From Octopus sinensis (taxonomy: Eukaryota), in the NCBI RefSeq assembly GCF_006345805.1, contig NC_043010.1, forward strand, positions 40,610,001 through 40,674,000: DNA of 64,000 nt, given 5' to 3'. Positions 1-64,000 of the stretch are shown here, in pieces. Within the stretch, counting starts at the first letter, position 1; every line of letters starts with the position of its first letter. The position numbers and the translations under genes were made by a program. Below the pieces are notes generated by a model, which saw only the letters and a list, made by a program, of their open reading frames with translations, was not told the origin of the DNA and did not search any database.

Positions 1-276
1 TCGCCATAAATATCTATGGATGGATTACAGCCCCTGTCAGTACATATGTATATTATTACGTCCTTTAACTACAACATGAAAGGTTTTGTTTCTTATTTTT
101 AGCAACGTAGGTGTTCTAACACACTTGTCACATATAGCGACAACTGTAGTTTTCCTTTTTGGTAAAATATTGCGGACAGGTGTCTATATTTTTTTTATAT
201 ACATATTAGCGACTCGCTAAATCAGACCTAGATTTTTATGGTAATTTTCCCCATAAATTTCAGGCCTTGTGCCCAT

Positions 277-470
277 AGTAGTAGTAGTAGTAGTCACGGT
301 TTGCAAAAATGTGTTCTATTCGGATTCAATGTCCTTGATTCCAAGTCAAAACCAGCTTCCTTAGATATCGAAAACCTTTCTTACATTCCCTGCTGTTTCC
401 AAGAGAACAGATTTCTGAATCAATGCAACTCTTGTAGTTACACCAATCTCAATAAGCGATGCATGGCAGA
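277..470 (-). mobile_element. R4/Dong-type (RLE) LINE, extreme 3' fragment
   Basis: Minus-strand peptide EIGVTTRVALIQKSVLLETAGNVRKVFDI* matches the C-terminus seen at 33800-33890 (EIGIKPSLVQLQKTVLLGTAKILR). A short 3' UTR and a (CTA)n tract follow. Confidence 0.7.
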
Positions 471-1874
471 GTTTATACAACTGCGAACAGAATGCATTGT
501 AGTACAAAGTTTGACCAATCTCTATCCTTCGCGGATCGACTTTTAGTTTTGGTTTTCTACCCTTCCCCCCGACTTCAATTACAAATATAGCCAAAGAAGG
601 ATATATTATATACATTTGTTGACAAAGTTTGAAAAGCATAAAACATGTAAAGGTAGCGTGAATTAGTAATGAATATATATACAGTCGTTTGATGAAGGCA
701 TACTCCATATTCACTTTCATTTATGCACAACTGGAGATATGGAAAAAAACTCTGTTTCATATGTATATAATATATAAAATATATGTATATATATATATAT
801 ATATATATGACGAGAGAGCGAGAAAAAGAGTGATATGTATGTGTGTATATATATGGCGAGAGAAATATATATATACATACATACGTATGTATTTATGTGT
901 GTATGTAGGTAGGTATGTATGTGAGTATGTATGTATGTATGTATAAAAAAAGAATATATTTATACATATATCTATGGGGAGAGGGAGAAAGAAAGAGTGA
1001 TGTGGGCATGTTTATATATATATATACACACGTACACACATATATATTTATATAAATTCCTATGTGTATGCATGTACATTGAAGCGTTGGTAGGGAGGGA
1101 TTATTTCGCCTTTTTCTTCTTGATATGGCATTTAAAAATCCCAATATCAAATTTCCAGAGATGCTGGAGTGTTGGTTATAATAATAATGATAACACTTAA
1201 TACGTTTATATATCACTCTCTACATGTGTGTTTGTGCGCGTGTTTGAGTGTGTATTTTATGTCTTTCCATATGTGAGTGTGTGTATGTAAGATATTCCAC
1301 CACTTGTATTTACATAGATTTTTATCTAGTAACCCCTTCGCCACCGCATCGTTAACCTCTATGATAACTGTCTAGATTCACATTAGTTGGTTTCAAAACA
1401 TTAGTGAGTTTTCGGTGTGTAATTGGTCCATTAGTCAAATTTTCTATCTAAAAATTCGAAAGACAATAATTCAACTAATATAGCGTATGCTACCGATAAT
1501 GTTCAATAACCGATTGACACATTTGATCTCCAGCATAGCAAATCAAAGAGAAACTCGACTGCAATGTTCATAATTTATAATGGCGTAATACAAAATTCGC
1601 CGACCTCAGCTGCGTAAAAGTATTACGTTTAAAAAGAAAAAAAAAGAAATAATAAGGCTTTAGGTGTTTAAAATATAGGAAAATGGTTCTATGATTAGTA
1701 ATGGTATACGAAGTTTTCGAATTCGGTGTTAATTCAGGATGTACTACACGTGAATTCCGGTTGTTATTTTTTTTAGATAATATATAATGTAAAAGTACCA
1801 CTTTGAATAGATGTTCAATATTTGATTCCAAACTTCTTACCATGAGGTTAATATTGAACATTTATTAAAAGCAC

Positions 1875-2178
1875 ATCGTTGCGGGTTGAGTCCCGCTGCG
1901 TAGCACCTTGGGCTAGTGTCTTCTACTAAAGCCCCAGAGCTAGTGTTTTTTTAATATAGCCCAGGGCAAGCAAAGCCTTGCGAATGGAAACTGAATGTGT
2001 GTGTGTGCGTGAGAGAGAGAAACTGAGTGAGCGAGAGAGAGAGAGAGAGAGAGAGTGTGTGTGTGTGTGTGTGTTTCTCCACCACCACATATTGACAAAC
2101 GTTTATGGTGTGTTTAAACTTCCCAAAATTAGAGGTTCGGCAAAACAGACATAAAGAATAAGTACTGGGCTTGAAAAA
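1875..2178 (+). mobile_element. Decayed SINE family D (internal microsatellite)
   Basis: GGGTTGAGTCCCGCTGCG..CACCTTGGGC..GTGTCTTCTACTA head, (GT)/(GA) core and GGTTCGGCAAAA..AGAATAAGTACTGGGCTT 3' half, as in 59513-59948. Confidence 0.7.
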
Positions 2179-2639
2179 TATTATTTCGAACGATCAATTC
2201 GTTCCCTATTCGGCTATTCAGCAAGTAAATTTATATTGCGCTATACAGTGTTTTAAATAAGATGGAAAGTATACCATCAAATAAGAGAAGATTTTAGCCT
2301 CGCTATGAAAGCTAAATAAAAATGGTCGTCTCCACTAGAATTATCTCTCTGTGTACAGAGAAATGTTGGACACATTTGATGAGTTTCTGTTAGATCTTCA
2401 TCAGAGAAATAATTTTTTATAATAAAGGTACAATATCAGCAATGTTAATCGAAGATATTCGATACCATCCTCTTCAGTGTTTGACTGATATTTTATTTCA
2501 GTGGCCCCCAAAATGAGGGAATACTAATTTGACCTATGTAACATTTGAACACGAAACTTTTAGAACCGGAATGAACCCTGTAATTTTGTTTAGATGCCCC
2601 AACGTTTGCGCCAGTTCGTCGCCTTCTTTTCTTTTAATT

Positions 2640-3040
2640 ATAATAATAAACCTTTCTAATAAAGGAACAAAGCGTGAAAATTTAGGGGACGGGGTTCGGT
2701 GATACATTGACCCCAGTGATTAATTAGTACTTATTTTACCAAGCACGGAAGGATCAAGTGACAAGTCCACCTCGGTGGAATTTGAACTCACAACGTAAGG
2801 AAGGACGAAATGCCGCTAAGCATTTCGCGTGCTAATGACCCTAACAACTCGCCGCCTTAACAATAATAATACCAATAACAATGGTTTCAAAGTTTGGTGC
2901 AAGGCCAGCAATCTTTGGTGGAGGTTTTAATCGATTGAAGCGAACCCAGTATTCGAGCTGTACTTTCTATCAGCAAACATAAGAGCTTTGAAAGGCAAAC
3001 TTGACCTCAGCGGGATTTGAACTCAGAACTTAAAGATCCC
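2640..3040 (-). mobile_element. Two decayed copies of SINE family A (tail type B)
   Basis: ACCTCGGTGGAATTTGAACTC / GACCTCAGCGGGATTTGAACTCAGAAC motifs and the ATGGTTTCAAAGTTTGGTGCAAGGCCAGC tail. Confidence 0.7.
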
Positions 3041-3444
3041 GACATAGCAACAAAAAAAAAATAATAATAATAATAACCATCATATTCGTTGCACGGAGAG
3101 ATTATCAAGATAAAGTACGGGTACTACTTCAATCTATTTTCCATAACATAGTGTTAACCAAGTGAATTCCGATTACATTGTGTCTGATTTAGGCACAGAG
3201 CGGCAGTTTCCAGCGGAGGGAAGAATTCGATACTTGTGACTTCAGTATTTGGATGGTGCTTTAGTTTATTGTGCCATGAAGGATGAAAACAATGTTCTCT
3301 TCGGTGTGATTTGAACTCAAAACATATGGCACTACAAATTAAGTATATGAACAGCATTAAATGAAAAGCGTTTATAATTTACGGAGATGTATTTGCATAG
3401 CAAATGACCTGATCTGAGATCGTGTGCTGAAACGAAAATCAATT

Positions 3445-3972
3445 AATATGAAGGCGATAGTGATCGAAAAAGAAAATTACAAGAAACTGGAAGAAATGTG
3501 TGGAGATAGTATTGACCCACCAGAAGTAAGGGTGGAATTCAAAGAATTGCCACCAGTAGTGGATTTAGTAGAAATTGAACCTCTGATGAAATACTACAAA
3601 AAGTAACTAAGTATGTTAAATTGACAGGAAAAAAAAAGAAAAAAGAAAGAGGAGGAAAAAAGAAAAAAAGTAAGAGTAAAGTGTTTTATGTTATGTTTAA
3701 AAAATATTGAAAAACAGAACAATTTTAGAGAACGTACATAACGGTTCAAATAATTGTAATGGTACACGATAATTAATTGTTATGATAAAAACGGTCTCTT
3801 TAAAAAGATTAATGGTAATGCATGTGATGAGGGGCGCATGCAGCCATTCATAACCTCATTGTTATATAGTCATCTCAATCATATTCGTTCTATGTATTGT
3901 CCCCTCTATGGTGTCCTGTCTGTCCTTGTTTGACCCCCTGTATTTCGGGCCCTTGTGGCTAATAAAAAGATC
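3445..3972 (+). mobile_element. 5'-truncated retroposon with Tx1/SINE-A-type 3' tail and short ORF end
   Basis: 16-bp TSD GAAACGAAAA(T/A)CAATT at 3429-3444 and 3973-3988. Tail TGTCCTTGTTTGACCCCCTGTATTTCGGGCCCTTGTGGCTAATAAAAAGA resembles the SINE-A tail. The ORF ends ..EFKELPPVVDLVEIEPLMKYYKK*. Confidence 0.7.
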
Positions 3973-4054
3973 GAAACGAAAAACAATTGCATCATGGAAG
4001 ATGTTTATAAGCCATTTAAAACACACACAAAAACCGTTAGATTCACTTCAACTT

Positions 4055-5313
4055 TTAAAAGAAACAAAAGCGACAAAAAAGGGGAGCGATGGAGTCGTCA
4101 GCCCGAAGAGAAGGAAGAAGGCAAAATCAAGGGAAGTGTTACAGAAAGCGACAGCAGAAGCAGAGAAGACAGACATAAATGATATAGAGCTGCTTGAAAC
4201 ACAAGAAGAGAAAAGACTAGAAGGTGCAAAGTCCAGTGAGTTTAAAAGTGAGCATAAAGGAGTCCTGATTTTTTACGAGAAATCAATAGATGTAGAGAAG
4301 AAAATATCAAAGTGGAAAAATTTGGTGAGAGTGAAACTGGGATCTTTTCGGTTTGAACGGCAGTTTATTCCAGCGGTGCCATATGAAATTGTCACCCATA
4401 ATTATGACCTTAGTATCGATCTATTGCATTTCAATCTGTTTTAGGGTTAGGGTTAGGGGTGGGAGGAAGGGTGTCTTTTTTTCTTCAGAAATGTAAATAA
4501 ACCCAATATGTTTCTTAAATGAAGGACATTTTCATACGGCACAGAATGTTTTCACCTCAATAGACGTCATTGATTGGTTGAAATAGCAGAAATTGAAGAA
4601 AAAAACAACCAATATCTTACAAACTATAGAAGTTTCTCAATACAGCCAAGAGAAAAAAAATGTTTTATAAACACATTCTACAAGTATATGAAGTTTAAAA
4701 ATGTTTAGTTACGTGGAAATTATTTTAAAAACTGCCGGTCAAACCTAGAAGATCCTGAAACTGCCTATGTGGAGGTTCCCAGAGTAGGAAAGGTGTGTGA
4801 TAGTGAGTGAGTCAGCGAGCAACGAACTGTGGAGACATTACAGAGAGTTTATGGCAGGAATGGATGGGCTTGTGTACTATAAGGCAAGGCCGCCGTTTGT
4901 GGACTATGCAAGGCTGGAACATTTCAAGATAGAGAAAATAAATTTGGAATAAACATTTTGGTTGAAAAAAAAATGTGAACTATTTCTGTTAAGAAGAAAA
5001 TTATGAAATTTTTTCGAGAATGTGTTGTGAGAAAAAAAATCGGTCGAGAATGCGTTGTGAAAAATAATGAGAAAAAAGATGAAGAGAAAAAACTGTCTAA
5101 ATGTAACGACTCGACTTCAGAGGTCGAGTGGGCATTCCGCCTCATTGTATCATCTTTTTCATAATTCATTCGTTTCTTTTGGTTTTACTTCTTTTCTATT
5201 TTTATTTTTAATTCCTCGATTTTATATCGTGTCTCGTTGTGTATTGTCTGTACGTGTTGTATTTGTCTTAAATATTTCGATTGTACGTCTGTTAATCGGT
5301 AATAAAAAAAAAC
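4055..5313 (+). mobile_element. Second truncated retroposon with homologous ORF end, interrupted by a MITE
   Basis: Removing the MITE restores the frame ..NLVRVKLPMWRFPE*ERCVIV..VYYKARPPFVDYARLEHFK..*. A T-rich 3' UTR ends in AATAAAAAAAAA. Confidence 0.6.
4340..4755. mobile_element. MITE with 27-bp TIRs and 8-bp TSD (Merlin- or hAT-like)
   Basis: TIRs GGATCTTTTCGGTTTGAACGGCAGTTT / AAACTGCCGGTCAAACCTAGAAGATCC. TSD TGAAACTG at 4332-4339 and 4756-4763. Internal (TTAGGG)3 at 4441-4458. Confidence 0.9.
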
Positions 5314-6444
5314 CGAAAATATTTTGATAAATTCAATTTTAATGTTGAAGTGAATCTAACAGTTTTTGTGCGTTTTTAAATGGCTTATAAACACCTTCCA
5401 CGGTGCAATTGTTTATAATTTAGGTAACATTAATTTCAAATTTTGACGCAAGGCCAACAGTTTCGAGGGAGTGGGCAAAGTTGACCTCGACAGATTTTGA
5501 ACTCAGAATTTACAGACCTACGAAATGCCACTAAGCATTATTGCCCAATAGGATAATGATTCTACCAACTCACCGTCTAATTTTTTTATTATTTTAGATA
5601 ATCAAATAAAATGCAAAGCAAATGTATAGAGACGGACATGGCTGAATAGTTAAAGAATTTGCTTCACAACTACGAGATCTTAATTCGATAAATGCATTCC
5701 CCGAATCTTCGAGATAAGTTACGTACTGTGGATGAATATGGGTAGCCAGACGTTGAATAGAATCACGTCCGACGTACCGTAATGAACGCATGTGTAGTCC
5801 AAACGTGCAGCTTTAATAGCAAAACAATTTTATCACACTAACGTTTCATGACAGTTACATTAAGGGTTCACGTGTTTATGGAATCATCAGCCAGTTCAGG
5901 CTTTGCATTTACTAAAAAACCAGACGCTCGTATACCCAAATAAATGCGAGGGTCTTTCAAAGTAATCTGTCCATATGAATAAAAATATAAATTTTGTGTG
6001 AACGTGAATAAGCAACGAAGTGGTGACACAGCAGATTGTAATTTATTTTTGAGTAACAGAAGTGAGAAGTTTAACTGCGCCCCACTGAGTATCCACCAAT
6101 AGCAACTGAGTATCCAGGCAAGAGCAACTGAGAACAGATGATAATCTTCCTTAAAATGATGAGACACTATTATGAACTGATATTAGACAAATCCTGAACA
6201 TAAAATGTATCGTGCAATTTTTATTTCTTTTATATTTCATAGTTAGGCAGTTTCTTCATTACGTATCAACGTATCATTATATATATATATACAAACTAAA
6301 AGACAGTTGCAATAAGTGTGTGCATATGAGATGGGAATATGGGGAATAAAATCACTATTAACTGATCCTCCTGTAATTTCTTTTAACAAAAGACATGAAC
6401 TTTTCCGACACCCCGGCGTTTATATACCTGGCTGAAGAGTGTTG

Positions 6445-6757
6445 CCCCTTGAATGCTATATCTCTGGCAGCAGGATTCGTATCTATGTTATACTTTCGGA
6501 AAGAGTCTGACGTGGTTGTCGGAGAATTCCTACGACTTCACCAACTCCAACTTCTGGCTTCCTAATTCCTCCAATTACGAGGTGCGAAGTATTTTGAAAA
6601 ATATACCAACTGCTTTGCCTGCAACACCAAGGCCGTCCTCGTAGCCACGATCAAGGAGGCGTTCGAATATATTCTCAGGGACATAAGGAGGAAGGTGTGC
6701 ACCAGGTTCCGGGGTTTTGCGATCAATGTGGAAGCCGACGGCGACTACTTTGTGTAG
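6445..6757 (+). pseudogene. Tc1/mariner (maT/DD37D-like) transposase C-terminal remnant
   Basis: YLWQQDS..C.T.GKS..WLSEN.YDFT..NFWLPNS and, after a frameshift, RDIRRKVCTRFRG...VEADGDYFV*. Confidence 0.75.
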
Positions 6758-6776
6758 ACTGCTAACCACCAGTAGT

Positions 6777-7118
6777 GGAGGCGCAATAGCCCAGTGGTTA
6801 GGACAGCGGACTCGCGGACATGGGATCGCAGTTTCAATTCCCAGATCGAGCGTTGTGACTGTATAGTGATCGGAAACATAAAGCTCCAAGAGACTCTTTC
6901 ACCACAAATTTCTCTCACTCTTTCTTCCTGTTTCTGTTGTATTTGTATTTCAAAGGGCCAACCTTGTCACTCTCTATGTCATGCTGAATCTCTCGAGAAC
7001 TACGTTAAGGGTATACGTGTCTGTGGAGTGCTCAGCCACTTACACATTAATTTCACGAGCAGGCTACTCTGTTGTTCGCATAAAGTGGAACCTTCGTCGT
7101 CGTAACCGACGGAGTACC
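6777..7118 (+). mobile_element. tRNA-derived SINE family B
   Basis: GGAGGCGCAATAGCCCAGTGGTTAGG A box and GTTTCAATTCC B box. Colinear with 27948-28328. Confidence 0.85.
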
Positions 7119-7459
7119 TAGATCTACCACCCATAATTTAGTTTATATTCTTTGATTTCTTAAACATCTTTATTTTTGGATGGAATATTGTGTTTTCGCT
7201 TCCCTTTATACCCAAAAGGACTGTAGTATATATAGGCTTTCCAGGATCTGTATGCGAAGTCAATGAATATTCGAAACAAAATGAACAATTTCGCAGACAC
7301 ACATGGGCATGTCCCACAGTATGAACCAGTGTGTACGATCGTGTGTGTGAGAGAGGGTGTGTGTGATAGAGTGTGTATGTGAGAGAGTGTGTTTCTGTGC
7401 ACATAGAAAATTGGAGAGATAAATAAACAGCTATTTAATGCTCAACACATTTACCTGTG

Positions 7460-7477
7460 AGTATATATATACATATA

Positions 7478-7563
<86 letters not shown>

Positions 7564-7685
7564 TATATATGTATGTATGTATGTATATATATGTATGTAT
7601 GTATGTATGTATATATATGTATGTATGTATATATATGTATGTATATATGTATATATATGTATGTATATATGTATATATAGGTATG

Positions 7686-7723
<38 letters not shown>

Positions 7724-7790
7724 TGTATCTATATGTATACATATATGAATATATATATATGTGAATATATATGCATATTTATTCATATGT
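7460..7790. repeat. (TA)n/(TATG)n compound microsatellite
   Basis: Direct inspection. Confidence 0.95.
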
Positions 7791-8120
7791 ACAAACACAT
7801 GCACACATAAACACAGATATATACGCACATTTACATAGATATGTGAGGGCCTGTACATACATAAACATTCCCAAGCATTTATGTACAACATTAGCGCATA
7901 CTGATGTATGATTATGAGCTCATATGCAGAATATTAATGGTAATAAACGACAAACATAACCTGCCACCAAACGACAGTGATTACATAATCCAACACAGGA
8001 AGGAAAGCCTTAAGTTGATTCATCCGTTCATTTATGGATGGGAGTGGGCAACCGGAGCGTGTGTAGAAAGCCATTTCTATTTATTTCTCACTTCCTCTAG
8101 TCTGTCCCTCTCTTTATATA

Positions 8121-8164
<44 letters not shown>

Positions 8165-8172
8165 ATATATAT

Positions 8173-8209
<37 letters not shown>

Positions 8210-8471
8210 GCGGAAATTAATGCTTCTCGTAATGAATAATGATTACATAATAGAAAATCGATTTAAACGGCTAATGGCATCAGGAAATTTAAATCTTGCT
8301 GATTCATCAATAAATTGATATGATTTGCCGAAATCTCAGATTTATTAGCTATCGCAATTTGCATAAGTCGTGTGTTTATGTTGATTTTGAAATGGCCAAA
8401 TATGTTGGTAAAATCCACTGAACTGTACATACTAACATAGTCTCATGGGAACCGATACAAACATAAGTATT

Positions 8472-8502
<31 letters not shown>

Positions 8503-8608
8503 GCACTTATGTATATGTATATATATTCACATACATATACATATATACATACACACACAAACACATCTATATATGTGTATATATATATATAATATTATAT
8601 ATATATAT

Positions 8609-8639
<31 letters not shown>

Positions 8640-9314
8640 TTATGCATATATATATATTTATGCATATATATATATTTATGCATATATATACACATGTATT
8701 TGCTTATATATATTTACATATATATATAAGTTTACATATATGTTTATATATATATGTATTTACATAAATGTATGTACATATATATTTACATATATGTATA
8801 TAAATATATGTGTTGTGCGTGTGTGTGTCTGTCTGTGTCTGTCTATGTCTGTGTGTAAATTTACGCAGGCATATTTATATACCCATTTAGGCATATACAT
8901 TAGAAAACAGAAAACGTAGGAGAAATATTAAAACAAGTGGATCAGCCTATCAATGTCTTCCGGTAGAATGACTTCAATCTCCCGGACGCTGGAGTGTATC
9001 ATTCCAACTTGGAAACTGAATTCTGTTTTATTCATGCATTCATATTCATTAAATATCCAACAAGGGTATAATTTCAATATTGTTAACTTGATCTGTTACC
9101 GATTCGGAGAATGACTCAAACCGATATCCGGTATAACACCAACGTATGGATCATAGGACAAACAGAAAATGTTTGCTAGTTTATTCATTTGCTCATCAAC
9201 TTCAAGCTTTATACTGCAAAATGGTATGATTCTACTTTATTAAGCCTTCTTTCCTCATCTCGAGGCCCTGTTCTTTCCTCTTCCCTCTTCTCTTCTTTTA
9301 TTTTATGTATTTGT

Positions 9315-9435
9315 ATTCACTCTGATGAAGCTGCATGTACTAGATCGCATTTGCTATAATGATGACGAATATTATTCTCATAATTTTCTTTGGAGACACC
9401 GACTGACATTGGTATCAGAAACGGCTGTAAGTAAT
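9315..9435 (+). ncRNA. Minimal type-I hammerhead ribozyme motif, long decayed stem II
   Basis: ATTCACT-CTGATGA-...-GAAA-CGGCTG-TA-AGTAAT. Downstream sequence (..TTCTCCATTTTCT) matches the 3' end of the 19101-19395 element. Confidence 0.6.
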
Positions 9436-10109
9436 GTTAAAGTTTTGTATTAAAAAATAATTAACCGATGATGATCAATTTGTTTGTTGATCAAAATTTT
9501 CTCCATTTTCTGCATATTTCAAATTTGATTCCTGATAAACTCTTGTTTATTTTTATTGCCTGTATACTTTGAGCATAATATACATGCATATGTATGCTCA
9601 GGGGTAACATTGATAATTTATACCAGTAGTAAATCGGACATTCTTATACCTTAGACGGTTTTTCCAACCGCGAAATCAACTTACCTATATATATATCAAT
9701 TCGTTTTGCAAGATTCCTGATGTGAAACCGTGTGTTGAAACGGATATTATAGTATTTAGGAATGGCAATTTTTTTGCCAAATAAATACGTGCAATGTATA
9801 TTTTTTCTTCGCTCGTTTATTAGTATTCTTATAGAGTAAGTGGAAGAAGAACACACATGAAAGCAACAAGCGTCGTTGAAGAGGTCAGAGATGTGTGACG
9901 AAAGATTTCCGCACAATGGACATGGGTTGAAATAATAAAATAAAATCAGTAATAAAGGAATGAAGAAAAAATATATATAGTGCGTGTGTTTATTTGGCAA
10001 ATAAATGACCATCCCGAAATACAACAATATATATATACATGTGTGTGTGTGTGTCTGTGTTTGTCTGTATACATATATGTGTATATATGTATATATATAT
10101 ATGTATATA

Positions 10110-10291
10110 TTTCTTTACTACCCACAAGGGGCTAAACACAGAGGGGACAAACAAGGACAGACACACGGATTAAGTCGATTACATCGACCCCAGTGCGTAA
10201 CTGGCACTTAATTTATCGAGCCTGAAAGAATGAAAGGCAAAGTCGACCTCGGTGGAATTTGAACCCAGAACGTAACGGTAGACGAAATACG
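10110..10291 (-). mobile_element. SINE family A body and tail (host of the Tx1 LINE)
   Basis: Matches 43321-43548 from the (C/G)GTATTTCGTC site onward. Part of its head resumes at 15634-15658. Confidence 0.9.
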
Positions 10292-10529
10292 AATTTCTTT
10301 ATTGCCCACCGGGGGCCAAACATAGATATGGACAGTACAACTGATGGGATCAGTGAATCGATATGATTTTACATAAATGTGACATCAAAAATAAAATACA
10401 ATACATAAAAATCGAATGGAATACACAGTACAAAAACAATACAAATGAAGCGATGATCAAGTTACGCTCCGATCCCACAAGCCCCGATCTACCGCTGATA
10501 CCTTTTTATTTTTCCATTTTTTTTTTCCT

Positions 10530-13500
10530 CGTCTATTCACACGGTTCCTTGCACGCACAACACTCGTGCAACATACTTCCATCTCTTTTGGAACGTACAC
10601 TCTGACAGACACCTCTTCTCCAGCCACAGTTTCCTTTTCAAATGAAAAGAAAAAAAGGATCGTAAATTGTCACCAGAGATAAGTTGACTGTCTTAATTCC
10701 TTTTATCCTAGTATTCCATACAGCCTCTTTTGCTATTGCTACAACCGTGAGAAAACAATTCTTACCTTCGTTCGTTAGAACTCCCGGTGGGTCAATTTTT
10801 ATAATTGACTCAGTCGACAGCCGTACTCTTCCTTCGCCGGACAACAGATGTTCAGCATAAGCCCACATTTCAGTTATCTCCGGACACTGAACAATAGCGT
10901 GAGGGACGGTTTCCCTGTCCCCACCGCATCTTGGACAGGTCGGCGACTGACGTTTACCATGTCTTGCGAGCTTATCCCAAACGGGCAAGGCACCTCTGTA
11001 GCATTGCCAGGTTAAGGACATTTGGAAGTTGTCCAACGTTCTCAAACCGAATGTACGATGAAACAAGCTGTCCAGTTGAATAAATCTGAGACCTAGAGTC
11101 GACCCCAGGCCATCGTCGCATTCAGACTCTACCAACCCACTATATAAAATCCGTGTGGAACCCCCACCGCTGGCGTTGCCCGAGCGCCGGAACAGCAAGA
11201 GGGCCTTACGGCACTCTTTATGCCACTCACTCGACCTCGGTCTACGAGAACACCAGGCTTCCTGTTCGCAAAAACTCTTGAACTCAGGAAACATTGTCTG
11301 GCCAGCGGAGACCACACCCGTTCACTATCCAGGAGAATCCAGAGGTGCCTCAACCTCAACGCATGTCTGCGCATCATTAACCAAGGCATCCCTAAACCTC
11401 CATTTAAGGCTTTGACAGCAGACAGAGCGTTTCACAAGTGGCGACCTGCCCTTCCACAAAAAGCGAAAGAGCTGTCTCTCCAACCTGATCAACCACGAAT
11501 CCGGACAGGGCACGACAGTCAGGCGGTAGGTAATGACCGATGCGGTAAACAACTTGGCCACTTCCGCCCTCCCTTTCAGGGATAGCCACCGCCAAGACCA
11601 AGTCTTGACTACTGCAGCCACCCTGCTCAATACCTCCGTCCAGTTCTCTCTATCTGGAGGCCTGGTCCAAACCAGACTCCCAGCAACTTAACCGGTCCCT
11701 CCGTCCAGCGCCTAACAACACTGTCTGAAGGCATCGACTTGCCAACCCAGGTGCCGAGCTGCAAGCCGACCGACTTTTCCCGGTTAATCTTTGCTCCTGC
11801 TACCTCCTCGTAAGCCTCAATAGTCTTACCTACTTCACGTAGGCGTACCACTGTGGTTACACTGATAGTGATATCATCCGCGAAAGCCGTAACAAACTCC
11901 TCTAGTCCTGGTTCTCTCGGGATGCCACTCAACCTTTGCAGTAATGGCTCGAGAGCCATCACATACAAAAGTGTGTGAAAGCGGACATCCTTGACGAACC
12001 GAGCGTCTGATGCAGAACGGCTTCGAAAGGAAACCGTTCACCCGAACTATCGAGTCAATGTTGTGGTACAAAGCGATAACCACCTGAGGAAGCCAAGGCC
12101 CAGGCCAAACCGCGCAAGTACAGTCGCTAGGTATCGATGGTCAACCCTATCAAAAGCTTTAGACTGGTCCAAATGCACCAATGCCCCACCTTTGCCAGAT
12201 TTATTACCAAACCTCTCTATGGTATAGCGAATAAGATGGAGGGTATCCTGAATGGTTCTGCCTGGGATGGCCTCCCCGACTGTGCCTCCCCGACTATACC
12301 ATTCGCGACACGCGCCAACCTTTTTGCTAGAACCTTGGCCAAAATCTTCACTTCTGCGTTTAACAGAGTGATGGGCCTGAAATTCTCTAGAACGTCCCCC
12401 TTGTCCGGGTCCTTTCTGACCAACGTCACTACTCCCCGGCGCACAGATGGGGATAAACCCATTCTGTTTCCAGTTCGCGTACACGTCAGTCAGTAGTTGC
12501 CCGAACAAGTCTGGCATACATTTATACAGCTCGTAGGAAGACCATCAAGTCCCGGTGACTTACCCGCTTTACAATCGGCCAAAGCCTCCATCACCTCCTC
12601 AAGTGTGATTGGCCCTTCGCAAGACTCCGCATCCGACCCCGAGAGGCACGGCAGCCCGGTAAGAAAGTCCTCGAGGGCTCTCCCACCACCAGGACCGCCG
12701 TCACCCCCGAACAGCTGGGCGAAGTACTCCCGAAAGACCTCACACATTTTCTCGGTTCGTTTATCAAGACACCATTTTGATTCGTCAAAGACCGAATAGA
12801 GGAACTATTTCCTTGCCGAGCTTCCACCACTCGGGCCCATCCAGCGGCTTTGATTCCTTCACTTCCCATTGCACGTAACTTAGCTCTGGTAATACTTCCC
12901 ATGTGGTGGGCTTCAAGATGCTGGTTTAACTCCAGTCTTTTCACCCTCGCTTGGTCTGTATTACCAGTCCTCCAGGCTTCTTCTAGTTCCTTAACTAGAC
13001 CATCTCCTATTTTACGTCCCTTCTTAGCTAAACTTATGCTAAACCTAATAGACTCATATTTGATGGCTCTTTTTAGGGCGTACCACCATTTGTTATTAAT
13101 GATGGTACCTGTTAATGCCCTCTGTATTAACATCTTGATCCGCTTTCTGTACTCCTCAATCGCCAAAAGGGACGTATTGAGTTTCCAGTAGCCAGATCCC
13201 TGTCTATGCAACTTATCTACCGTCAGTTTACAGGTAACCATCTTGTGGTCACTGTAGCTGACTAGAAAAAACTGTGGACACTCAACTATGGACTTATCTT
13301 TTTCTCTAATTAAAATCCTATCTAGATATGTTCTGGTAGACCCGTCACTATTTGACCACGTCCACTGTGGAGTGTTCGGGTGCTCCAACCTATATGGATC
13401 TGCTAGCTGAAATTGACTTAGCAGATCCCGAAAGCCTGTGTTACATTTTCTGTTCATGTTCGAGTTTGAGCCAACACAATCTGTGTGTGCTGCACATATT

Positions 13501-13922
13501 GTATTAGAGTCTCCTAACACTACTAGTGAATGCGACGTGGCTAGGAACTTTCCTAGGCCACGAAAATATTCAGTTTGCGGGCCAATAATGTTTGGTGCAT
13601 AAATAGCGACCAGCCTGATTGTCTTGCCACAACTGAATGTCAAGTCGAGAACGACCAGCCTGCCTTCTGGGTCAGAAAAAACCAACTTTTTCTCGGCTAC
13701 CCGGTTTCTTTTTAGTAGGACCAACACCCACCCCGCCCGACTCGGAGAAACGTATTTCTCGTAGCCGTTCAGGAGGGGGAGCAGATCTCTTGGCCCCTTC
13801 ACCCGGGTTTCCGTTGCAACAATTACATCCAAATTTCTCGACCTGATGTCATTCAGAAAGCGTACTTGCTTCCAGCTTGACAACAGGCCATGAACATTTA
13901 AACAACCAATGTGAATAGCCAT
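10530..13922 (-). pseudogene. Tx1/L1 ORF2 (AP endonuclease + reverse transcriptase + CCHC), frameshifted
   Basis: IGCLNVHGL, VATET, AIYAPN, LGDSN, YLDRI, YSDH, GSGYWKLN, KSPGLDG, NFRPITLLN, LDQSKAFDRVDH, VRQGCPLS, AFADD, CPRCGGDRETVPHAIVQC across ORF pieces. 3' boundary approximate. Confidence 0.92.
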
Positions 13923-13933
13923 CACTTACCTGT

Positions 13934-15447
13934 TTAATTAGGATTGTCCGGTGGAGGGGGACCCTCCACCTTTTTTTTATCCAGGGTCGGAGGTGGACGG
14001 TCTTGGGAAATAGATTTGTCAAAATCCCGTCTCACCACCGACACAGAATTATCAGGTGGAGGGGGAATCTCCACCTTTTCCTTTTCTCGCGGGATCGGAG
14101 CTGGTAATCCATGAAATATCGACTTGTTAAAATCTAATCTCAATGAAGATACAGTCTTTCTGTACTTATTTTGTAGAATTCTATAAGTCTTATTTTGAGA
14201 CTTCATATATGTCGTAATTGATAAATTCCTCTGAAAGGTTATCAATTTTTTTTACAGTCTTTATGAGTTGAATGTCTCTCATGAGCTCAGTATTTAGTGT
14301 ATACGGCTATTATGCCTTTTTCTTCTTTTTCTCTCTGGCAGTCTTTTTTGGTCGTTGTTCTGTAGTAGTCGCCGCTCTCGGCTGGGTTGCTGGTTGTATT
14401 TTTCTTTTGTTTGTTGTTTTTTTCTCATCTGTTTCTTCTTTATCTTCTCCTCTTTGTCTTTTTTCTCCTCTTCCTCCTCTTCTTCATTTCCTTGCAGTTC
14501 CTTCGAATGTGGCCTAATTGACCACAAAAAAACATCGAGGTTTTCGGCCCTCAACAAACACCACGAGGTTCTCCTCCCCTACCTCAATTGTCTCAGGAAT
14601 TGTTTGAATTATTTTAGGGTCCGCTTGAATGAGAAGATTAATTGTTTTACCATCCCAGCGTGGGTTTTCCGTAGCGGTAGCCTGGAGGAGAGTAATTTTT
14701 TCTACCTCTTTGATTAGGACTGCCGCCAACAACCACATAGGTTCGACCTCTGGCGGGACCCTTGTAATTTTTATTCGCGACGTCCTCATCCCCATATAAT
14801 AGGGTATTAACTCCACGTCGTTCGTTTTCAACGTTTCCACTGAGTTCTTGTGTGCTATTTCTTTATTGGTGAACCTTACTTCCACCGTTCCGAATTTTTT
14901 TCCTCTTCTCAGAAATACTACGTCGCCCAATATTGGCTTTAAGCACTTTTCTATTTTCTCTTCTGACATTCTTTCAATTTTTCTATTTTGTAGACAATAT
15001 GTTTTGAAAATTATTGTTTTTTGCTTTTCTTCCTGTAATAACTTTTGCGGAGGTTCAATTTTCACACTGTTGTCATTTATTTCCATCATTTTGCTGTATT
15101 TCATAATTTCGCTTTTATTCGTCGACAGTATATTGGGTTCCACCCCCAGCAGCCAACGCAAAACTTTTTTTTTCCTTTCTTTGGTTCTATCTGGATGCTA
15201 GGCACATCAATTATTCTCTTCGACACAATGCCTTGGTTCTCTGGCAAAGTCGGAAACTCTTCTGGTGAAAGTTCTGACGAGCTCTCAGACACATCTCCAA
15301 AAATATCAAATATATTATCCTCTCTGCTATTCCTTCTTGTAGCGGGGGAAACCCCTATTTCCTTGTCTGTAGTTGCTCCTCGCCGGACATGTATTTCCTC
15401 CTCTCAACAGGAGAAACAAGTATTTCTGCTCCAACGGTAGGCTCCAT
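13934..15447 (-). pseudogene. Tx1/L1 ORF1 (RRM-like region + zinc knuckle), frameshifted
   Basis: RTSRIKITRVPPEV and VFVEGRKPRC. Adding one T to the T-run near 14530 gives CFFCGQLGHIRRNC (CX2CX4HX4C). Lys/Glu-rich tail and a twice-repeated PPPPDN unit. Confidence 0.85.
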
Positions 15448-16282
15448 GCTAGACGACATTCTTCCCCCCAAAGGGGGAATGAACAACGCGTGCTACCACA
15501 AGCACTAAGTGTTTTCAATTGAAAACTCCAACAGTTAAGTTATTCAAAAGTTTAACAAGAAACAACAGTTGTTAACAATATTAACACCACGAAACAGCAA
15601 TTCTTACTTCACGAACACATGTGCGACAGACTGAATACGGCTACGCATTTCGCCCGGCGGTATTATTAAATTAATATCTAATTTTTCACCCTCATTTATG
15701 AATATATATATAAATATATATATGTGTGTGTGTATATATATATATGGTTAGATATTGATATATGCGGCGAGCGTTTTCAGTTTCCATATACCAAATCTAC
15801 ATACAAGGTCCGAGCCTCTAGTAGAAGACACTTGCCCAGTGTGCCATGCAATACAGCTGTACCCGGAACCATGAGGTTGAGAAGCAAACTTCTTACTACA
15901 CTCTTATACTAATATCAGGCTGCTGAAAAATATTCGAACCTTATGATAGTTTCAGTATGATTAAAGTAAATTAAATTAAACGCATAGATTAAAAACAAAA
16001 TTCAGAATAAATTACAAAAAGAAATACTTTAAAAAGTGATAAAAATAATCAAAAGTATTCAAATTACGTATTGTTAAAATTTACATAATGCTGATGGAGC
16101 TCGAGTCATTCATGTTACTTTTATTTCTGTTACTAAATATTAATTGGTGCTTTTGTTAGTAGAGCCGCCATTATTATGGTGTTCTTTATTACAATACAAA
16201 TCATTGCCACAGTCTTTATTTCTACTACTACCACTACTACCACTACCACCACCACCACCACCACTACTACTGCTACTGAGAA

Positions 16283-16637
16283 GGAGCATAGCTCTATGGT
16301 CAAAGCGTCTGGCTCACAATCATGAGGTAGTGAGTTCGATTCCCGGACCGGGTTGTGTGTATTGTTCTTCAGCAAGACACTTTAGTTCATGTTGCTCCAG
16401 TTCACTCAGCTGTAGAAAAGAGTGGTGACGTCACTGGTGCCAAGCTGTATCGGCTTTTACCTTTCTCTTGGATAACATCGGGGGCATGGAGAGGCGAGGT
16501 CGGTATGCATGGGTGACTGCTGGTCTTCCATAAACAACCTTGCCCGGACTTGTGCCTCAGAAGGTAAATTTCTTGGTACAATCCCGTGGTCATTCATGAC
16601 CACGTACGAATTACATTTAGGATAATAACAATGTTGA

Positions 16638-16672
<35 letters not shown>

Positions 16673-16712
16673 ATCCCGTGGTCATTCATGACCAAAGAGG
16701 GTATTTAGCCTT
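16283..16712 (+). mobile_element. tRNA-derived SINE family C with rearranged 3' end
   Basis: A box TAGCTCTATGG, B box GAGTTCGATTCC. Colinear with the reverse complement of 55790-56120. Confidence 0.85.
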
Positions 16713-17329
16713 TACTACTACTACTACTACTACTACTACTATCAACATTGTTATTATCCTAAATGTAATTCGTACGTTTCTTGATTGCTATTATAGTCTT
16801 TATAACAGTAAATTGTAGTAGAATGTTTGGTTATACTACAATAATTTCGATCATGATCAGATAAATACAGTTTCTAAATAGGTCTTCTCGTAAACCTCCC
16901 TGTCCTGCATACTCGTCATATATTTTTAGCATTCCTACTATATTTCTCCCTCAAAATATTCGCCCTTTCAGGCTGTGTGGTACGCCTCTGGTAAGGAACA
17001 GATAGAGTTCAGTTTTTCAATCTATTTTGAATCTTAGTGGATTAAATACGGTATCGACTAATACAGATTATGACAACATTGCCGAAATACGCAATTTACC
17101 CATCTATACGAAACGTGTGTAAGCTGATGAAAAGGGTTTCGGTTTATTTTTATTTATTTATTTATTTTTTGTCTACTACAGTCGGTGTCTCTATATTAAA
17201 TCTTTTAGGTGTTTCGGGTTTGAATTTACGAATTTGACAGACAGCAAAATATAAAGTTACGGACTAGGCGGATTATAATAGTTTTCACTGGACGTTTTAG
17301 TTAACCAACTTTGATACACACACACACAC

Positions 17330-17586
17330 ACATATATATATACACACACAAATATAGATATGTGCATATATGTGTATATATATATATGTGTGTGTATATA
17401 TGTATATATATATGTATATATGTATGTATGTATATATGTATGTATATATGTATGTATATGTATGTATATATATATATATATATATATATCTATGTATATA
17501 TATGTATGTATATATATATATGTATGCATATATATGTATGTATATATATATGTATGTATATATATATATGTATGTATATATATATG

Positions 17587-17624
<38 letters not shown>

Positions 17625-17883
17625 GATATATATATATATATGTATGTATATATATGTATATGCATATATATATATATGTATGTATATGCATATATATATA
17701 TATGTATGTATATGCATATATATATATATATGTATGTATCTATATATATATGTATATGCATATATATGTATATATGTATATGTATATGCATATATATATA
17801 TGTATATATATATATTATATATGTATATATATATGTATATATATATATATATAATATGTATGTATATATATACATGTATATAT
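17330..17883. repeat. (TA)n/(TATG)n/(TATGCA) microsatellite
   Basis: Direct inspection. Confidence 0.95.
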
Positions 17884-17983
17884 AACGGGAAGCTTTATGA
17901 AAATAGACAAAAGACGAAGGCAGGTGGAAAACAAACAAACAATTGTATTAGTATGGCGCTCAGAAAATATAAATAAAACAAGT

Positions 17984-18019
17984 CTTTAACGTTTCGAGCC
18001 TACGCTCTTCAACAGAAAA
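17984..18019 (-). ncRNA. Minimal hammerhead motif (A6U core variant) in a repeat spanning 17885-18080
   Basis: Minus strand TTTT-CTGTTGA-A-GAGC gtag GCTC-GAAA-CG-TT-AAAG. Same family as 63800-63996. Confidence 0.6.
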
Positions 18020-18077
18020 AAACAGAAAAAAACACAGAAAGAAGGAGAGAAAAAAATGCGTGCAGTAACTAACGAAT

Positions 18078-18116
<39 letters not shown>

Positions 18117-18225
18117 ATGTATGTATATATATGTATGTATGTATATATATGTATATGTAGGTCCCGGGTTGAGTCGGGGTTAACCACAGTAAATAAGGTA
18201 CTCAATACATAGCAGAGTAAATTAA

Positions 18226-18332
18226 TTTATTTATAGAAGGAGCTTCTACAAGACTAGAACTGTTTCATTCCTGATGATTTCATTTGAATGAAACAGTTCT
18301 AGTCCTGTAGAAGCTCCTTCTATAAAATAAAT
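18226..18332. repeat. Near-perfect hairpin (about 46-bp arms) with a hammerhead-like core at the apex
   Basis: ..AGAAGGAGCTTCTACAAGACTAGAACTGTTTCATTC ctgatgatttcattt GAATGAAACAGTTCTAGTCCTGTAGAAGCTCCTTCT.. Confidence 0.9.
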
Positions 18333-19060
18333 ATATATATATATGTATATATTTATGTATATATATATGTATGTATATATGTATGTATATATATATGTAT
18401 ATATATGTATGTATATATGTATGTATATATATATGTATGTATATATAATTTATGTATATATATATGTATGTATATATATGTATATATATATATGTATGTA
18501 TATATATGTATATATATATATGTATGTATATATATATGTATGTATGTATATATAATATATATATATGTATATATATATATGTGTATATATATGTATATAT
18601 ATATATATGTATATATATATTATATATATATATGTATATATATATGTATATATATATACGTATGTATATATATATATGTATATATAATATGTATATATAT
18701 GTATGTATGTATATATATATATATATATATATATGTACGTATGTGTATATATATATGTATATGCATATGTATGTATATATATGTATATGCATATGTATGT
18801 ATATATGTATATGTATGTATATGTATATATATGTATATGCATGTATATATATGTGTGTGTATATATATATGTATATGCATATATATATATAATATATATA
18901 TATATGTGTATGCATATATATATATGTATGCATATATATATAAATGTATGTATATATATATATGTGTGTATGCATATATATGTATATATATATATATGCA
19001 TATATATATGTATATATATATATATGCATATATATATGTATGTATATATATGTGTATATG

Positions 19061-19095
<35 letters not shown>

Positions 19096-19100
19096 TATAT
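18333..19100. repeat. (TA)n/(TATG)n microsatellite
   Basis: Direct inspection. Confidence 0.95.
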
Positions 19101-19284
19101 GACAAAATTAGAAAATGGAGAAACATACTTAAATCAATCAAACATCAACCAACAGATGATACCCAATCAATACTTTATTACACCATTACATAACAGTAAA
19201 GGCATTATACAAAATATATTATAAATATAATTAGACAAGGAATAGAAATATAAAATATAAAATATAATATGTAATTATATCATA

Positions 19285-19395
19285 TCTGACAGCTGTTTCG
19301 GCAGTAAGGGCAATCATGCCTCATTTAACCTATAAGCCATATAAGGCAGGTATAAATGAGACATTAACAAGGATGCCCCACGGCCTCTTCAGAGA
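19285..19395 (-). ncRNA. Type-I hammerhead ribozyme, canonical core, long stem II
   Basis: Minus strand TCT-CTGAAGA-GGC..(GGGGCA/TGCCCT, ATGTCTCATTTA/TAAATGAGGCAT)..GCC-GAAA-CAGCTG-TC-AGA. Palindromic stem III, GUC cleavage triplet. Confidence 0.85.
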
Positions 19396-19785
19396 ATTTA
19401 ATAAATTATAATTGTGAAAAAAGTTTTTTCATATACATATATATATAAAAATGTAAAATATAAAAACGTGTGCATAGACACCATAATACTACACATACAT
19501 ATATATATATATTCATTAATACAATAATACAAGATAAACAAAACAAAATAAAACAATATATATATCAATATATATTAGTAAGCACAATTATTCTACATAT
19601 TGAGCTAATAGTTCTAAAAGTTAACACACAGGAAAATATATGCACACTCACATTTAAATTAAAATCAGACTTATACATGAAAAATAATAATAAAAAACCA
19701 CATTTCAGTTCATAATATATATATGTATATGCATATGTATATGCATATATATACGTATATATATATGTTATATATATATATATGC

Positions 19786-19836
<51 letters not shown>

Positions 19837-20699
19837 GCTTATCTGTATATATACGCGCTCGCGTGTGTGTATGTGAGTATTTTTATGAATACAATGGTTA
19901 CATGAACTACTTCAAGTTCATGCTGGGGAACTGTTGTAATCGGACCTCTTTGTATAGCTTACCGAGAATGATCAGGAATGATTACTTGATTGTGCACGGT
20001 ACATTACACAAGCCTATCAGATTACTACACTTTCAGTGTATGGAACTTGCGGTACTTCACCTATAACTCTTGCCTTCATTAAATATATCTTTCTCGCTGA
20101 AATGAGAGCTATTTTGCTGATCGTACTAGCAACTGAACTGCACACTATAAACACACACACACACGCATATATATGATATATGTATTAAACATATGCATAT
20201 AGATTTATATATATGTGTGTGAGTATATATATATATATATTATATATATATATATATATATAACATACATATATTTAAATATATATATATATTACATATA
20301 CATACATTTAAATATATATATTATAATATATATATATATATATAAAACATACATATATTAAATATATATAAATATACATACATTTAAATATATATATTAT
20401 ATATGTATATAAAACATACATATATTTAAATATATATATATTATATATAATATACATCTATTTGAATATATATTATATATATATATATACACATGTACAT
20501 ATATGCTTATGCACATGTGTGTGGTGTGGGGGCCATGTTTTCAGTACATTGCCTACTTTTAAAAAGCCACATCAGACGCCATGATGGATCTAACTTGTAG
20601 GTACAAAAGGTGGTCAGGCTCTTCATAAGAATTAGACAACCACCGTATATATATATACATATATATACATGTATATATATACATACAATTAAACTCATA

Positions 20700-22907
20700 T
20701 ATATATATATATATGTGCGTGTGCGCGGCGATGTGAATAATACTGAGTTAATGTGGAAAATTAAAATGCGTCATCAAACATTTATAAGCATATTTTCTGT
20801 GTAATTAATTTGTTTCACTTCTTAACGTAAAGGAACAATAGCTTTATTCTGTGTATTTATAAGTATGAAAATAAAAGTATAAGCATAAAATCATGTTTAC
20901 AAATGTAAAAATTCGGGTAATTTGTTTACATCTTATACTTTAACCGAAAATATTTTGGTGTTCATATTCATAAACTAAGTTTGACAGGCATAACACAAAA
21001 GAAAAGGAAAGAAGGGGAAAACGGTATCACATGTGGCTTCCAAGTCTTTTGTGTTGAGAAGTTTTGTTATATACGTTTCGCTGTTCGTTTTGGCTAAAGG
21101 AGGCTTCCGTAGTAGAAGCAAAATGTCATGTGTTACTGAGTAAGAAATTGTTGAGGTTGATATTGATCTTTTTCGAAATTTGTGGTAATTTTCCCATCTG
21201 TGAAAGGCATATGTAGATTATTGGATTAAGGATGCAAAATCAAAACAAAACAGGCAAGATTATTCATGAAGTATTTGGCTACTAAATATATTATGAATTA
21301 TTTTACATATTTTGTTTTTGCACTCAAAACGTAATTGATAGCCTATCCAGCTACGGATTCCGGTTGAAAGAAACCCGGACTATGGTACGAATACAAAAGA
21401 CAGCTTCATTTTGAAGTTCAAACTACTGGTTACTTGTCATACAATTAACGTATAGTGTATGTCTTTTACTTATTTCTGTCATTAGACTGCGCAATGCTGG
21501 AGTACTTTAGTCAATTCATTTGATCCAATACACTTTTTAAAGCGTGGTAATAATTCTATCGTATTATTTGGCCAGAAGGCAAGTTACGTGGACGTCAACA
21601 CACCAACACCGGTTCTCAAGCGGTAGTAAAGGAGAAACAAACACGCAATGACACACATAAATACATACATACATATTATATATATATCTGCATACCTATA
21701 TATGCAGATATATATATGTATATATAAAAACATTGATTAGAGAACAAACATCAAATCCAGGCCAACGATTTTATATATATATGTGTGTGTGTGTGTGTGT
21801 GGTGTATGTGTGTGTATGTGTGTGTGCATGTGTAATATATATATATGTGCGTGTGCGCGGCGATGTGAATAATACTGAGTTAATGTGGAAAATTAAAATG
21901 CGTCATCAAACATTTATAAGCATATTTTCTGTGTAATTAATTTGTTTCACTTCTTAACGTAAAGGAACAATAGCTTTATTCTGTGTATTTATAAGTATGA
22001 AAATAAAAGTATAAGCATAAAATCATGTTTACAAATGTAAAAATTCGGGTAATTTGTTTACATCTTATACTTTAACCGAAAATATTTTGGTGTTCATATT
22101 CATAAACTAAGTTTGACAGGCATAACACAAAAGAAAAGGAAAGAAGGGGAAAACGGTATCACATGTGGCTTCCAAGTCTTTTGTGTTGAGAAGTTTTGTT
22201 ATATACGTTTCGCTGTTCGTTTTGGCTAAAGGAGGCTTCCGTAGTAGAAGCAAAATGTCATGTGTTACTGAGTAAGAAATTGTTGAGGTTGATATTGATC
22301 TTTTTCGAAATTTGTGGTAATTTTCCCATCTGTGAAAGGCATATGTAGATTATGTGGATTAAGGATGCAAAAATCAAAACAAAACAGGCAAGATTATTCA
22401 TGAAGTATTTGGCTACTAAATATATTATGAATTATTTTACATATTTTGTTTTTGCACTCAAAACGTAATTGATAGCCTATCCAGCTACGGATTCCGGTTG
22501 AAAGAAACCCGGACTATGGTACGAATACAAAAGACAGCTTCATTTTGAAGTTCAAACTACTGGTTACTTGTCATACAATTAACGTATAGTGTATGTCTTT
22601 TACTTATTTCTGTCATTAGACTGCGGCAATGCTGGAGTACTTTAGTCAATTCATTTGATCCAATACACTTTTTAAAGCGTGGTAATAATTCTATCGTATT
22701 ATTTGGCCAGAAGGCAAGTTACGTGGACGTCAACACACCAACACCGGTTCTCAAGCGGTAGTAAAGGAGAAACAAACACGCAATGACACACATAAATACA
22801 TACATACATATATATATATATATCTGCATACCTATATATGCAGATATATATATGTATATATAAAAACATTGATTAGAGAACAAACATCAAATCCAGGCCA
22901 ACGATTT

Positions 22908-22940
<33 letters not shown>
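20700..22940. repeat. Tandem duplication, unit about 1.13 kb
   Basis: GTGCGTGTGCGCGGCGATG at 20715 and 21847. The copies differ by a few 1-bp indels. Junctions lie in (TA)/(TG) tracts. Confidence 0.95.
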
Positions 22941-23488
22941 ATGTGTGTGTATGTGTGTGTGCATGTGTATATATATATATATGTGTAAATGTATATATAT
23001 GTGTGTGTATGTGTGGCTGTGTGCACATATGTATGTGTGTGTATGCGTATATATATATACGCATACACACACATATTTATATATATGAATGGATGGATGG
23101 ATGGATGGATGTATACACATACATTTACACAAACACACGAACCTGCATATTAAAAAAATTGTCAAGAGGGAAGAGGTGAGAGTGAAATCGATAGGAAGAA
23201 AGTGAGGCCTACATGGTATAGCCGCTAAGCATTATGCCGCTACGTAAATTATTCCCTGTTGCTATGTAGGTTGGCAGGCTATAGTGTTAACAGTTTTCAT
23301 AAAACACTGTTACGAAACCATTAGTGAGAAATTAAATTGATTTTCAGTATGGATTTCAATGCAAGTATCTAATGTTCACATGCAAATTAAAGTTTTCTTA
23401 CAATGCAACATGTATGTAATCGGCAGTTCAGTGTGCGAGCATTTGAATACTCCGAGGCTATGAATGATGTTTACATGCAGATGAATGC

Positions 23489-23573
<85 letters not shown>

Positions 23574-23645
23574 TGTATATATATCCATATACATAAAACA
23601 ATGTGAATACACACAACTTCAGATATATATTTACATAGAGCCCAA

Positions 23646-23676
<31 letters not shown>

Positions 23677-23959
23677 TATATATATTATATATATTCATAT
23701 ATAATATATAATATATATGTATGTATACAACCGTAGACAAACCTATATGAAATATATAAATTCATCCTTTGCACATGAAATTATATAGTAATATGCAAAA
23801 TAGTTCCCATATACATATACACATGTACACACGCACGCACGCATACACACACACACACACACACACACAATCACACACAAACGTACATTCCTAATTTCTT
23901 CCGTAGTTTCGTACATATGTTGTTCAAATATATCAAGCTATCCAAAAGTGAAATACCAC

Positions 23960-23970
23960 AACTACTACTG

Positions 23971-24004
<34 letters not shown>

Positions 24005-24091
24005 ACTACTACTACCGCTACTACTACTTCTACTACTATTATTATTACTATTAGAACTACTACTAAAATAATAATAATGATAATAATAGTA

Positions 24092-24122
<31 letters not shown>

Positions 24123-24175
24123 TAGTAATAATAAAAATAATAATAATAATAATAGTAATAATAATAATAATGATA
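23960..24175. repeat. (CTA)n followed by (TAA)n microsatellite
   Basis: Direct inspection. Confidence 0.95.
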
Positions 24176-24479
24176 AGCAGGTTAAGTGAATAAGTAAATG
24201 CAGTCTCAGTTGTTCACTTGCTTCTGTATGACCAAACAAGCGTGTGTCGGCTTTCGATTCCATTCAGTCATTATCAACTCAAATTACTCCGTTCTGTTTC
24301 GCCTAAAGGTGGAGCAAAACATACAATGAAAGAAAGTAAAAAAGACAAAGGTAATCTTTGAACTACTTTTCAGCTTTCTGTGTCTCCCGTTGCATATTAT
24401 TGACTCGGCAATATTGACTCTTTGCTATTCACCACAACGAGGCACGTAAGCTTAGAGAAAATAAAAAAAAATTTAAAAA

Positions 24480-24511
<32 letters not shown>

Positions 24512-24856
24512 TCCTAGTTGCTTTGTCTACTTCCTTATATATGTTGTGTGCAGGAGTGTGAGCATGTTCGTTCGTTCGTTCGTTCGATCGTTAGTGTATA
24601 TGAGTGTGCGGTTGATGAGGCAAGTGTGAAGTATGTGGGTGGAATGTGTAGGTGGAGTGAGCGGGTGTGGGTAGTGTGTGCTAGGAGTATGTGTGTGGCA
24701 TGCGCGGGCGTAAGTGTTTGTGTAATATACAGAGGCATATGTGTGTGTATTCATATATATATATATATATATATATATAGGTGAGAAAGTTGGTGTGTGA
24801 AAGAACGTGGTCTTTTCACTTTTTACTATTTTCTATATATATATATATATATACAT

Positions 24857-25472
24857 ATTAAAAGTAAAGGTGGAATATGCACCTCTTTGCTAGAAAGAAG
24901 AGTTCAAGCTCTCCAAAGCCACGCATCTCTCACTATATGTAAACATGCTCGAAGAATTTAGCAAATATACTGGAAAAAAATATTCGTGCCCGTTTGTAAA
25001 ACTACAAAGTGAAGGGTAGATATTCCAGTATCAATTGATTTCGCTCTCTCCACTGAATTGACACTTAAAGCTCATCAGCTTGCGTATTACATAAGCTATT
25101 GTTTAAAATATATTTATCACTCCGTACGCGTCGGATAACTTATTTGAACTTTGAATTTATACTTACTCGCCTATGTTCGTTTGGAAGTCGCGGGGCCTTT
25201 AATTGAAAAATTGCAGACGGCATGGTAAATATATTAAATTTTTTTTTTTTTATGTAGCTTTTTTTTTCACCTAGCTGGTGAAATTTAAGTGTCAATTCAG
25301 CAGAGAAAGTGAAATCAATTGATACTGGGATATTACAAATGGGGACGATTATGTTTTTAAATGTATTTGTTACATTCTCTGTGCGTGTTCACATACAATG
25401 ATCGATGCGTGGCTTTGGATAGTTTCAACTCTTCCTTCTAGCAAACGGGTGCATATTATACCCTGATTTAAA
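24857..25472. mobile_element. Decayed foldback/MITE with about 220-bp inverted arms
   Basis: AATATGCACC..TTTGCTAGAA..CCAAAGCCACGCATC..CCAGTATCAATTGATTTC..CTGAATTGACACTTAAA is mirrored at 25273-25460. Confidence 0.8.
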
Positions 25473-25591
25473 TATATACTTTGCCTATTTGGATTATACT
25501 CACTGGCCAATTTTCTTTATTTTTAAAGATATATGTATGTATGTATTCAAATGCATATATATTTCTGTATATATCTATAAACACCTATATA

Positions 25592-25622
<31 letters not shown>

Positions 25623-26149
25623 GTAATAATAATACTAATATTAGGGAGTATAAATCCAAACTTACTGGGAAAAATTCAATTTAGTATTAAATCAAATTTC
25701 ACAATATATAAAATATAAATTAGAGATTAAACCACTATTATGCAACGCAAACAATGATAGACATAAACCAAAACATAAATAACAAATAAAGTATATTTTT
25801 ATAAAACATAACTAGATCACAAAAAGTATAAAAGTGAATAATCAATATAGAATATATATATATAGTCTGTCCCAGATGTATGCACGTTTTAAATGCTGAG
25901 TAAATTTTCATTTCTTTTTATATTTCTCCCATTAGAAATAGTCTTTTTCTAATTTTGGTTGGAGGCCAGCTTTCAAAGCCTATGTGATTCACATTTTCCC
26001 TAGTGGTTAAGTGGTACTTATTTTATAGAAGATGATGAAAGACAATGCCGATCTCAGGGGCACTTAAACTCATAACATAAAGAGCTGAAAGAAATGTCGC
26101 TAAGGGCGTGTTGGGAAAATTTTGAACCTGGGTTCTCATTCTTAAGGTA

Positions 26150-26191
26150 TTGTTTGATGTTATTATTATTATTATTATTATTATTACATAT

Positions 26192-26239
<48 letters not shown>

Positions 26240-26436
26240 CATATATAATATACATATATATATATACATATATATATATACATATATATATATCATATAT
26301 ATATATACATTATATATATACATATATATATATACATATTATATATATACATATATATATATATACATTATATATATACATTATATATATATACATATAT
26401 ATATTACATATATATATATACATATATATATACATA

Positions 26437-26484
<48 letters not shown>

Positions 26485-26590
26485 CATATATATATATATA
26501 TATATATATAAATATATATGTATATATACACATACATATATCTATCTCTCTATATATATATATAGATATTTATATTTATATATATACTTA
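26150..26590. repeat. (TA)n/(TACA)n microsatellite
   Basis: Direct inspection. Confidence 0.95.
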
Positions 26591-26739
26591 TAAATTGAGG
26601 ATATAATCATTAAAAATGATTATATCAGTGGAAACAGTATCAGAAAGTATCAAAGGAAATTGGAATATAATCATAAAAAATGGCCATACCGTAAAATTAC
26701 CTTTTAAGAATAAAATAATAATAATATAATTATAATTAA

Positions 26740-26979
26740 GGAGGCTGAGATGCCAGCGCCTATACACTAGAAGTAGATGTCAAATGCCGACAATCAACTT
26801 TAAATTAGTTCTCTCTTTACGACACCAGTTCCAATGCGAAAAATTTATCCCCAATTTCGTAGACCCTGTAGCTCATTACCTCGCATTCGACATAGGGTTA
26901 TAAAGAGAGAAAAAATTTCGAGTGAATTGTAGGTAGTTGACATCTACTTCTAGCGTATAGGCTCTGGCATCCCAGCGCC
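26740..26979. mobile_element. MITE with about 100-bp TIRs, TTAA-like flanks (Kolobok-like)
   Basis: TTAA|GGAGGCTGAGATGCCAGCGCCTATACACTAGAAGTAGATGTCAA ... TTGACATCTACTTCTAGCGTATAGGCTCTGGCATCCCAGCGCC|TTTA. Confidence 0.8.
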
Positions 26980-26984
26980 TTTAC

Positions 26985-27500
26985 CCTAGTGCGTAACTCG
27001 TACTTATTTAATCGAGCCCGAAAGGATGAAAGGCAAAGGCGACCTCGGCGGAATTTGAACTCAGAACGTAACGGCTGACGAAATACCTATTTCTTTACTA
27101 CCCACAAGGGGCTAAACACAGAGAGGACAAACAAGGACAGGCAAACGGATTAAGTCGATTATATCGACCCCAATGCGTAACTGGTACTTATTTAATCGAG
27201 CCCGAAAGGATGAAAGGCAAAGTCAACCTCGGCGGAATTTGAACTCAGAACGTAACGGCTGGCGAAATACCTATTTCTTTACTACCCACAAGGGGCTAAA
27301 CACAGAGAGGACAAACAAGGACAGGCAAACGGACTAAGTCGATTATATCGACCCCAATGCGTAACTGGTACTTATTCAATCGACCCCGAAAGGATGAAAG
27401 GCAAAGTCGATCTCGGTGAAATTTGAACTCAGAACGTATCGGCAGACGAAATACTGCTAACCATTTCGACCGGCGTGCTAACGTTTCTGCCAGCTCACCG
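26985..27500 (-). mobile_element. SINE family A array: one head, three bodies
   Basis: On the minus strand each tail ..GTAAAGAAATA is followed directly by GGTATTTCG (junctions near 27088 and 27272). Confidence 0.92.
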
Positions 27501-27699
27501 TCTTATATCTAACTATCTTTCTATCCATCTGTCTACCTACCTACCTATCCATTTATCTAAATTCTTTCCATTGCAGCTTATTCTCATCAGTTTTCATGAA
27601 CTTTTCATTGGTAACTTTCAACCGTTCATTGGCCAATATTACATGCCTTACTGTTTGTATTAGTTGTCTTAGCTTTAAACAGTTACTGTTACTTATGCC

Positions 27700-29240
27700 A
27701 TTGCTGTTGGTGGTGGTTGTCATGGAGATGCTGGTGGCGGTAATATTTCTTGTGGTGGCGATAGTGGTTGTAGTGGAGATATCTGTAGTCGAGATGCTTT
27801 GTTGATGATGTTACTAGTTGGAGAGATGTCTTTCCAGGATCTTTATATTAGTGATGTTCTTGTTGCCGTTCATTGTGGGAGTGGTGATGATCGACATGAT
27901 GTTAGTGGTGGTTATGGTGTTGGTCATGATTGTAATGGTTGTGGTGTGGAGGCGCAATGGCCCAGTGGTTAGGGCAGCGGACTCGCGGTCGTAGGATCGC
28001 GGTTTCGATTCCCAGACCGGGCGTTTTGAGTGTTTATTGAGCGAAAGCTCCTAAGAGCTCGATGAGGCTCCGGCAGGGGGTGGTGGTGAACTCTGCTGTA
28101 CTTTTTCACCACGACTTTCTCTCACTCTTTCTTCCTGTTTCTGTTGTACCAGTATTTCAAAGGGGTCAGCCTTGTCACACTCAATATCACGCTGAATCTC
28201 CCCGAGAACTACGTGAAGGGTACACGTGTCTGTGGAGTGCTCAGCCACTTGCTCAGTAATTTCGCGAGCAGGCTGTTCTGTTGATTGGATCAACTGAAAT
28301 CCTCGTCGTTGTAACCGACGGAGTGCCAAGAATGGTTGTGGTGATGAGAATGGTAGTGGTGTTAGCATTCAAGTTGGTGTTGATTGTACAAGTTGTACGA
28401 GTATACCGTTCTTGTAGAGTTGGCTGCACTGATGATGATAGTTCAGATGTCAGAGGGGGTAGAGGTGAGGATAGCGGGTGCTAGTTGCGTAGAGGTAGTA
28501 ACGGTACTTGTGGTTGCTGAGGTGGTCGTATGGTGAAGATGGTGTTAGGTGTTTCAGAAGGAATTGTAATTGCTATGACAAGTTGCAGAAAAGGTGATGG
28601 TGTTTATGGGTTTGCTAGTTATATAAAAATGGGTGGTGGTATGCTGGGTGACGTGGGCAGTGTTACGGTGTAAGCTTGGGGTGATATCTTGGTGCCAGTG
28701 GTACCGAAGTTGGTGGTCACCTGGCAGCGGTAGAGACGGCAGTAGTTTGGAAAACACTGTAAAGATGGTGGCAGTAGTGGTGGTGGTTGTGGTGGTGGTC
28801 GTCGTCGTTATCATCGTGGTTGTGGTGGTGTCGATGGTGGGGGGTGTTTTGTTGTCAATGGTGATGCCAATTCTTGCGCTGGTACTGGTACGGTTTTTGC
28901 GGCGGTAGTCTGGGAATGGTAGTAGTGGTGGTGGCCGTGCTTTGGTGCCAGTAATGCTGATGATGCTGGTAGCGTTTATGAGGTAGTAGTGATTGCGGTC
29001 TTTTGGTAAAAGATGAGAAAGATGGTGTTAGTGATGGTGGTGGTGATGGTGGTGGTGGTGGTTGTGCTGATGGTGGTGATGGTGGTGTTGGAGGTGATGG
29101 TGGTGGTGGTGGTGGTAGTAGTGGTATTGATGGTGATGGCGGTGGTGGTGGTAGTGGTGGTTCTGGCAGTGTGGTGGTTGTGGAGTTGGCGGGGGATTGT
29201 ACTGGTGGTGTTTTGGTGGTAGCGATAGTAGTGATTGCGG
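27700..29240. repeat. Degenerate (GGT/GTT/GAT)n low-complexity tract
   Basis: Direct inspection. Interrupted by a family B SINE. Confidence 0.85.
27948..28328 (+). mobile_element. tRNA-derived SINE family B, full length
   Basis: GGAGGCGCAATGGCCCAGTGGTTAGGGCAGCGG..GGTTTCGATTCCC head and CGTCGTTGTAACCGACGGAGTGCCA tail. Confidence 0.9.
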
Positions 29241-29612
29241 TGTCTAGATGGTAGCAACTATGTTGCTTGTAGTCGAGGTACTTGACGTTTAGTAGAAGTC
29301 ATTAAAAAAAAAAACTCTTTATTAAATGATCAAAAATAATGACTTCAGATCTTCAGTTCCTCAGTTCTTTAACATAGGCATTTCAGAAACGGGTTAATAT
29401 TGTTTCTATGTCCAATAAAGACTTAGTTATCACTTCCTTAATGCTAATCTCGAGTCAAACAATCCATTTTTCGCTATTATCTCCACCCCACAATCGTCTC
29501 TCTTGATCTACTCTTCTCTACTTCTCTTCCCTCCCGCAGCCCTTGCTCTGCCTCCTCTCTATTTCATTTTAGTCTCTGTCCAGTAGATTTCTTCGTTTAT
29601 ACATGTGTGTGC

Positions 29613-29669
<57 letters not shown>

Positions 29670-29824
29670 AATATATATATATATACATACATATATGTGT
29701 GTGTGAGTGACTGCGTGTTTGTGTTTATATATGTCTATATATGTATGTGTGTGTATATGTACATATATATATGGGTGACGTACGTATATGTATATATGTG
29801 TGTACATATATGTGTGTGTGTGTG

Positions 29825-29875
<51 letters not shown>

Positions 29876-30048
29876 ATATGTATTTATACAAATATATGTA
29901 CCTTTCTATATATAATATTTTATTTATATTTATATCTGTCTCTGTCAGCTTTCACTTTATCTATCAACCTTCATGTGTGTGTGTGTGTGTTTTATTGTGT
30001 TTGTGTATGCATGTATTTATATATATGTATATGTATGTATTAAAACAT

Positions 30049-30098
<50 letters not shown>

Positions 30099-30426
30099 AT
30101 GTGTACACACATATATACACATATAAATACGTACGTATGCACATACATCCATGCATGCACACATATATGCAGAATTCCATATATATTCACAATTTGCAAA
30201 GCAAATGATGACCGGAGCAATAGTCGATTCTCTTGAGTTTATCTCCGTTCATCCTTCAGGCAGAATTCTTTCAGCTAGTAGGCTGCTTAGAAATGGTTGC
30301 AATTACAATGGCGAGATGGTCAATGCTTTAATTTGATTTAACTCTAAGAAATATTTCGTCTTTTGTACTTGAGGTCTTACAGATAACTCGTAAACACACA
30401 CAGAAGCATACATACACATACACACG

Positions 30427-30429
<3 letters not shown>

Positions 30430-30472
<43 letters not shown>

Positions 30473-32015
30473 ACGTACGCATGGAAGCACACGCCGTACA
30501 CAGTCTGCGACTAAGACAGAATCATTCTACAACTTTATTACAACGATTCTTTTGACACCACTTATTGAGCGCCTTATTATATGCTCCGAGTCTATATGGA
30601 CGAAACTAAACGTTGAGAGTTAGAGGCGAGTTAGTTTAATTAAGTTAGAATACATCCTATGTTAGTTATGTGCAGCATGCAGTTTTTCCTTTGTCTTTTT
30701 CTCGCCGGAATTAATCCTATATATAGATTTCCGTGAAATAGATGAAGAATCGTCAATAAGGTTGCGTAACTACAGCCTCTTCTATTAGCTTTTCAAAGCC
30801 TGCCACAGGTTTCGCGCTATCTTTATGAGAATTGGACAGTTAATATCTTTATAGCCCAGACTTCCACCGTTACAGTAAGCTGGAAGATATAGTGAACGTA
30901 AACACTAAAAGTATTATTAAATTTATTAATTACTTAGACACAAATGATCCCGAGAGAACGATGACGTGATCGGTCACTCTGCCAGATATAGCAATTTAGG
31001 TTTTTCATAACTTACGAGCATGTTTTTAAATATCTCTTCCACTTATAAATGGTGATAACATGCTTATAAATGGTAACTACCTTTCACCTTCTATCTTTTA
31101 TTTGTTTTGGCATGCAGGGTTTTAGTCGGACAACTCGACTCCAGGACTTATTTAAAAAAAACAACTACTTATAATATCGGTTTGTTTTGCCGAACTCGGT
31201 TGTCAAACGGTGTTGAGGGACAACACACATACACACACACACACACACCACACACACACACATACAACGTACGCATGGAAGCACACGCCGTACACAGTCT
31301 GCGACTAAGACAGAATCATTCTACAACTTATTACAACGATTCTTTTGACACCACTTATTGAGCGCCTTATTATATGCTCCGAGTCTATATGGACGAAACT
31401 AAACGTTGAGAGTTAGAGGCGAGTTAGTTTAATTAAGTTAGAATACATCCTATGTTAGTTATGTGCAGCATGCAGTTTTTCCTTTGTCTTTTTCTCGCCG
31501 GAATTAATCCTATATATAGATTTCCGTGAAATAGATGAAGAATCGTCAATAAGGTTGCGTAACTACAGCCTCTTCTATAGCTTTTCAAAGCCTGCCACAG
31601 GTTTCGCGCTATCTTTATGAGAATTGGACAGTTAATATCTTTATAGCCCAGACTTCCACCGTTACAGTAAGCTGGAAGATATAGTGAACGTAAACACTAA
31701 AAGTATTATTAAATTTATTAATTACTTAGACACAAATGATCCCGAGAGAACGATGACGTGATCGGTCACTCTGCCAGATATAGCAATTTAGGTTTTTCAT
31801 AACTTACGAGCATGTTTTTAAATATCTCTTCCACTTATAAATGGTGATAACATGCTTATAAATGGTAACTACCTTTCACCTTCTATCTTTTATTTGTTTT
31901 GGCATGCAGGGTTTTAGTCGGACAACTCGACTCCAGGACTTATTTAAAAAAACAACTACTTATAATATCGGTTTGTTTTGCCGAACTCGGTTGTCAAACG
32001 GTGTTGAGGGACAAA

Positions 32016-32050
<35 letters not shown>
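30430..32050. repeat. Tandem duplication, unit about 794 bp
   Basis: CATACAACGTACGC at 30467 and 31261. Near-identical copies with junctions in (CA)n. Confidence 0.95.
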
Positions 32051-32058
<8 letters not shown>

Positions 32059-32399
32059 ACATATATATATATGTGTGTGTGTGTGTGTATGTATTGATAT
32101 ATATATGTATATATATATATATATATATACATTTATATTATATAGAGGGCACTATTACACATAGATGCCTCACACTAGGAGGGACTTTTAAAATCAAAAC
32201 TACTAAAATGAATAAACACAAATCGTACCGCAATCAATTCTCGAGGCTGGTCATTTAAAAACAGAATTTAGCCGCTTATCACACTGTGATTTCGTAATCG
32301 GTGCAGTTTTATGCACTTTTTACTCTTCAGTACAAGCATAATTCAAGATATATAATGAATAAGCAAAAACAACATACCATGCGAACAGCTTCATGAGAC

Positions 32400-32925
32400 A
32401 CCTAACCTAAATTAAGGAAACCTTACTAGTGACAGGTAGGAACGAAGGAGTATTGAGAGCAGAAAAAAGGAAGTACAAAAAGGGCATGAAGAAGAATTAT
32501 GCAAGAAGAGGCTACACAATCAATTTCATGTAACCACAACAGAAGTTTCTAGAAAAAATAGGTGGGAGTGACTGAGGAAAGGAATACTATAAAAAGAGAC
32601 CAAAAGCACTATACTGACAGCACAAGACCAAGCTTTGGCCACGAACCGAAGGGTCAACCTTTGAAATGAGCAAGTGTCTCCACTGAGGAAGATGGTGTCA
32701 ATTTTTGTTGGGTGCTTGGAAACAGTATCAGAAAGTATCAAAGGAAATTGGAATATAGTGCCCAGTAGAACTGTTACAAAATATTTGCCTCCTTGGCATG
32801 GCCAGCATAATCAGGAACCTATTAGATAGCTGAAAAGAACGAATGGCATAGTACCGTTGGCTTCCGGTAAGCCTGCTACGCATGCAAGACTCCAGGAGCT
32901 CCAACAAAACCTGTGATAAAGGGAT
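32400..32925 (+). mobile_element. Internally deleted R4/Dong-type LINE 3' fragment
   Basis: LRKGIL.KETKSTILTAQDQALATN ... CPVELLQNICLLGMASIIRNLLDS*, then a 3' UTR and (TAA)n at 32926-33062. Confidence 0.8.
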
Positions 32926-32926
32926 G

Positions 32927-32960
<34 letters not shown>

Positions 32961-33069
32961 TAATAATGATAATAATAATAATAATAATAATAATAATGGT
33001 AATAATAATAATAATAATAATATTTATAATAATAACAACAACAATAATAATAATAGTAATAGTAAAGAA

Positions 33070-33957
33070 AGTTTATTAAAAGCTGCTAGACACACCGAAA
33101 ATACCAAACAAACTTAAAAATCACAAAAAAAACACAGAAAACATTTGGCTGGCAGGAGAAGGCGTTGCATGGTAGATTTCCAAATATACTTTCAACAAAT
33201 AGCAGTAATGAGACATAGTTATGTTTGAAGAAAGGAACACTGAAGAGGGAGACAGAAAGTTTGTTGGTAGCTATACAAGATCAAGCATTAAGGACTAATT
33301 GGATAAAAGCCAAGATACACAAAACCAAGTAGATTCTCAATGTAGTCAAAAGTGAAAAGCTTTAGTCATATAGTAAGTGAATGCTGCATGCTGGCACAGA
33401 AAGAATACAAGAAAAGACATGACAATCGAGGGAGAGCAATCGACTGGGAGTTTTGTAGAAAGCTAGGATTTGAAAATACTGATAAATGGTATGAACATAA
33501 ACCTAGTAAATTATTGAAAAGTAAGAAATATAAGATGATGTGGGACTTTAACATTCAGACTGACAGAGTGATAGAAGCTAGAAGGCCTGATTTCGTAGTG
33601 GTAGATAAAGAGAATAGAAAGTGCCAGATAACTGACTTTACAGTGCCAAATGATGAAAAAAATTGACATGACAAGTATAGAAAAAATAGCCATTGAATTA
33701 CAGAGAGTATGGAAAGTGGCAGGTAAAATGTAACGCAGTAGTTGTAGGTGTATTTGGAATTATCCCAAAAGATATGAACAGTTGGATAAAGGAAATAGGC
33801 ATAAAACCCAGTTTAGTACAGCTGCAGAAAACAGTGTTATTAGGGACAGCTAAGATACTAAGATACTAAGGAGGGTTCTTGGCATTTAAGGTAACTTGTT
33901 GTCGCCCGATGTTAGGATTCTTTTCTTTTCCAACTGTCTAAACTGTTGAGTGTATAT
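33070..33957 (+). mobile_element. R4/Dong-type LINE 3' fragment with restriction-like endonuclease domain
   Basis: WQEKALHG, KRETESLLVAIQDQALRTN, HIVSEC..LAQKEYKKRHDN, WDFNIQTDRVIEARRPDFVVVDK, LQKTVLLGTAKILR. (TAA)n on both sides. Confidence 0.9.
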
Positions 33958-33985
33958 GAATAATAATAATAATAATAATAATAAC

Positions 33986-34071
<86 letters not shown>

Positions 34072-34073
<2 letters not shown>

Positions 34074-34280
34074 GATTCAAATTTTGTTACAAGGGCTGCA
34101 GTTTTGGGAGAGGGGATAGGTCGATAAAATCAACTCCAATGTTTGACTGGTACTGATATAGACTCTGAAAGAATGATACTCACATTCGATTTCTGTGGAA
34201 TTTGAACTCAGAGCTATCGACGTACGAAATCCCGCTAAGTATTTCGTCCAGCGTGCTAAAAATTCCGCCAGCTCACCGCC

Positions 34281-34282
<2 letters not shown>
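34072..34282 (-). mobile_element. Decayed SINE family A (tail B) within (TAA)n
   Basis: GGCGGTGAGCTGGCGGAA head and GAGTTCAAATTCC B box on the minus strand. Confidence 0.75.
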
Positions 34283-34325
<43 letters not shown>

Positions 34326-34368
34326 TTAACAATAATATATGCAGATACCCTCAGACAGACAGACAGAC

Positions 34369-34428
<60 letters not shown>

Positions 34429-35107
34429 GTGTCCCTAACATCGTTTGAAAACCGATGCTGGTGTGTTTACGTCCTAGTAAGTTAACGATTCGGCAAAAGA
34501 GACCGAGATAACAAGTACTAGGCTTACAAAGAATATGTTTTGAGGTGGTGCTCCAGCATGGCAGCAGTGAAATAATTGATACAAGTAAAAGAGAGAAAAG
34601 AGAGTATATGTATATATACATATATACACATACATACATATATGTATATATGTGTGTGTGTGTGAGTGTGTGTGTGTATGCATGTGTATGTATATATATG
34701 GATGTACATATACATATATGTGTGTGTTTGTGTGTGTGTATGATGTACTCTTTTTTTATGTATTCTTTCTTCGCACTGAGGAGAACAGTAATATGTTTTT
34801 TTATTATATTATAATTAAATTAATTTTTTACCTTGTTGTTTACACGTTAACATTACCGTTCCAAACGATGGTATGCATTGATTTTTTTAAAACTTATAAC
34901 ACCTCCTCTCCATCTTTAATTGTTTGTTTTCAATAGGATACGTGTTCTATAAATGATCTGAATACACTATATACTTGTAACATTTTCATATTCGAAAAAT
35001 ATTTACTACAGTAAGCTACTAAATCTATATGAAAAATCTTTGTAAGAAATCAAACTTTGCTCCCCCCCCCCAAAAAAAATTAAAGGATTACATAAAACTC
35101 AACCTTT

Positions 35108-35159
<52 letters not shown>

Positions 35160-35297
35160 TATACATACATATATATATACTAGCCTGCTCGCTTAGCCAG
35201 CGGGGTGGCGTCATTCGAAGGCTAAAACAATGCGAACGCATTGTGACCACCGATGTGTAGCAACATCTGATAGCCTGGTCAGTCACGTGATCACGTG

Positions 35298-35331
<34 letters not shown>

Positions 35332-35340
35332 GTATATATA

Positions 35341-35378
<38 letters not shown>

Positions 35379-35406
35379 CACATATATATATATACATATA
35401 TATACA

Positions 35407-35480
<74 letters not shown>

Positions 35481-35485
<5 letters not shown>

Positions 35486-38400
35486 TTAGATAAAAACTTA
35501 GTTGATTGGTCCAGGCCATGTCTAACTTAATAGCACCAGCTGATAGGATTATTTGAATCCTGTTTAATTCAAGTTTTATTTATGGTCCATTCAAATAGTG
35601 AGTTTTTGGTGGGTGAGTTGTATCCAATTATGGGTGGCTTGTCTGGTATAACTTGAAGGAATCTATCCAGACTCCGTTTAAAGTTGATGGGATCCGGTTC
35701 CTCTTTGATCTCTTTCGGGACAATGTTAAATAGGGCAGAGCCTGTTGAGAAAAAGAAATTATGTTGTAGTGTACATGTATGCTATGATCTTGAATTGGGC
35801 AGGGGACGTATGACCCGTGGTCCCAGTCTTGGATGAATCTTGAAGCTAATGTTCAAGTCGTTTGGGCAAAGTTGGCGGTATATTCTCCACATCGTACAAA
35901 TGACGTACCACTCACAGCGACGCTGGAGAGAGTAGAGTTTCAAGGCTTTAAGGCGAACCCAATAATCGAAAGCAGCCATGCCTTCAATTCGTTTAGTGAG
36001 TGCTCTCTGGGGTGATTCAATCCTCGAGATGTTTTGTCTTGTATGGGGAGACCACAGTGGGCAGCAATATTCAAGGTGTGGCCGTACAAAGGAGGAGAAA
36101 AGTGGTATGATGACACCTTGTTCTCTGGACCGGAAATTTCTTAAGATCCAGGAACTCATCCTACGAGCCATATCGACCTTCTTGTTGATGTGTGCACTCC
36201 AACTGAGATCGTCATCAACAATTACACCCAGGTCTCTGATATTGTTAGAGGCTGTGAGCGGTTCCCCCGAAGGAAGAGAGTATGGTTGTTTTAGTGAGGA
36301 ATTTCTTCCAAAATGCATCAGCTCAAATTTTCCCTCGTTCAGTTGCATTTTATTTCTGTCTGCCCATTGACTCACAGCATATAGATCAGACTGGAGTTGA
36401 GTTCGGTCTGCTTCTTCATTGACGATTTGCTGGAGCTTAGTGTCATCAGCAAATATGTTCACTTTGCAGTAATGTACGACACTGGAAAGGTCGTTTATGT
36501 AGATTATGAAGAGTAGCGGACCCAAGGCAGTCCCCGAGGGACACCGCTGGTGACTTTTGCTGGGCTTGAGTGGACTCCATCCACTACAACATGTTGTGTT
36601 CTATTCGCCAGGAAATACTTGATCCAGTGTAGAACTTTTCCGCGGATTCCAACATTTGCCAATTTTGAGAGTAGGATATTATGGTCTACCCTGTCGAACG
36701 CTTTACTGAAGTCAAGATATATGACATCAGAGTTCGAACCTGTTCCCAAGGCTTTGAGTACATCTTCAATGTGGTGTAAGAGCTGTGTTAGACAGTCCCT
36801 GCCACAGCGAAAGCCATGCAGATTTGCATTTAGGAGTTTGTGGGTCTCCAGGAAGTCAGCTATCCTTGATCTTAACACTCTTTCAAACACTTTGATGAAG
36901 TGGGAGGTGAGTGAGATTGGGCGATAGTTGAGTGCGAGGGATCTGTTTCCCTGTTTGAAAACCGGGATGACTGACTGGGATAGAAACTGTTTTGGTATAT
37001 AACCTGCATCTAACGAATTTCTCCAGAGGTTGGTCAGAGGGACTGCAAGTTGGTGTCTACATTCCTTCAGGAGACTAGCCGGGAATCTATCAGGACCTAC
37101 AGCAGAGTAGTATTTGACCTCATTTATTGCTGCTGTGATGTCAGTGGCAGTGAAGGTTATGTCTGAAATTTTATGTTGGGAGTCAACTTCGTTCGCTTCT
37201 CTTGCGTCAATATCAGTGGGAACACTAAAGACAGAGCAGTATTGTTTCTGCAGTATTTCTGCCATTTCTTTAGCATCGTGTTGGGGAATGCCGTTATCAT
37301 CAATCAATGGCCCAATGGGTGAGACAGTGGTTCTATGCTTATTTGCATAAGAATAGAACACTTTTGGGTTCTGTTTGATGTTTTTGATTACCCACTGTTC
37401 CTCCACAGCTCTTTGATTTTCAATGGAGGTTTTCATGTCGTTCTGTAGATGAAGTTTTTCCAGCTCTAGCATTTTCATTGTTGTTGAATTTGGATGTTGT
37501 ATGTGGGAATATTTTAATTGGTTGATTTTTTGTTGAGTCTTTTGATGCGCCTGATGAGTGTTTTTTTTTTCTTTTAAGAGAGCCGGTTTCTGTTTGTGTT
37601 AGTAGATTTCGTGGGAGCGTGTTTAGAGCATGTTTTCAAAGTGCTGCCATGCGGTCTCAGTATGGGTGGAATTGAGAGTAAAAGACTAGTCCATGCAAGA
37701 CAGATCCTTTCTGATTGCTCCCCAGTCCGCTTTGTGGAAGTTTATGTTGTCAAATGAGTGCCATGGAGTGGGATTGGCTGGTTTGGTTTTTATATGTCGG
37801 GAATTGAAATTGCAGAGTATCATGTCGTGGTCTGAGAGGAGAGTTTTTTCAACTGAAATACTGTGAACGAAGCTAGAGTGATTGGTCAATACCAGATCCA
37901 AGATCGTTTTATTCTGTCTCGTTGATTCGAGCACTAGCTGAGTCAGGAAGTATTCATCCATTAGATTAAAGAGCAGTTCTGCTGCTGCTCTATCTGACGT
38001 AGAGCATTTGCCTAACTTCAGAGATTTTGTGGGCCAGTTCACCAGAGGGCGGTTAAAATCACCCATCACTAGTATGTTTCCGGAGTGGTACTTCCGAAGG
38101 AAGGACTTGACTTTACTAAGGCACTCTTCAAAGCACTTTAGAGGTGCTTGGGGAGGCCTGTAAAGACCAACAATGATTATGTCCTTGGCCTTGCTGAATA
38201 GTGATACAGATTCACAATAGCCATTGGAAAATATGTCCTTGGCATCAAGTGAAAAGGAGTCATGGATAAAGATGACTGTCCCTCCCTTATTTCGGTCTGT
38301 GCGATCCGCACGAACAATAGTGAAATCTTTTATTTTCACCTCGTCGTCCATATGGCTGTTGTTCAGGTGAGTCTCGGTAAGGATCTCGGTAAGGATAAAG

Positions 38401-38505
38401 AAAGGGAAGCAATGTGCCGTTTCGGTAAGCCAACTCTCTATATATGGGATCTTCCATTTTTGGGCAATAATTGATGGGTTGATGCCACGTACATTTAACA
38501 GGAAG

Positions 38506-38508
<3 letters not shown>
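35481..38508 (-). mobile_element. 5'-truncated CR1-group LINE (APE + RT), frameshifted
   Basis: LLNVRGI, GLYRPP, MGDFN, LDLVLTN, LSDH, NYRPISLTS, VIYLDFSKAFDRVDH, LFIIYINDL, IFADDTKL, RPHLEYC..WSP. 3' end (CTAAGTTTT)2. (TA)n on both sides. Confidence 0.93.
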
Positions 38509-38553
<45 letters not shown>

Positions 38554-38570
38554 TATATATATATAATATA

Positions 38571-38652
38571 TACGCTCTTCCACAGAAAGGAACACAGAAA
38601 GAACCAAGGAGAGAAAATAAAGAATGTGTAGTGGCTAGCAATCTATCATGGC
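38571..38652 (-). mobile_element. Truncated copy of the GAGC-gtag-GCTC hammerhead repeat family
   Basis: Minus strand GCCATGATAGATTGCTAGCCACTAC..CCTTTCTGTGGAAGAGCGTA matches 63800-63880 and breaks in loop II. Confidence 0.75.
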
Positions 38653-40469
38653 AATATGCATATATATATCCTTATTAATCAACAATGCACAACTTAATGT
38701 GATTCCTGAGCTGTCAACAGAAAGTGGGATTCATAGTTATTTCTCACCACATTTAAACTATAAACACCAGTTTGCATAAAATATCATCTTAGATATACTG
38801 TGGAACAACACTATAGCCTTTCTCTGTCTTGTTAAATCATGAATGTTGGCGAAGGAATTACCAGACCCAATAATTTTGCTAAGGATGTTGGAAGATCTCA
38901 ACTGGATACTATGCCAACTTTTACTGCCCGAGTAAAGGGTATAGGTGTTTGCAGTCTATGTTTCCTTCTGTTTCTCTCCGGTGTGTAGAACTCAGGCTCC
39001 TGGATGACAATTAATTTATTAAATACAGAAATAGTCATTTCTGCCCAATGCAGTACAGGTCTCGCGTGTGGTAGCCAGCTAGAGTGTTAGTCTTGGAGCT
39101 ATGTCTTACAAACACTAGTCATACAAAACTAGAAATCTTCAAGAGTATTTGTCGACTCTCTCCACATGCTTGATACACCCAAGTTTAATATAGTTCTTCT
39201 ATCGTTAATTTATTACTTCGCATTCACGAATCTATCCAAAAACACCAATTGATGGATCTATCGTTTGCTCTAAAGGTCCGATTTAACTCCAAAATAGAGC
39301 AATATGCAACTCTAACAAAGTATCTCGTACGCTGCATTCTCATATGTAACAGGATCCAGTCTGTGTTTGCAAGTTCTACACTCATTCGCACTAACCAAAT
39401 TAGACGACAATTGTCCTTATCTACGATATGTTACCATGCAGATAAACATCAAACGGGAATAACCTGCAATCTTGCAGGTTATTCTGTCGTACAGAGAATA
39501 ACCTGCAATGCTTGAAAAGTTATGGAATAGGAAGAACAGTTTGAAAAGTATATTTTTTAATAATCTTTTCAGCCTGCTTCGTATATAACCCTAACTTTAA
39601 AAGGGTGCAGGTATGTGCTCCCATATTTATTTTGTTAGTGGTTTTATTTTCTGTTATTGAGACTTAATGGAAACTCAGTTTTATGGTTAATTACTAAGTT
39701 ATCTGACACATGGAAGCTCATACCACCAGCCACTTTGGAAAATTATAAACAATGATATATTCGTATCTGTTCTCTTCTTTCCATAACTTCTAAAAGATTA
39801 CAGATTATTCTTTGCAGGAAGTAGTCCATAAGTATGTCACCCTTTAGACATTTAATAATAATTGTCACTTGATATTTTATCATCTTAAAACCTTACATCA
39901 CATACTATTTCGGCCACAGAGAGCTAAGCTCTGCTATATCTTATATGATGGAGTAAGTATCTGTGTTTATTATAAAATTGGTATCTAGCAGGCTTCTTTT
40001 CCCATTCTTTCACTATAATATAGCAACAAGTTAGTTGTAGCGTTTTAGTTTTGTAAGAAATATTTAAAAAATAAACACCTGTCATCTTCAAAATGTCTTG
40101 GAGGCACTACATCATTTTAAATGAACAGAATGGTTTGGAACTATGAATTAATACTGTCTATAATTTTCATAAAAATGCCAAAGATTTGTAATTCGGATGT
40201 GTGGCCAGCAGTTTTTAGTGACAATAGTTGACGTGTTAGACAAAACTCGTCAAATTTAGTCAGTAAACACCATAATTATATCAAAACCGATTCCACCTTC
40301 ATAACATATATCCACACAAACACACGCATATTTACGCTCACAACAAATCGGTAACTGTTCATTATATATGCAAATGTGCACAGTAGCATTCACACGCATA
40401 CACGTGCATAGATTTAGGCACATTTGTAAATATATGCATCTGCATATATACGCATATATATATATATGA

Positions 40470-40522
<53 letters not shown>

Positions 40523-40764
40523 ATTATACGCACGTGTGTGTGTATATATTATATATGTGTGCATGATTAAGGGTATTAAAAATTCAGAGATTTTTCACTT
40601 ATCAATTCATAGGATCAGCGTTTGTGGTGATTTCTGCCGTCAAAATCAGATTCACAATAATGAAAAGCAAATCACGCTAACGAGATAGCAACTACACACA
40701 CACACACACATACACACACACATCCATACACAAACATATATATGTACGTGTGTGTGAGTGCGTG

Positions 40765-40805
<41 letters not shown>

Positions 40806-40864
40806 GTATGTATGTATGTATGTATGTATGTATATATATATATATCTATATATATATATATATA

Positions 40865-41017
40865 GGCCGTGTGGTAGGAATCTTCCCAACCACATGTTTC
40901 CGAGTTCAAACCCATTGCGTGGTATCTTGGGAAAGTGTCTTCTACTATTGCCTCGGGCCAACTAAAGCCTTGTCAGTGCATTTAGTAGATAGAAACTGAA
41001 AGAAGTCTGTCGCATAT

Positions 41018-41052
<35 letters not shown>

Positions 41053-41270
41053 TATATACATGTGCGTGTGCTTGTGTGTCTGTGTGTCGCCTGGCAACCT
41101 ATGCTGGTGTATTTACGTCCCCGTAATCTGGAGGTTCGGCAAAAGACACCGATAGAATAAGTACTAGGATTACAAAGAATAAGTCCTGAGTTTCATTTGT
41201 CCGACTAAAGGCGGTGCTCCAGCAATACTGCAGTCAAATGGACTGAAACAAGTTAAAGAATAAAATAATA
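40865..41270 (+). mobile_element. SINE family D with internal microsatellite
   Basis: Colinear with the reverse complement of 59513-59948. (TA)/(TG) core at about 41013-41088. Confidence 0.85.
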
Positions 41271-41754
41271 TGAAGAATATATATGTGTAATAAAATATTC
41301 ATAAAATACATCATACAATTCGGCTAGACAAATGTAGATATACCATATAAGTAAATACGATAAATCAGGGAAAGGAGAAAGATAGAAATGTTACAAGAGA
41401 CCAAAATAATAGAATCATACATATATAACAAGCTTATATAGTTAATGAAGTAGTACGTTATGGATAATACCCTAGGGATAGACAAATGCAAATTTTAATG
41501 AAATCAATTCGCCATAAAATATAAGTATCGTGTAGGATGGTGTACACGGTTTTATGCTTGTATTATCCGCACAATAAAGTTGTTATGGAAATACATTGAC
41601 ATACAGACATAAATAAACAAATGAATATACATATATATACATATACCTGTATATATACATGTATATACCTATGTATGTATGCATATGTAGGGGTGGTTGT
41701 ATATATCATTGTATGTGTAGAGGTGCATGTATACATAATTATATAGACAGATAT

Positions 41755-42236
41755 GTCCTGGGTAAGACACAAAACTGAAACCGGTGGTAAAGCTCCAGTT
41801 CGGGAAAACAGGAGTTATGGGGAGCGTGGAGACACCCCTTAGTTGCCATTTCTCCCAGGTCCGCTCTGGTCCCGAATGGTAGCACCTGTGAGGGTCCTAA
41901 CAATGGGTAAAAACTGGACCCTCCTCTGCTGCTTTGCAGGATACCTCTTTAGGCTAAGGCTACGAGAAGGAATCTTCAGTCCTCAACGGTTGATCAGGCA
42001 GACGAAACGACATCTATGTCTCTCAATGGCTGTGGCAGCGGAAGAAAGCTATGCCAAGCGGTCTGGCTACAACAAGGCGTAGTCTAAAAGATATGATCCA
42101 CGGCAGATCGCTGCAACTCACAGGTCAAAGTCTGTACGTCTCCTCTTCTGAAGGCCTCTTCTGATGGCCTCTTCTGAGCTAAGTGAGTGGGCCTGGCAAG
42201 TGGCAGTCCACCTTAAATCACACCATGGCATCGGAT
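41755..42236 (+). mobile_element. Probable SINE-like interspersed repeat, family not assigned
   Basis: GC-rich island between microsatellites, ending in (AGAC)n. Single copy in the window, no coding motif recognised. Confidence 0.4.
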
Positions 42237-42559
42237 AGACAGACAGACACAGAGATACACAAGCAGGTAGATAGGAGGGTGGGTCGGTAGGTAAGTAGGT
42301 AGATAGGCAGATATACCTATATGCATGTGCATATATATATATATATACTACATACACATATTGCTTATATATGTGTGCAAGTGTGTGTGTTTATGTGGGT
42401 GGATGTGAGTATGTGTGTGCGTGTATTCGAAAGACTTCTTTATGTTCCATATACAAGATCCACACACAAGGTTCTTGTTGCCCCTAGGCCACAGTAATAA
42501 ACACAACTCAAAGTGACTGAACCCCAAACTAACTCACAACTACGCTCACCAATGACTGG

Positions 42560-42930
42560 CCCTCTTTCCGCACATTTTTGTTGAATGCTGCCAAAAGGCA
42601 TGACAGCTTATCTGCATTAACTGTTCCATTTTAGTTTAACACTTTATGGTATACAACAGCCTTTATATTCCAATTTATAATAGACAACACCCTTTATATC
42701 CCACCAAATGTCTTTTGAGTGTAGTCCTGGTCTTGCAATGGGTGCCAACCATTGTCGTTTCCGTTGGATATGATTAGGGAGAATCGACTTTTTATCACTT
42801 GTAATGATTCTACCCAAGATACGTCCGATGGCAGCTGTACACTCCAACGTATTAAATTTTTTATTAAACTGAGAAGAAATCAGGTAATCAGAGATCCACT
42901 CACCAAGTCTGGACACATTTCCTAATTCAT
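42560..42930 (-). pseudogene. mariner (DD34D) transposase remnant
   Basis: LGRIITSDKKSIL..HIQRKRQWL..RPGLHSK..IWWDIKGVVYY resembles ITGDEKW..KRQW..PGLHPKK..WWD. Confidence 0.8.
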
Positions 42931-42945
42931 GAAACTTGTCTTGAA

Positions 42946-44282
42946 TTGAACTGCATCAGAGATAATTTTGAAGCATACAGAACTGTTCAAAACGTTAGTA
43001 AGCAACGCTCTGGAAGACCACGAACATCCACCAGCCGTAATGGACACAACAAATTAATGGAAACCTTTTCCCGATCCACAAAGAAGTCCGTAAGACAAAT
43101 GAGTCGTGATATAGGAATCCCAAAATCGAGTGTTCATTGGATGTTGAAACGAGCTCATTGGAAAAGTTACGATCCAACATTAATTCAAACCTTCAATGAA
43201 GATGATCCTGATCGGAGAGTTCAATATTGCGAATGGTATCTGAATAAATTCGCAGAGGATGCAACGTTTCCAGAGAGAATCATATGGATCGATGAGGCCA
43301 CCATCAAGTTAAATGGTTCAGGCGGCGAGCTGGCAGAAACGTTAGCACGCCGGGCGAAATGCTTAGCGGTATTTCGTCTGCGTTACGTTGTGAGTTCAAA
43401 TTCCGCCGAGGTCGACTTTGCCTTTCATCCTTTCGGGGTCGATAAATTAAGTACCAGTTACGCACTGGAGTCGATGTAATCGACTTAATACTTGTCTGAA
43501 CTTGTTTGTCCCCTCTGTGTTTAGCCCCTTGTGGGTAATAAAGAAATAGGTTCAGCCAACCGACATAATTGCACATACTGGGCTCGTGAAAATCTACATT
43601 TTAATATGGAACACCATCTGAACTTACCAGGCGTTACAGTGTGGTGTGGGATGTCAACATTGGGTATCGTTGGACTTTTTTTTTTTTTTTTTTGACCAAA
43701 CTGTCAGTGGACCAGTTTACTGAAACTTACTGATGGAAAATGTCGGTCCACGAATTGAAGAGGTGTTTGGGGACGAGGAGATTTACTTCAAGCAAGATAG
43801 AGCTCCTTCTCACTACTATCGTGATGTACGGACTTACCTCCATGCAACAAATTCAAACAAATGGATTGGGAGGAGAAGTAGCGTTGACTTTCCTGCACGT
43901 TCCCCAGACCTCACACGAATGGATATTTTTATGGGGACATCTCAAAGATAAGGTTTACGCTGCAAAATTGATGATTCGAAAAATAAAATTCGAATACAAT
44001 GAAATGTTTGGCAATGTTGTTGTTGAATCCATTGTTGGACGTTATCAGCTTTGTTTGGAAAACGAAGGAAGGCAGTTTGGACATTTGCGAACACGCAGAA
44101 ATGAGAGAGAACATTAAATAATTCTAAATGACAATAAATAATCGTTTCTACAACAATATATTTTCCTGAATTTAATTTAACTTTTTAGGATTGTATGTAT
44201 ATCAATAAACATCTACTTGAACACAAATTACATGAGTACTGGGAAGTCAGAGAGTGAATACGTCTTTTTGGGACACCCTGTA
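42946..44282 (+). mobile_element. Tc1/mariner (rosa/DD41D-like) element, decayed and interrupted by a SINE
   Basis: [22 protein letters not shown]|[50 protein letters not shown]. Right TIR ..TTTTGGGACACCCTG-TA. Confidence 0.88.
43321..43548 (+). mobile_element. SINE family A, full length with Tx1-type tail (tail A)
   Basis: A box TGGCAGAAACGTT, B box GAGTTCAAATTCC, central GCCTTTCATCCTTTCGGGGTCGATAAA domain. TSD GGTTCAG at 43315-43321 and 43549-43555. Confidence 0.93.
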
Positions 44283-44293
44283 TATGTGAATAA

Positions 44294-44354
<61 letters not shown>

Positions 44355-45018
44355 TATATATATGTATGTATATGCATGTATGTATGTATGTATGTATGTA
44401 TGTATGTATGTATGTATATCCGTCAACAACATTATATCTAAATGTTTTCGATGGATTATTTGCCCGTAATAACCCTCCCTAATTCCGATTCAAAATCATG
44501 CGTTTGCAGTAAAAACTGTTTCATCACAAACAAATATAAACCACAAACTTTAGCCGTTAGCCAAAGGAAGATTTGCAGTGAAAACCAATTAAGCATGCTG
44601 TCAATGACATTTCAACATGTACTTAAAGAAAGCAGTATGGAAACAAAATTTTTTTTTTCTGTGTTTTCTTATTTAATATAACGAATGAGGGCTTTGGCAC
44701 TAAATTATTACATTTCACCACGATAATATGATGAATTGGCTACGGAATCCGTACCCGCTTCTACTGCCAGTTACTGAATCACAAACACGCGCGGGCGCGT
44801 ATTTATACACACACACACACATACATGCATGTGTGTGAGTGTGCGTTTTTTACATATATCTAAAGATGCAGTCGGGATATATGCATGTGTAAGTGTATAT
44901 GTGTGCGTATGTGTGTCTACGCACATGTGTGTATACTTGTGCGTAATATATCCATGAATTTATACATTTGAATATATGTAAATATGCACATGCATAAATA
45001 TATATATATATATATATA

Positions 45019-45092
<74 letters not shown>

Positions 45093-45236
45093 TACATGTA
45101 GTAACATATATTTACATATACATGCACATACACAAACACACATGTGTATGAGTTTCTGTATATATATGATATATATATATATATATTATATATATATACA
45201 TACATACATACATACATACATACATACATACATACA

Positions 45237-45268
<32 letters not shown>

Positions 45269-45304
45269 GAAATAAGACGTATATTCCCACGCAGGAGAAT
45301 ATAC

Positions 45305-45625
45305 GAGAATTTGTTTTTGAAAATGCACCTGAATTTGGAAAACATAGTTGTTTTTAAATAGATTTCATCACATACATACCCACTTAGTTTCAACAATTTT
45401 TTTGGTTTATGAATGGTACAATTGTATATAAAACAATGGGATTTTTAAAAAGTTTAAAATCATTAAGTAGAAATCGAGCAAACATGTTTAAACGATCACA
45501 TGTTCGCATGAGATTCAATGAGTTTCACAGGGATAGATAATGTCAAGTAAACGTTAGACGAAGAATGTAATAAAAGTTCGTTACTAAAAGTTCGGTTATA
45601 TTGAGATTTTAAAGAATATATGGGC

Positions 45626-45664
<39 letters not shown>

Positions 45665-46170
45665 GAAATTTTTTTTTACAGTGTCTTTTATCGTACCTGT
45701 AGTTCTTTTTTCTGTCAAGTACCGGATTCTGCGTTTTTAATAGAGATTTCCCCCATCCCCATTAAAGGCGTAGAACCCATTAGGTGACGGAAAAAAGATA
45801 CACGCACGACAGAAACTCTAAAATAAAGTATTGTTTTCTGTTCTCTTTCCTTTTTTCTCTCTCTCGTCCACAATGTCTATAAAAACTCAATACGACCGAA
45901 TTTTTAGCAGTGTACGTTTATTATATTCTTTGACATTAACTATTCCTGTGAAACTCATTGGATTTTATGTGAACATTTGATTGTTTAAACATGTTTGTGT
46001 GATTTCTACTTCGTAATTAAAACTCTTAAAATCCCATTGTTTTATATACATTTGTACCCTTGATAAGCAAAAAGATGTTGAAACTAGTATGGTACTTATA
46101 TGAATAAATTTGTTTATAAAAAACTACACGTTTTTCATAGTCATGTGAATTTCAAAAATCAAATTCTCCG
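45305..46170. mobile_element. Decayed foldback element with about 350-bp inverted arms
   Basis: GTATATAAAACAATGGGATTTT, AAACATGTTTAAAC and CAATGAGTTTCACAGG are mirrored at 45845-46170. Confidence 0.85.
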
Positions 46171-46212
46171 ATGTGTGTGTGTGTGTGTTTTACACTAAAT
46201 ACAGAATTTTGT

Positions 46213-46940
46213 GCACGGCATGTTGTAGTTCAATTGAACATGTCATCTTGGCACAAATGAGGCTGGACATGTTATTAGAATGAAAGATGAGCGATTGCCA
46301 ATACATCCTTTTATGGTGAACTCAACTCTGGTAAGCGACCACAACATAAACCGAGGAAAAGGTATAAAGACTGCGTGAAGGAAAACCGGAAGAAACTAAA
46401 TATAAAAACAAAAATAATTGTGAAACATGCCCTAGCTCGGAACAATTGGAGAGGTGCTATAAGGACCCTTTGCAACGCCTGAGAGGAAAAGATGATTCAA
46501 TGCTCTGAGTTTAAAAGGGCCTGTCGGAAAGGAACGATTGGAATCGAAATCAACAGTGAATATTGGATGTGTATTATGATTGATCGTGTTCTGTTGTCAG
46601 GATAAGCGAATCATATGACATCACATGGAAATCGAAATGTCCAGGTCGGTAATAATCTTGGAGTGCCAACCATCTCTTACAACTTGTGTTATGTGTCACA
46701 AAACTTGTAAGACAAATGCTTGTTCACAAAAGCATTCTTTCAGAGACAGATTCCAAACGGCAAAGATGTAGACGAAACTTGAATAATATGTCACTTATGT
46801 TTTAAACTCTGCCACTCAGCAACTGATCTTAAAAGTTATGTGAGGGCTCATCAGTGGAGAGGTTGTGCTGTGTGAGGATGTGTGGTGTGTGTGTTAATGG
46901 GATGGCTATCTGTCAAGATTAAGTAATCATCATCATCATC
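46213..46940 (+). mobile_element. RTE-clade LINE 3' fragment with decayed C2H2 fingers
   Basis: AGHVIRMKDERLP..FYGELNSGKRPQHKPRKRYKDCVK, then CVMCHKTCKTNA and ICHLCFKLCHSATDLKSYVRAH. (ATC)n tail. Confidence 0.8.
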
Positions 46941-47055
46941 GTGTGTGTGTGTATGCGTTTGTGCATATGTATATTCATATATATATATATATATATAAAC
47001 TTACTTGGAAATGGATATATATATATATATATGTATAAGTATATATATATATATA

Positions 47056-47100
<45 letters not shown>

Positions 47101-47715
47101 GATGTATATATTTGTGAATATATGTGTACAGGATGTCACCTGTAAGCAACATGAAATATGAAAACAAAGGAGTTAAATACGCAAATAACGAGAGAGAAAA
47201 AAATGGAGAACAATATTTTTGCGATCACTACACTGTATCAGCGCTAGAACTCTCTCCCGCAAACCATAGTACACGTTTTATCTCTTTCAACAATCAATTT
47301 CACTCCTCTTTAGAATTCACCTATATTTCTAATACTGCATTTAACTTTTTATCAACATCTATTACCATCAATCGCCTTCTCAGAACCTCACCATCTCCAC
47401 TGAACATTAATTTGACTTTGACTTCGCGTCGTCTTTCCCTTCTACTCATGACAATCATTCCACGCTTTTCCTCAATTATTCTGCTACTACCCCCTCAGTA
47501 GCTGCAAGCATGATGTTCAGACACTTTTCCTACATATAGAATGCATGCCCTTGGCATTGTATGTATCCATGTATATGTATGTGTGTGAGTGTGTATATGC
47601 GTGTGAAAAATACTATGTGTAAGCTTTAAAAAATAACATGAAAATATTTCGGTCTTTCTTTTAGTAAATTTCTATGATTAATTGTGGGCAGCTACATTTC
47701 AAAGCTATTTTTTAC

Positions 47716-47825
<110 letters not shown>

Positions 47826-48325
47826 GTAGGTACATAGACAGATTCATACATACGTTGATATAAGTCTCTGTGTGTGTGCATGTCTGTGTGTAAACATTGA
47901 TAGTCATGTTCGGTTGACAGTAACGTAGATTCACATATAAATCATTAATTTTTTTCTTTTTGTTTTGTAGGTTTTTTTTTTGTAATATTGATATTCTTTG
48001 TGTTCGATTTAAAACAAATGGCCTTGTGGTGACAGTTAATGAAAATTCAACTTTGTTTAAAACCACACGAATGCTTTGGGTTACATTATATTGCCTCCAT
48101 TGCTAACGTAAAATAAACTTTAATGTTGTATGAATTCCATCGAATAAAATTCGCAAATGTGGGAAAATCGCCAAGTTCTTCAATAATAATTAACTAAATT
48201 GTTCCTACGGCTGTGAGAATTGGCAGACGTTACAAAATGGCGCATTTAAATGGCTTGTGATGTTTATTGTAGTCTCATCTGTGCATCTAAGTATCGTGTT
48301 CAATTATTATCGTAGATATTCGTGT

Positions 48326-48384
<59 letters not shown>

Positions 48385-48804
48385 TGTTGTTGCTGTCACC
48401 ATTGTTCAAAACCAGGTCAGATCCGAGCGAGCAGACTAATCATATAAGAAGCGTTCTACCCTTGCCAGTTTTGTCCCATTCAGAGATACGCAAATAAGAA
48501 CCACATTATTAACAAATATTTCCTTTACGCTTAAGTTGTTGGGTTTGAGATTAATTGAAGTATAGTGATTCGGCGGAGTAGAGTTAGAAGTAATAAGCAC
48601 ACCTCCCTCGTAATATACCGTCGAATCAGTCCTACATAGAACATACCTCTAAAAAATACGGTACAATGGCTGAATGAATACTTACGATCATTAGTGTTTG
48701 GGGTCAAGATGGCGACAAGTTTAACAGTAAATTAATGACTCAAGGAATCACACATACGCAAATGAATACACATACGCACAAGCCGGCGCATCCACACATA
48801 CATA

Positions 48805-48933
<129 letters not shown>

Positions 48934-48963
48934 TACTTTATTTAAAGCAGCAGAAAATTCAAC

Positions 48964-49010
48964 AAAACCTGTTACTCTGAGCTTCCCGTTGCCGTTCATC
49001 GGACAGTTTT
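48964..49010 (-). ncRNA. Minimal hammerhead motif, U4C variant (decayed)
   Basis: AAAACTGT-CCGATGA-ACG gcaa CGG-GAAG-CTCAGAG-TA-ACAGGTTTT. Confidence 0.55.
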
Positions 49011-49069
49011 TGCTAGAATCGGTTATATATATATATAATATATATATGTATATATATATATATGTATGT

Positions 49070-50380
49070 ATAAAATATATATATAAAAATACAAAATTGG
49101 GACAAGAACGCAAAACACTCAGAGACGACACAAAAAACGGACGGGTCATTCGAAGCCTCTAATCTTCAGTCAAGAACCGGATCATCCTCGCAACTTCGGC
49201 TGATTAATCTTGAGATCGCTCCGATCCGACCAGCCCCAAGGAAAAACTAAGTTACGAACATTAGATTTCTTGGAAAAAGGATCGAATGTATGCGAAACAA
49301 GGACAGAAAAACGGACGATGCCATACGAATATAAATACAAAAAACAATAATAGTAATAACAGGACAAAAACAGCGGGTGTCTTACGAATTTAGACAGTTC
49401 AACTTAGCTTAGCTGGCGTATTTGGAAAAAATGCCTTTACGGCAGACGAAGAAATCGATGTTGTCGTGGTGGTGGTCAGAAGCCGAAAGGCTAGTTGACT
49501 GGCGGTCACGTGAGAGGAGAAGAGAGAGAAAAAAAGGGGGCAAAGGAATCAAAGAGAGAGAGAAAAAGAGGGACAAAGGCACCAAAGGGGAGGGGGAGAA
49601 GAGAGAGAAAGAAGGAATTAAAGAGGGGAGAAGAAAGAGAGCGTGCCAAGGATTGGCTTGACGACAGAAACAGTGAGGTGCAAAGTGAGAAAGACAGAGA
49701 AATGTGAGAGAGTGAGGGAAGAGGAGACCAAAGAATCAGAGGCGAGAAAAGTGAAAGACAGAGACTAGTGAAGTATAGGGAAAGTGTGTGAAGAAGTCGT
49801 ACGATAATCGAATGCTTACATACATAAGAGAACAAGATATACGTTACGCCGCAATAATATATGTATAAAAAATATATATAAAAATACAAAATGGGACAAG
49901 AACGCAAAACACTCAAAGAGACGACACAAAAAACGGACGGGTCATTCGAAGCCTCTAATCTTCAGTCAAGAACCGGATCATCCTCGCAACTTCGGCTGAT
50001 TAATTTTGAGATCGCTCCGATCCGACCAGCCCCAAGGAAAAACTAAGCTACGAGCATTAGATTTCTTGGAAAAAGGATCGAATGTATGCGAAACAAGGAC
50101 AGAAAAACGGACGATGCAATACGAATATAAATACAAAAAACAATAATAGTAATAACAAGACAAAAACAGCGGGCGTCTTACGACTTTAGACAATTCAACT
50201 TAGCTTAGCTGGCGTATTTGGAAAAAAATACCTTTACAGCAGACGAAGAAATCAATGTTCTCGTGGCACTGGTCAGAAGCCGAAAGGCTGGTTGACCAGC
50301 GACACGTGAGAGGAGAAGAGAGAGAAAAAAAGGGGGCAAAGGAATCAAAGAGAGAGAGAAAAAGAGGGACAAAGGCACCA
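49070..50380. repeat. Partial tandem of a structured about 520-bp non-coding repeat
   Basis: 49070-49590 and 49862-50380 are colinear with scattered substitutions. Confidence 0.9.
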
Positions 50381-50477
50381 GGGTAAGCACATAAATGTGA
50401 AACAAGGTGAGAAAAAATAGTACTCAAATACCATAGGTAGAGTAATATGCTTTATTTAAAGGCAGCAGAAATATAAG

Positions 50478-50524
50478 AAAAGCCGTTACTCAGAGTTTCA
50501 CGTTCCCGTTCGTCGGCCAGTTTT
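50478..50524 (-). ncRNA. Minimal hammerhead motif, U4C variant
   Basis: CCGACGA-ACG ggaa CGT-GAAA-CTCTGAG-TA. Inverted truncated copy on + at 50604-50629. Confidence 0.65.
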
Positions 50525-50625
50525 GTTAATTGAGAAAGATAGCTGCGCATGCTATGCCTATGATCCACTATAGTTTGTTTTCTTTCTCAATTAACAAAAC
50601 TCTCCGACGAACGGGAACGTGAAAC

Positions 50626-51062
50626 TCTCCTGGGGCTAAAAAGCTACAGTAACACTCCCACCCCCAGTGGTTAGCCATACTAAGATGGCTAGTATACTTT
50701 ACGTTGTCGAGCGCTTACTGTTTACATCTCGCTCAGAGATTTATTATTGCTTTCAGACCGTTTTTCGAAATCAGTGACAGTGGTTACTGGGAAAAACATT
50801 AAATAGATATTCGCAAACAGGTCTCTCTTATCGAAAACCCGTGATTAGCGGGTGTTGACAAGAGACAATAATCTCGAAACTGCAGTCCATGCGTATCACT
50901 TAGGTTTTCGAGAGGGGATGACCTCCCTTTGCGAATATCATTAAAGGGCACAGGATTGTGTCTAAAGCCAGCTGGAGACGATGATCTCCTGGGGTTAAAA
51001 AGCTACAGTAACACCCCCCACCCCCAGTGGTTAGCCATATTAAGATAGCTAGTATACTTTAC
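50626..51062 (+). mobile_element. Terminally redundant 359-nt retrozyme/Penelope-like unit
   Basis: 77-78-bp direct repeats at 50626-50702 and 50985-51062. Internal hammerhead and nested helices. Ends in (TA)n. Confidence 0.8.
50848..50894 (+). ncRNA. Minimal hammerhead ribozyme, U3-A8 variant
   Basis: GCGGGTG-TTGACAA-GAGA caataa TCTC-GAAA-CTGCAG-TC-CATGCGT. Predicted cut after 50887. Confidence 0.8.
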
Positions 51063-51077
51063 ATTATATATATATAT

Positions 51078-51403
51078 AAACAATTGCAGCGTGGAAGGTG
51101 TTTGTAAGCCATTTAAGAAACACACAAAAGCCGTTCGATTCGCTTCAACATTTAAGTTTAATTTGTCAAAATATTTTCATCGCTAAAATCCGCGACCTGT
51201 TCACTGACAAAAATCCGCCAGTGAACAGGCCGCAGATTTTAGCGCTGAAAATATTTTGACAAATTAAACTTAAATGTTGAAGCGAATCGAACAACTTTTG
51301 TGTGTTTCTTAAATGGCTTACAAACACCTTCCACGCTGCAATTGCTTTCGTTTCAGCACACGATCTCAGATCAAATTACTTGCTATGCGAGTACATCTCC
51401 GTA

Positions 51404-51404
<1 letters not shown>
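51078..51404. mobile_element. Head-to-head inverted pair (about 130-bp arms) of a hammerhead-bearing repeat, in (TA)n
   Basis: 51081-51206 mirrors 51219-51345. The + copy continues to ..CATCTCCGTAA. Confidence 0.9.
51162..51211 (-). ncRNA. Minimal hammerhead ribozyme, G3-C8 variant
   Basis: TTTGTCA-GTGAACA-G-GTCGC ggatttta GCGAT-GAAA-ATAT-TT-TGACAAA. Perfect 7-bp stem I, palindromic AATATT stem III. Confidence 0.75.
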
Positions 51405-51438
<34 letters not shown>

Positions 51439-52339
51439 ATATATATTATATATATATAAACAGGCACGTTCAAGCATATATACATACATACACACAAGCA
51501 AGCACGCATACCTTAACATACACACCAGCACACACACGTTTTCGAATGCAAGATATGAACTACTTTACAGTAATTGCTGAGGCTCTTCTGTCAGGAAAGT
51601 TGTCAAAATAAATACGTTGGTTTAATGGCGTAAATTAAGTGTTCCCACAGATAATCTTAATATTCCAACAATACAGTCTTAAACTGCTTCTACGAAATTC
51701 GTACAATCAATACTGAGCTATAAAATCAAACTGATCGATTTATAACTTCCATTCACTGTCCACTAATCTGCTTATTACCTTTGGAAACTTCCCAATTTCA
51801 ACAACCATTTTACGAGTATTAATATATAATATTGAGTGAGAGGGCAGCACATACCATTAAAGTGATACTGGGGTACAAATATGCGAAGCCTAATATACCC
51901 ATCATGACCACTCGTGTGATAAGGGTACATCATGCACATGCATTACAACCATATGTGCGCGCCATGGTGACCTCGTATCAAGATATATAGTGCATGGCCT
52001 TGCAGGTGGAACCCACTTAGAATAAGTGTTGTTTAAGAATGATGAACAAAACACACGTGTTTCCCGAGGAGAATTATTCAAACGCCAAAATATTCTTCTC
52101 AACAGATGACTATGATGTTCCCCACTAATCTAGTAATGATCAGCGATGCATCTTTCGTAAGCCAGTAAATAACCTGCGCAGCTGGCTACGGTTAAACAAC
52201 TGAGAGGCAAAACTGTGGCATTGAGCAGAATATTTGTTGTAGACCAAATTTTTCACCAATACAAACCAATGTACATGTTAACACTTCCAATCAGTTAACA
52301 TCAGAAGCAATTATTATAATTGTCATTATTATTGTTATT

Positions 52340-52490
52340 AACTCGGGTTTAGTTGGACCTCCTAAATCCAGCATGAGAATAGAGCTTGCTACATGCAATC
52401 TACGGTAGTGTGCTATTTATTCTCTTGAACTACATAATGTTCTCCTTATGAATCTGGCTGTGCCAAGGAAGCAAACATTTTGCAACAGGA
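52340..52490 (-). mobile_element. R4/Dong-type LINE extreme 3' fragment
   Basis: LLQNVCFLGTARFIRRTL, then a 3' UTR and degenerate (TAA)n. Confidence 0.65.
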
Positions 52491-52544
52491 TGGAGAGAAA
52501 GAAATGTAAGGACGGGGAAATGTGATAAAAGTATACATAGAATT

Positions 52545-52742
52545 ACACAGTGGTAGAATCGGTAGCACGCCGAACAAAATGCTCGGTTGCGTTTCGCTCG
52601 TCGCTACGTTCTGAGTTCAAATTCCGCTAAGGTCAACTTTTATTTTTTGGATAATATATTAAGTACTTGTCAAGCACAGGGAGCGATGTAATCGACTAGC
52701 CTCCCCGCACTAATTGCAAGCCTTGTGCCTATAATAGAAATC
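52545..52742 (+). mobile_element. Decayed SINE family A (tail B)
   Basis: TGGTAGAATCGGTAGCACGCCG..GAGTTCAAATTCCGC..GCCTTGTGCCTATAATAGAAATC(ATT)n. Confidence 0.75.
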
Positions 52743-52755
52743 ATTATTATTATTA

Positions 52756-52808
<53 letters not shown>

Positions 52809-52834
52809 GTTGTTGTTGTTGTTATTGTTGTTGC

Positions 52835-52877
<43 letters not shown>

Positions 52878-52894
52878 CTTGTTCTTGTTCTTGT

Positions 52895-53200
52895 TTAAGA
52901 TTTCGCACAGTATCCAATGTCGTGATGTTCTCGATTGAAGATATTGTGTCTAGCGGGGGTTTGTACTGTCTATCAAGTCACAACAAGTACTTTAGACAGA
53001 CAGTACTTTACGCAGTATGGGCGCAGCTCGAAGTAATGCCGATTTTTGCAATACACCTAGATTGTAGAGTACTTCTAAAGTTTCCAGATGTTTCTTCAGG
53101 GTGGGTGGTTTTGAACCGAATGCTCCGATTACAACAGGGACAACTGTTCTCTTTCTTTCATGATAATATCCTGATCTCCTGGCATTGCACTTTTGTTTGT
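52895..53200 (-). mobile_element. R4/Dong-type LINE 3' fragment
   Basis: TVVPVVIGAFGSKPPTLKKHLETLEVLYNLGVLQKSALLRAAPILRKVLSV*. The 3' UTR runs into (AAC/AAT)n at 52743-52894. Confidence 0.8.
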
Positions 53201-53239
53201 TCCTCCTAAAGGTTACTATATCCGGCCTTCGGTGCTCTT

Positions 53240-54085
53240 ATTTTTATCATGTGCTTTCACTGCACTACCGAGCGCAGCTGTGTGTACTTTGGCTATGCGC
53301 TGTCGTTTGTTGTGATGCTCTTATTTTCACTGTATTGAAAGTGTTTTACGTACGATGTGTGCAGTGCCTAGTAGTGCTATTTTCTGTATGTTATATATAT
53401 TTATAAGTCCTGGTGTTCTTGCTATGTATTTGTCTAAATTTTTTTGTCAGACCTAATGCGCCTATTATAATAGGAATTGTTTCTGCTTTTAGGCTCCAGC
53501 TTCGAGTTACCACTATTTCTAGATCTTTGTATTTTGAAAGTTTTTCCGTCTGTTTTAGAAAAACCTTGTCATCTGTTGTTATTGATAAACCGATTAGAAA
53601 ACATTTTTTTACTTTATGATCTCTGACGACTATATCCGGCCTATTGGCCTTAACTTCTCTATCTATGTATATTGACATATCCCAGAATATGGTTGCTTTC
53701 TCATTTTTTTTTACCTTTTCTGGCATGTGCATATACCATCTATTTTCTGTTTATTTTCCATAGGGTAAGCATAGCGTCCAGTGAATATAGGTCCCAACTC
53801 TGTCGTGTCTGTGAATATATTCCTTCTTAGCCAGAACCGGGCAGCCAGAGACAATATGATTTATTATTTCTTATCCGTCACCACATATTCTGCAGTTAAT
53901 TGTTGTATTTGTTTTCATTATATGTTTTGGGTGATTTCTGGTTGAAAGGCTTTGATTTTGTGCTACAATTAAAAATCCTTCAGTCTCTGCTTTGAGTCCT
54001 GAGCTTCTCAACAATTGTTGGGATTTCGCTTTGTCTATTTCTCTTCTGTTTAGCTTAACCCAATATTTGCCATGTAGGGGCTTTA
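53240..54085 (-). mobile_element. R4/Dong-type LINE 3' fragment with RLE domain
   Basis: KPLHGKY, GLKAETEGFLIVAQNQSL, CRICGD, HIVSGC, RHDRV, IFWDMSI.IDREVKANRPDIVV, KLSKYKDL, IPIIIGALG, IQKIALLGTAHIVRKTL. Begins at (TAA)n 54086-54162. Confidence 0.9.
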
Positions 54086-54106
54086 TATTATTATTATTAT
54101 TATTAA

Positions 54107-54162
<56 letters not shown>

Positions 54163-54164
<2 letters not shown>

Positions 54165-54548
54165 TTGTACTCTAAGCACAAGGCCCGAAACTTTTAGATA
54201 GGCAGCCAGTGGATAAGATCGACACCAGTGCACAACTGGTACTTAATTCATTGACCCCGAAAGGATGAAAGGCAAAGTCGATCTCAGCGGAATTTGAACT
54301 CAGAACCTTAAGATAGACGAAATACCTATTTCTTTACTACCCACAAGGGGCTAAGCAAAGAGAGGACAAACAAGGACAGACAAACGGATTAAGTCGATTA
54401 TATCGACCCCAGTCCGAAACTGGTACTTACTTAATCGATCCCGAAAGAATGAAAAGCAGAGTCGACTGCGGCGGAATTTGATCTCAGAACGTAGCGGCAG
54501 TCGAAATACCGCTAAGTATTTTGCCTGGCGTGCTAACGTTTCTGCCAG

Positions 54549-54552
<4 letters not shown>
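54163..54552 (-). mobile_element. SINE family A dimer: tail-A copy inside a copy with a different tail
   Basis: Junction AAAGAAATA|GGTATTTCGTC near 54327. The distal copy ends GGGCCTTGTGCTTAGAGTAC. Confidence 0.88.
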
Positions 54553-54606
<54 letters not shown>

Positions 54607-55328
54607 TATTATTATTATTATCATTAAGACAGCAAGATTGCAGACATTTCTTGCGACTATACTTCATGCGCTTTACGTTCCGAGTTCTAATTCTGCCGAG
54701 GTTGACATATTCTTTATTCCGTTCGGGGTCTATAAAGATAAGAACAAATTGAGCGGTCAGTTTGATACAATTAAGTGATCCCCCACATCACTAAAATTGT
54801 TGGTAATGTACCAAAATTCGAGACCATTATTATTATTATTTTAAAAGCGCTACATGACTGTTCCCATCGGGCGATGAACCAAATACTCCACCGGATTAAG
54901 TTGTACGTTTTAAAAGCAAATCTTTGCATGTTTTGAAAGGAAATCCAGTTTTGCTTTCGCCTTACATCTTCGTCATTCAATTAATGTCTGTTTAACGCAT
55001 TTTCGAAACCATTATAGTTTTATTGTTGCTGTTGTATCTATCATATTTTATCATGAAAAAACATTGTTTTAAAGTAGCCCCTATTCCTCTTTTCTTTATT
55101 GAATCGTTCGCTTTTTTTTTCTTTCCATCATGGAGAAGGATAAGAAGGGATAAGCTGTTACATGTCTTCTGTATTCACGTGAAGGACTTTTTTCTTTTTC
55201 TCTTGTCATTCACGCGTGAAATTAGTTTCAATATGGCTGCACTGGTGTGGATGTAAGATAATTCGTATACAGTGTGAATCCACATTCCATCTTCGAAGAA
55301 AGAGAAAGAAAATAAATTTGTGCATGAA

Positions 55329-55359
<31 letters not shown>

Positions 55360-55789
55360 GAGAGAGAGAAACGTTTACCCCAATAGCATTTAAAATTGCA
55401 ACACCGATATTATAGAATGTCAGCACTGTCAATGATATTACGAAAGGTAAACGTGTTACTTAGGCACTTAAGAAAAATCTGAAAGACAACAACAGTAATA
55501 AAAAATACTACAGAAAAAAAAATCTATTTGCATATGTCATATTTCAGGACCTTAATAAAATAACTGAAGAAAGAATTAAGGGGCCAATAAATGCAAATCC
55601 GCTGAAAGACTTGTGCATGTAAATAGATATTAACGTTGAGATTTATGCCGAGGAGCAGGCTATTGCGATACTCACGCCAGTAAAATACAAACTAATGGGC
55701 TATATATTATTATATATTATATATTATATATTATTATATATACATACTCACACGGGAAAGATTTATATATATATATATATATATATATA

Positions 55790-56120
55790 AAGGGAAAGAC
55801 CCCCTTCGGTCATGAATGACCATGGGATTGCACCTAGAAAGTTACCCTCCTAGACAAAAGTCCGGGCAAGGTTGTTTATGGAAGGCCAGCAGTCGCCCAT
55901 GCATACCAGCCTCCCCTCTCCACGCCACCAGTGTTATCCAAGGGAAAGACAAAGGTCGATACAGCTTGGCACCAGTGACGTCGCAACTCTTTTCTACAGC
56001 TGAGTGAACTGGAGCAACGTGAAATAAAGTGCCTTGCTCAAGAACACAACACGCAGCCCGGTCCGGGATTCGAGCTCACAACCTCACGATCGTAAGCTCG
56101 ACGCTCTAACCACTGAACCA
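55790..56120 (-). mobile_element. tRNA-derived SINE family C
   Basis: TGGTTCAGTGGTTAGAGCGTC A box, GAGCTCGAATCCC B box. Matches 16283-16602. Confidence 0.88.
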
Positions 56121-56675
56121 TATATATATATATATATATATAATATATATATATGTGTGTGTGTGTATAAAGGGCATTTTTATATTATAATAATGTGTTG
56201 TTAATTGCATTATACATGAGGCAAATATGTGATGACATGGCTTGATCACATTTTGTTAGACAGCTAATCTATCTGGATTGAGGTGGAGTTGAACAACAAT
56301 AACAAAACAACGACCCTTTTTGTCTATGTTAAAATTTTCCAGTAACATTATGAAGGTCCTGAGTGATGTCGAAAAACATGGTTCATACTAATGCAAGTTT
56401 TTCTCAGTAGTCTCTTTTATAGCTGTTGTTGCCTTTCTAATTTTCCTATGTATCTTAATACAGAATTTTAGTTTTTGTAAAGTCAGTTTGTCATTTTTAG
56501 CAGTGCAGATAAATGCGTGGATCTGCTGTTGACGACGTATGACACCAGAAGCTGAGTTATCTCAGAAATCTACTTTACTTTTAAGGTTTCTGGTTGAAGA
56601 GTTTGTGGTTGTAAACGATTTTAAAAGCTTCTCTGTATGAAAACGTTAATAATGTTATCAAAATGTTATATATAT

Positions 56676-57998
56676 AACGTTTGTGGGCCACAAGTAAGTT
56701 TATTTTAATATTCTCGAGATTCCGGTAGTATTTATTGTACATATGTCATGTGTAACACTTTGCTGCTTATTATAATGTAGGAACCTAGTGAAGTGTAATC
56801 TATTGCGAGTTACTACTTGGAGATATTCCAAGATGTAAAGAAAAAACAGACATAAAAACAATGAAGATGAAATCTCTTAGTGTTATTTGTCATTTCCAAA
56901 GTGAGTCCAGGATGGAATGTCCATGAATTACATGGGGATCCTTCATGAAGGTCGGATGGATTTATTTTGGCAAAATTCGACTAAAATCTATGTTGTTTAT
57001 CACTATACATAATATTTCAGTGATATATCATAGTGGAGAAGAGCTACCTTTTGAAAGGTTTTTGTATTAGCACGTAAACATATCATACAATTTCGAAATG
57101 TTTATGAAACGTAGACCCCTTTGTCAACGATACGATCATCTACAACTGTCTGTCAATACGTTATTGCTTTCAGATCAGTTCTTTTAATACTTATCAATTC
57201 TTATTATATTTTATATATATATATATATGCATTTTGTTTTAGAATACAAAGATATTTCGAAGAAAGCAAGATCTATTTGCGTCATCAGTCTCCTTTAAGA
57301 AGCTCATCAACAGAGAATTCAACTATTTTGGTTGAATATTTTCCACTGTTTTTATCCAACTGTAAAATCTGATTTAGAAAACAACAACACAAAAAATAAC
57401 AAAAACACAATCACTATTTTGAAGAGTTTTTCTTTTAAATAAATAAATGAATAAATACATAAATAAATATTCAAGATTTCTTATTTCTCAAAATAACTTG
57501 TCTTTACCTTTCTTGAATATATATATAAATAGAGAGAGACAGACAGATAGAGTAAGAGAGAGAAAGAGAGAGAGAGAGAGTAAGTTTACAGAGTTGCTTG
57601 TCTTCCATTTTTAGTTTCCAGCTTATTACTTTAAACTATTAAGATAGCTACGACCAACTTTCTATTCTCTTTGACGGTCATCAATACTTGACTTGACTTT
57701 ATTATAACTTTCAGAATGATTGTGTCTTTTTCGATACATCAAATTCTTGGTAAATATAATCAGGTTAATTTACTGCTTGAAATAATACAGACCTTTTCTT
57801 TACGCATCGTTTTATTTTATAATATAATTCAAATATCCGCAACGTTTGTGGGCCACAAGTAAGTTTCCTTTAATATTCTCGAGTTTCCTGTAGTATTTAT
57901 TGTACATATGTCATGTGTAGCACTTTGCTGCTTAATATAATGCAGGAACCTAGTGAAGTGTAATCTATTGTGAGTTACTACTTGGAGATATTCCAAGA
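56676..57998. repeat. Diverged about 158-bp direct repeat pair
   Basis: AACGTTTGTGGGCCACAAGTAAGTT..CTACTTGGAGATATTCCAAGA at 56676-56833 and 57841-57998. Confidence 0.85.
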
Positions 57999-58859
57999 AT
58001 TTTTTATACAACGTTTCAGTGGGACATTAATAAGTAGAAATCTAACGACCAGTTGAATTTGCACATTGGTTTTCGATTTGTCTCTGTTGGAAAGCTTTGC
58101 TTCACAATCTAACAAGGAGACCTTTTTGAGATCACTGAACTTGCCAGAAATAGAGGCTAATTTCCTACAAAATACGCTCTGTTGTCTTCAAACAATAGTC
58201 AAGATTGAGCAAGTTATTTATCATATTTTGCACAATCGAGGTTTATCTTGGGCTGAACAAGAATTTGGGCTATTTAATGCCGTTTTTGAGATTGGATCAA
58301 ACGAGCAGATATCCACTTTCTGTTTTTTCCCCCACGCTTCCATATATTTCTCATTTTACTCTTTCAGTATTTTCAGCCAGCGAGCTGGTGTCGCTGGGGC
58401 GCCGCTATCTTAAGATATTTTGTTCATTCAGAGAATGGATGGTCTTTTGAAATCAATAATAACCGTGTTAGGTTTCCTTTTGATTGCTCTTCAGATTTTG
58501 TTTGTTTTTTTTCCTCCGTCTATTTCTGTTTTGTTGCGTACATTTTTGCCGATTTTTCGACACAGGGCTTTTAAGTGCAGTTCTTATCCGCAAAAAGCAA
58601 TAAAATATCTATACTCTCTGCTCCCCACAATTTATGTCAATGTATTTGCCCATGAAATCTTTAAACCTATTTTATCCATGATATCTCAGCCTTCTCGTTT
58701 CACAATGATGCCAAACTATAAATTTTCCAGAACCGATGCGTGCACTTAACGAGAAAAAAGCCCTGTCGCTATTTTTGTTATTGTTTAACCACGGCTCACT
58801 CATTCAATATGATAAAAGTCGCTCAGTTTTTAACTATTCCATATTTGTGACAAATATTA

Positions 58860-59368
58860 TAATGGTTTCAAATTTTGGCACAAGGCCAGGATTTCGTGTG
58901 GAATAAGGAAGTCAATTACATTAACGCCATTGCTCAACTTTGTCGATCCGAAAAAAGCCAAAGTCAGAATAAGCACACACACACACACACAGGCACACAC
59001 ACCATGCGAAGTTTCCCTACCTTACAAAGGCCTCAGATTTACTGGTGCTTAATTTATTGAACCCGAAAGGATGAAAGGCGAAGTTGACCTCGGTGGAATT
59101 TGAACTCAGAACGTAGCGACTGGTTAAATACTTGTTTCTTTACCATCCACAAGGGGATAAACACAGAGAGGACAAACAAGAACAGACAAACGGATTAAGT
59201 CGATTATATCGACCCCAGTGCGTAACTGGTACTTAATATATCGACCCCGAAAGGATGAAAGGCAAAGTCGACCTCGGCGGAATTTGAACTTAGAACATAA
59301 CGACAGACTGGTTAAATATTGTAAATCATTTCGCCCAGCGTGCTAGCGATTCTGCTAGCTAGCCGCCT
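58860..59368 (-). mobile_element. SINE family A dimer with 15-bp TSD
   Basis: GACTGGTTAAATA(C/T)T at 59118-59132 and 59306-59320 flanks a tail-A copy. The host has tail B at 58860-58935. Confidence 0.88.
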
Positions 59369-59512
59369 ACCGAATTTTTTTGTGATGAAAGTAATAACTA
59401 AATGCTAACTTTTCTCTTATTTTAAAAAGGAAAATTCCCGGTGACCGTGGTATGGTTGGTACATCAGGTGGATTGAATAACAAAGTATTTGGTTTAATAT
59501 AGCTGTGTATAC

Positions 59513-59724
59513 TATTTTACTCTTTTACTTGTTTCAGTCAGTTGACTGCGGCCATGCTGGAGCACCACCTTTAATCGAGCAACTCGACCCCGGGACTTAT
59601 TCTTTTGTAAGCCCAGTACTTATTCTATCGGTCTCTTTTGCCGAACCGCTAAGTGACGGGGACGTAAACACACCAGCATCGGTTGTTAAGCAATGCTAGG
59701 GGGACAACCACAGACACACAAACG

Positions 59725-59789
<65 letters not shown>

Positions 59790-59948
59790 CGACAGGCTTC
59801 TTTCAGTTTCCGTCTACCAAATCCACTCACAAGGCATTGGTCGGCCCGGGGCTATAGCAGAAGACACTTGCCCAAGATGCCACACAGTGGGACTGAACCC
59901 GGAACCATGTGGTTGGTTAGCAAGCTACTTACCACACAGCCACTCCTG
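59513..59948 (-). mobile_element. SINE family D, full length, with internal (TA)/(TG) microsatellite
   Basis: GGAGTGGCTGTGTGGTAAGTAGC A box, GGGTTCAGTCCC B box, microsatellite at 59722-59789, tail ..GAAACAAGTAAAAGAGTAAAA. Confidence 0.9.
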
Positions 59949-60356
59949 TATGATATCATACCAATGTATGATATCATTAATGACAAAACGTTTTGTTTAA
60001 ATTTATTTTTAAAGCAATTCTTTCTTTAAACTGTTCGATTAGCTAAACTCTAGAATATGCGTGGTGTAATTGAAACTAAAACAGCTAACTTGGGTCAAGT
60101 GATACGTTGAAAGATTTCTAATCAGCAATCTTCAAAAAGCTGAAGATTGTTATAAAAACTAAAATTGACAGGCAAAGGAATTTTCAAAGCTAAATTTAAT
60201 TCGTTAAATTTCGAAAGCAGTCGAGTAAGAAAGATTGTATCTTCAGCTTCTTGACACATACGCTCACGAGAGAGAGAAAAAAGTAAATATAGCAATTTGT
60301 GCAGTGGTAAAGCGATCTGGTTTGTTTGCTATTGCTTGCTCTGTTGTTGTTGTTGT

Positions 60357-60432
60357 CTTCTTCTTCTTCTTCTTCTTCTTCTTCTTCTTCTTCTTCTTCT
60401 TCTTCTTCTTCTTCTTCTTCTTCTTCTTCTTC
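60357..60432. repeat. (CTT)n microsatellite
   Basis: Direct inspection. Confidence 0.95.
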
Positions 60433-60603
60433 CAATCAAGAATCACGCCATTAGCCACAAAGAATAATCTCTAATTCGAGCCTACTCTAAGCTAATAAGA
60501 ATGCGTGTGGCATTCTTGAAGATCCACCCACCGCACGCGATAGACTGGCGGTTGCACGGGCGCGAAAGCTACGTTGTTATCCTCATTCTGTCAACAGTGG
60601 CTT

Positions 60604-60896
60604 TTAACGGGTGGAGAGCTGAACCATCCTAGGGTACAGAGGATTCGCAAGGGTCTGAAAGTTTACCACATCATAGTGGGTTACACCATGGTTCCTCTGT
60701 TTTGTGACAGAAGTAGGAAGAAAGAATGACAGAAAGTTGTGGTGAAAAAGTACAGTGAGGTTCACCACCCTCCCCCACAGGAGCCTCGTGGAGCTTATGT
60801 GCTTTCGCTCAATAAACACTCACAATGCTCGGAAATCGAAACCGCGTTCTTACGACCGCGAGTCCGCTGCCCTAACCACTGGGCGATTGCGCTTCC
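60604..60896 (-). mobile_element. SINE family B head and body with divergent 3' part
   Basis: GGAAGCGCAATCGCCCAGTGGTTAGGGCAGCGGACTCGCGGTCGTA..GGTTTCGATTTCC. Confidence 0.8.
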
Positions 60897-61533
60897 ACTT
60901 GTTGTTGTTGCAGTTGTTAACAGTGATGTTGTTGTTGGTATTGCATTGTCGCCGGCCAGCGAAAGTCTATGATAAAGGTCTATGGCCAGAGTTGTCCCAG
61001 TGCGCCGGTTGTAGCTGGTGTCGTTGTTGTTGTTGTTGTTGAAGACGAGGCTCTTCTTGTTGATGATCATGATCATGATCATAAACTTTTGTCGCTCGAT
61101 GACCACAAAATATGACCATCTTTATCATTATCATTATCATTAAAAACCAGAGTAACCGAGCAAATTTAGCTGTAATTTCTAGTATCGGGGACAAATGAAT
61201 TGGCTCAGGTTATGTTTGTTTGCCGCTTGTTGAGGACCCTCGAACAGTTGTCTTCTCTCTTTAATAGACCTCCATATAATCGTGGTGGTGGTGGTGGTGG
61301 TGGTGGTGGTTGAGGGAAGGGGATGTGAGGAAGGAACAGGAGGAGGATAAAGAGAGGAGGAAGAGGGAGTAGGTGGAAGAGGGGGAGGAACATGGGGAAG
61401 ATGGTAGAGGAGGATAATGAGGAGGTTGTGGAGCTAGTTATGATGTTGATGACAATTGGGGTAACGGTGATGATGACGGTAGCATTTATTAAATGATCAT
61501 AATCACGATGACGACAACGACTATCATGATAGA

Positions 61534-61565
<32 letters not shown>

Positions 61566-62077
61566 GAGAAGAAGGAAGATTATGACGATGATCATGCGAA
61601 GAGGAGCATGTCTATCATAAAGATGATGCTGCTGCGTCGATAGGCTAGCGGTGAAGCGAGCAACTACCGGAGTATTTTGCTCGGACGCTAAGGACAAAAA
61701 ACAAAAAGAGAGATAACAAACAAATAGCGAGACTAACAACCATCGAATAAAGCGAAAGTGAGACAAATCAAAGGTGAATCAATTGAACGGTGCGATGGCA
61801 CCTAATGAGATAAAACCCAAATCACCAACCAATTACTGTTCCATTTACCATTTTTCCTTTTCTGTCTTAAACGCGTTTAAAAGGTAATTTCACGCGTGAG
61901 GAGCAAATAGAGGACACCAGAATAAAATTATTCCTTTTCCTAATTGCAAATCTTTCATTGCTAATAAAATGTCGTATTCCATTCTTTCGCAAAATAAGAC
62001 AGAATTTAAAATATTCTCATCATTCGTTCATTGATATCGCTCATCATATTCATCACAGTTGTTCACGGAAAAATTTT

Positions 62078-62545
62078 GGGTTGTCCGGAAAGTTCGTGCT
62101 GATTTATACCAGCTTACCTTTCGACTTCTTTTAGAACATGTTTGAGTCCATAAAATAGGATCTGACTACACCTTCATTTAGAGTACAGTTTAAGCTATCT
62201 TTTCGTGGAAGAAGGTTTATGTTCCTATAACCTGTGTTAATTCTGTAACCCTTTAAAATGTAAGATAAGAAAGTTCATTTTCGGCACTTGATGCTTTGGG
62301 AACCAGACAAAAAAATGCTGCAGCTCGGCTGGGATGTGTTACCCCACCCTCCATATTCACCAGATATTGCTCCTTCGGATTTCCACTTATTCAGGTCTCT
62401 GCAGAATAGTCTTAATGGCAAACATTTCAATTCCTTGGATGACGTAAAAAGATACCTTGATAAATTCTCTGCCATGAAACCACCTCAATTCTGGGAAGAG
62501 GGTATTTTCAATTTAAAGGAAAGATGGAGAGGCATTGTGCAACAT
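62078..62545 (+). mobile_element. Internally deleted mariner (DD34D) element
   Basis: TIR-like GGGTTGTCCGGAAAGTTCGTGC. N-terminal DKKVHFRHLMLWE is fused to LQLGWDVLPHPPYSPDIAPSDFHLFRSLQNSL..FWEEGIFNLKERW. Confidence 0.88.
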
Positions 62546-62716
62546 TGTGCCCCTGCGTTTACTATGTTATAATTTACCAGATAATGACAGGTGTAACTTC
62601 ATTCTAGCTAGAGTATGACTTGATCAAAATATATTATGAATCTCTACTTTGGTACTGAATACTTTTTCTTTCGGCAGTTAACATTATATACATATATGCA
62701 TACATACTTACACACG

Positions 62717-62762
<46 letters not shown>

Positions 62763-62899
62763 TATATATATATATAGTAAATCCCCCACACACACACACG
62801 AAATAAAGAAGACCAAACACAACAAGAAAAAAAACAACAACGCGAGGACGTGGTGCATGCAAAGTATTAACAGATGCTCAGGAAAGGAGAGAAAGGTAG

Positions 62900-62938
62900 G
62901 CTTTTTCACGTTTCGAGTAAAGCTGGTCGTCAGAAACA
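62900..62938 (-). ncRNA. Decayed hammerhead motif (GUG triplet, probably inactive)
   Basis: TTT-CTGACGA-CCAGCTTTACTC-GAAA-CG-TG-AAAA, in a relative of the 63800-63996 repeat. Confidence 0.5.
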
Positions 62939-63458
62939 GGAGACGGAGGGAAGTCTAAGAGAGGAAAAAGGAGAAAAAATCCCCAACGATTCACATGTTG
63001 TTACATTTTGAAAACGCTTTCGCCTGTACATTTAACAAGTTATCCATCAGACAAGTGATAACTTCATTTGCCAGAGGATGACGGGTGAAACTCCATTCTA
63101 GCTATAGTCTGCCTTGGTGAAAATATATTATATATATAATCAGACGTGTCCTGTCTTGCCTTCGAAACACGCTATGTCTGGTAGCGACAGCCGATGAAGT
63201 GGATTTTTCCTTGTGCAGCATGTCCTGTACTTCGTTTTTCTGCTGTACATAATTGTTTTTCCCGTTTTCGTTTTCGTCTTGTTCCACGTCTCTGTCCTTC
63301 TGTTGTAACAAAATGGCTTTTCCGTTTTCGTTTCTGTTGATTTTTACGTCTTCTTGTGGTGTCCTGTACGTATATATATTTATATATGCTTGTATATATA
63401 CATGTAGATGTCGGTACGTACATATATGTTTGTATGTATGCATATATTTTATTTATTA

Positions 63459-63493
<35 letters not shown>

Positions 63494-63524
63494 CTAAACT
63501 GGCAATATGACCATTCCGAAATAT

Positions 63525-63592
<68 letters not shown>

Positions 63593-63862
63593 TATATATA
63601 TATTATCATTACTTTCTTTATACTTTCTAAACTTTCCTGTATTTTCTGGGCTTTCCTTTTGTCGTCTCTTCCTACTCTGGATGTCCTTACTCTGTTGTCT
63701 CTTATACACACACGCACCTTCGTGTTGGGGGTCATCTTTACTTTGTTATCACCCCTACTTCTTCGCTCTCTTGTGTGATCCTTCTGTCCGAAGTCAGTCG
63801 CCATGATAGATCGTTAGCCACTACATACATTTTTTTCTCTCCTTGTTTTTTTTCTGTGTCCC

Positions 63863-63896
63863 TTTCTGAAGAAGAGCGTAGGCTCGAAACGTAAAA
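63863..63896 (+). ncRNA. Minimal hammerhead ribozyme, canonical core, in a repeat spanning 63800-63996
   Basis: TTT-CTGAAGA-A-GAGC gtag GCTC-GAAA-CG-TA-AAA. ACGT palindromic stem III. Confidence 0.75.
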
Positions 63897-64000
63897 AAAA
63901 CTGTTTCTGTTTCTGAGCGTTATACTAATACATCTGTTTGTTTTGTACACCACCTGTCTTCGTCTTTTGTTGTTGTTTTTTTTCGTAAACTCCCCCTATA

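Follow-up and report, generated by a model that had tools for sequence, protein, structure and literature searches.

A non-coding hammerhead repeat family of the octopus genome, very probably mobilised by Penelope-like enzymes

Introduction

Positions 50626 to 51062 of a 64,000-nt stretch of the Octopus sinensis genome (NC_043010.1, positions 40,610,001 to 40,674,000; hereafter, the window) raise the question of what kind of element leaves a hammerhead motif between two direct repeats, in a unit of about 360 nt with no coding capacity. The initial annotation had viewed this locus as a rod-like, terminally redundant, retrozyme- or viroid-like unit, that is, the greater-than-unit-length cDNA of a structured and possibly circular RNA.

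Insertions of Penelope-like elements (PLEs) are recognised by partial tandems, 5′ arms in inverted orientation, a tail that may be present at one end, and a preference for microsatellite targets (PMC8557442, PMC3846280), and in vitro experiments have demonstrated that the tail lies between two internal reverse transcription (RT) start sites (PMC11167929). Animal retrozymes have been proposed to be PLE derivatives, on the basis of their co-occurrence in vertebrates and of their similarity to pLTRs (Li, Clavereau and Pollet 2026, 10.64898/2026.07.22.740005). The studies consulted here leave open which enzyme mobilises animal retrozymes, whether the template is their circular form, and whether hammerheads of the PLE type cleave in vivo. 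We found no published description of cephalopod retrozymes or of the family reported here, which paper supplements, Repbase, or Dfam may list; the main text of a recent octopus repeat annotation contains neither ‘ribozyme’ nor ‘retrozyme’ (PMC13282606).

Results

The window locus is a truncated copy of a repeat

The locus (50626..51062, plus strand) is a 1.2-unit, 5′-truncated copy of a dispersed repeat family that has no ORF. The insertion stops at a tail-less 3′ end, called end A, the last 3 nt of which are ambiguous (to 51065). It starts with an upstream, pLTR-like partial unit (50626..50705, +) comprising two small hairpins and a TATA-like stretch of putative function, which is followed by one full unit of 360 nt in the phase that begins behind end A (50706..51065, +). 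The direct repeats were as described initially: 50626-50702 and 50985-51062, the latter (+) being the 3′ repeat copy that stops at end A, are 77 and 78 nt long, about 93% identical, and spaced by 359-360 nt, with 5 mismatches and 1 indel across an overlap of 80 nt. A 46-nt “tail” segment (50706..50751, +) separates the two fixed 3′ ends of the family, A (50705/51062-65) and B (~50751). The 3′ end is adjoined by a (TA)n-rich target (51063..51078), of the type that the family prefers.

The terminal redundancy turned out not to be a fixed property. The 5′ ends of other copies vary, and many copies run 46 nt further 3′; position 50626 is thus merely the truncation point of this copy, and the 77-nt repeat is a pLTR-like partial tandem rather than an LTR. 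In agreement with the annotation, no ORF of at least 100 aa overlaps the copy. Relative to the majority sequence of its lineage it has 8 differing positions and 1 deletion, and its stem I has a private mismatch at G50851. No target duplication was seen at the locus. It contains one hammerhead only and no two-hammerhead tandem; judging by its sequence, the window copy is probably inert.

The family comprises three lineages

We searched the 2.7-Gb host genome, which is rich in (TA)n and retrotransposon debris, for tandem and other copies. This revealed a dispersed family with a few dimers and trimers, the longest array amounting to 3.2 units. The units are 352-360 nt long and non-coding, with a GC content below 50% (43-47%) and no LTR-type fixed termini. 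Three lineages were distinguished: Y, to which the window copy belongs (355-360 nt), O, which is older (358 nt), and Z, which is young (352 nt). Their majority sequences are 67-78% identical to one another. Individual copies match the majority of their lineage at 91-98%, those of lineage Z being near-identical (98%).

The DNA search yielded 81 matches from the best 40 of 3648 candidates, and the sibling lineages O and Z surfaced through motif searches and as chance neighbours. Exact searches returned 818 matches for a 27-mer of lineage Y, 592 for a 26-mer of lineages O and Z, and 261 exact U3-A8 hammerheads in the genome, compared with 0 matches for the reversed-pattern controls; these numbers differ from numbers of insertions, as inverted and tandem arms count twice. 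There was no tRNA gene at the three loci checked and no match to the family in a phage collection. Contigs of three runs guessed to be RNA and of one unlabelled run indicated presence alone and were set aside as evidence, and a bacterial promoter scan was disregarded as irrelevant to an animal host.

The hammerhead covaries among lineages

The ribozyme boxes were located at the positions claimed in the annotation. The type I hammerhead (50841..50899, +) has an internal loop in stem I, a core box carrying U3 and A8 (50855-50861, +), stem II (50862-50875, +), the GAAA box (50876-50879, +), and a palindromic, self-complementary stem III (50879-50886, +), with a predicted cut after C50887. Throughout the family the core boxes and helices I to III follow the type I order, and the core is intact in 49/60 Y, 33/48 O, and 35/37 Z hammerheads. 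With a 6-bp helix I, a 4-bp helix II, and a 2-bp helix III with a palindromic tetraloop, the layout is that described as the canonical metazoan type (PMC4209133). The Rfam hammerhead models gave no match at the gathering score and none at E≤5 on four loci.

The 3-8 pair is U3-A8 in 55/60 Y copies and C3-G8 in 45/48 O and 36/37 Z copies. The U3-A8 core is not unusual, since it has been described in Schistosoma PLE hammerheads (PMC4209133) and is also the core of minimal hammerheads at 8 of 30 GIY-YIG loci of the same genome.

In an alignment of 11 real copies, 10 of 20 pairs had changed on both sides and 95% of the cells were paired; the slid controls gave 1-3 pairs and 18-54% of paired cells. 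As the counts come from three lineages, they reflect few events. One stem II pair, counted by eye among the 100 Y hammerheads listed, was G-C in 75, A-U in 20, G-U in 2, and mismatched in 3. The stem III hexamer is self-complementary in 57/60 Y, 28/48 O, and 33/37 Z copies, even though its sequence differs from one lineage to another. Covariation across copies, whose absence the annotation had held to speak against its reading, is therefore present, with compensation at the 3-8 pair and in stems I and II. By this pattern of substitutions, the hammerhead is under selection.

Folding predicts cleavage of dimers

The window unit folds more stably than shuffled sequences, with z scores of -5.4 as a linear molecule and -6.2 as a circle. 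Of the nested helices proposed to extend stem I, the four inner ones were recovered in the circular fold with pair probabilities of 0.99-1.0, whereas the outermost (50749/50960) was not (0.0); 50749-53 pairs instead with 50998-51002 (probability 0.93). The term rod-like had to be abandoned. The long imperfect helix capped by the hammerhead (50806..50939, +) spans 134 of the 360 nt, and circular folds of every lineage contain 7-9 hairpin loops and are branched. According to the folding, this helix places the two ends of the cut-to-cut monomer side by side.

In the circular monomer, stem III has a probability of 0.0, and adopting the active hammerhead fold costs the monomer 4.2-9.9 kcal/mol. In the dimer, the double hammerhead lies 0-5.8 kcal/mol above the minimum, and two single hammerheads lie 12.6-21.2 kcal/mol above it. 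Cleavage is thus predicted to take place in dimers or multimers and to be blocked in monomers and circles. In a recent test of frog retrozymes, 1 of 9 predicted dimers was cleaved (10.64898/2026.07.22.740005). For the unit as a whole, the consensus fold reached -69.4, compared with -25.5 (sd 5.0) for column shuffles. Compensatory changes affected 11 of 79 pairs, with a null mean of 4.8 and a null maximum of 12, in an alignment of four majority rows from three lineages, which suggests modest covariation outside the hammerhead.

Insertions have the anatomy of PLEs

We mapped 160 family loci onto multimers of the unit and kept 150 distinct insertions located away from locus edges; most loci had been chosen by similarity, which favours long copies. 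Of the 229 outer 3′ ends, 93 coincided with A, 101 with B, which lies 46 nt downstream, and 35 with neither; the 5′ ends were scattered. More than half of the insertions (79/150) were head-to-head, and when both ends could be classified (55 events) nearly all combined an A with a B end (51 A+B, 3 BB, 1 AA). A (TA)n stretch was found within 6 nt of 103/194 A or B ends, compared with 5.9% of 6425 control positions. Target duplications of at least 7 nt and not purely TA flanked 38/150 insertions, as opposed to 7/150 in mismatched-flank controls. Most copies are dispersed and 0.3-1.5 units long, and 92/150 insertions in this length-biased sample were longer than one unit. Two or more hammerheads in tandem were present in 10/150 events, and also in L258-L261. 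Of 20 loci taken in coordinate order, 5 exceeded one unit and 2 had two whole hammerheads in tandem.

The family thus displays the features of PLE-type insertion, namely partial tandems with an inverted, 5′-truncated arm and an optional tail of 46 nt. Given this anatomy, we consider it very probable that we are dealing with a non-autonomous hammerhead family mobilised by PLEs, in other words a metazoan non-LTR retrozyme served in trans by PLE enzymes. By analogy with the PLE tail (PMC11167929), the bounds of the 46-nt segment would be two internal RT start sites. As far as sequence goes, the family qualifies as a metazoan non-LTR retrozyme (unit of 150-450 nt, tandem two-hammerhead copies, duplications).

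Four single-orientation copies (L027:1433, L097:2482, L128:348, and L182:1501) have their 5′ end abutting the same end of another abundant repeat. These junctions may represent chimeras or a preferred target.

Neighbours of the window copy

To the left, the window copy adjoins E2 (50377-50628), a head-to-head insertion of a second high-copy family with PLE ends, of which a partial copy is found near 48933-49020. The E2 family (L197-L225) has a 68-nt tail, TA targets, and a hammerhead-like motif in which position 4 of the core is a majority C and stem III is quasi-palindromic; no PLE ORF was detected within 1.5 kb of its copies in 30 loci. The right arm of E2 is cut short by the retrozyme copy, whose 5′ end is fused to it via 3 shared nt, about 5 nt before the predicted cut of E2. 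A jump of the window copy onto the exact cleavage end of E2 was discarded, as the junction is about 5 nt short and shows 3 nt of microhomology; a template jump and a later deletion are indistinguishable there.

To the right, E4 (51078-51402) is a head-to-head palindrome of 129 nt that is extended on one side by 55 nt. E4-type sequences also occur at 3381-3437, 3973-4058, and 5315-5414 of the window and in L010, L131, L164, and L178; it looks like a third PLE-type end. Rfam miRNA matches on E2 and E4 were below threshold and reflect their palindromes. Further upstream, E1 (49062-50380) is a partial tandem of a 796-nt unit whose 523-nt overlap is 95% identical. Its first 300 nt are repeated in other loci, and it has no ORF and no PLE protein match. 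E1, E2, E4, and the retrozyme copy form a stack of TA-associated insertions. The window also contains two broken LINEs on the minus strand (10638-13925 and 35782-38552; endonuclease, RT, and zf-RVT domains) and a SINE-like repeat with a 184-nt tandem (26983-27454).

Templates of the insertions

The haplotypes of tandem overlaps were predominantly the same (same/different, 165/19 for Y, 32/1 for Z, 58/6 for O), whereas random pairs differ at 39-46%. As overlaps and inverted arms of one insertion nearly always share their subfamily haplotype, both stem from one kind of RNA. Together with the dispersal, the lack of coding capacity, and the covarying hammerhead, the shared haplotype of tandem units agrees with the initial view of a retrozyme-like, greater-than-unit cDNA of a structured RNA. 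At L009 (G000:C2:156317716-156318406), tandem units of two Y subfamilies are joined (9 same, 11 different). Such a mosaic is impossible from one rolling circle and shows a template switch.

Of 202 segments with an A or B end, 130 reached or crossed the first cut site, with no excess of termination there. The cDNAs thus cross the cut site freely, which argues against cleaved linear monomers as the main template. We also rejected a strict barrier for 5′ ends at the cut site, since 7 of the 78 long segments continue for over 30 nt past the second cut. Beyond one unit, termination is steep, at about 0.3 per 30 nt. Close to the core, in the interval from -12 to +11, we counted 23 of 243 5′ ends (p 0.07 relative to a uniform distribution, 3e-5 relative to the flanking density), 11 of which sit 5-12 nt upstream of the cut; this enrichment is at most suggestive.

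Typical copies end at A or B, so that the sole internal start site would be near the 5′ end and a linear transcript would give short cDNAs. Long insertions must therefore come from a circle, a rare multimer, or a template jump. A circle need not be involved, since Naiads, which are devoid of hammerheads, make the same partial tandems and more-than-unit insertions (PMC8557442), and since the Anolis PLE acts mainly on uncut RNA in vitro and its hammerhead mutants still insert (PMC11167929). The same family and the same PLE machinery might therefore operate with no circle, on an uncut linear multimer made from rare tandem loci or by re-starting or jumping of the RT, the hammerhead being kept for transcript trimming or as part of a protein-binding fold. 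The existence of dimers and trimers (the 10 events above; L172, L259, and L261), the switch between templates at L009, and the steep termination past one unit are in line with this mechanism. Nevertheless, the linear transcript of a typical 1.2-1.5-unit copy, whose only internal start site would be near the 5′ end, could yield more-than-unit cDNA only by way of a jump, and the mechanism sits less well with the conservation across three lineages of the predicted dimer-only cleavage and end-juxtaposing folds. In addition, mussel and axolotl retrozymes of similar size accumulate as circles, and these are closed by RtcB in vitro (PMC7229834). We regard a route without a circle as possible but rather unlikely. 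That the PLE-served retrozyme follows a path that includes a circular RNA template is the reading that we favour, with some reserve.

Search for an autonomous partner

The copies could also be truncated pLTR ends of an autonomous PLE that our searches missed, with no independent spread. Their anatomy is indeed that of PLE ends, and the neighbour E2 resembles such an end. However, copies that extend upstream run into another unit of 352-360 nt and never into an ORF. No RT plus GIY-YIG ORF was found between family units, which are thus not an autonomous PLE, and no copy proved to be the pLTR of an ORF, contrary to the permanent attachment to a Penelope ORF that the annotation had considered as a simpler explanation. 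Of the 196 loci screened, a number that includes duplicates, 5 distinct ones had PLE coding fragments nearby. At the four that were inspected (L057, L064, L100, and L139) they are separate insertions, which we rejected as partners because they are separated by other repeats, lie on the opposite strand, or have their own, different pLTR; at the fifth locus, the fragment is about 0.9 kb away. Among the 200 motif matches listed, same-strand neighbours were 351-354 nt or more than 10 kb apart with the exception of one 4.35-kb pair, and neither this pair nor a 6-kb pair (L256, L257) encloses a PLE ORF.

The GIY-YIG search, in which 150 of 5029 candidates were scored, identified several Neptune-like PLE families (CxxC linker, RT plus GIY-YIG) with long open frames; those of L062, L063, L064, and L065 measure 775-883 aa and are preceded by a second ORF. 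Profile comparison of the unit with the pLTRs of 30 GIY-YIG loci and with 5 longer stretches, a set based on those 150 of 5029 candidates, gave no pLTR match. A weak 130-nt match at L047 was dismissed, being on the opposite strand and behind the end of the element. Even with this fraction of candidates scored, we hold it to be very unlikely that the copies are only pLTR ends.

One of the Neptune-like families ends in (TA)n and has two 3′ ends about 35 nt apart and a minimal U3-A8 hammerhead. Its ~35-nt tail terminates in a small hairpin and a TTATTAT-like stretch, like that of the retrozyme.

Replicon and DNA transposon readings

An endogenised viroid-like or Obelisk-like replicon, propagating from RNA to RNA, would share with the family its size, stable fold, hammerhead, and strong divergence with compensation between lineages. 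Against it, the copies form discrete, dated bursts (91-98% identical to the lineage majority), and their ends are those of PLE target-primed insertions. Besides, the fold is branched, the hammerhead is found in one polarity (plus strand only in the scan of L001), and the minus strand was less stable than the plus strand in all five sequences folded. The viroid-like part of the annotation was given up on these grounds, and we deem such an origin highly improbable. A DNA element (Helitron/Helentron or MITE) or a satellite carrying a hammerhead by chance is scarcely credible, for although the insertions are palindromic and lineage Y has CTAG-like letters behind a 3′ hairpin, lineages O and Z have not kept the CTAG, and the varying 5′ truncations and palindrome centres, the pair of fixed 3′ ends, the target duplications, and the covarying catalytic core all speak against it and rule out a Helitron.

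A possible fossil of cleavage

One retrozyme copy, L068/L267 (L068:1363-1712, minus strand), starts 6 nt behind one predicted cut and stops precisely at the following one. At that second cut it continues into a 5′-truncated LINE of the APE type on the same strand, and the two halves are of similar age, both about 95-96% identical to their relatives. The rest of the unit is absent beyond the LINE within the stretch examined, and there is no clear target duplication. Two targeted genome-wide pattern searches, with an expected recall of about 45%, yielded no second cut-end copy: of their 4 matches only L068 is a true end, and the remaining three (G000:C1:50687281, C9330:30102, and C4414:7874) seem to have lost 1 nt of the cut dinucleotide. 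They might carry ligation scars, but chance could also give this number.

U6/LINE-1 chimeras arise by RtcB ligation (PMC6789731). Like them, L068/L267 is the copy of an RNA with a predicted cyclic-phosphate end joined to a 5′-truncated LINE on the same strand; unlike them, it is one case, for which template switching or chance truncation may also account. We therefore describe this single locus, found after the fact, as a possible fossil of cleavage.

Discussion

Our data are compatible with the following cycle. Transcription of rare tandem copies would produce RNAs of two or more units. Two adjacent palindromic stems III would then pair, and the resulting double hammerhead would release unit-length RNA, whereas the monomer or the circle would, from its folding, stay uncut. 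The long helix would hold the 5′-OH and cyclic-phosphate ends for a host ligase such as RtcB, as extrapolated from the mussel and axolotl retrozymes. Finally, a PLE RT/GIY-YIG protein would nick TA-rich DNA and begin cDNA synthesis internally on the RNA, at either of two positions separated by 46 nt. This would account for 3′ ends with and without the tail, for the head-to-head arms, and for cDNAs longer than one unit; the fixed ends are observed.

More tentatively, the family might be a circular-RNA parasite of PLE enzymes whose genomic copies record all stages of the cycle: a hammerhead selected in all three lineages for dimer-only cleavage, with a switch from C3-G8 to U3-A8, two-site internal priming by a PLE RT that proceeds past one unit, and a monomer cleaved by itself at both ends, ligated through its cyclic phosphate to LINE RNA, and retrotransposed (L068/L267). 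This full scenario is doubtful as a whole; if true, the genome would bear witness to in vivo cleavage by such hammerheads and to the use of retrozyme circles as templates by PLEs.

The kind of element is already known, and the gain lies in mechanistic detail rather than in a new system. The family gives evidence for PLE mobilisation from the anatomy of its ends, independently of sequence homology. It also allows two putative RT start sites to be named to the nucleotide, and the young Z copies (98%), with the natural core variants, are suited to a test with a PLE protein.

The family has in common with EN+ PLEs partial tandems, head-to-head arms, a tail on one end, AT/TA targets, short target duplications, and a hammerhead in the repeat (PMC3846280, PMC8557442, PMC11167929, PMC4209133). 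In contrast to them it has no RT-GIY-YIG ORF, and its tail is 46 nt long rather than 30-40. Its hammerhead is canonical, whereas that of the Neptune-like PLEs of the same genome is minimal. The dependence on PLEs proposed by Li, Clavereau and Pollet (10.64898/2026.07.22.740005) is shared, but here the evidence is the anatomy of the insertions, and pLTR homology was not found in 35 PLE-bearing loci. By the two-hammerhead criterion of that study, the window locus would not count as ‘active’.

The closest relatives in kind are the metazoan non-LTR retrozymes (Cervera and de la Pena 2020, PMC7229834). For those, circles and cleavage are known, whereas they are predicted here. The octopus family also differs in that it is mostly dispersed as copies of 0.3-1.5 units with inverted arms instead of long arrays (3.2 units at most), and in that its lineage Y has a U3-A8 core. 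It shares with them a non-coding unit of about 350 nt (350-390 nt in mussel, 330/350 nt in axolotl), a GC content below 50%, a type I hammerhead layout, a stable self-paired fold, target duplications of more than 4 bp, and co-existence with autonomous PLEs.

Follow-up and report, generated by a model that had tools for sequence, protein, structure and literature searches.

Target-specific LINEs are known to insert into RNA genes, microsatellites and DNA transposons. Within the Tx1 clade, excerpts of the published accounts place Tx1 in Tx1D, Keno in U2 genes, Kibi and Koshi in microsatellites, Mutsu in 5S genes and Dewa in tRNA-Leu spacers (PMC4494074, PMC4640811, PMC3706591). The closest precedent for the arrangement described here is the crocodilian pair SINEU-3 and Tx1-Mar, which, according to the excerpted text, have in common a preferred target inside another transposon (PMC4494074). 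For SINEU-3, the same excerpt gives an expected duplication of 16 nt and sequential insertions that lead to tandem copies around the duplication (PMC4494074), and co-transcription from the target is proposed in it (Kojima 2015, PMC4494074). In the excerpted account of R2Ol, RNA with target sequence at its 3' end inserts more efficiently, and the addition of target sequence upstream served to favour full-length insertion (PMC6530143).

SINEs of molluscs are described, in excerpts of three reports, as combining a single head and body with different LINE-derived tails and as forming arrays in which a single full head is followed by head-truncated units (PMC4758252, PMC4824008, PMC11481361). These excerpts put tail exchange and arrays down to template switching or recombination. 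The partners listed for bivalve SINEs are CR1, CR1-Zenon, L2 and Nimb, and the term Tx1 does not occur in the text of that report (PMC11481361). Octopus genomes are described, again in excerpts, as having abundant SINEs together with L1-Tx1 LINEs (PMC8967140, PMC13282606). By literature search, no report was found of a LINE or SINE that targets a SINE's own head in octopus, although Repbase Reports and subscription papers may hold one. Ohshima and Okada reportedly described the tRNA-derived octopus SINEs OK, OR1 and OR2 in 1994, and the SINE sequence analysed here looks like that of an octopus SINE.

The window analysed here is a stretch of 64,000 nt from Octopus sinensis (NC_043010.1, positions 40,610,001 to 40,674,000). 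It holds two related types of SINE, ending in tail A or tail B, and an L1-group LINE, and copies of the tail-A SINE as well as the one LINE copy are found at one and the same nucleotide between the A and B boxes of SINE heads. The target of SINEU-3 and Tx1-Mar is, in the excerpted text, a Mariner element, whereas the target here is the SINE's own A/B-box head. Likewise, the SINEU head is derived from snRNA and no LINE-matching tail was found for SINEU-1, whereas 40 nt are common to the octopus SINE and the LINE 3' end. Unlike SINEU-3, the octopus SINE insert would restore the promoter that it interrupts. The octopus LINE resembles the target-specific Tx1-clade LINEs in that an APE-endonuclease LINE is found at a fixed site in a multicopy sequence; a tRNA-type SINE head is not named as a target of those LINEs in the excerpts, and membership of the octopus LINE in the clade is putative. 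R2Ol, as excerpted, provides a model for the steps of upstream annealing and fresh-target formation considered below, with the differences that the endonuclease of R2 is restriction-like and its target is rDNA, and that the homology is here built into the SINE.

A nested SINE with a duplicated target at 59 kb

The 59-kb element (58864-59367) is oriented on the minus strand, on which its modules follow one another as head, 15-mer, body, tail A, 15-mer, body and tail B. The head of the host SINE (59321..59367, 47 nt), with an A-box-like motif at 59347-59357 and the tail-B-type base at a diagnostic position, leads into the left target copy of the host (59306..59320, 15 nt), the final 3 nt of which (GTC) form a microhomology join with the insert. 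The inserted SINE body (59193..59305) is headless, carries its own B-box-like motif at 59279-59289, and is followed by its tail A (59133..59192), of which the last 40 nt are the part that matches the 3' end of the LINE. The right target copy (59117..59132 in a 16-nt register, at offsets -25 to -10 from the B-box anchor) then leads into the host body (59041..59116, with a B-box-like motif at 59095-59105). The host body is interrupted by an unrelated, unstranded insert of 101 nt (58940..59040) with AGT repeated at both ends, beyond which the remaining host body and tail B (58864..58939, with tail B at 58864-58907) are followed by ATTA. The A- and B-box-like motifs in the SINE were identified by eye. 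This analysis confirmed the nested order given in an initial annotation of the sequence, which did not mention the host's own interruption at 58940-59040. The 101-nt insert contains a (GT)n stretch, and its non-repeat parts were found to have no second copy within the 64-kb window.

The two copies of the host-specific 15-mer, GACTGGTTAAATACT at 59118-59132 and GACTGGTTAAATATT at 59306-59320, were both present as annotated and were identical at 14/15 positions. The 15-mers were compared to a majority reference, defined as the column majority across 10 other copies of the target position; 4 B-box-anchored copies with an indel or heavy decay in the target and one spurious anchor were left out of this comparison. 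Five non-majority bases, at target positions 1, 8, 9, 10 and 12, were common to both 15-mers, and only 0-2 of the same five were detected in each of the 10 other copies. In addition, a search of both strands of the window with up to 1 mismatch allowed gave no further match to the 12-nt core of the 15-mer. A match of the 15-mers by chance is ruled out by this unique core and the five private variants in common.

The two bodies at 59 kb differ at 10/72 positions and have zero non-majority bases in common, with the inserted body 3/72 and the host body 7/72 off the majority. Since variants of the 15-mer are common to both copies and variants of the body are not, what was duplicated is a short piece of the host on either side of the insert, and not the unit as a whole. 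The 59-kb structure is an insertion with target duplication and not a tandem duplication. Simple tandem duplication is ruled out by the different tails and the absence of any common variant over the 72 nt of body, and the initial annotation was right both to argue against it and to propose a SINE-in-SINE insertion with a target duplication at this locus, where the 14/15 match includes five private variants. The inner copy meets the left 15-mer through the 3-nt microhomology (GTC), 4 nt out of register, and the duplicated stretch amounts to 12-15 nt depending on the source of GTC. A start that is joined by microhomology and out of register is the pattern expected for a 5'-truncated retrotransposed copy. 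Further signs of insertion by TPRT at 59 kb include the direct repeat of the host, an intact 3' end with full tail A, and a truncated 5' end.

An L1-group LINE at the same nucleotide

The strongest evidence for targeting, absent from the initial annotation, is a LINE at the same site. This L1-group (Tx1-like) LINE of ~5.3 kb (10292..15623, minus strand) is composed of ORF1, ORF2 and a 3' end matching tail A, and is positioned at the same nucleotide as the 59-kb insert, here in a tail-A host SINE. Upstream of the LINE lie a 5'-truncated SINE head and the left target copy (15624..15659, minus strand; head at 15640-15659, 20 nt, and target at 15624-15639). Downstream lie the right target copy (10276-10291) and then the host SINE body and tail A, the whole occupying 10108..10291 on the minus strand. 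The two 16-nt target copies flanking the LINE are identical at 12/16 positions and have in common a non-majority C at position 1.

ORF2 was found to encode APE endonuclease, RT and zf-RVT domains (PF03372, PF00078, PF13966; Pfam); it is broken by at least 3 frameshifts and is collinear with relatives of 1,145 aa. All PDB matches of the LINE (9/9) were to L1 ORF2p or L1 endonuclease constructs, including human L1 ORF2p (best E 4e-13). ORF1 had no significant Pfam match, and a CX2CX4HX4C knuckle was detected in it across a frameshift near 14525. A CCHC knuckle in ORF1 is a feature of the Tx1 clade. By its domains and its nearest matches, which are L1, the LINE is assigned to the L1 group; the putative Tx1 label is drawn from the CCHC knuckle and the targeting and not from comparison with named Tx1 sequences. 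Homologue searches with the LINE returned unnamed relatives or endonuclease clusters only, with no named close relative. One of the Atlas clusters is mostly molluscan among the 3 of its members that have a record.

The last 40 nt of the LINE match tail A at 32/40 columns, and none of the shuffled sequences was as good (0/500). This similarity covers the last 40 nt of the 60-nt tail A, at 80%, and for this reason the true partner of tail A may be a sister LINE family. The description of tail-A copies as Tx1-mobilisable, made in the initial annotation, holds as to the link between tail A and an L1-group LINE (32/40) and is putative as to Tx1 identity. On the plus strand at 3917-3971, a tail-A-like end (42/51 aligned columns) was observed that has no SINE body and adjoins a copy of an 80-nt repeat. 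The T-rich sequence before it weakly resembles the LINE 3' UTR (10/500 shuffles as good), and 3917-3971 may represent the end of a sister LINE with greater similarity to the 5' part of tail A.

Tail ends and SINE multimers across the window

When tail ends were counted with profiles built from these same window copies (6 + 8 seeds), 8 tail-A-like ends (LINE included) and 9 tail-B ends were found in the window. Five of the 8 tail-A-like ends (59133, 54327, 27272, 27088 and the LINE end) abut the target between the A and B boxes, and all five junctions have the same offset and the host's orientation. The proportion is 4/7 for the non-LINE ends. By comparison, 0/9 tail-B ends in the window adjoin the target, and most of these run into ATT-type repeats. 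The difference between tail A and tail B at the target gave a Fisher p of 0.019, or of 0.044 with the trimer described below counted once. Given that the 64 kb contain 15 SINE bodies, an insertion would strike the target nucleotide by chance with a probability of ~1.2e-4; the junctions represent at most 4 independent events at one nucleotide, with one LINE copy, in a single 64-kb window. The three off-target tail-A-like ends (3/8) are at 43548, at 10108, where a TA-rich repeat comes next, and at 3969, in a divergent piece with a T-rich upstream region. Based on these three ends and a 6-7-nt duplication at 43 kb, the specificity is not strict.

Two further multimers have the same junction. A trimer at 26983..27503 (minus strand) is ordered as a head, two successive units of body, tail A and target, and a truncated body, with a period of 184 and the same junction twice. 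Its units differ at 8/168 nt, compared to 13-22 between loci, and both of its tail A copies are identical; as the units are more alike than the loci, the trimer was counted as one event. A dimer at 54164..54552 (minus strand), ordered as head, body, tail A, target, body and tail B, is located inside an (AAT)n tract and has the same junction nucleotide and a head of the tail-A type. Its target copies differ at 4/16 positions with no non-majority base in common, and its inner body is 10/72 off the majority compared to 6/72 for the outer body. The initial annotation had ascribed to 54163-54552 the same layout as at 59 kb. The order of modules is indeed the same, but with no common target variants and a tail-A-type head, neither a host-derived duplication nor head capture is shown at 54 kb.

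A full-length tail-A monomer was found on the plus strand at 43321..43548 in a non-SINE site, a Tc1/mariner-like transposase remnant (42868-44117, plus strand; Atlas 0.94) that it interrupts. The monomer is flanked by GGTTCA at 43315-43320 and 43549-43554 (6 nt, or 7 including the next G), and the transposase frame resumes once the SINE and a single copy of the 6-nt duplication have been passed. No PDB match was detected for the remnant.

Three decayed SINE copies are arranged head to tail at 2459-3040 (minus strand), the first two with tail B and with short ATT/A-rich spacers between copies. Neighbours with tail B first, which the initial annotation named as grounds for refuting its reading if equally common and with random junctions, are seen in the window (2.46-3.04 kb), but their downstream head is intact and they are joined by an ATT-rich spacer. 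This cluster is ordinary clustering and differs in kind from the nested tail-A junctions.

Head types and head capture

The A-box diagnostic position was found to be A in 3/3 heads on tail-A bodies (27, 43 and 54 kb) and T in 4/4 tail-B-only heads (2.8, 5.5, 34 and 52 kb), an association of head type with tail type with a Fisher p of 0.029. The 59-kb head has T at this position and, therefore, belongs to the host, in agreement with the initial annotation. Judged from this base and the module order, head capture is structurally real at 59 kb, the sole locus that displays it, with a host-type T head over a headless tail-A body; it is not shown at 54 kb, the second example in the initial annotation, where the head is of the A type. 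The associated phrase "converting tail-B SINEs" was overstated, as only the 47-nt head changes hands and hosts include tail-A copies, among them the SINE that harbours the LINE (10108-10275), such that hosts are not exclusively tail-B. The putative mobilisable unit would be the host's 47-nt head together with the incoming body and tail A, i.e., a head swap. No further copy of the marker of this chimera (the 15-mer core) was detected within the window.

Probable targeted insertion into SINE heads

The tail-A SINE and the L1-group LINE are found at one nucleotide between the A and B boxes, and the LINE endonuclease probably cuts this site and copies either RNA into it. The junction is fixed, the 3' end is common to SINE and LINE, the duplication at 59 kb is host-specific, and the head over the inserted body is of the host type. 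In the mechanism that we propose, the LINE protein would nick the bottom strand where the target begins and would prime reverse transcription on the tail A of any RNA, and copying of SINE or LINE RNA into the site would duplicate ~15-16 nt. Owing to the homology between an incoming SINE and its target, the cDNA of that SINE would pair with host DNA upstream. An early join would give a headless insert with the host head retained, a visible duplication and microhomology, as at 59 kb; a late or seamless join would replace the host's head with the incoming one and hide the duplication, which is possible at 54 and 27 kb. By bringing its own B box, a SINE insert would rebuild a putative A-box/B-box pair, the gap between boxes being 57 nt at 59 kb compared to 52 in the 43-kb monomer, and a LINE insert would part the A and B boxes by 5.3 kb. 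Each insertion would leave a fresh target copy, such that arrays could grow.

The SINE strand at 59 kb has no T run of at least 4 before 58956, the first being a T6 run at 58951-58956 within the 101-nt insert, and on this basis a predicted Pol III transcript of about 410 nt would pass tail A into the host body. It would end before tail B, within the 101-nt insert that arrived later, and such a read-through RNA would have target sequence downstream of tail A, an arrangement that increases insertion efficiency for R2Ol (PMC6530143). At 54 kb, a T4 run in the first body (54455) could end Pol III transcription early. Internal T runs of at least 4 are absent from the SINE strand of both the 27-kb trimer and the 43-kb monomer.

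A wider reading, which we offer tentatively and regard as doubtful, is that the SINE is self-targeting: its insertions would rebuild the promoter, leave a target, feed precise insertion and shuttle heads between two lineages, while LINE inserts would disable promoters. Were this the case, read-through RNA would have target sequence on both sides of tail A, and two head-exchanging SINE lineages would be served by different LINEs. For read-through dimers with tail B at their end, mobilisation by the partner of tail B is an equal possibility, and this may be the history of the 54-kb dimer.

If targeted insertion is correct, the LINE would target the promoter of the very SINE family by which it is borrowed, and a loop would be closed. 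It would provide a site-specific, insertion-based route to the exchange of SINE modules, which is usually ascribed to template switching or recombination. The LINE would also join the candidates for an APE endonuclease with sequence specificity, here for a target present in abundance. Nested insertions would then make up many of the SINE "dimers" and 184-nt tandem repeats of the genome, with consequences for repeat libraries and age estimates.

Alternatives to targeted insertion

The off-target site at 43 kb starts GGTTC, like the target's GGTATTTC, and Tx1-clade elements are described in excerpted text as targeting multicopy RNA genes and their spacers (PMC4494074, PMC3706591). Both observations fit an alternative in which the endonuclease has a loose preference for a motif starting with GGT, or has true tRNA genes as its target, with SINE heads as abundant look-alikes. 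We consider this unlikely, as 5/8 tail-A-like ends fall at one SINE nucleotide and the heads no longer score as tRNA, so that no tRNA target was matched. This alternative is compatible with cutting of SINE heads by the LINE endonuclease and alters only how special the targeting is.

A master dimer, with tail A and then tail B, could also have arisen once and been moved as a unit into (AAT)n tracts by the partner of tail B. The 59-kb junction makes this improbable, since it is private (with its 4-nt offset and five duplicated host variants), and the LINE at the same site is not derivable from a dimer. Because its junction is private, the 59-kb element is also not a dimeric family in the SINEBase sense, i.e., one amplified as a unit from a master copy. 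The case for a master dimer comes from 54 kb, where (AAT)n is present on both sides of the dimer, as for the 34-kb tail-B monomer, and where the head is of the tail-A type and no target variants are common; read-through is also possible, as judged from the 27-kb trimer and 43-kb monomer that lack internal T runs. A master dimer may still account for 54 kb.

It is very improbable that the arrays were built by tandem duplication at the DNA level or by unequal recombination between SINE copies, as proposed in bivalves, where excerpted text attributes arrays of one full head and then head-truncated units to unequal recombination (PMC11481361). At 59 kb just 15 nt are in common, the tails differ and the bodies have no common variant, and recombination leaves unexplained both the LINE at the same nucleotide and the complete tail A at every junction. 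The similarity of the 27-kb units and the identity of their tail A copies favour recombination, and such a process likely accounts for the second 27-kb unit only. Template jumping, by which the tail-B partner would copy tail-B RNA, stall near the target and jump to the 3' end of tail-A RNA, yields a full tail-A unit and then a headless tail-B unit as at 54 kb and belongs to the usual proposal for SINE module exchange in excerpted reports (PMC4758252, PMC4824008), but it predicts variable junctions and no internal duplication and is highly implausible given five junctions at one nucleotide and the 59-kb host variants on both sides.

Tail partners, tail folds and other repeats

No convincing match was found between tail B and the ends of the L1-group LINE and a CR1-like element (best: 14/500 shuffles as good), with 14-474 of 500 shuffles equally good in comparisons of tail B to this LINE, or between tail B and two R4-like ends (best: 38/500 shuffles as good). 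The broken LINE at 35480-38552 (minus strand), which we take to be CR1-like, has endonuclease (PF14529) and RT domains and a 3' end that matches neither tail. Two apparent LINE 3' fragments at 52896-54085 (minus strand) are embedded in the (AAT)n/(CAA)n tract that separates the SINEs at 52 and 54 kb; no significant Pfam match was detected for them, their ends do not match tail B, and an ETEG-type motif suggests R4/Dong.

Tails A and B (e.g., 27089-27140 and 58866-58915, minus strand) both terminate in a small hairpin, by prediction, whose loop is CTTGT. A stem with this loop was present in the predicted folds of 3/6 tail sequences, and the predicted fold of the LINE end had a stem with a CCGGT loop; none of these exceeded shuffled sequences in stability (z -0.84 to +0.34). 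As to tRNA identity, ARAGORN made no call for the SINE heads, nothing in the window reached an Rfam gathering score, and Rfam hits around the two SINE copies tested were at chance level only. Three motifs from the window were absent from the MetaSINE supplement.

An unclassified repeat of ~80 nt is present in four copies, 84-90% identical, at 3981-4059, 5337-5414, 51078-51155 and 51270-51354, the last two of which form an inverted pair with 115 nt between them. Another abundant family of short repeats was observed at 59500-59700, starting ~130 nt beyond the 59-kb head, and in 7 more places (2092-2178, 21462-21621, 22596-22756, 31121-31195, 31913-31986, 34434-34593 and 41095-41271). Hits of this second family come in pairs at 21.5/22.6 kb and 31.1/31.9 kb, which points to local duplications.
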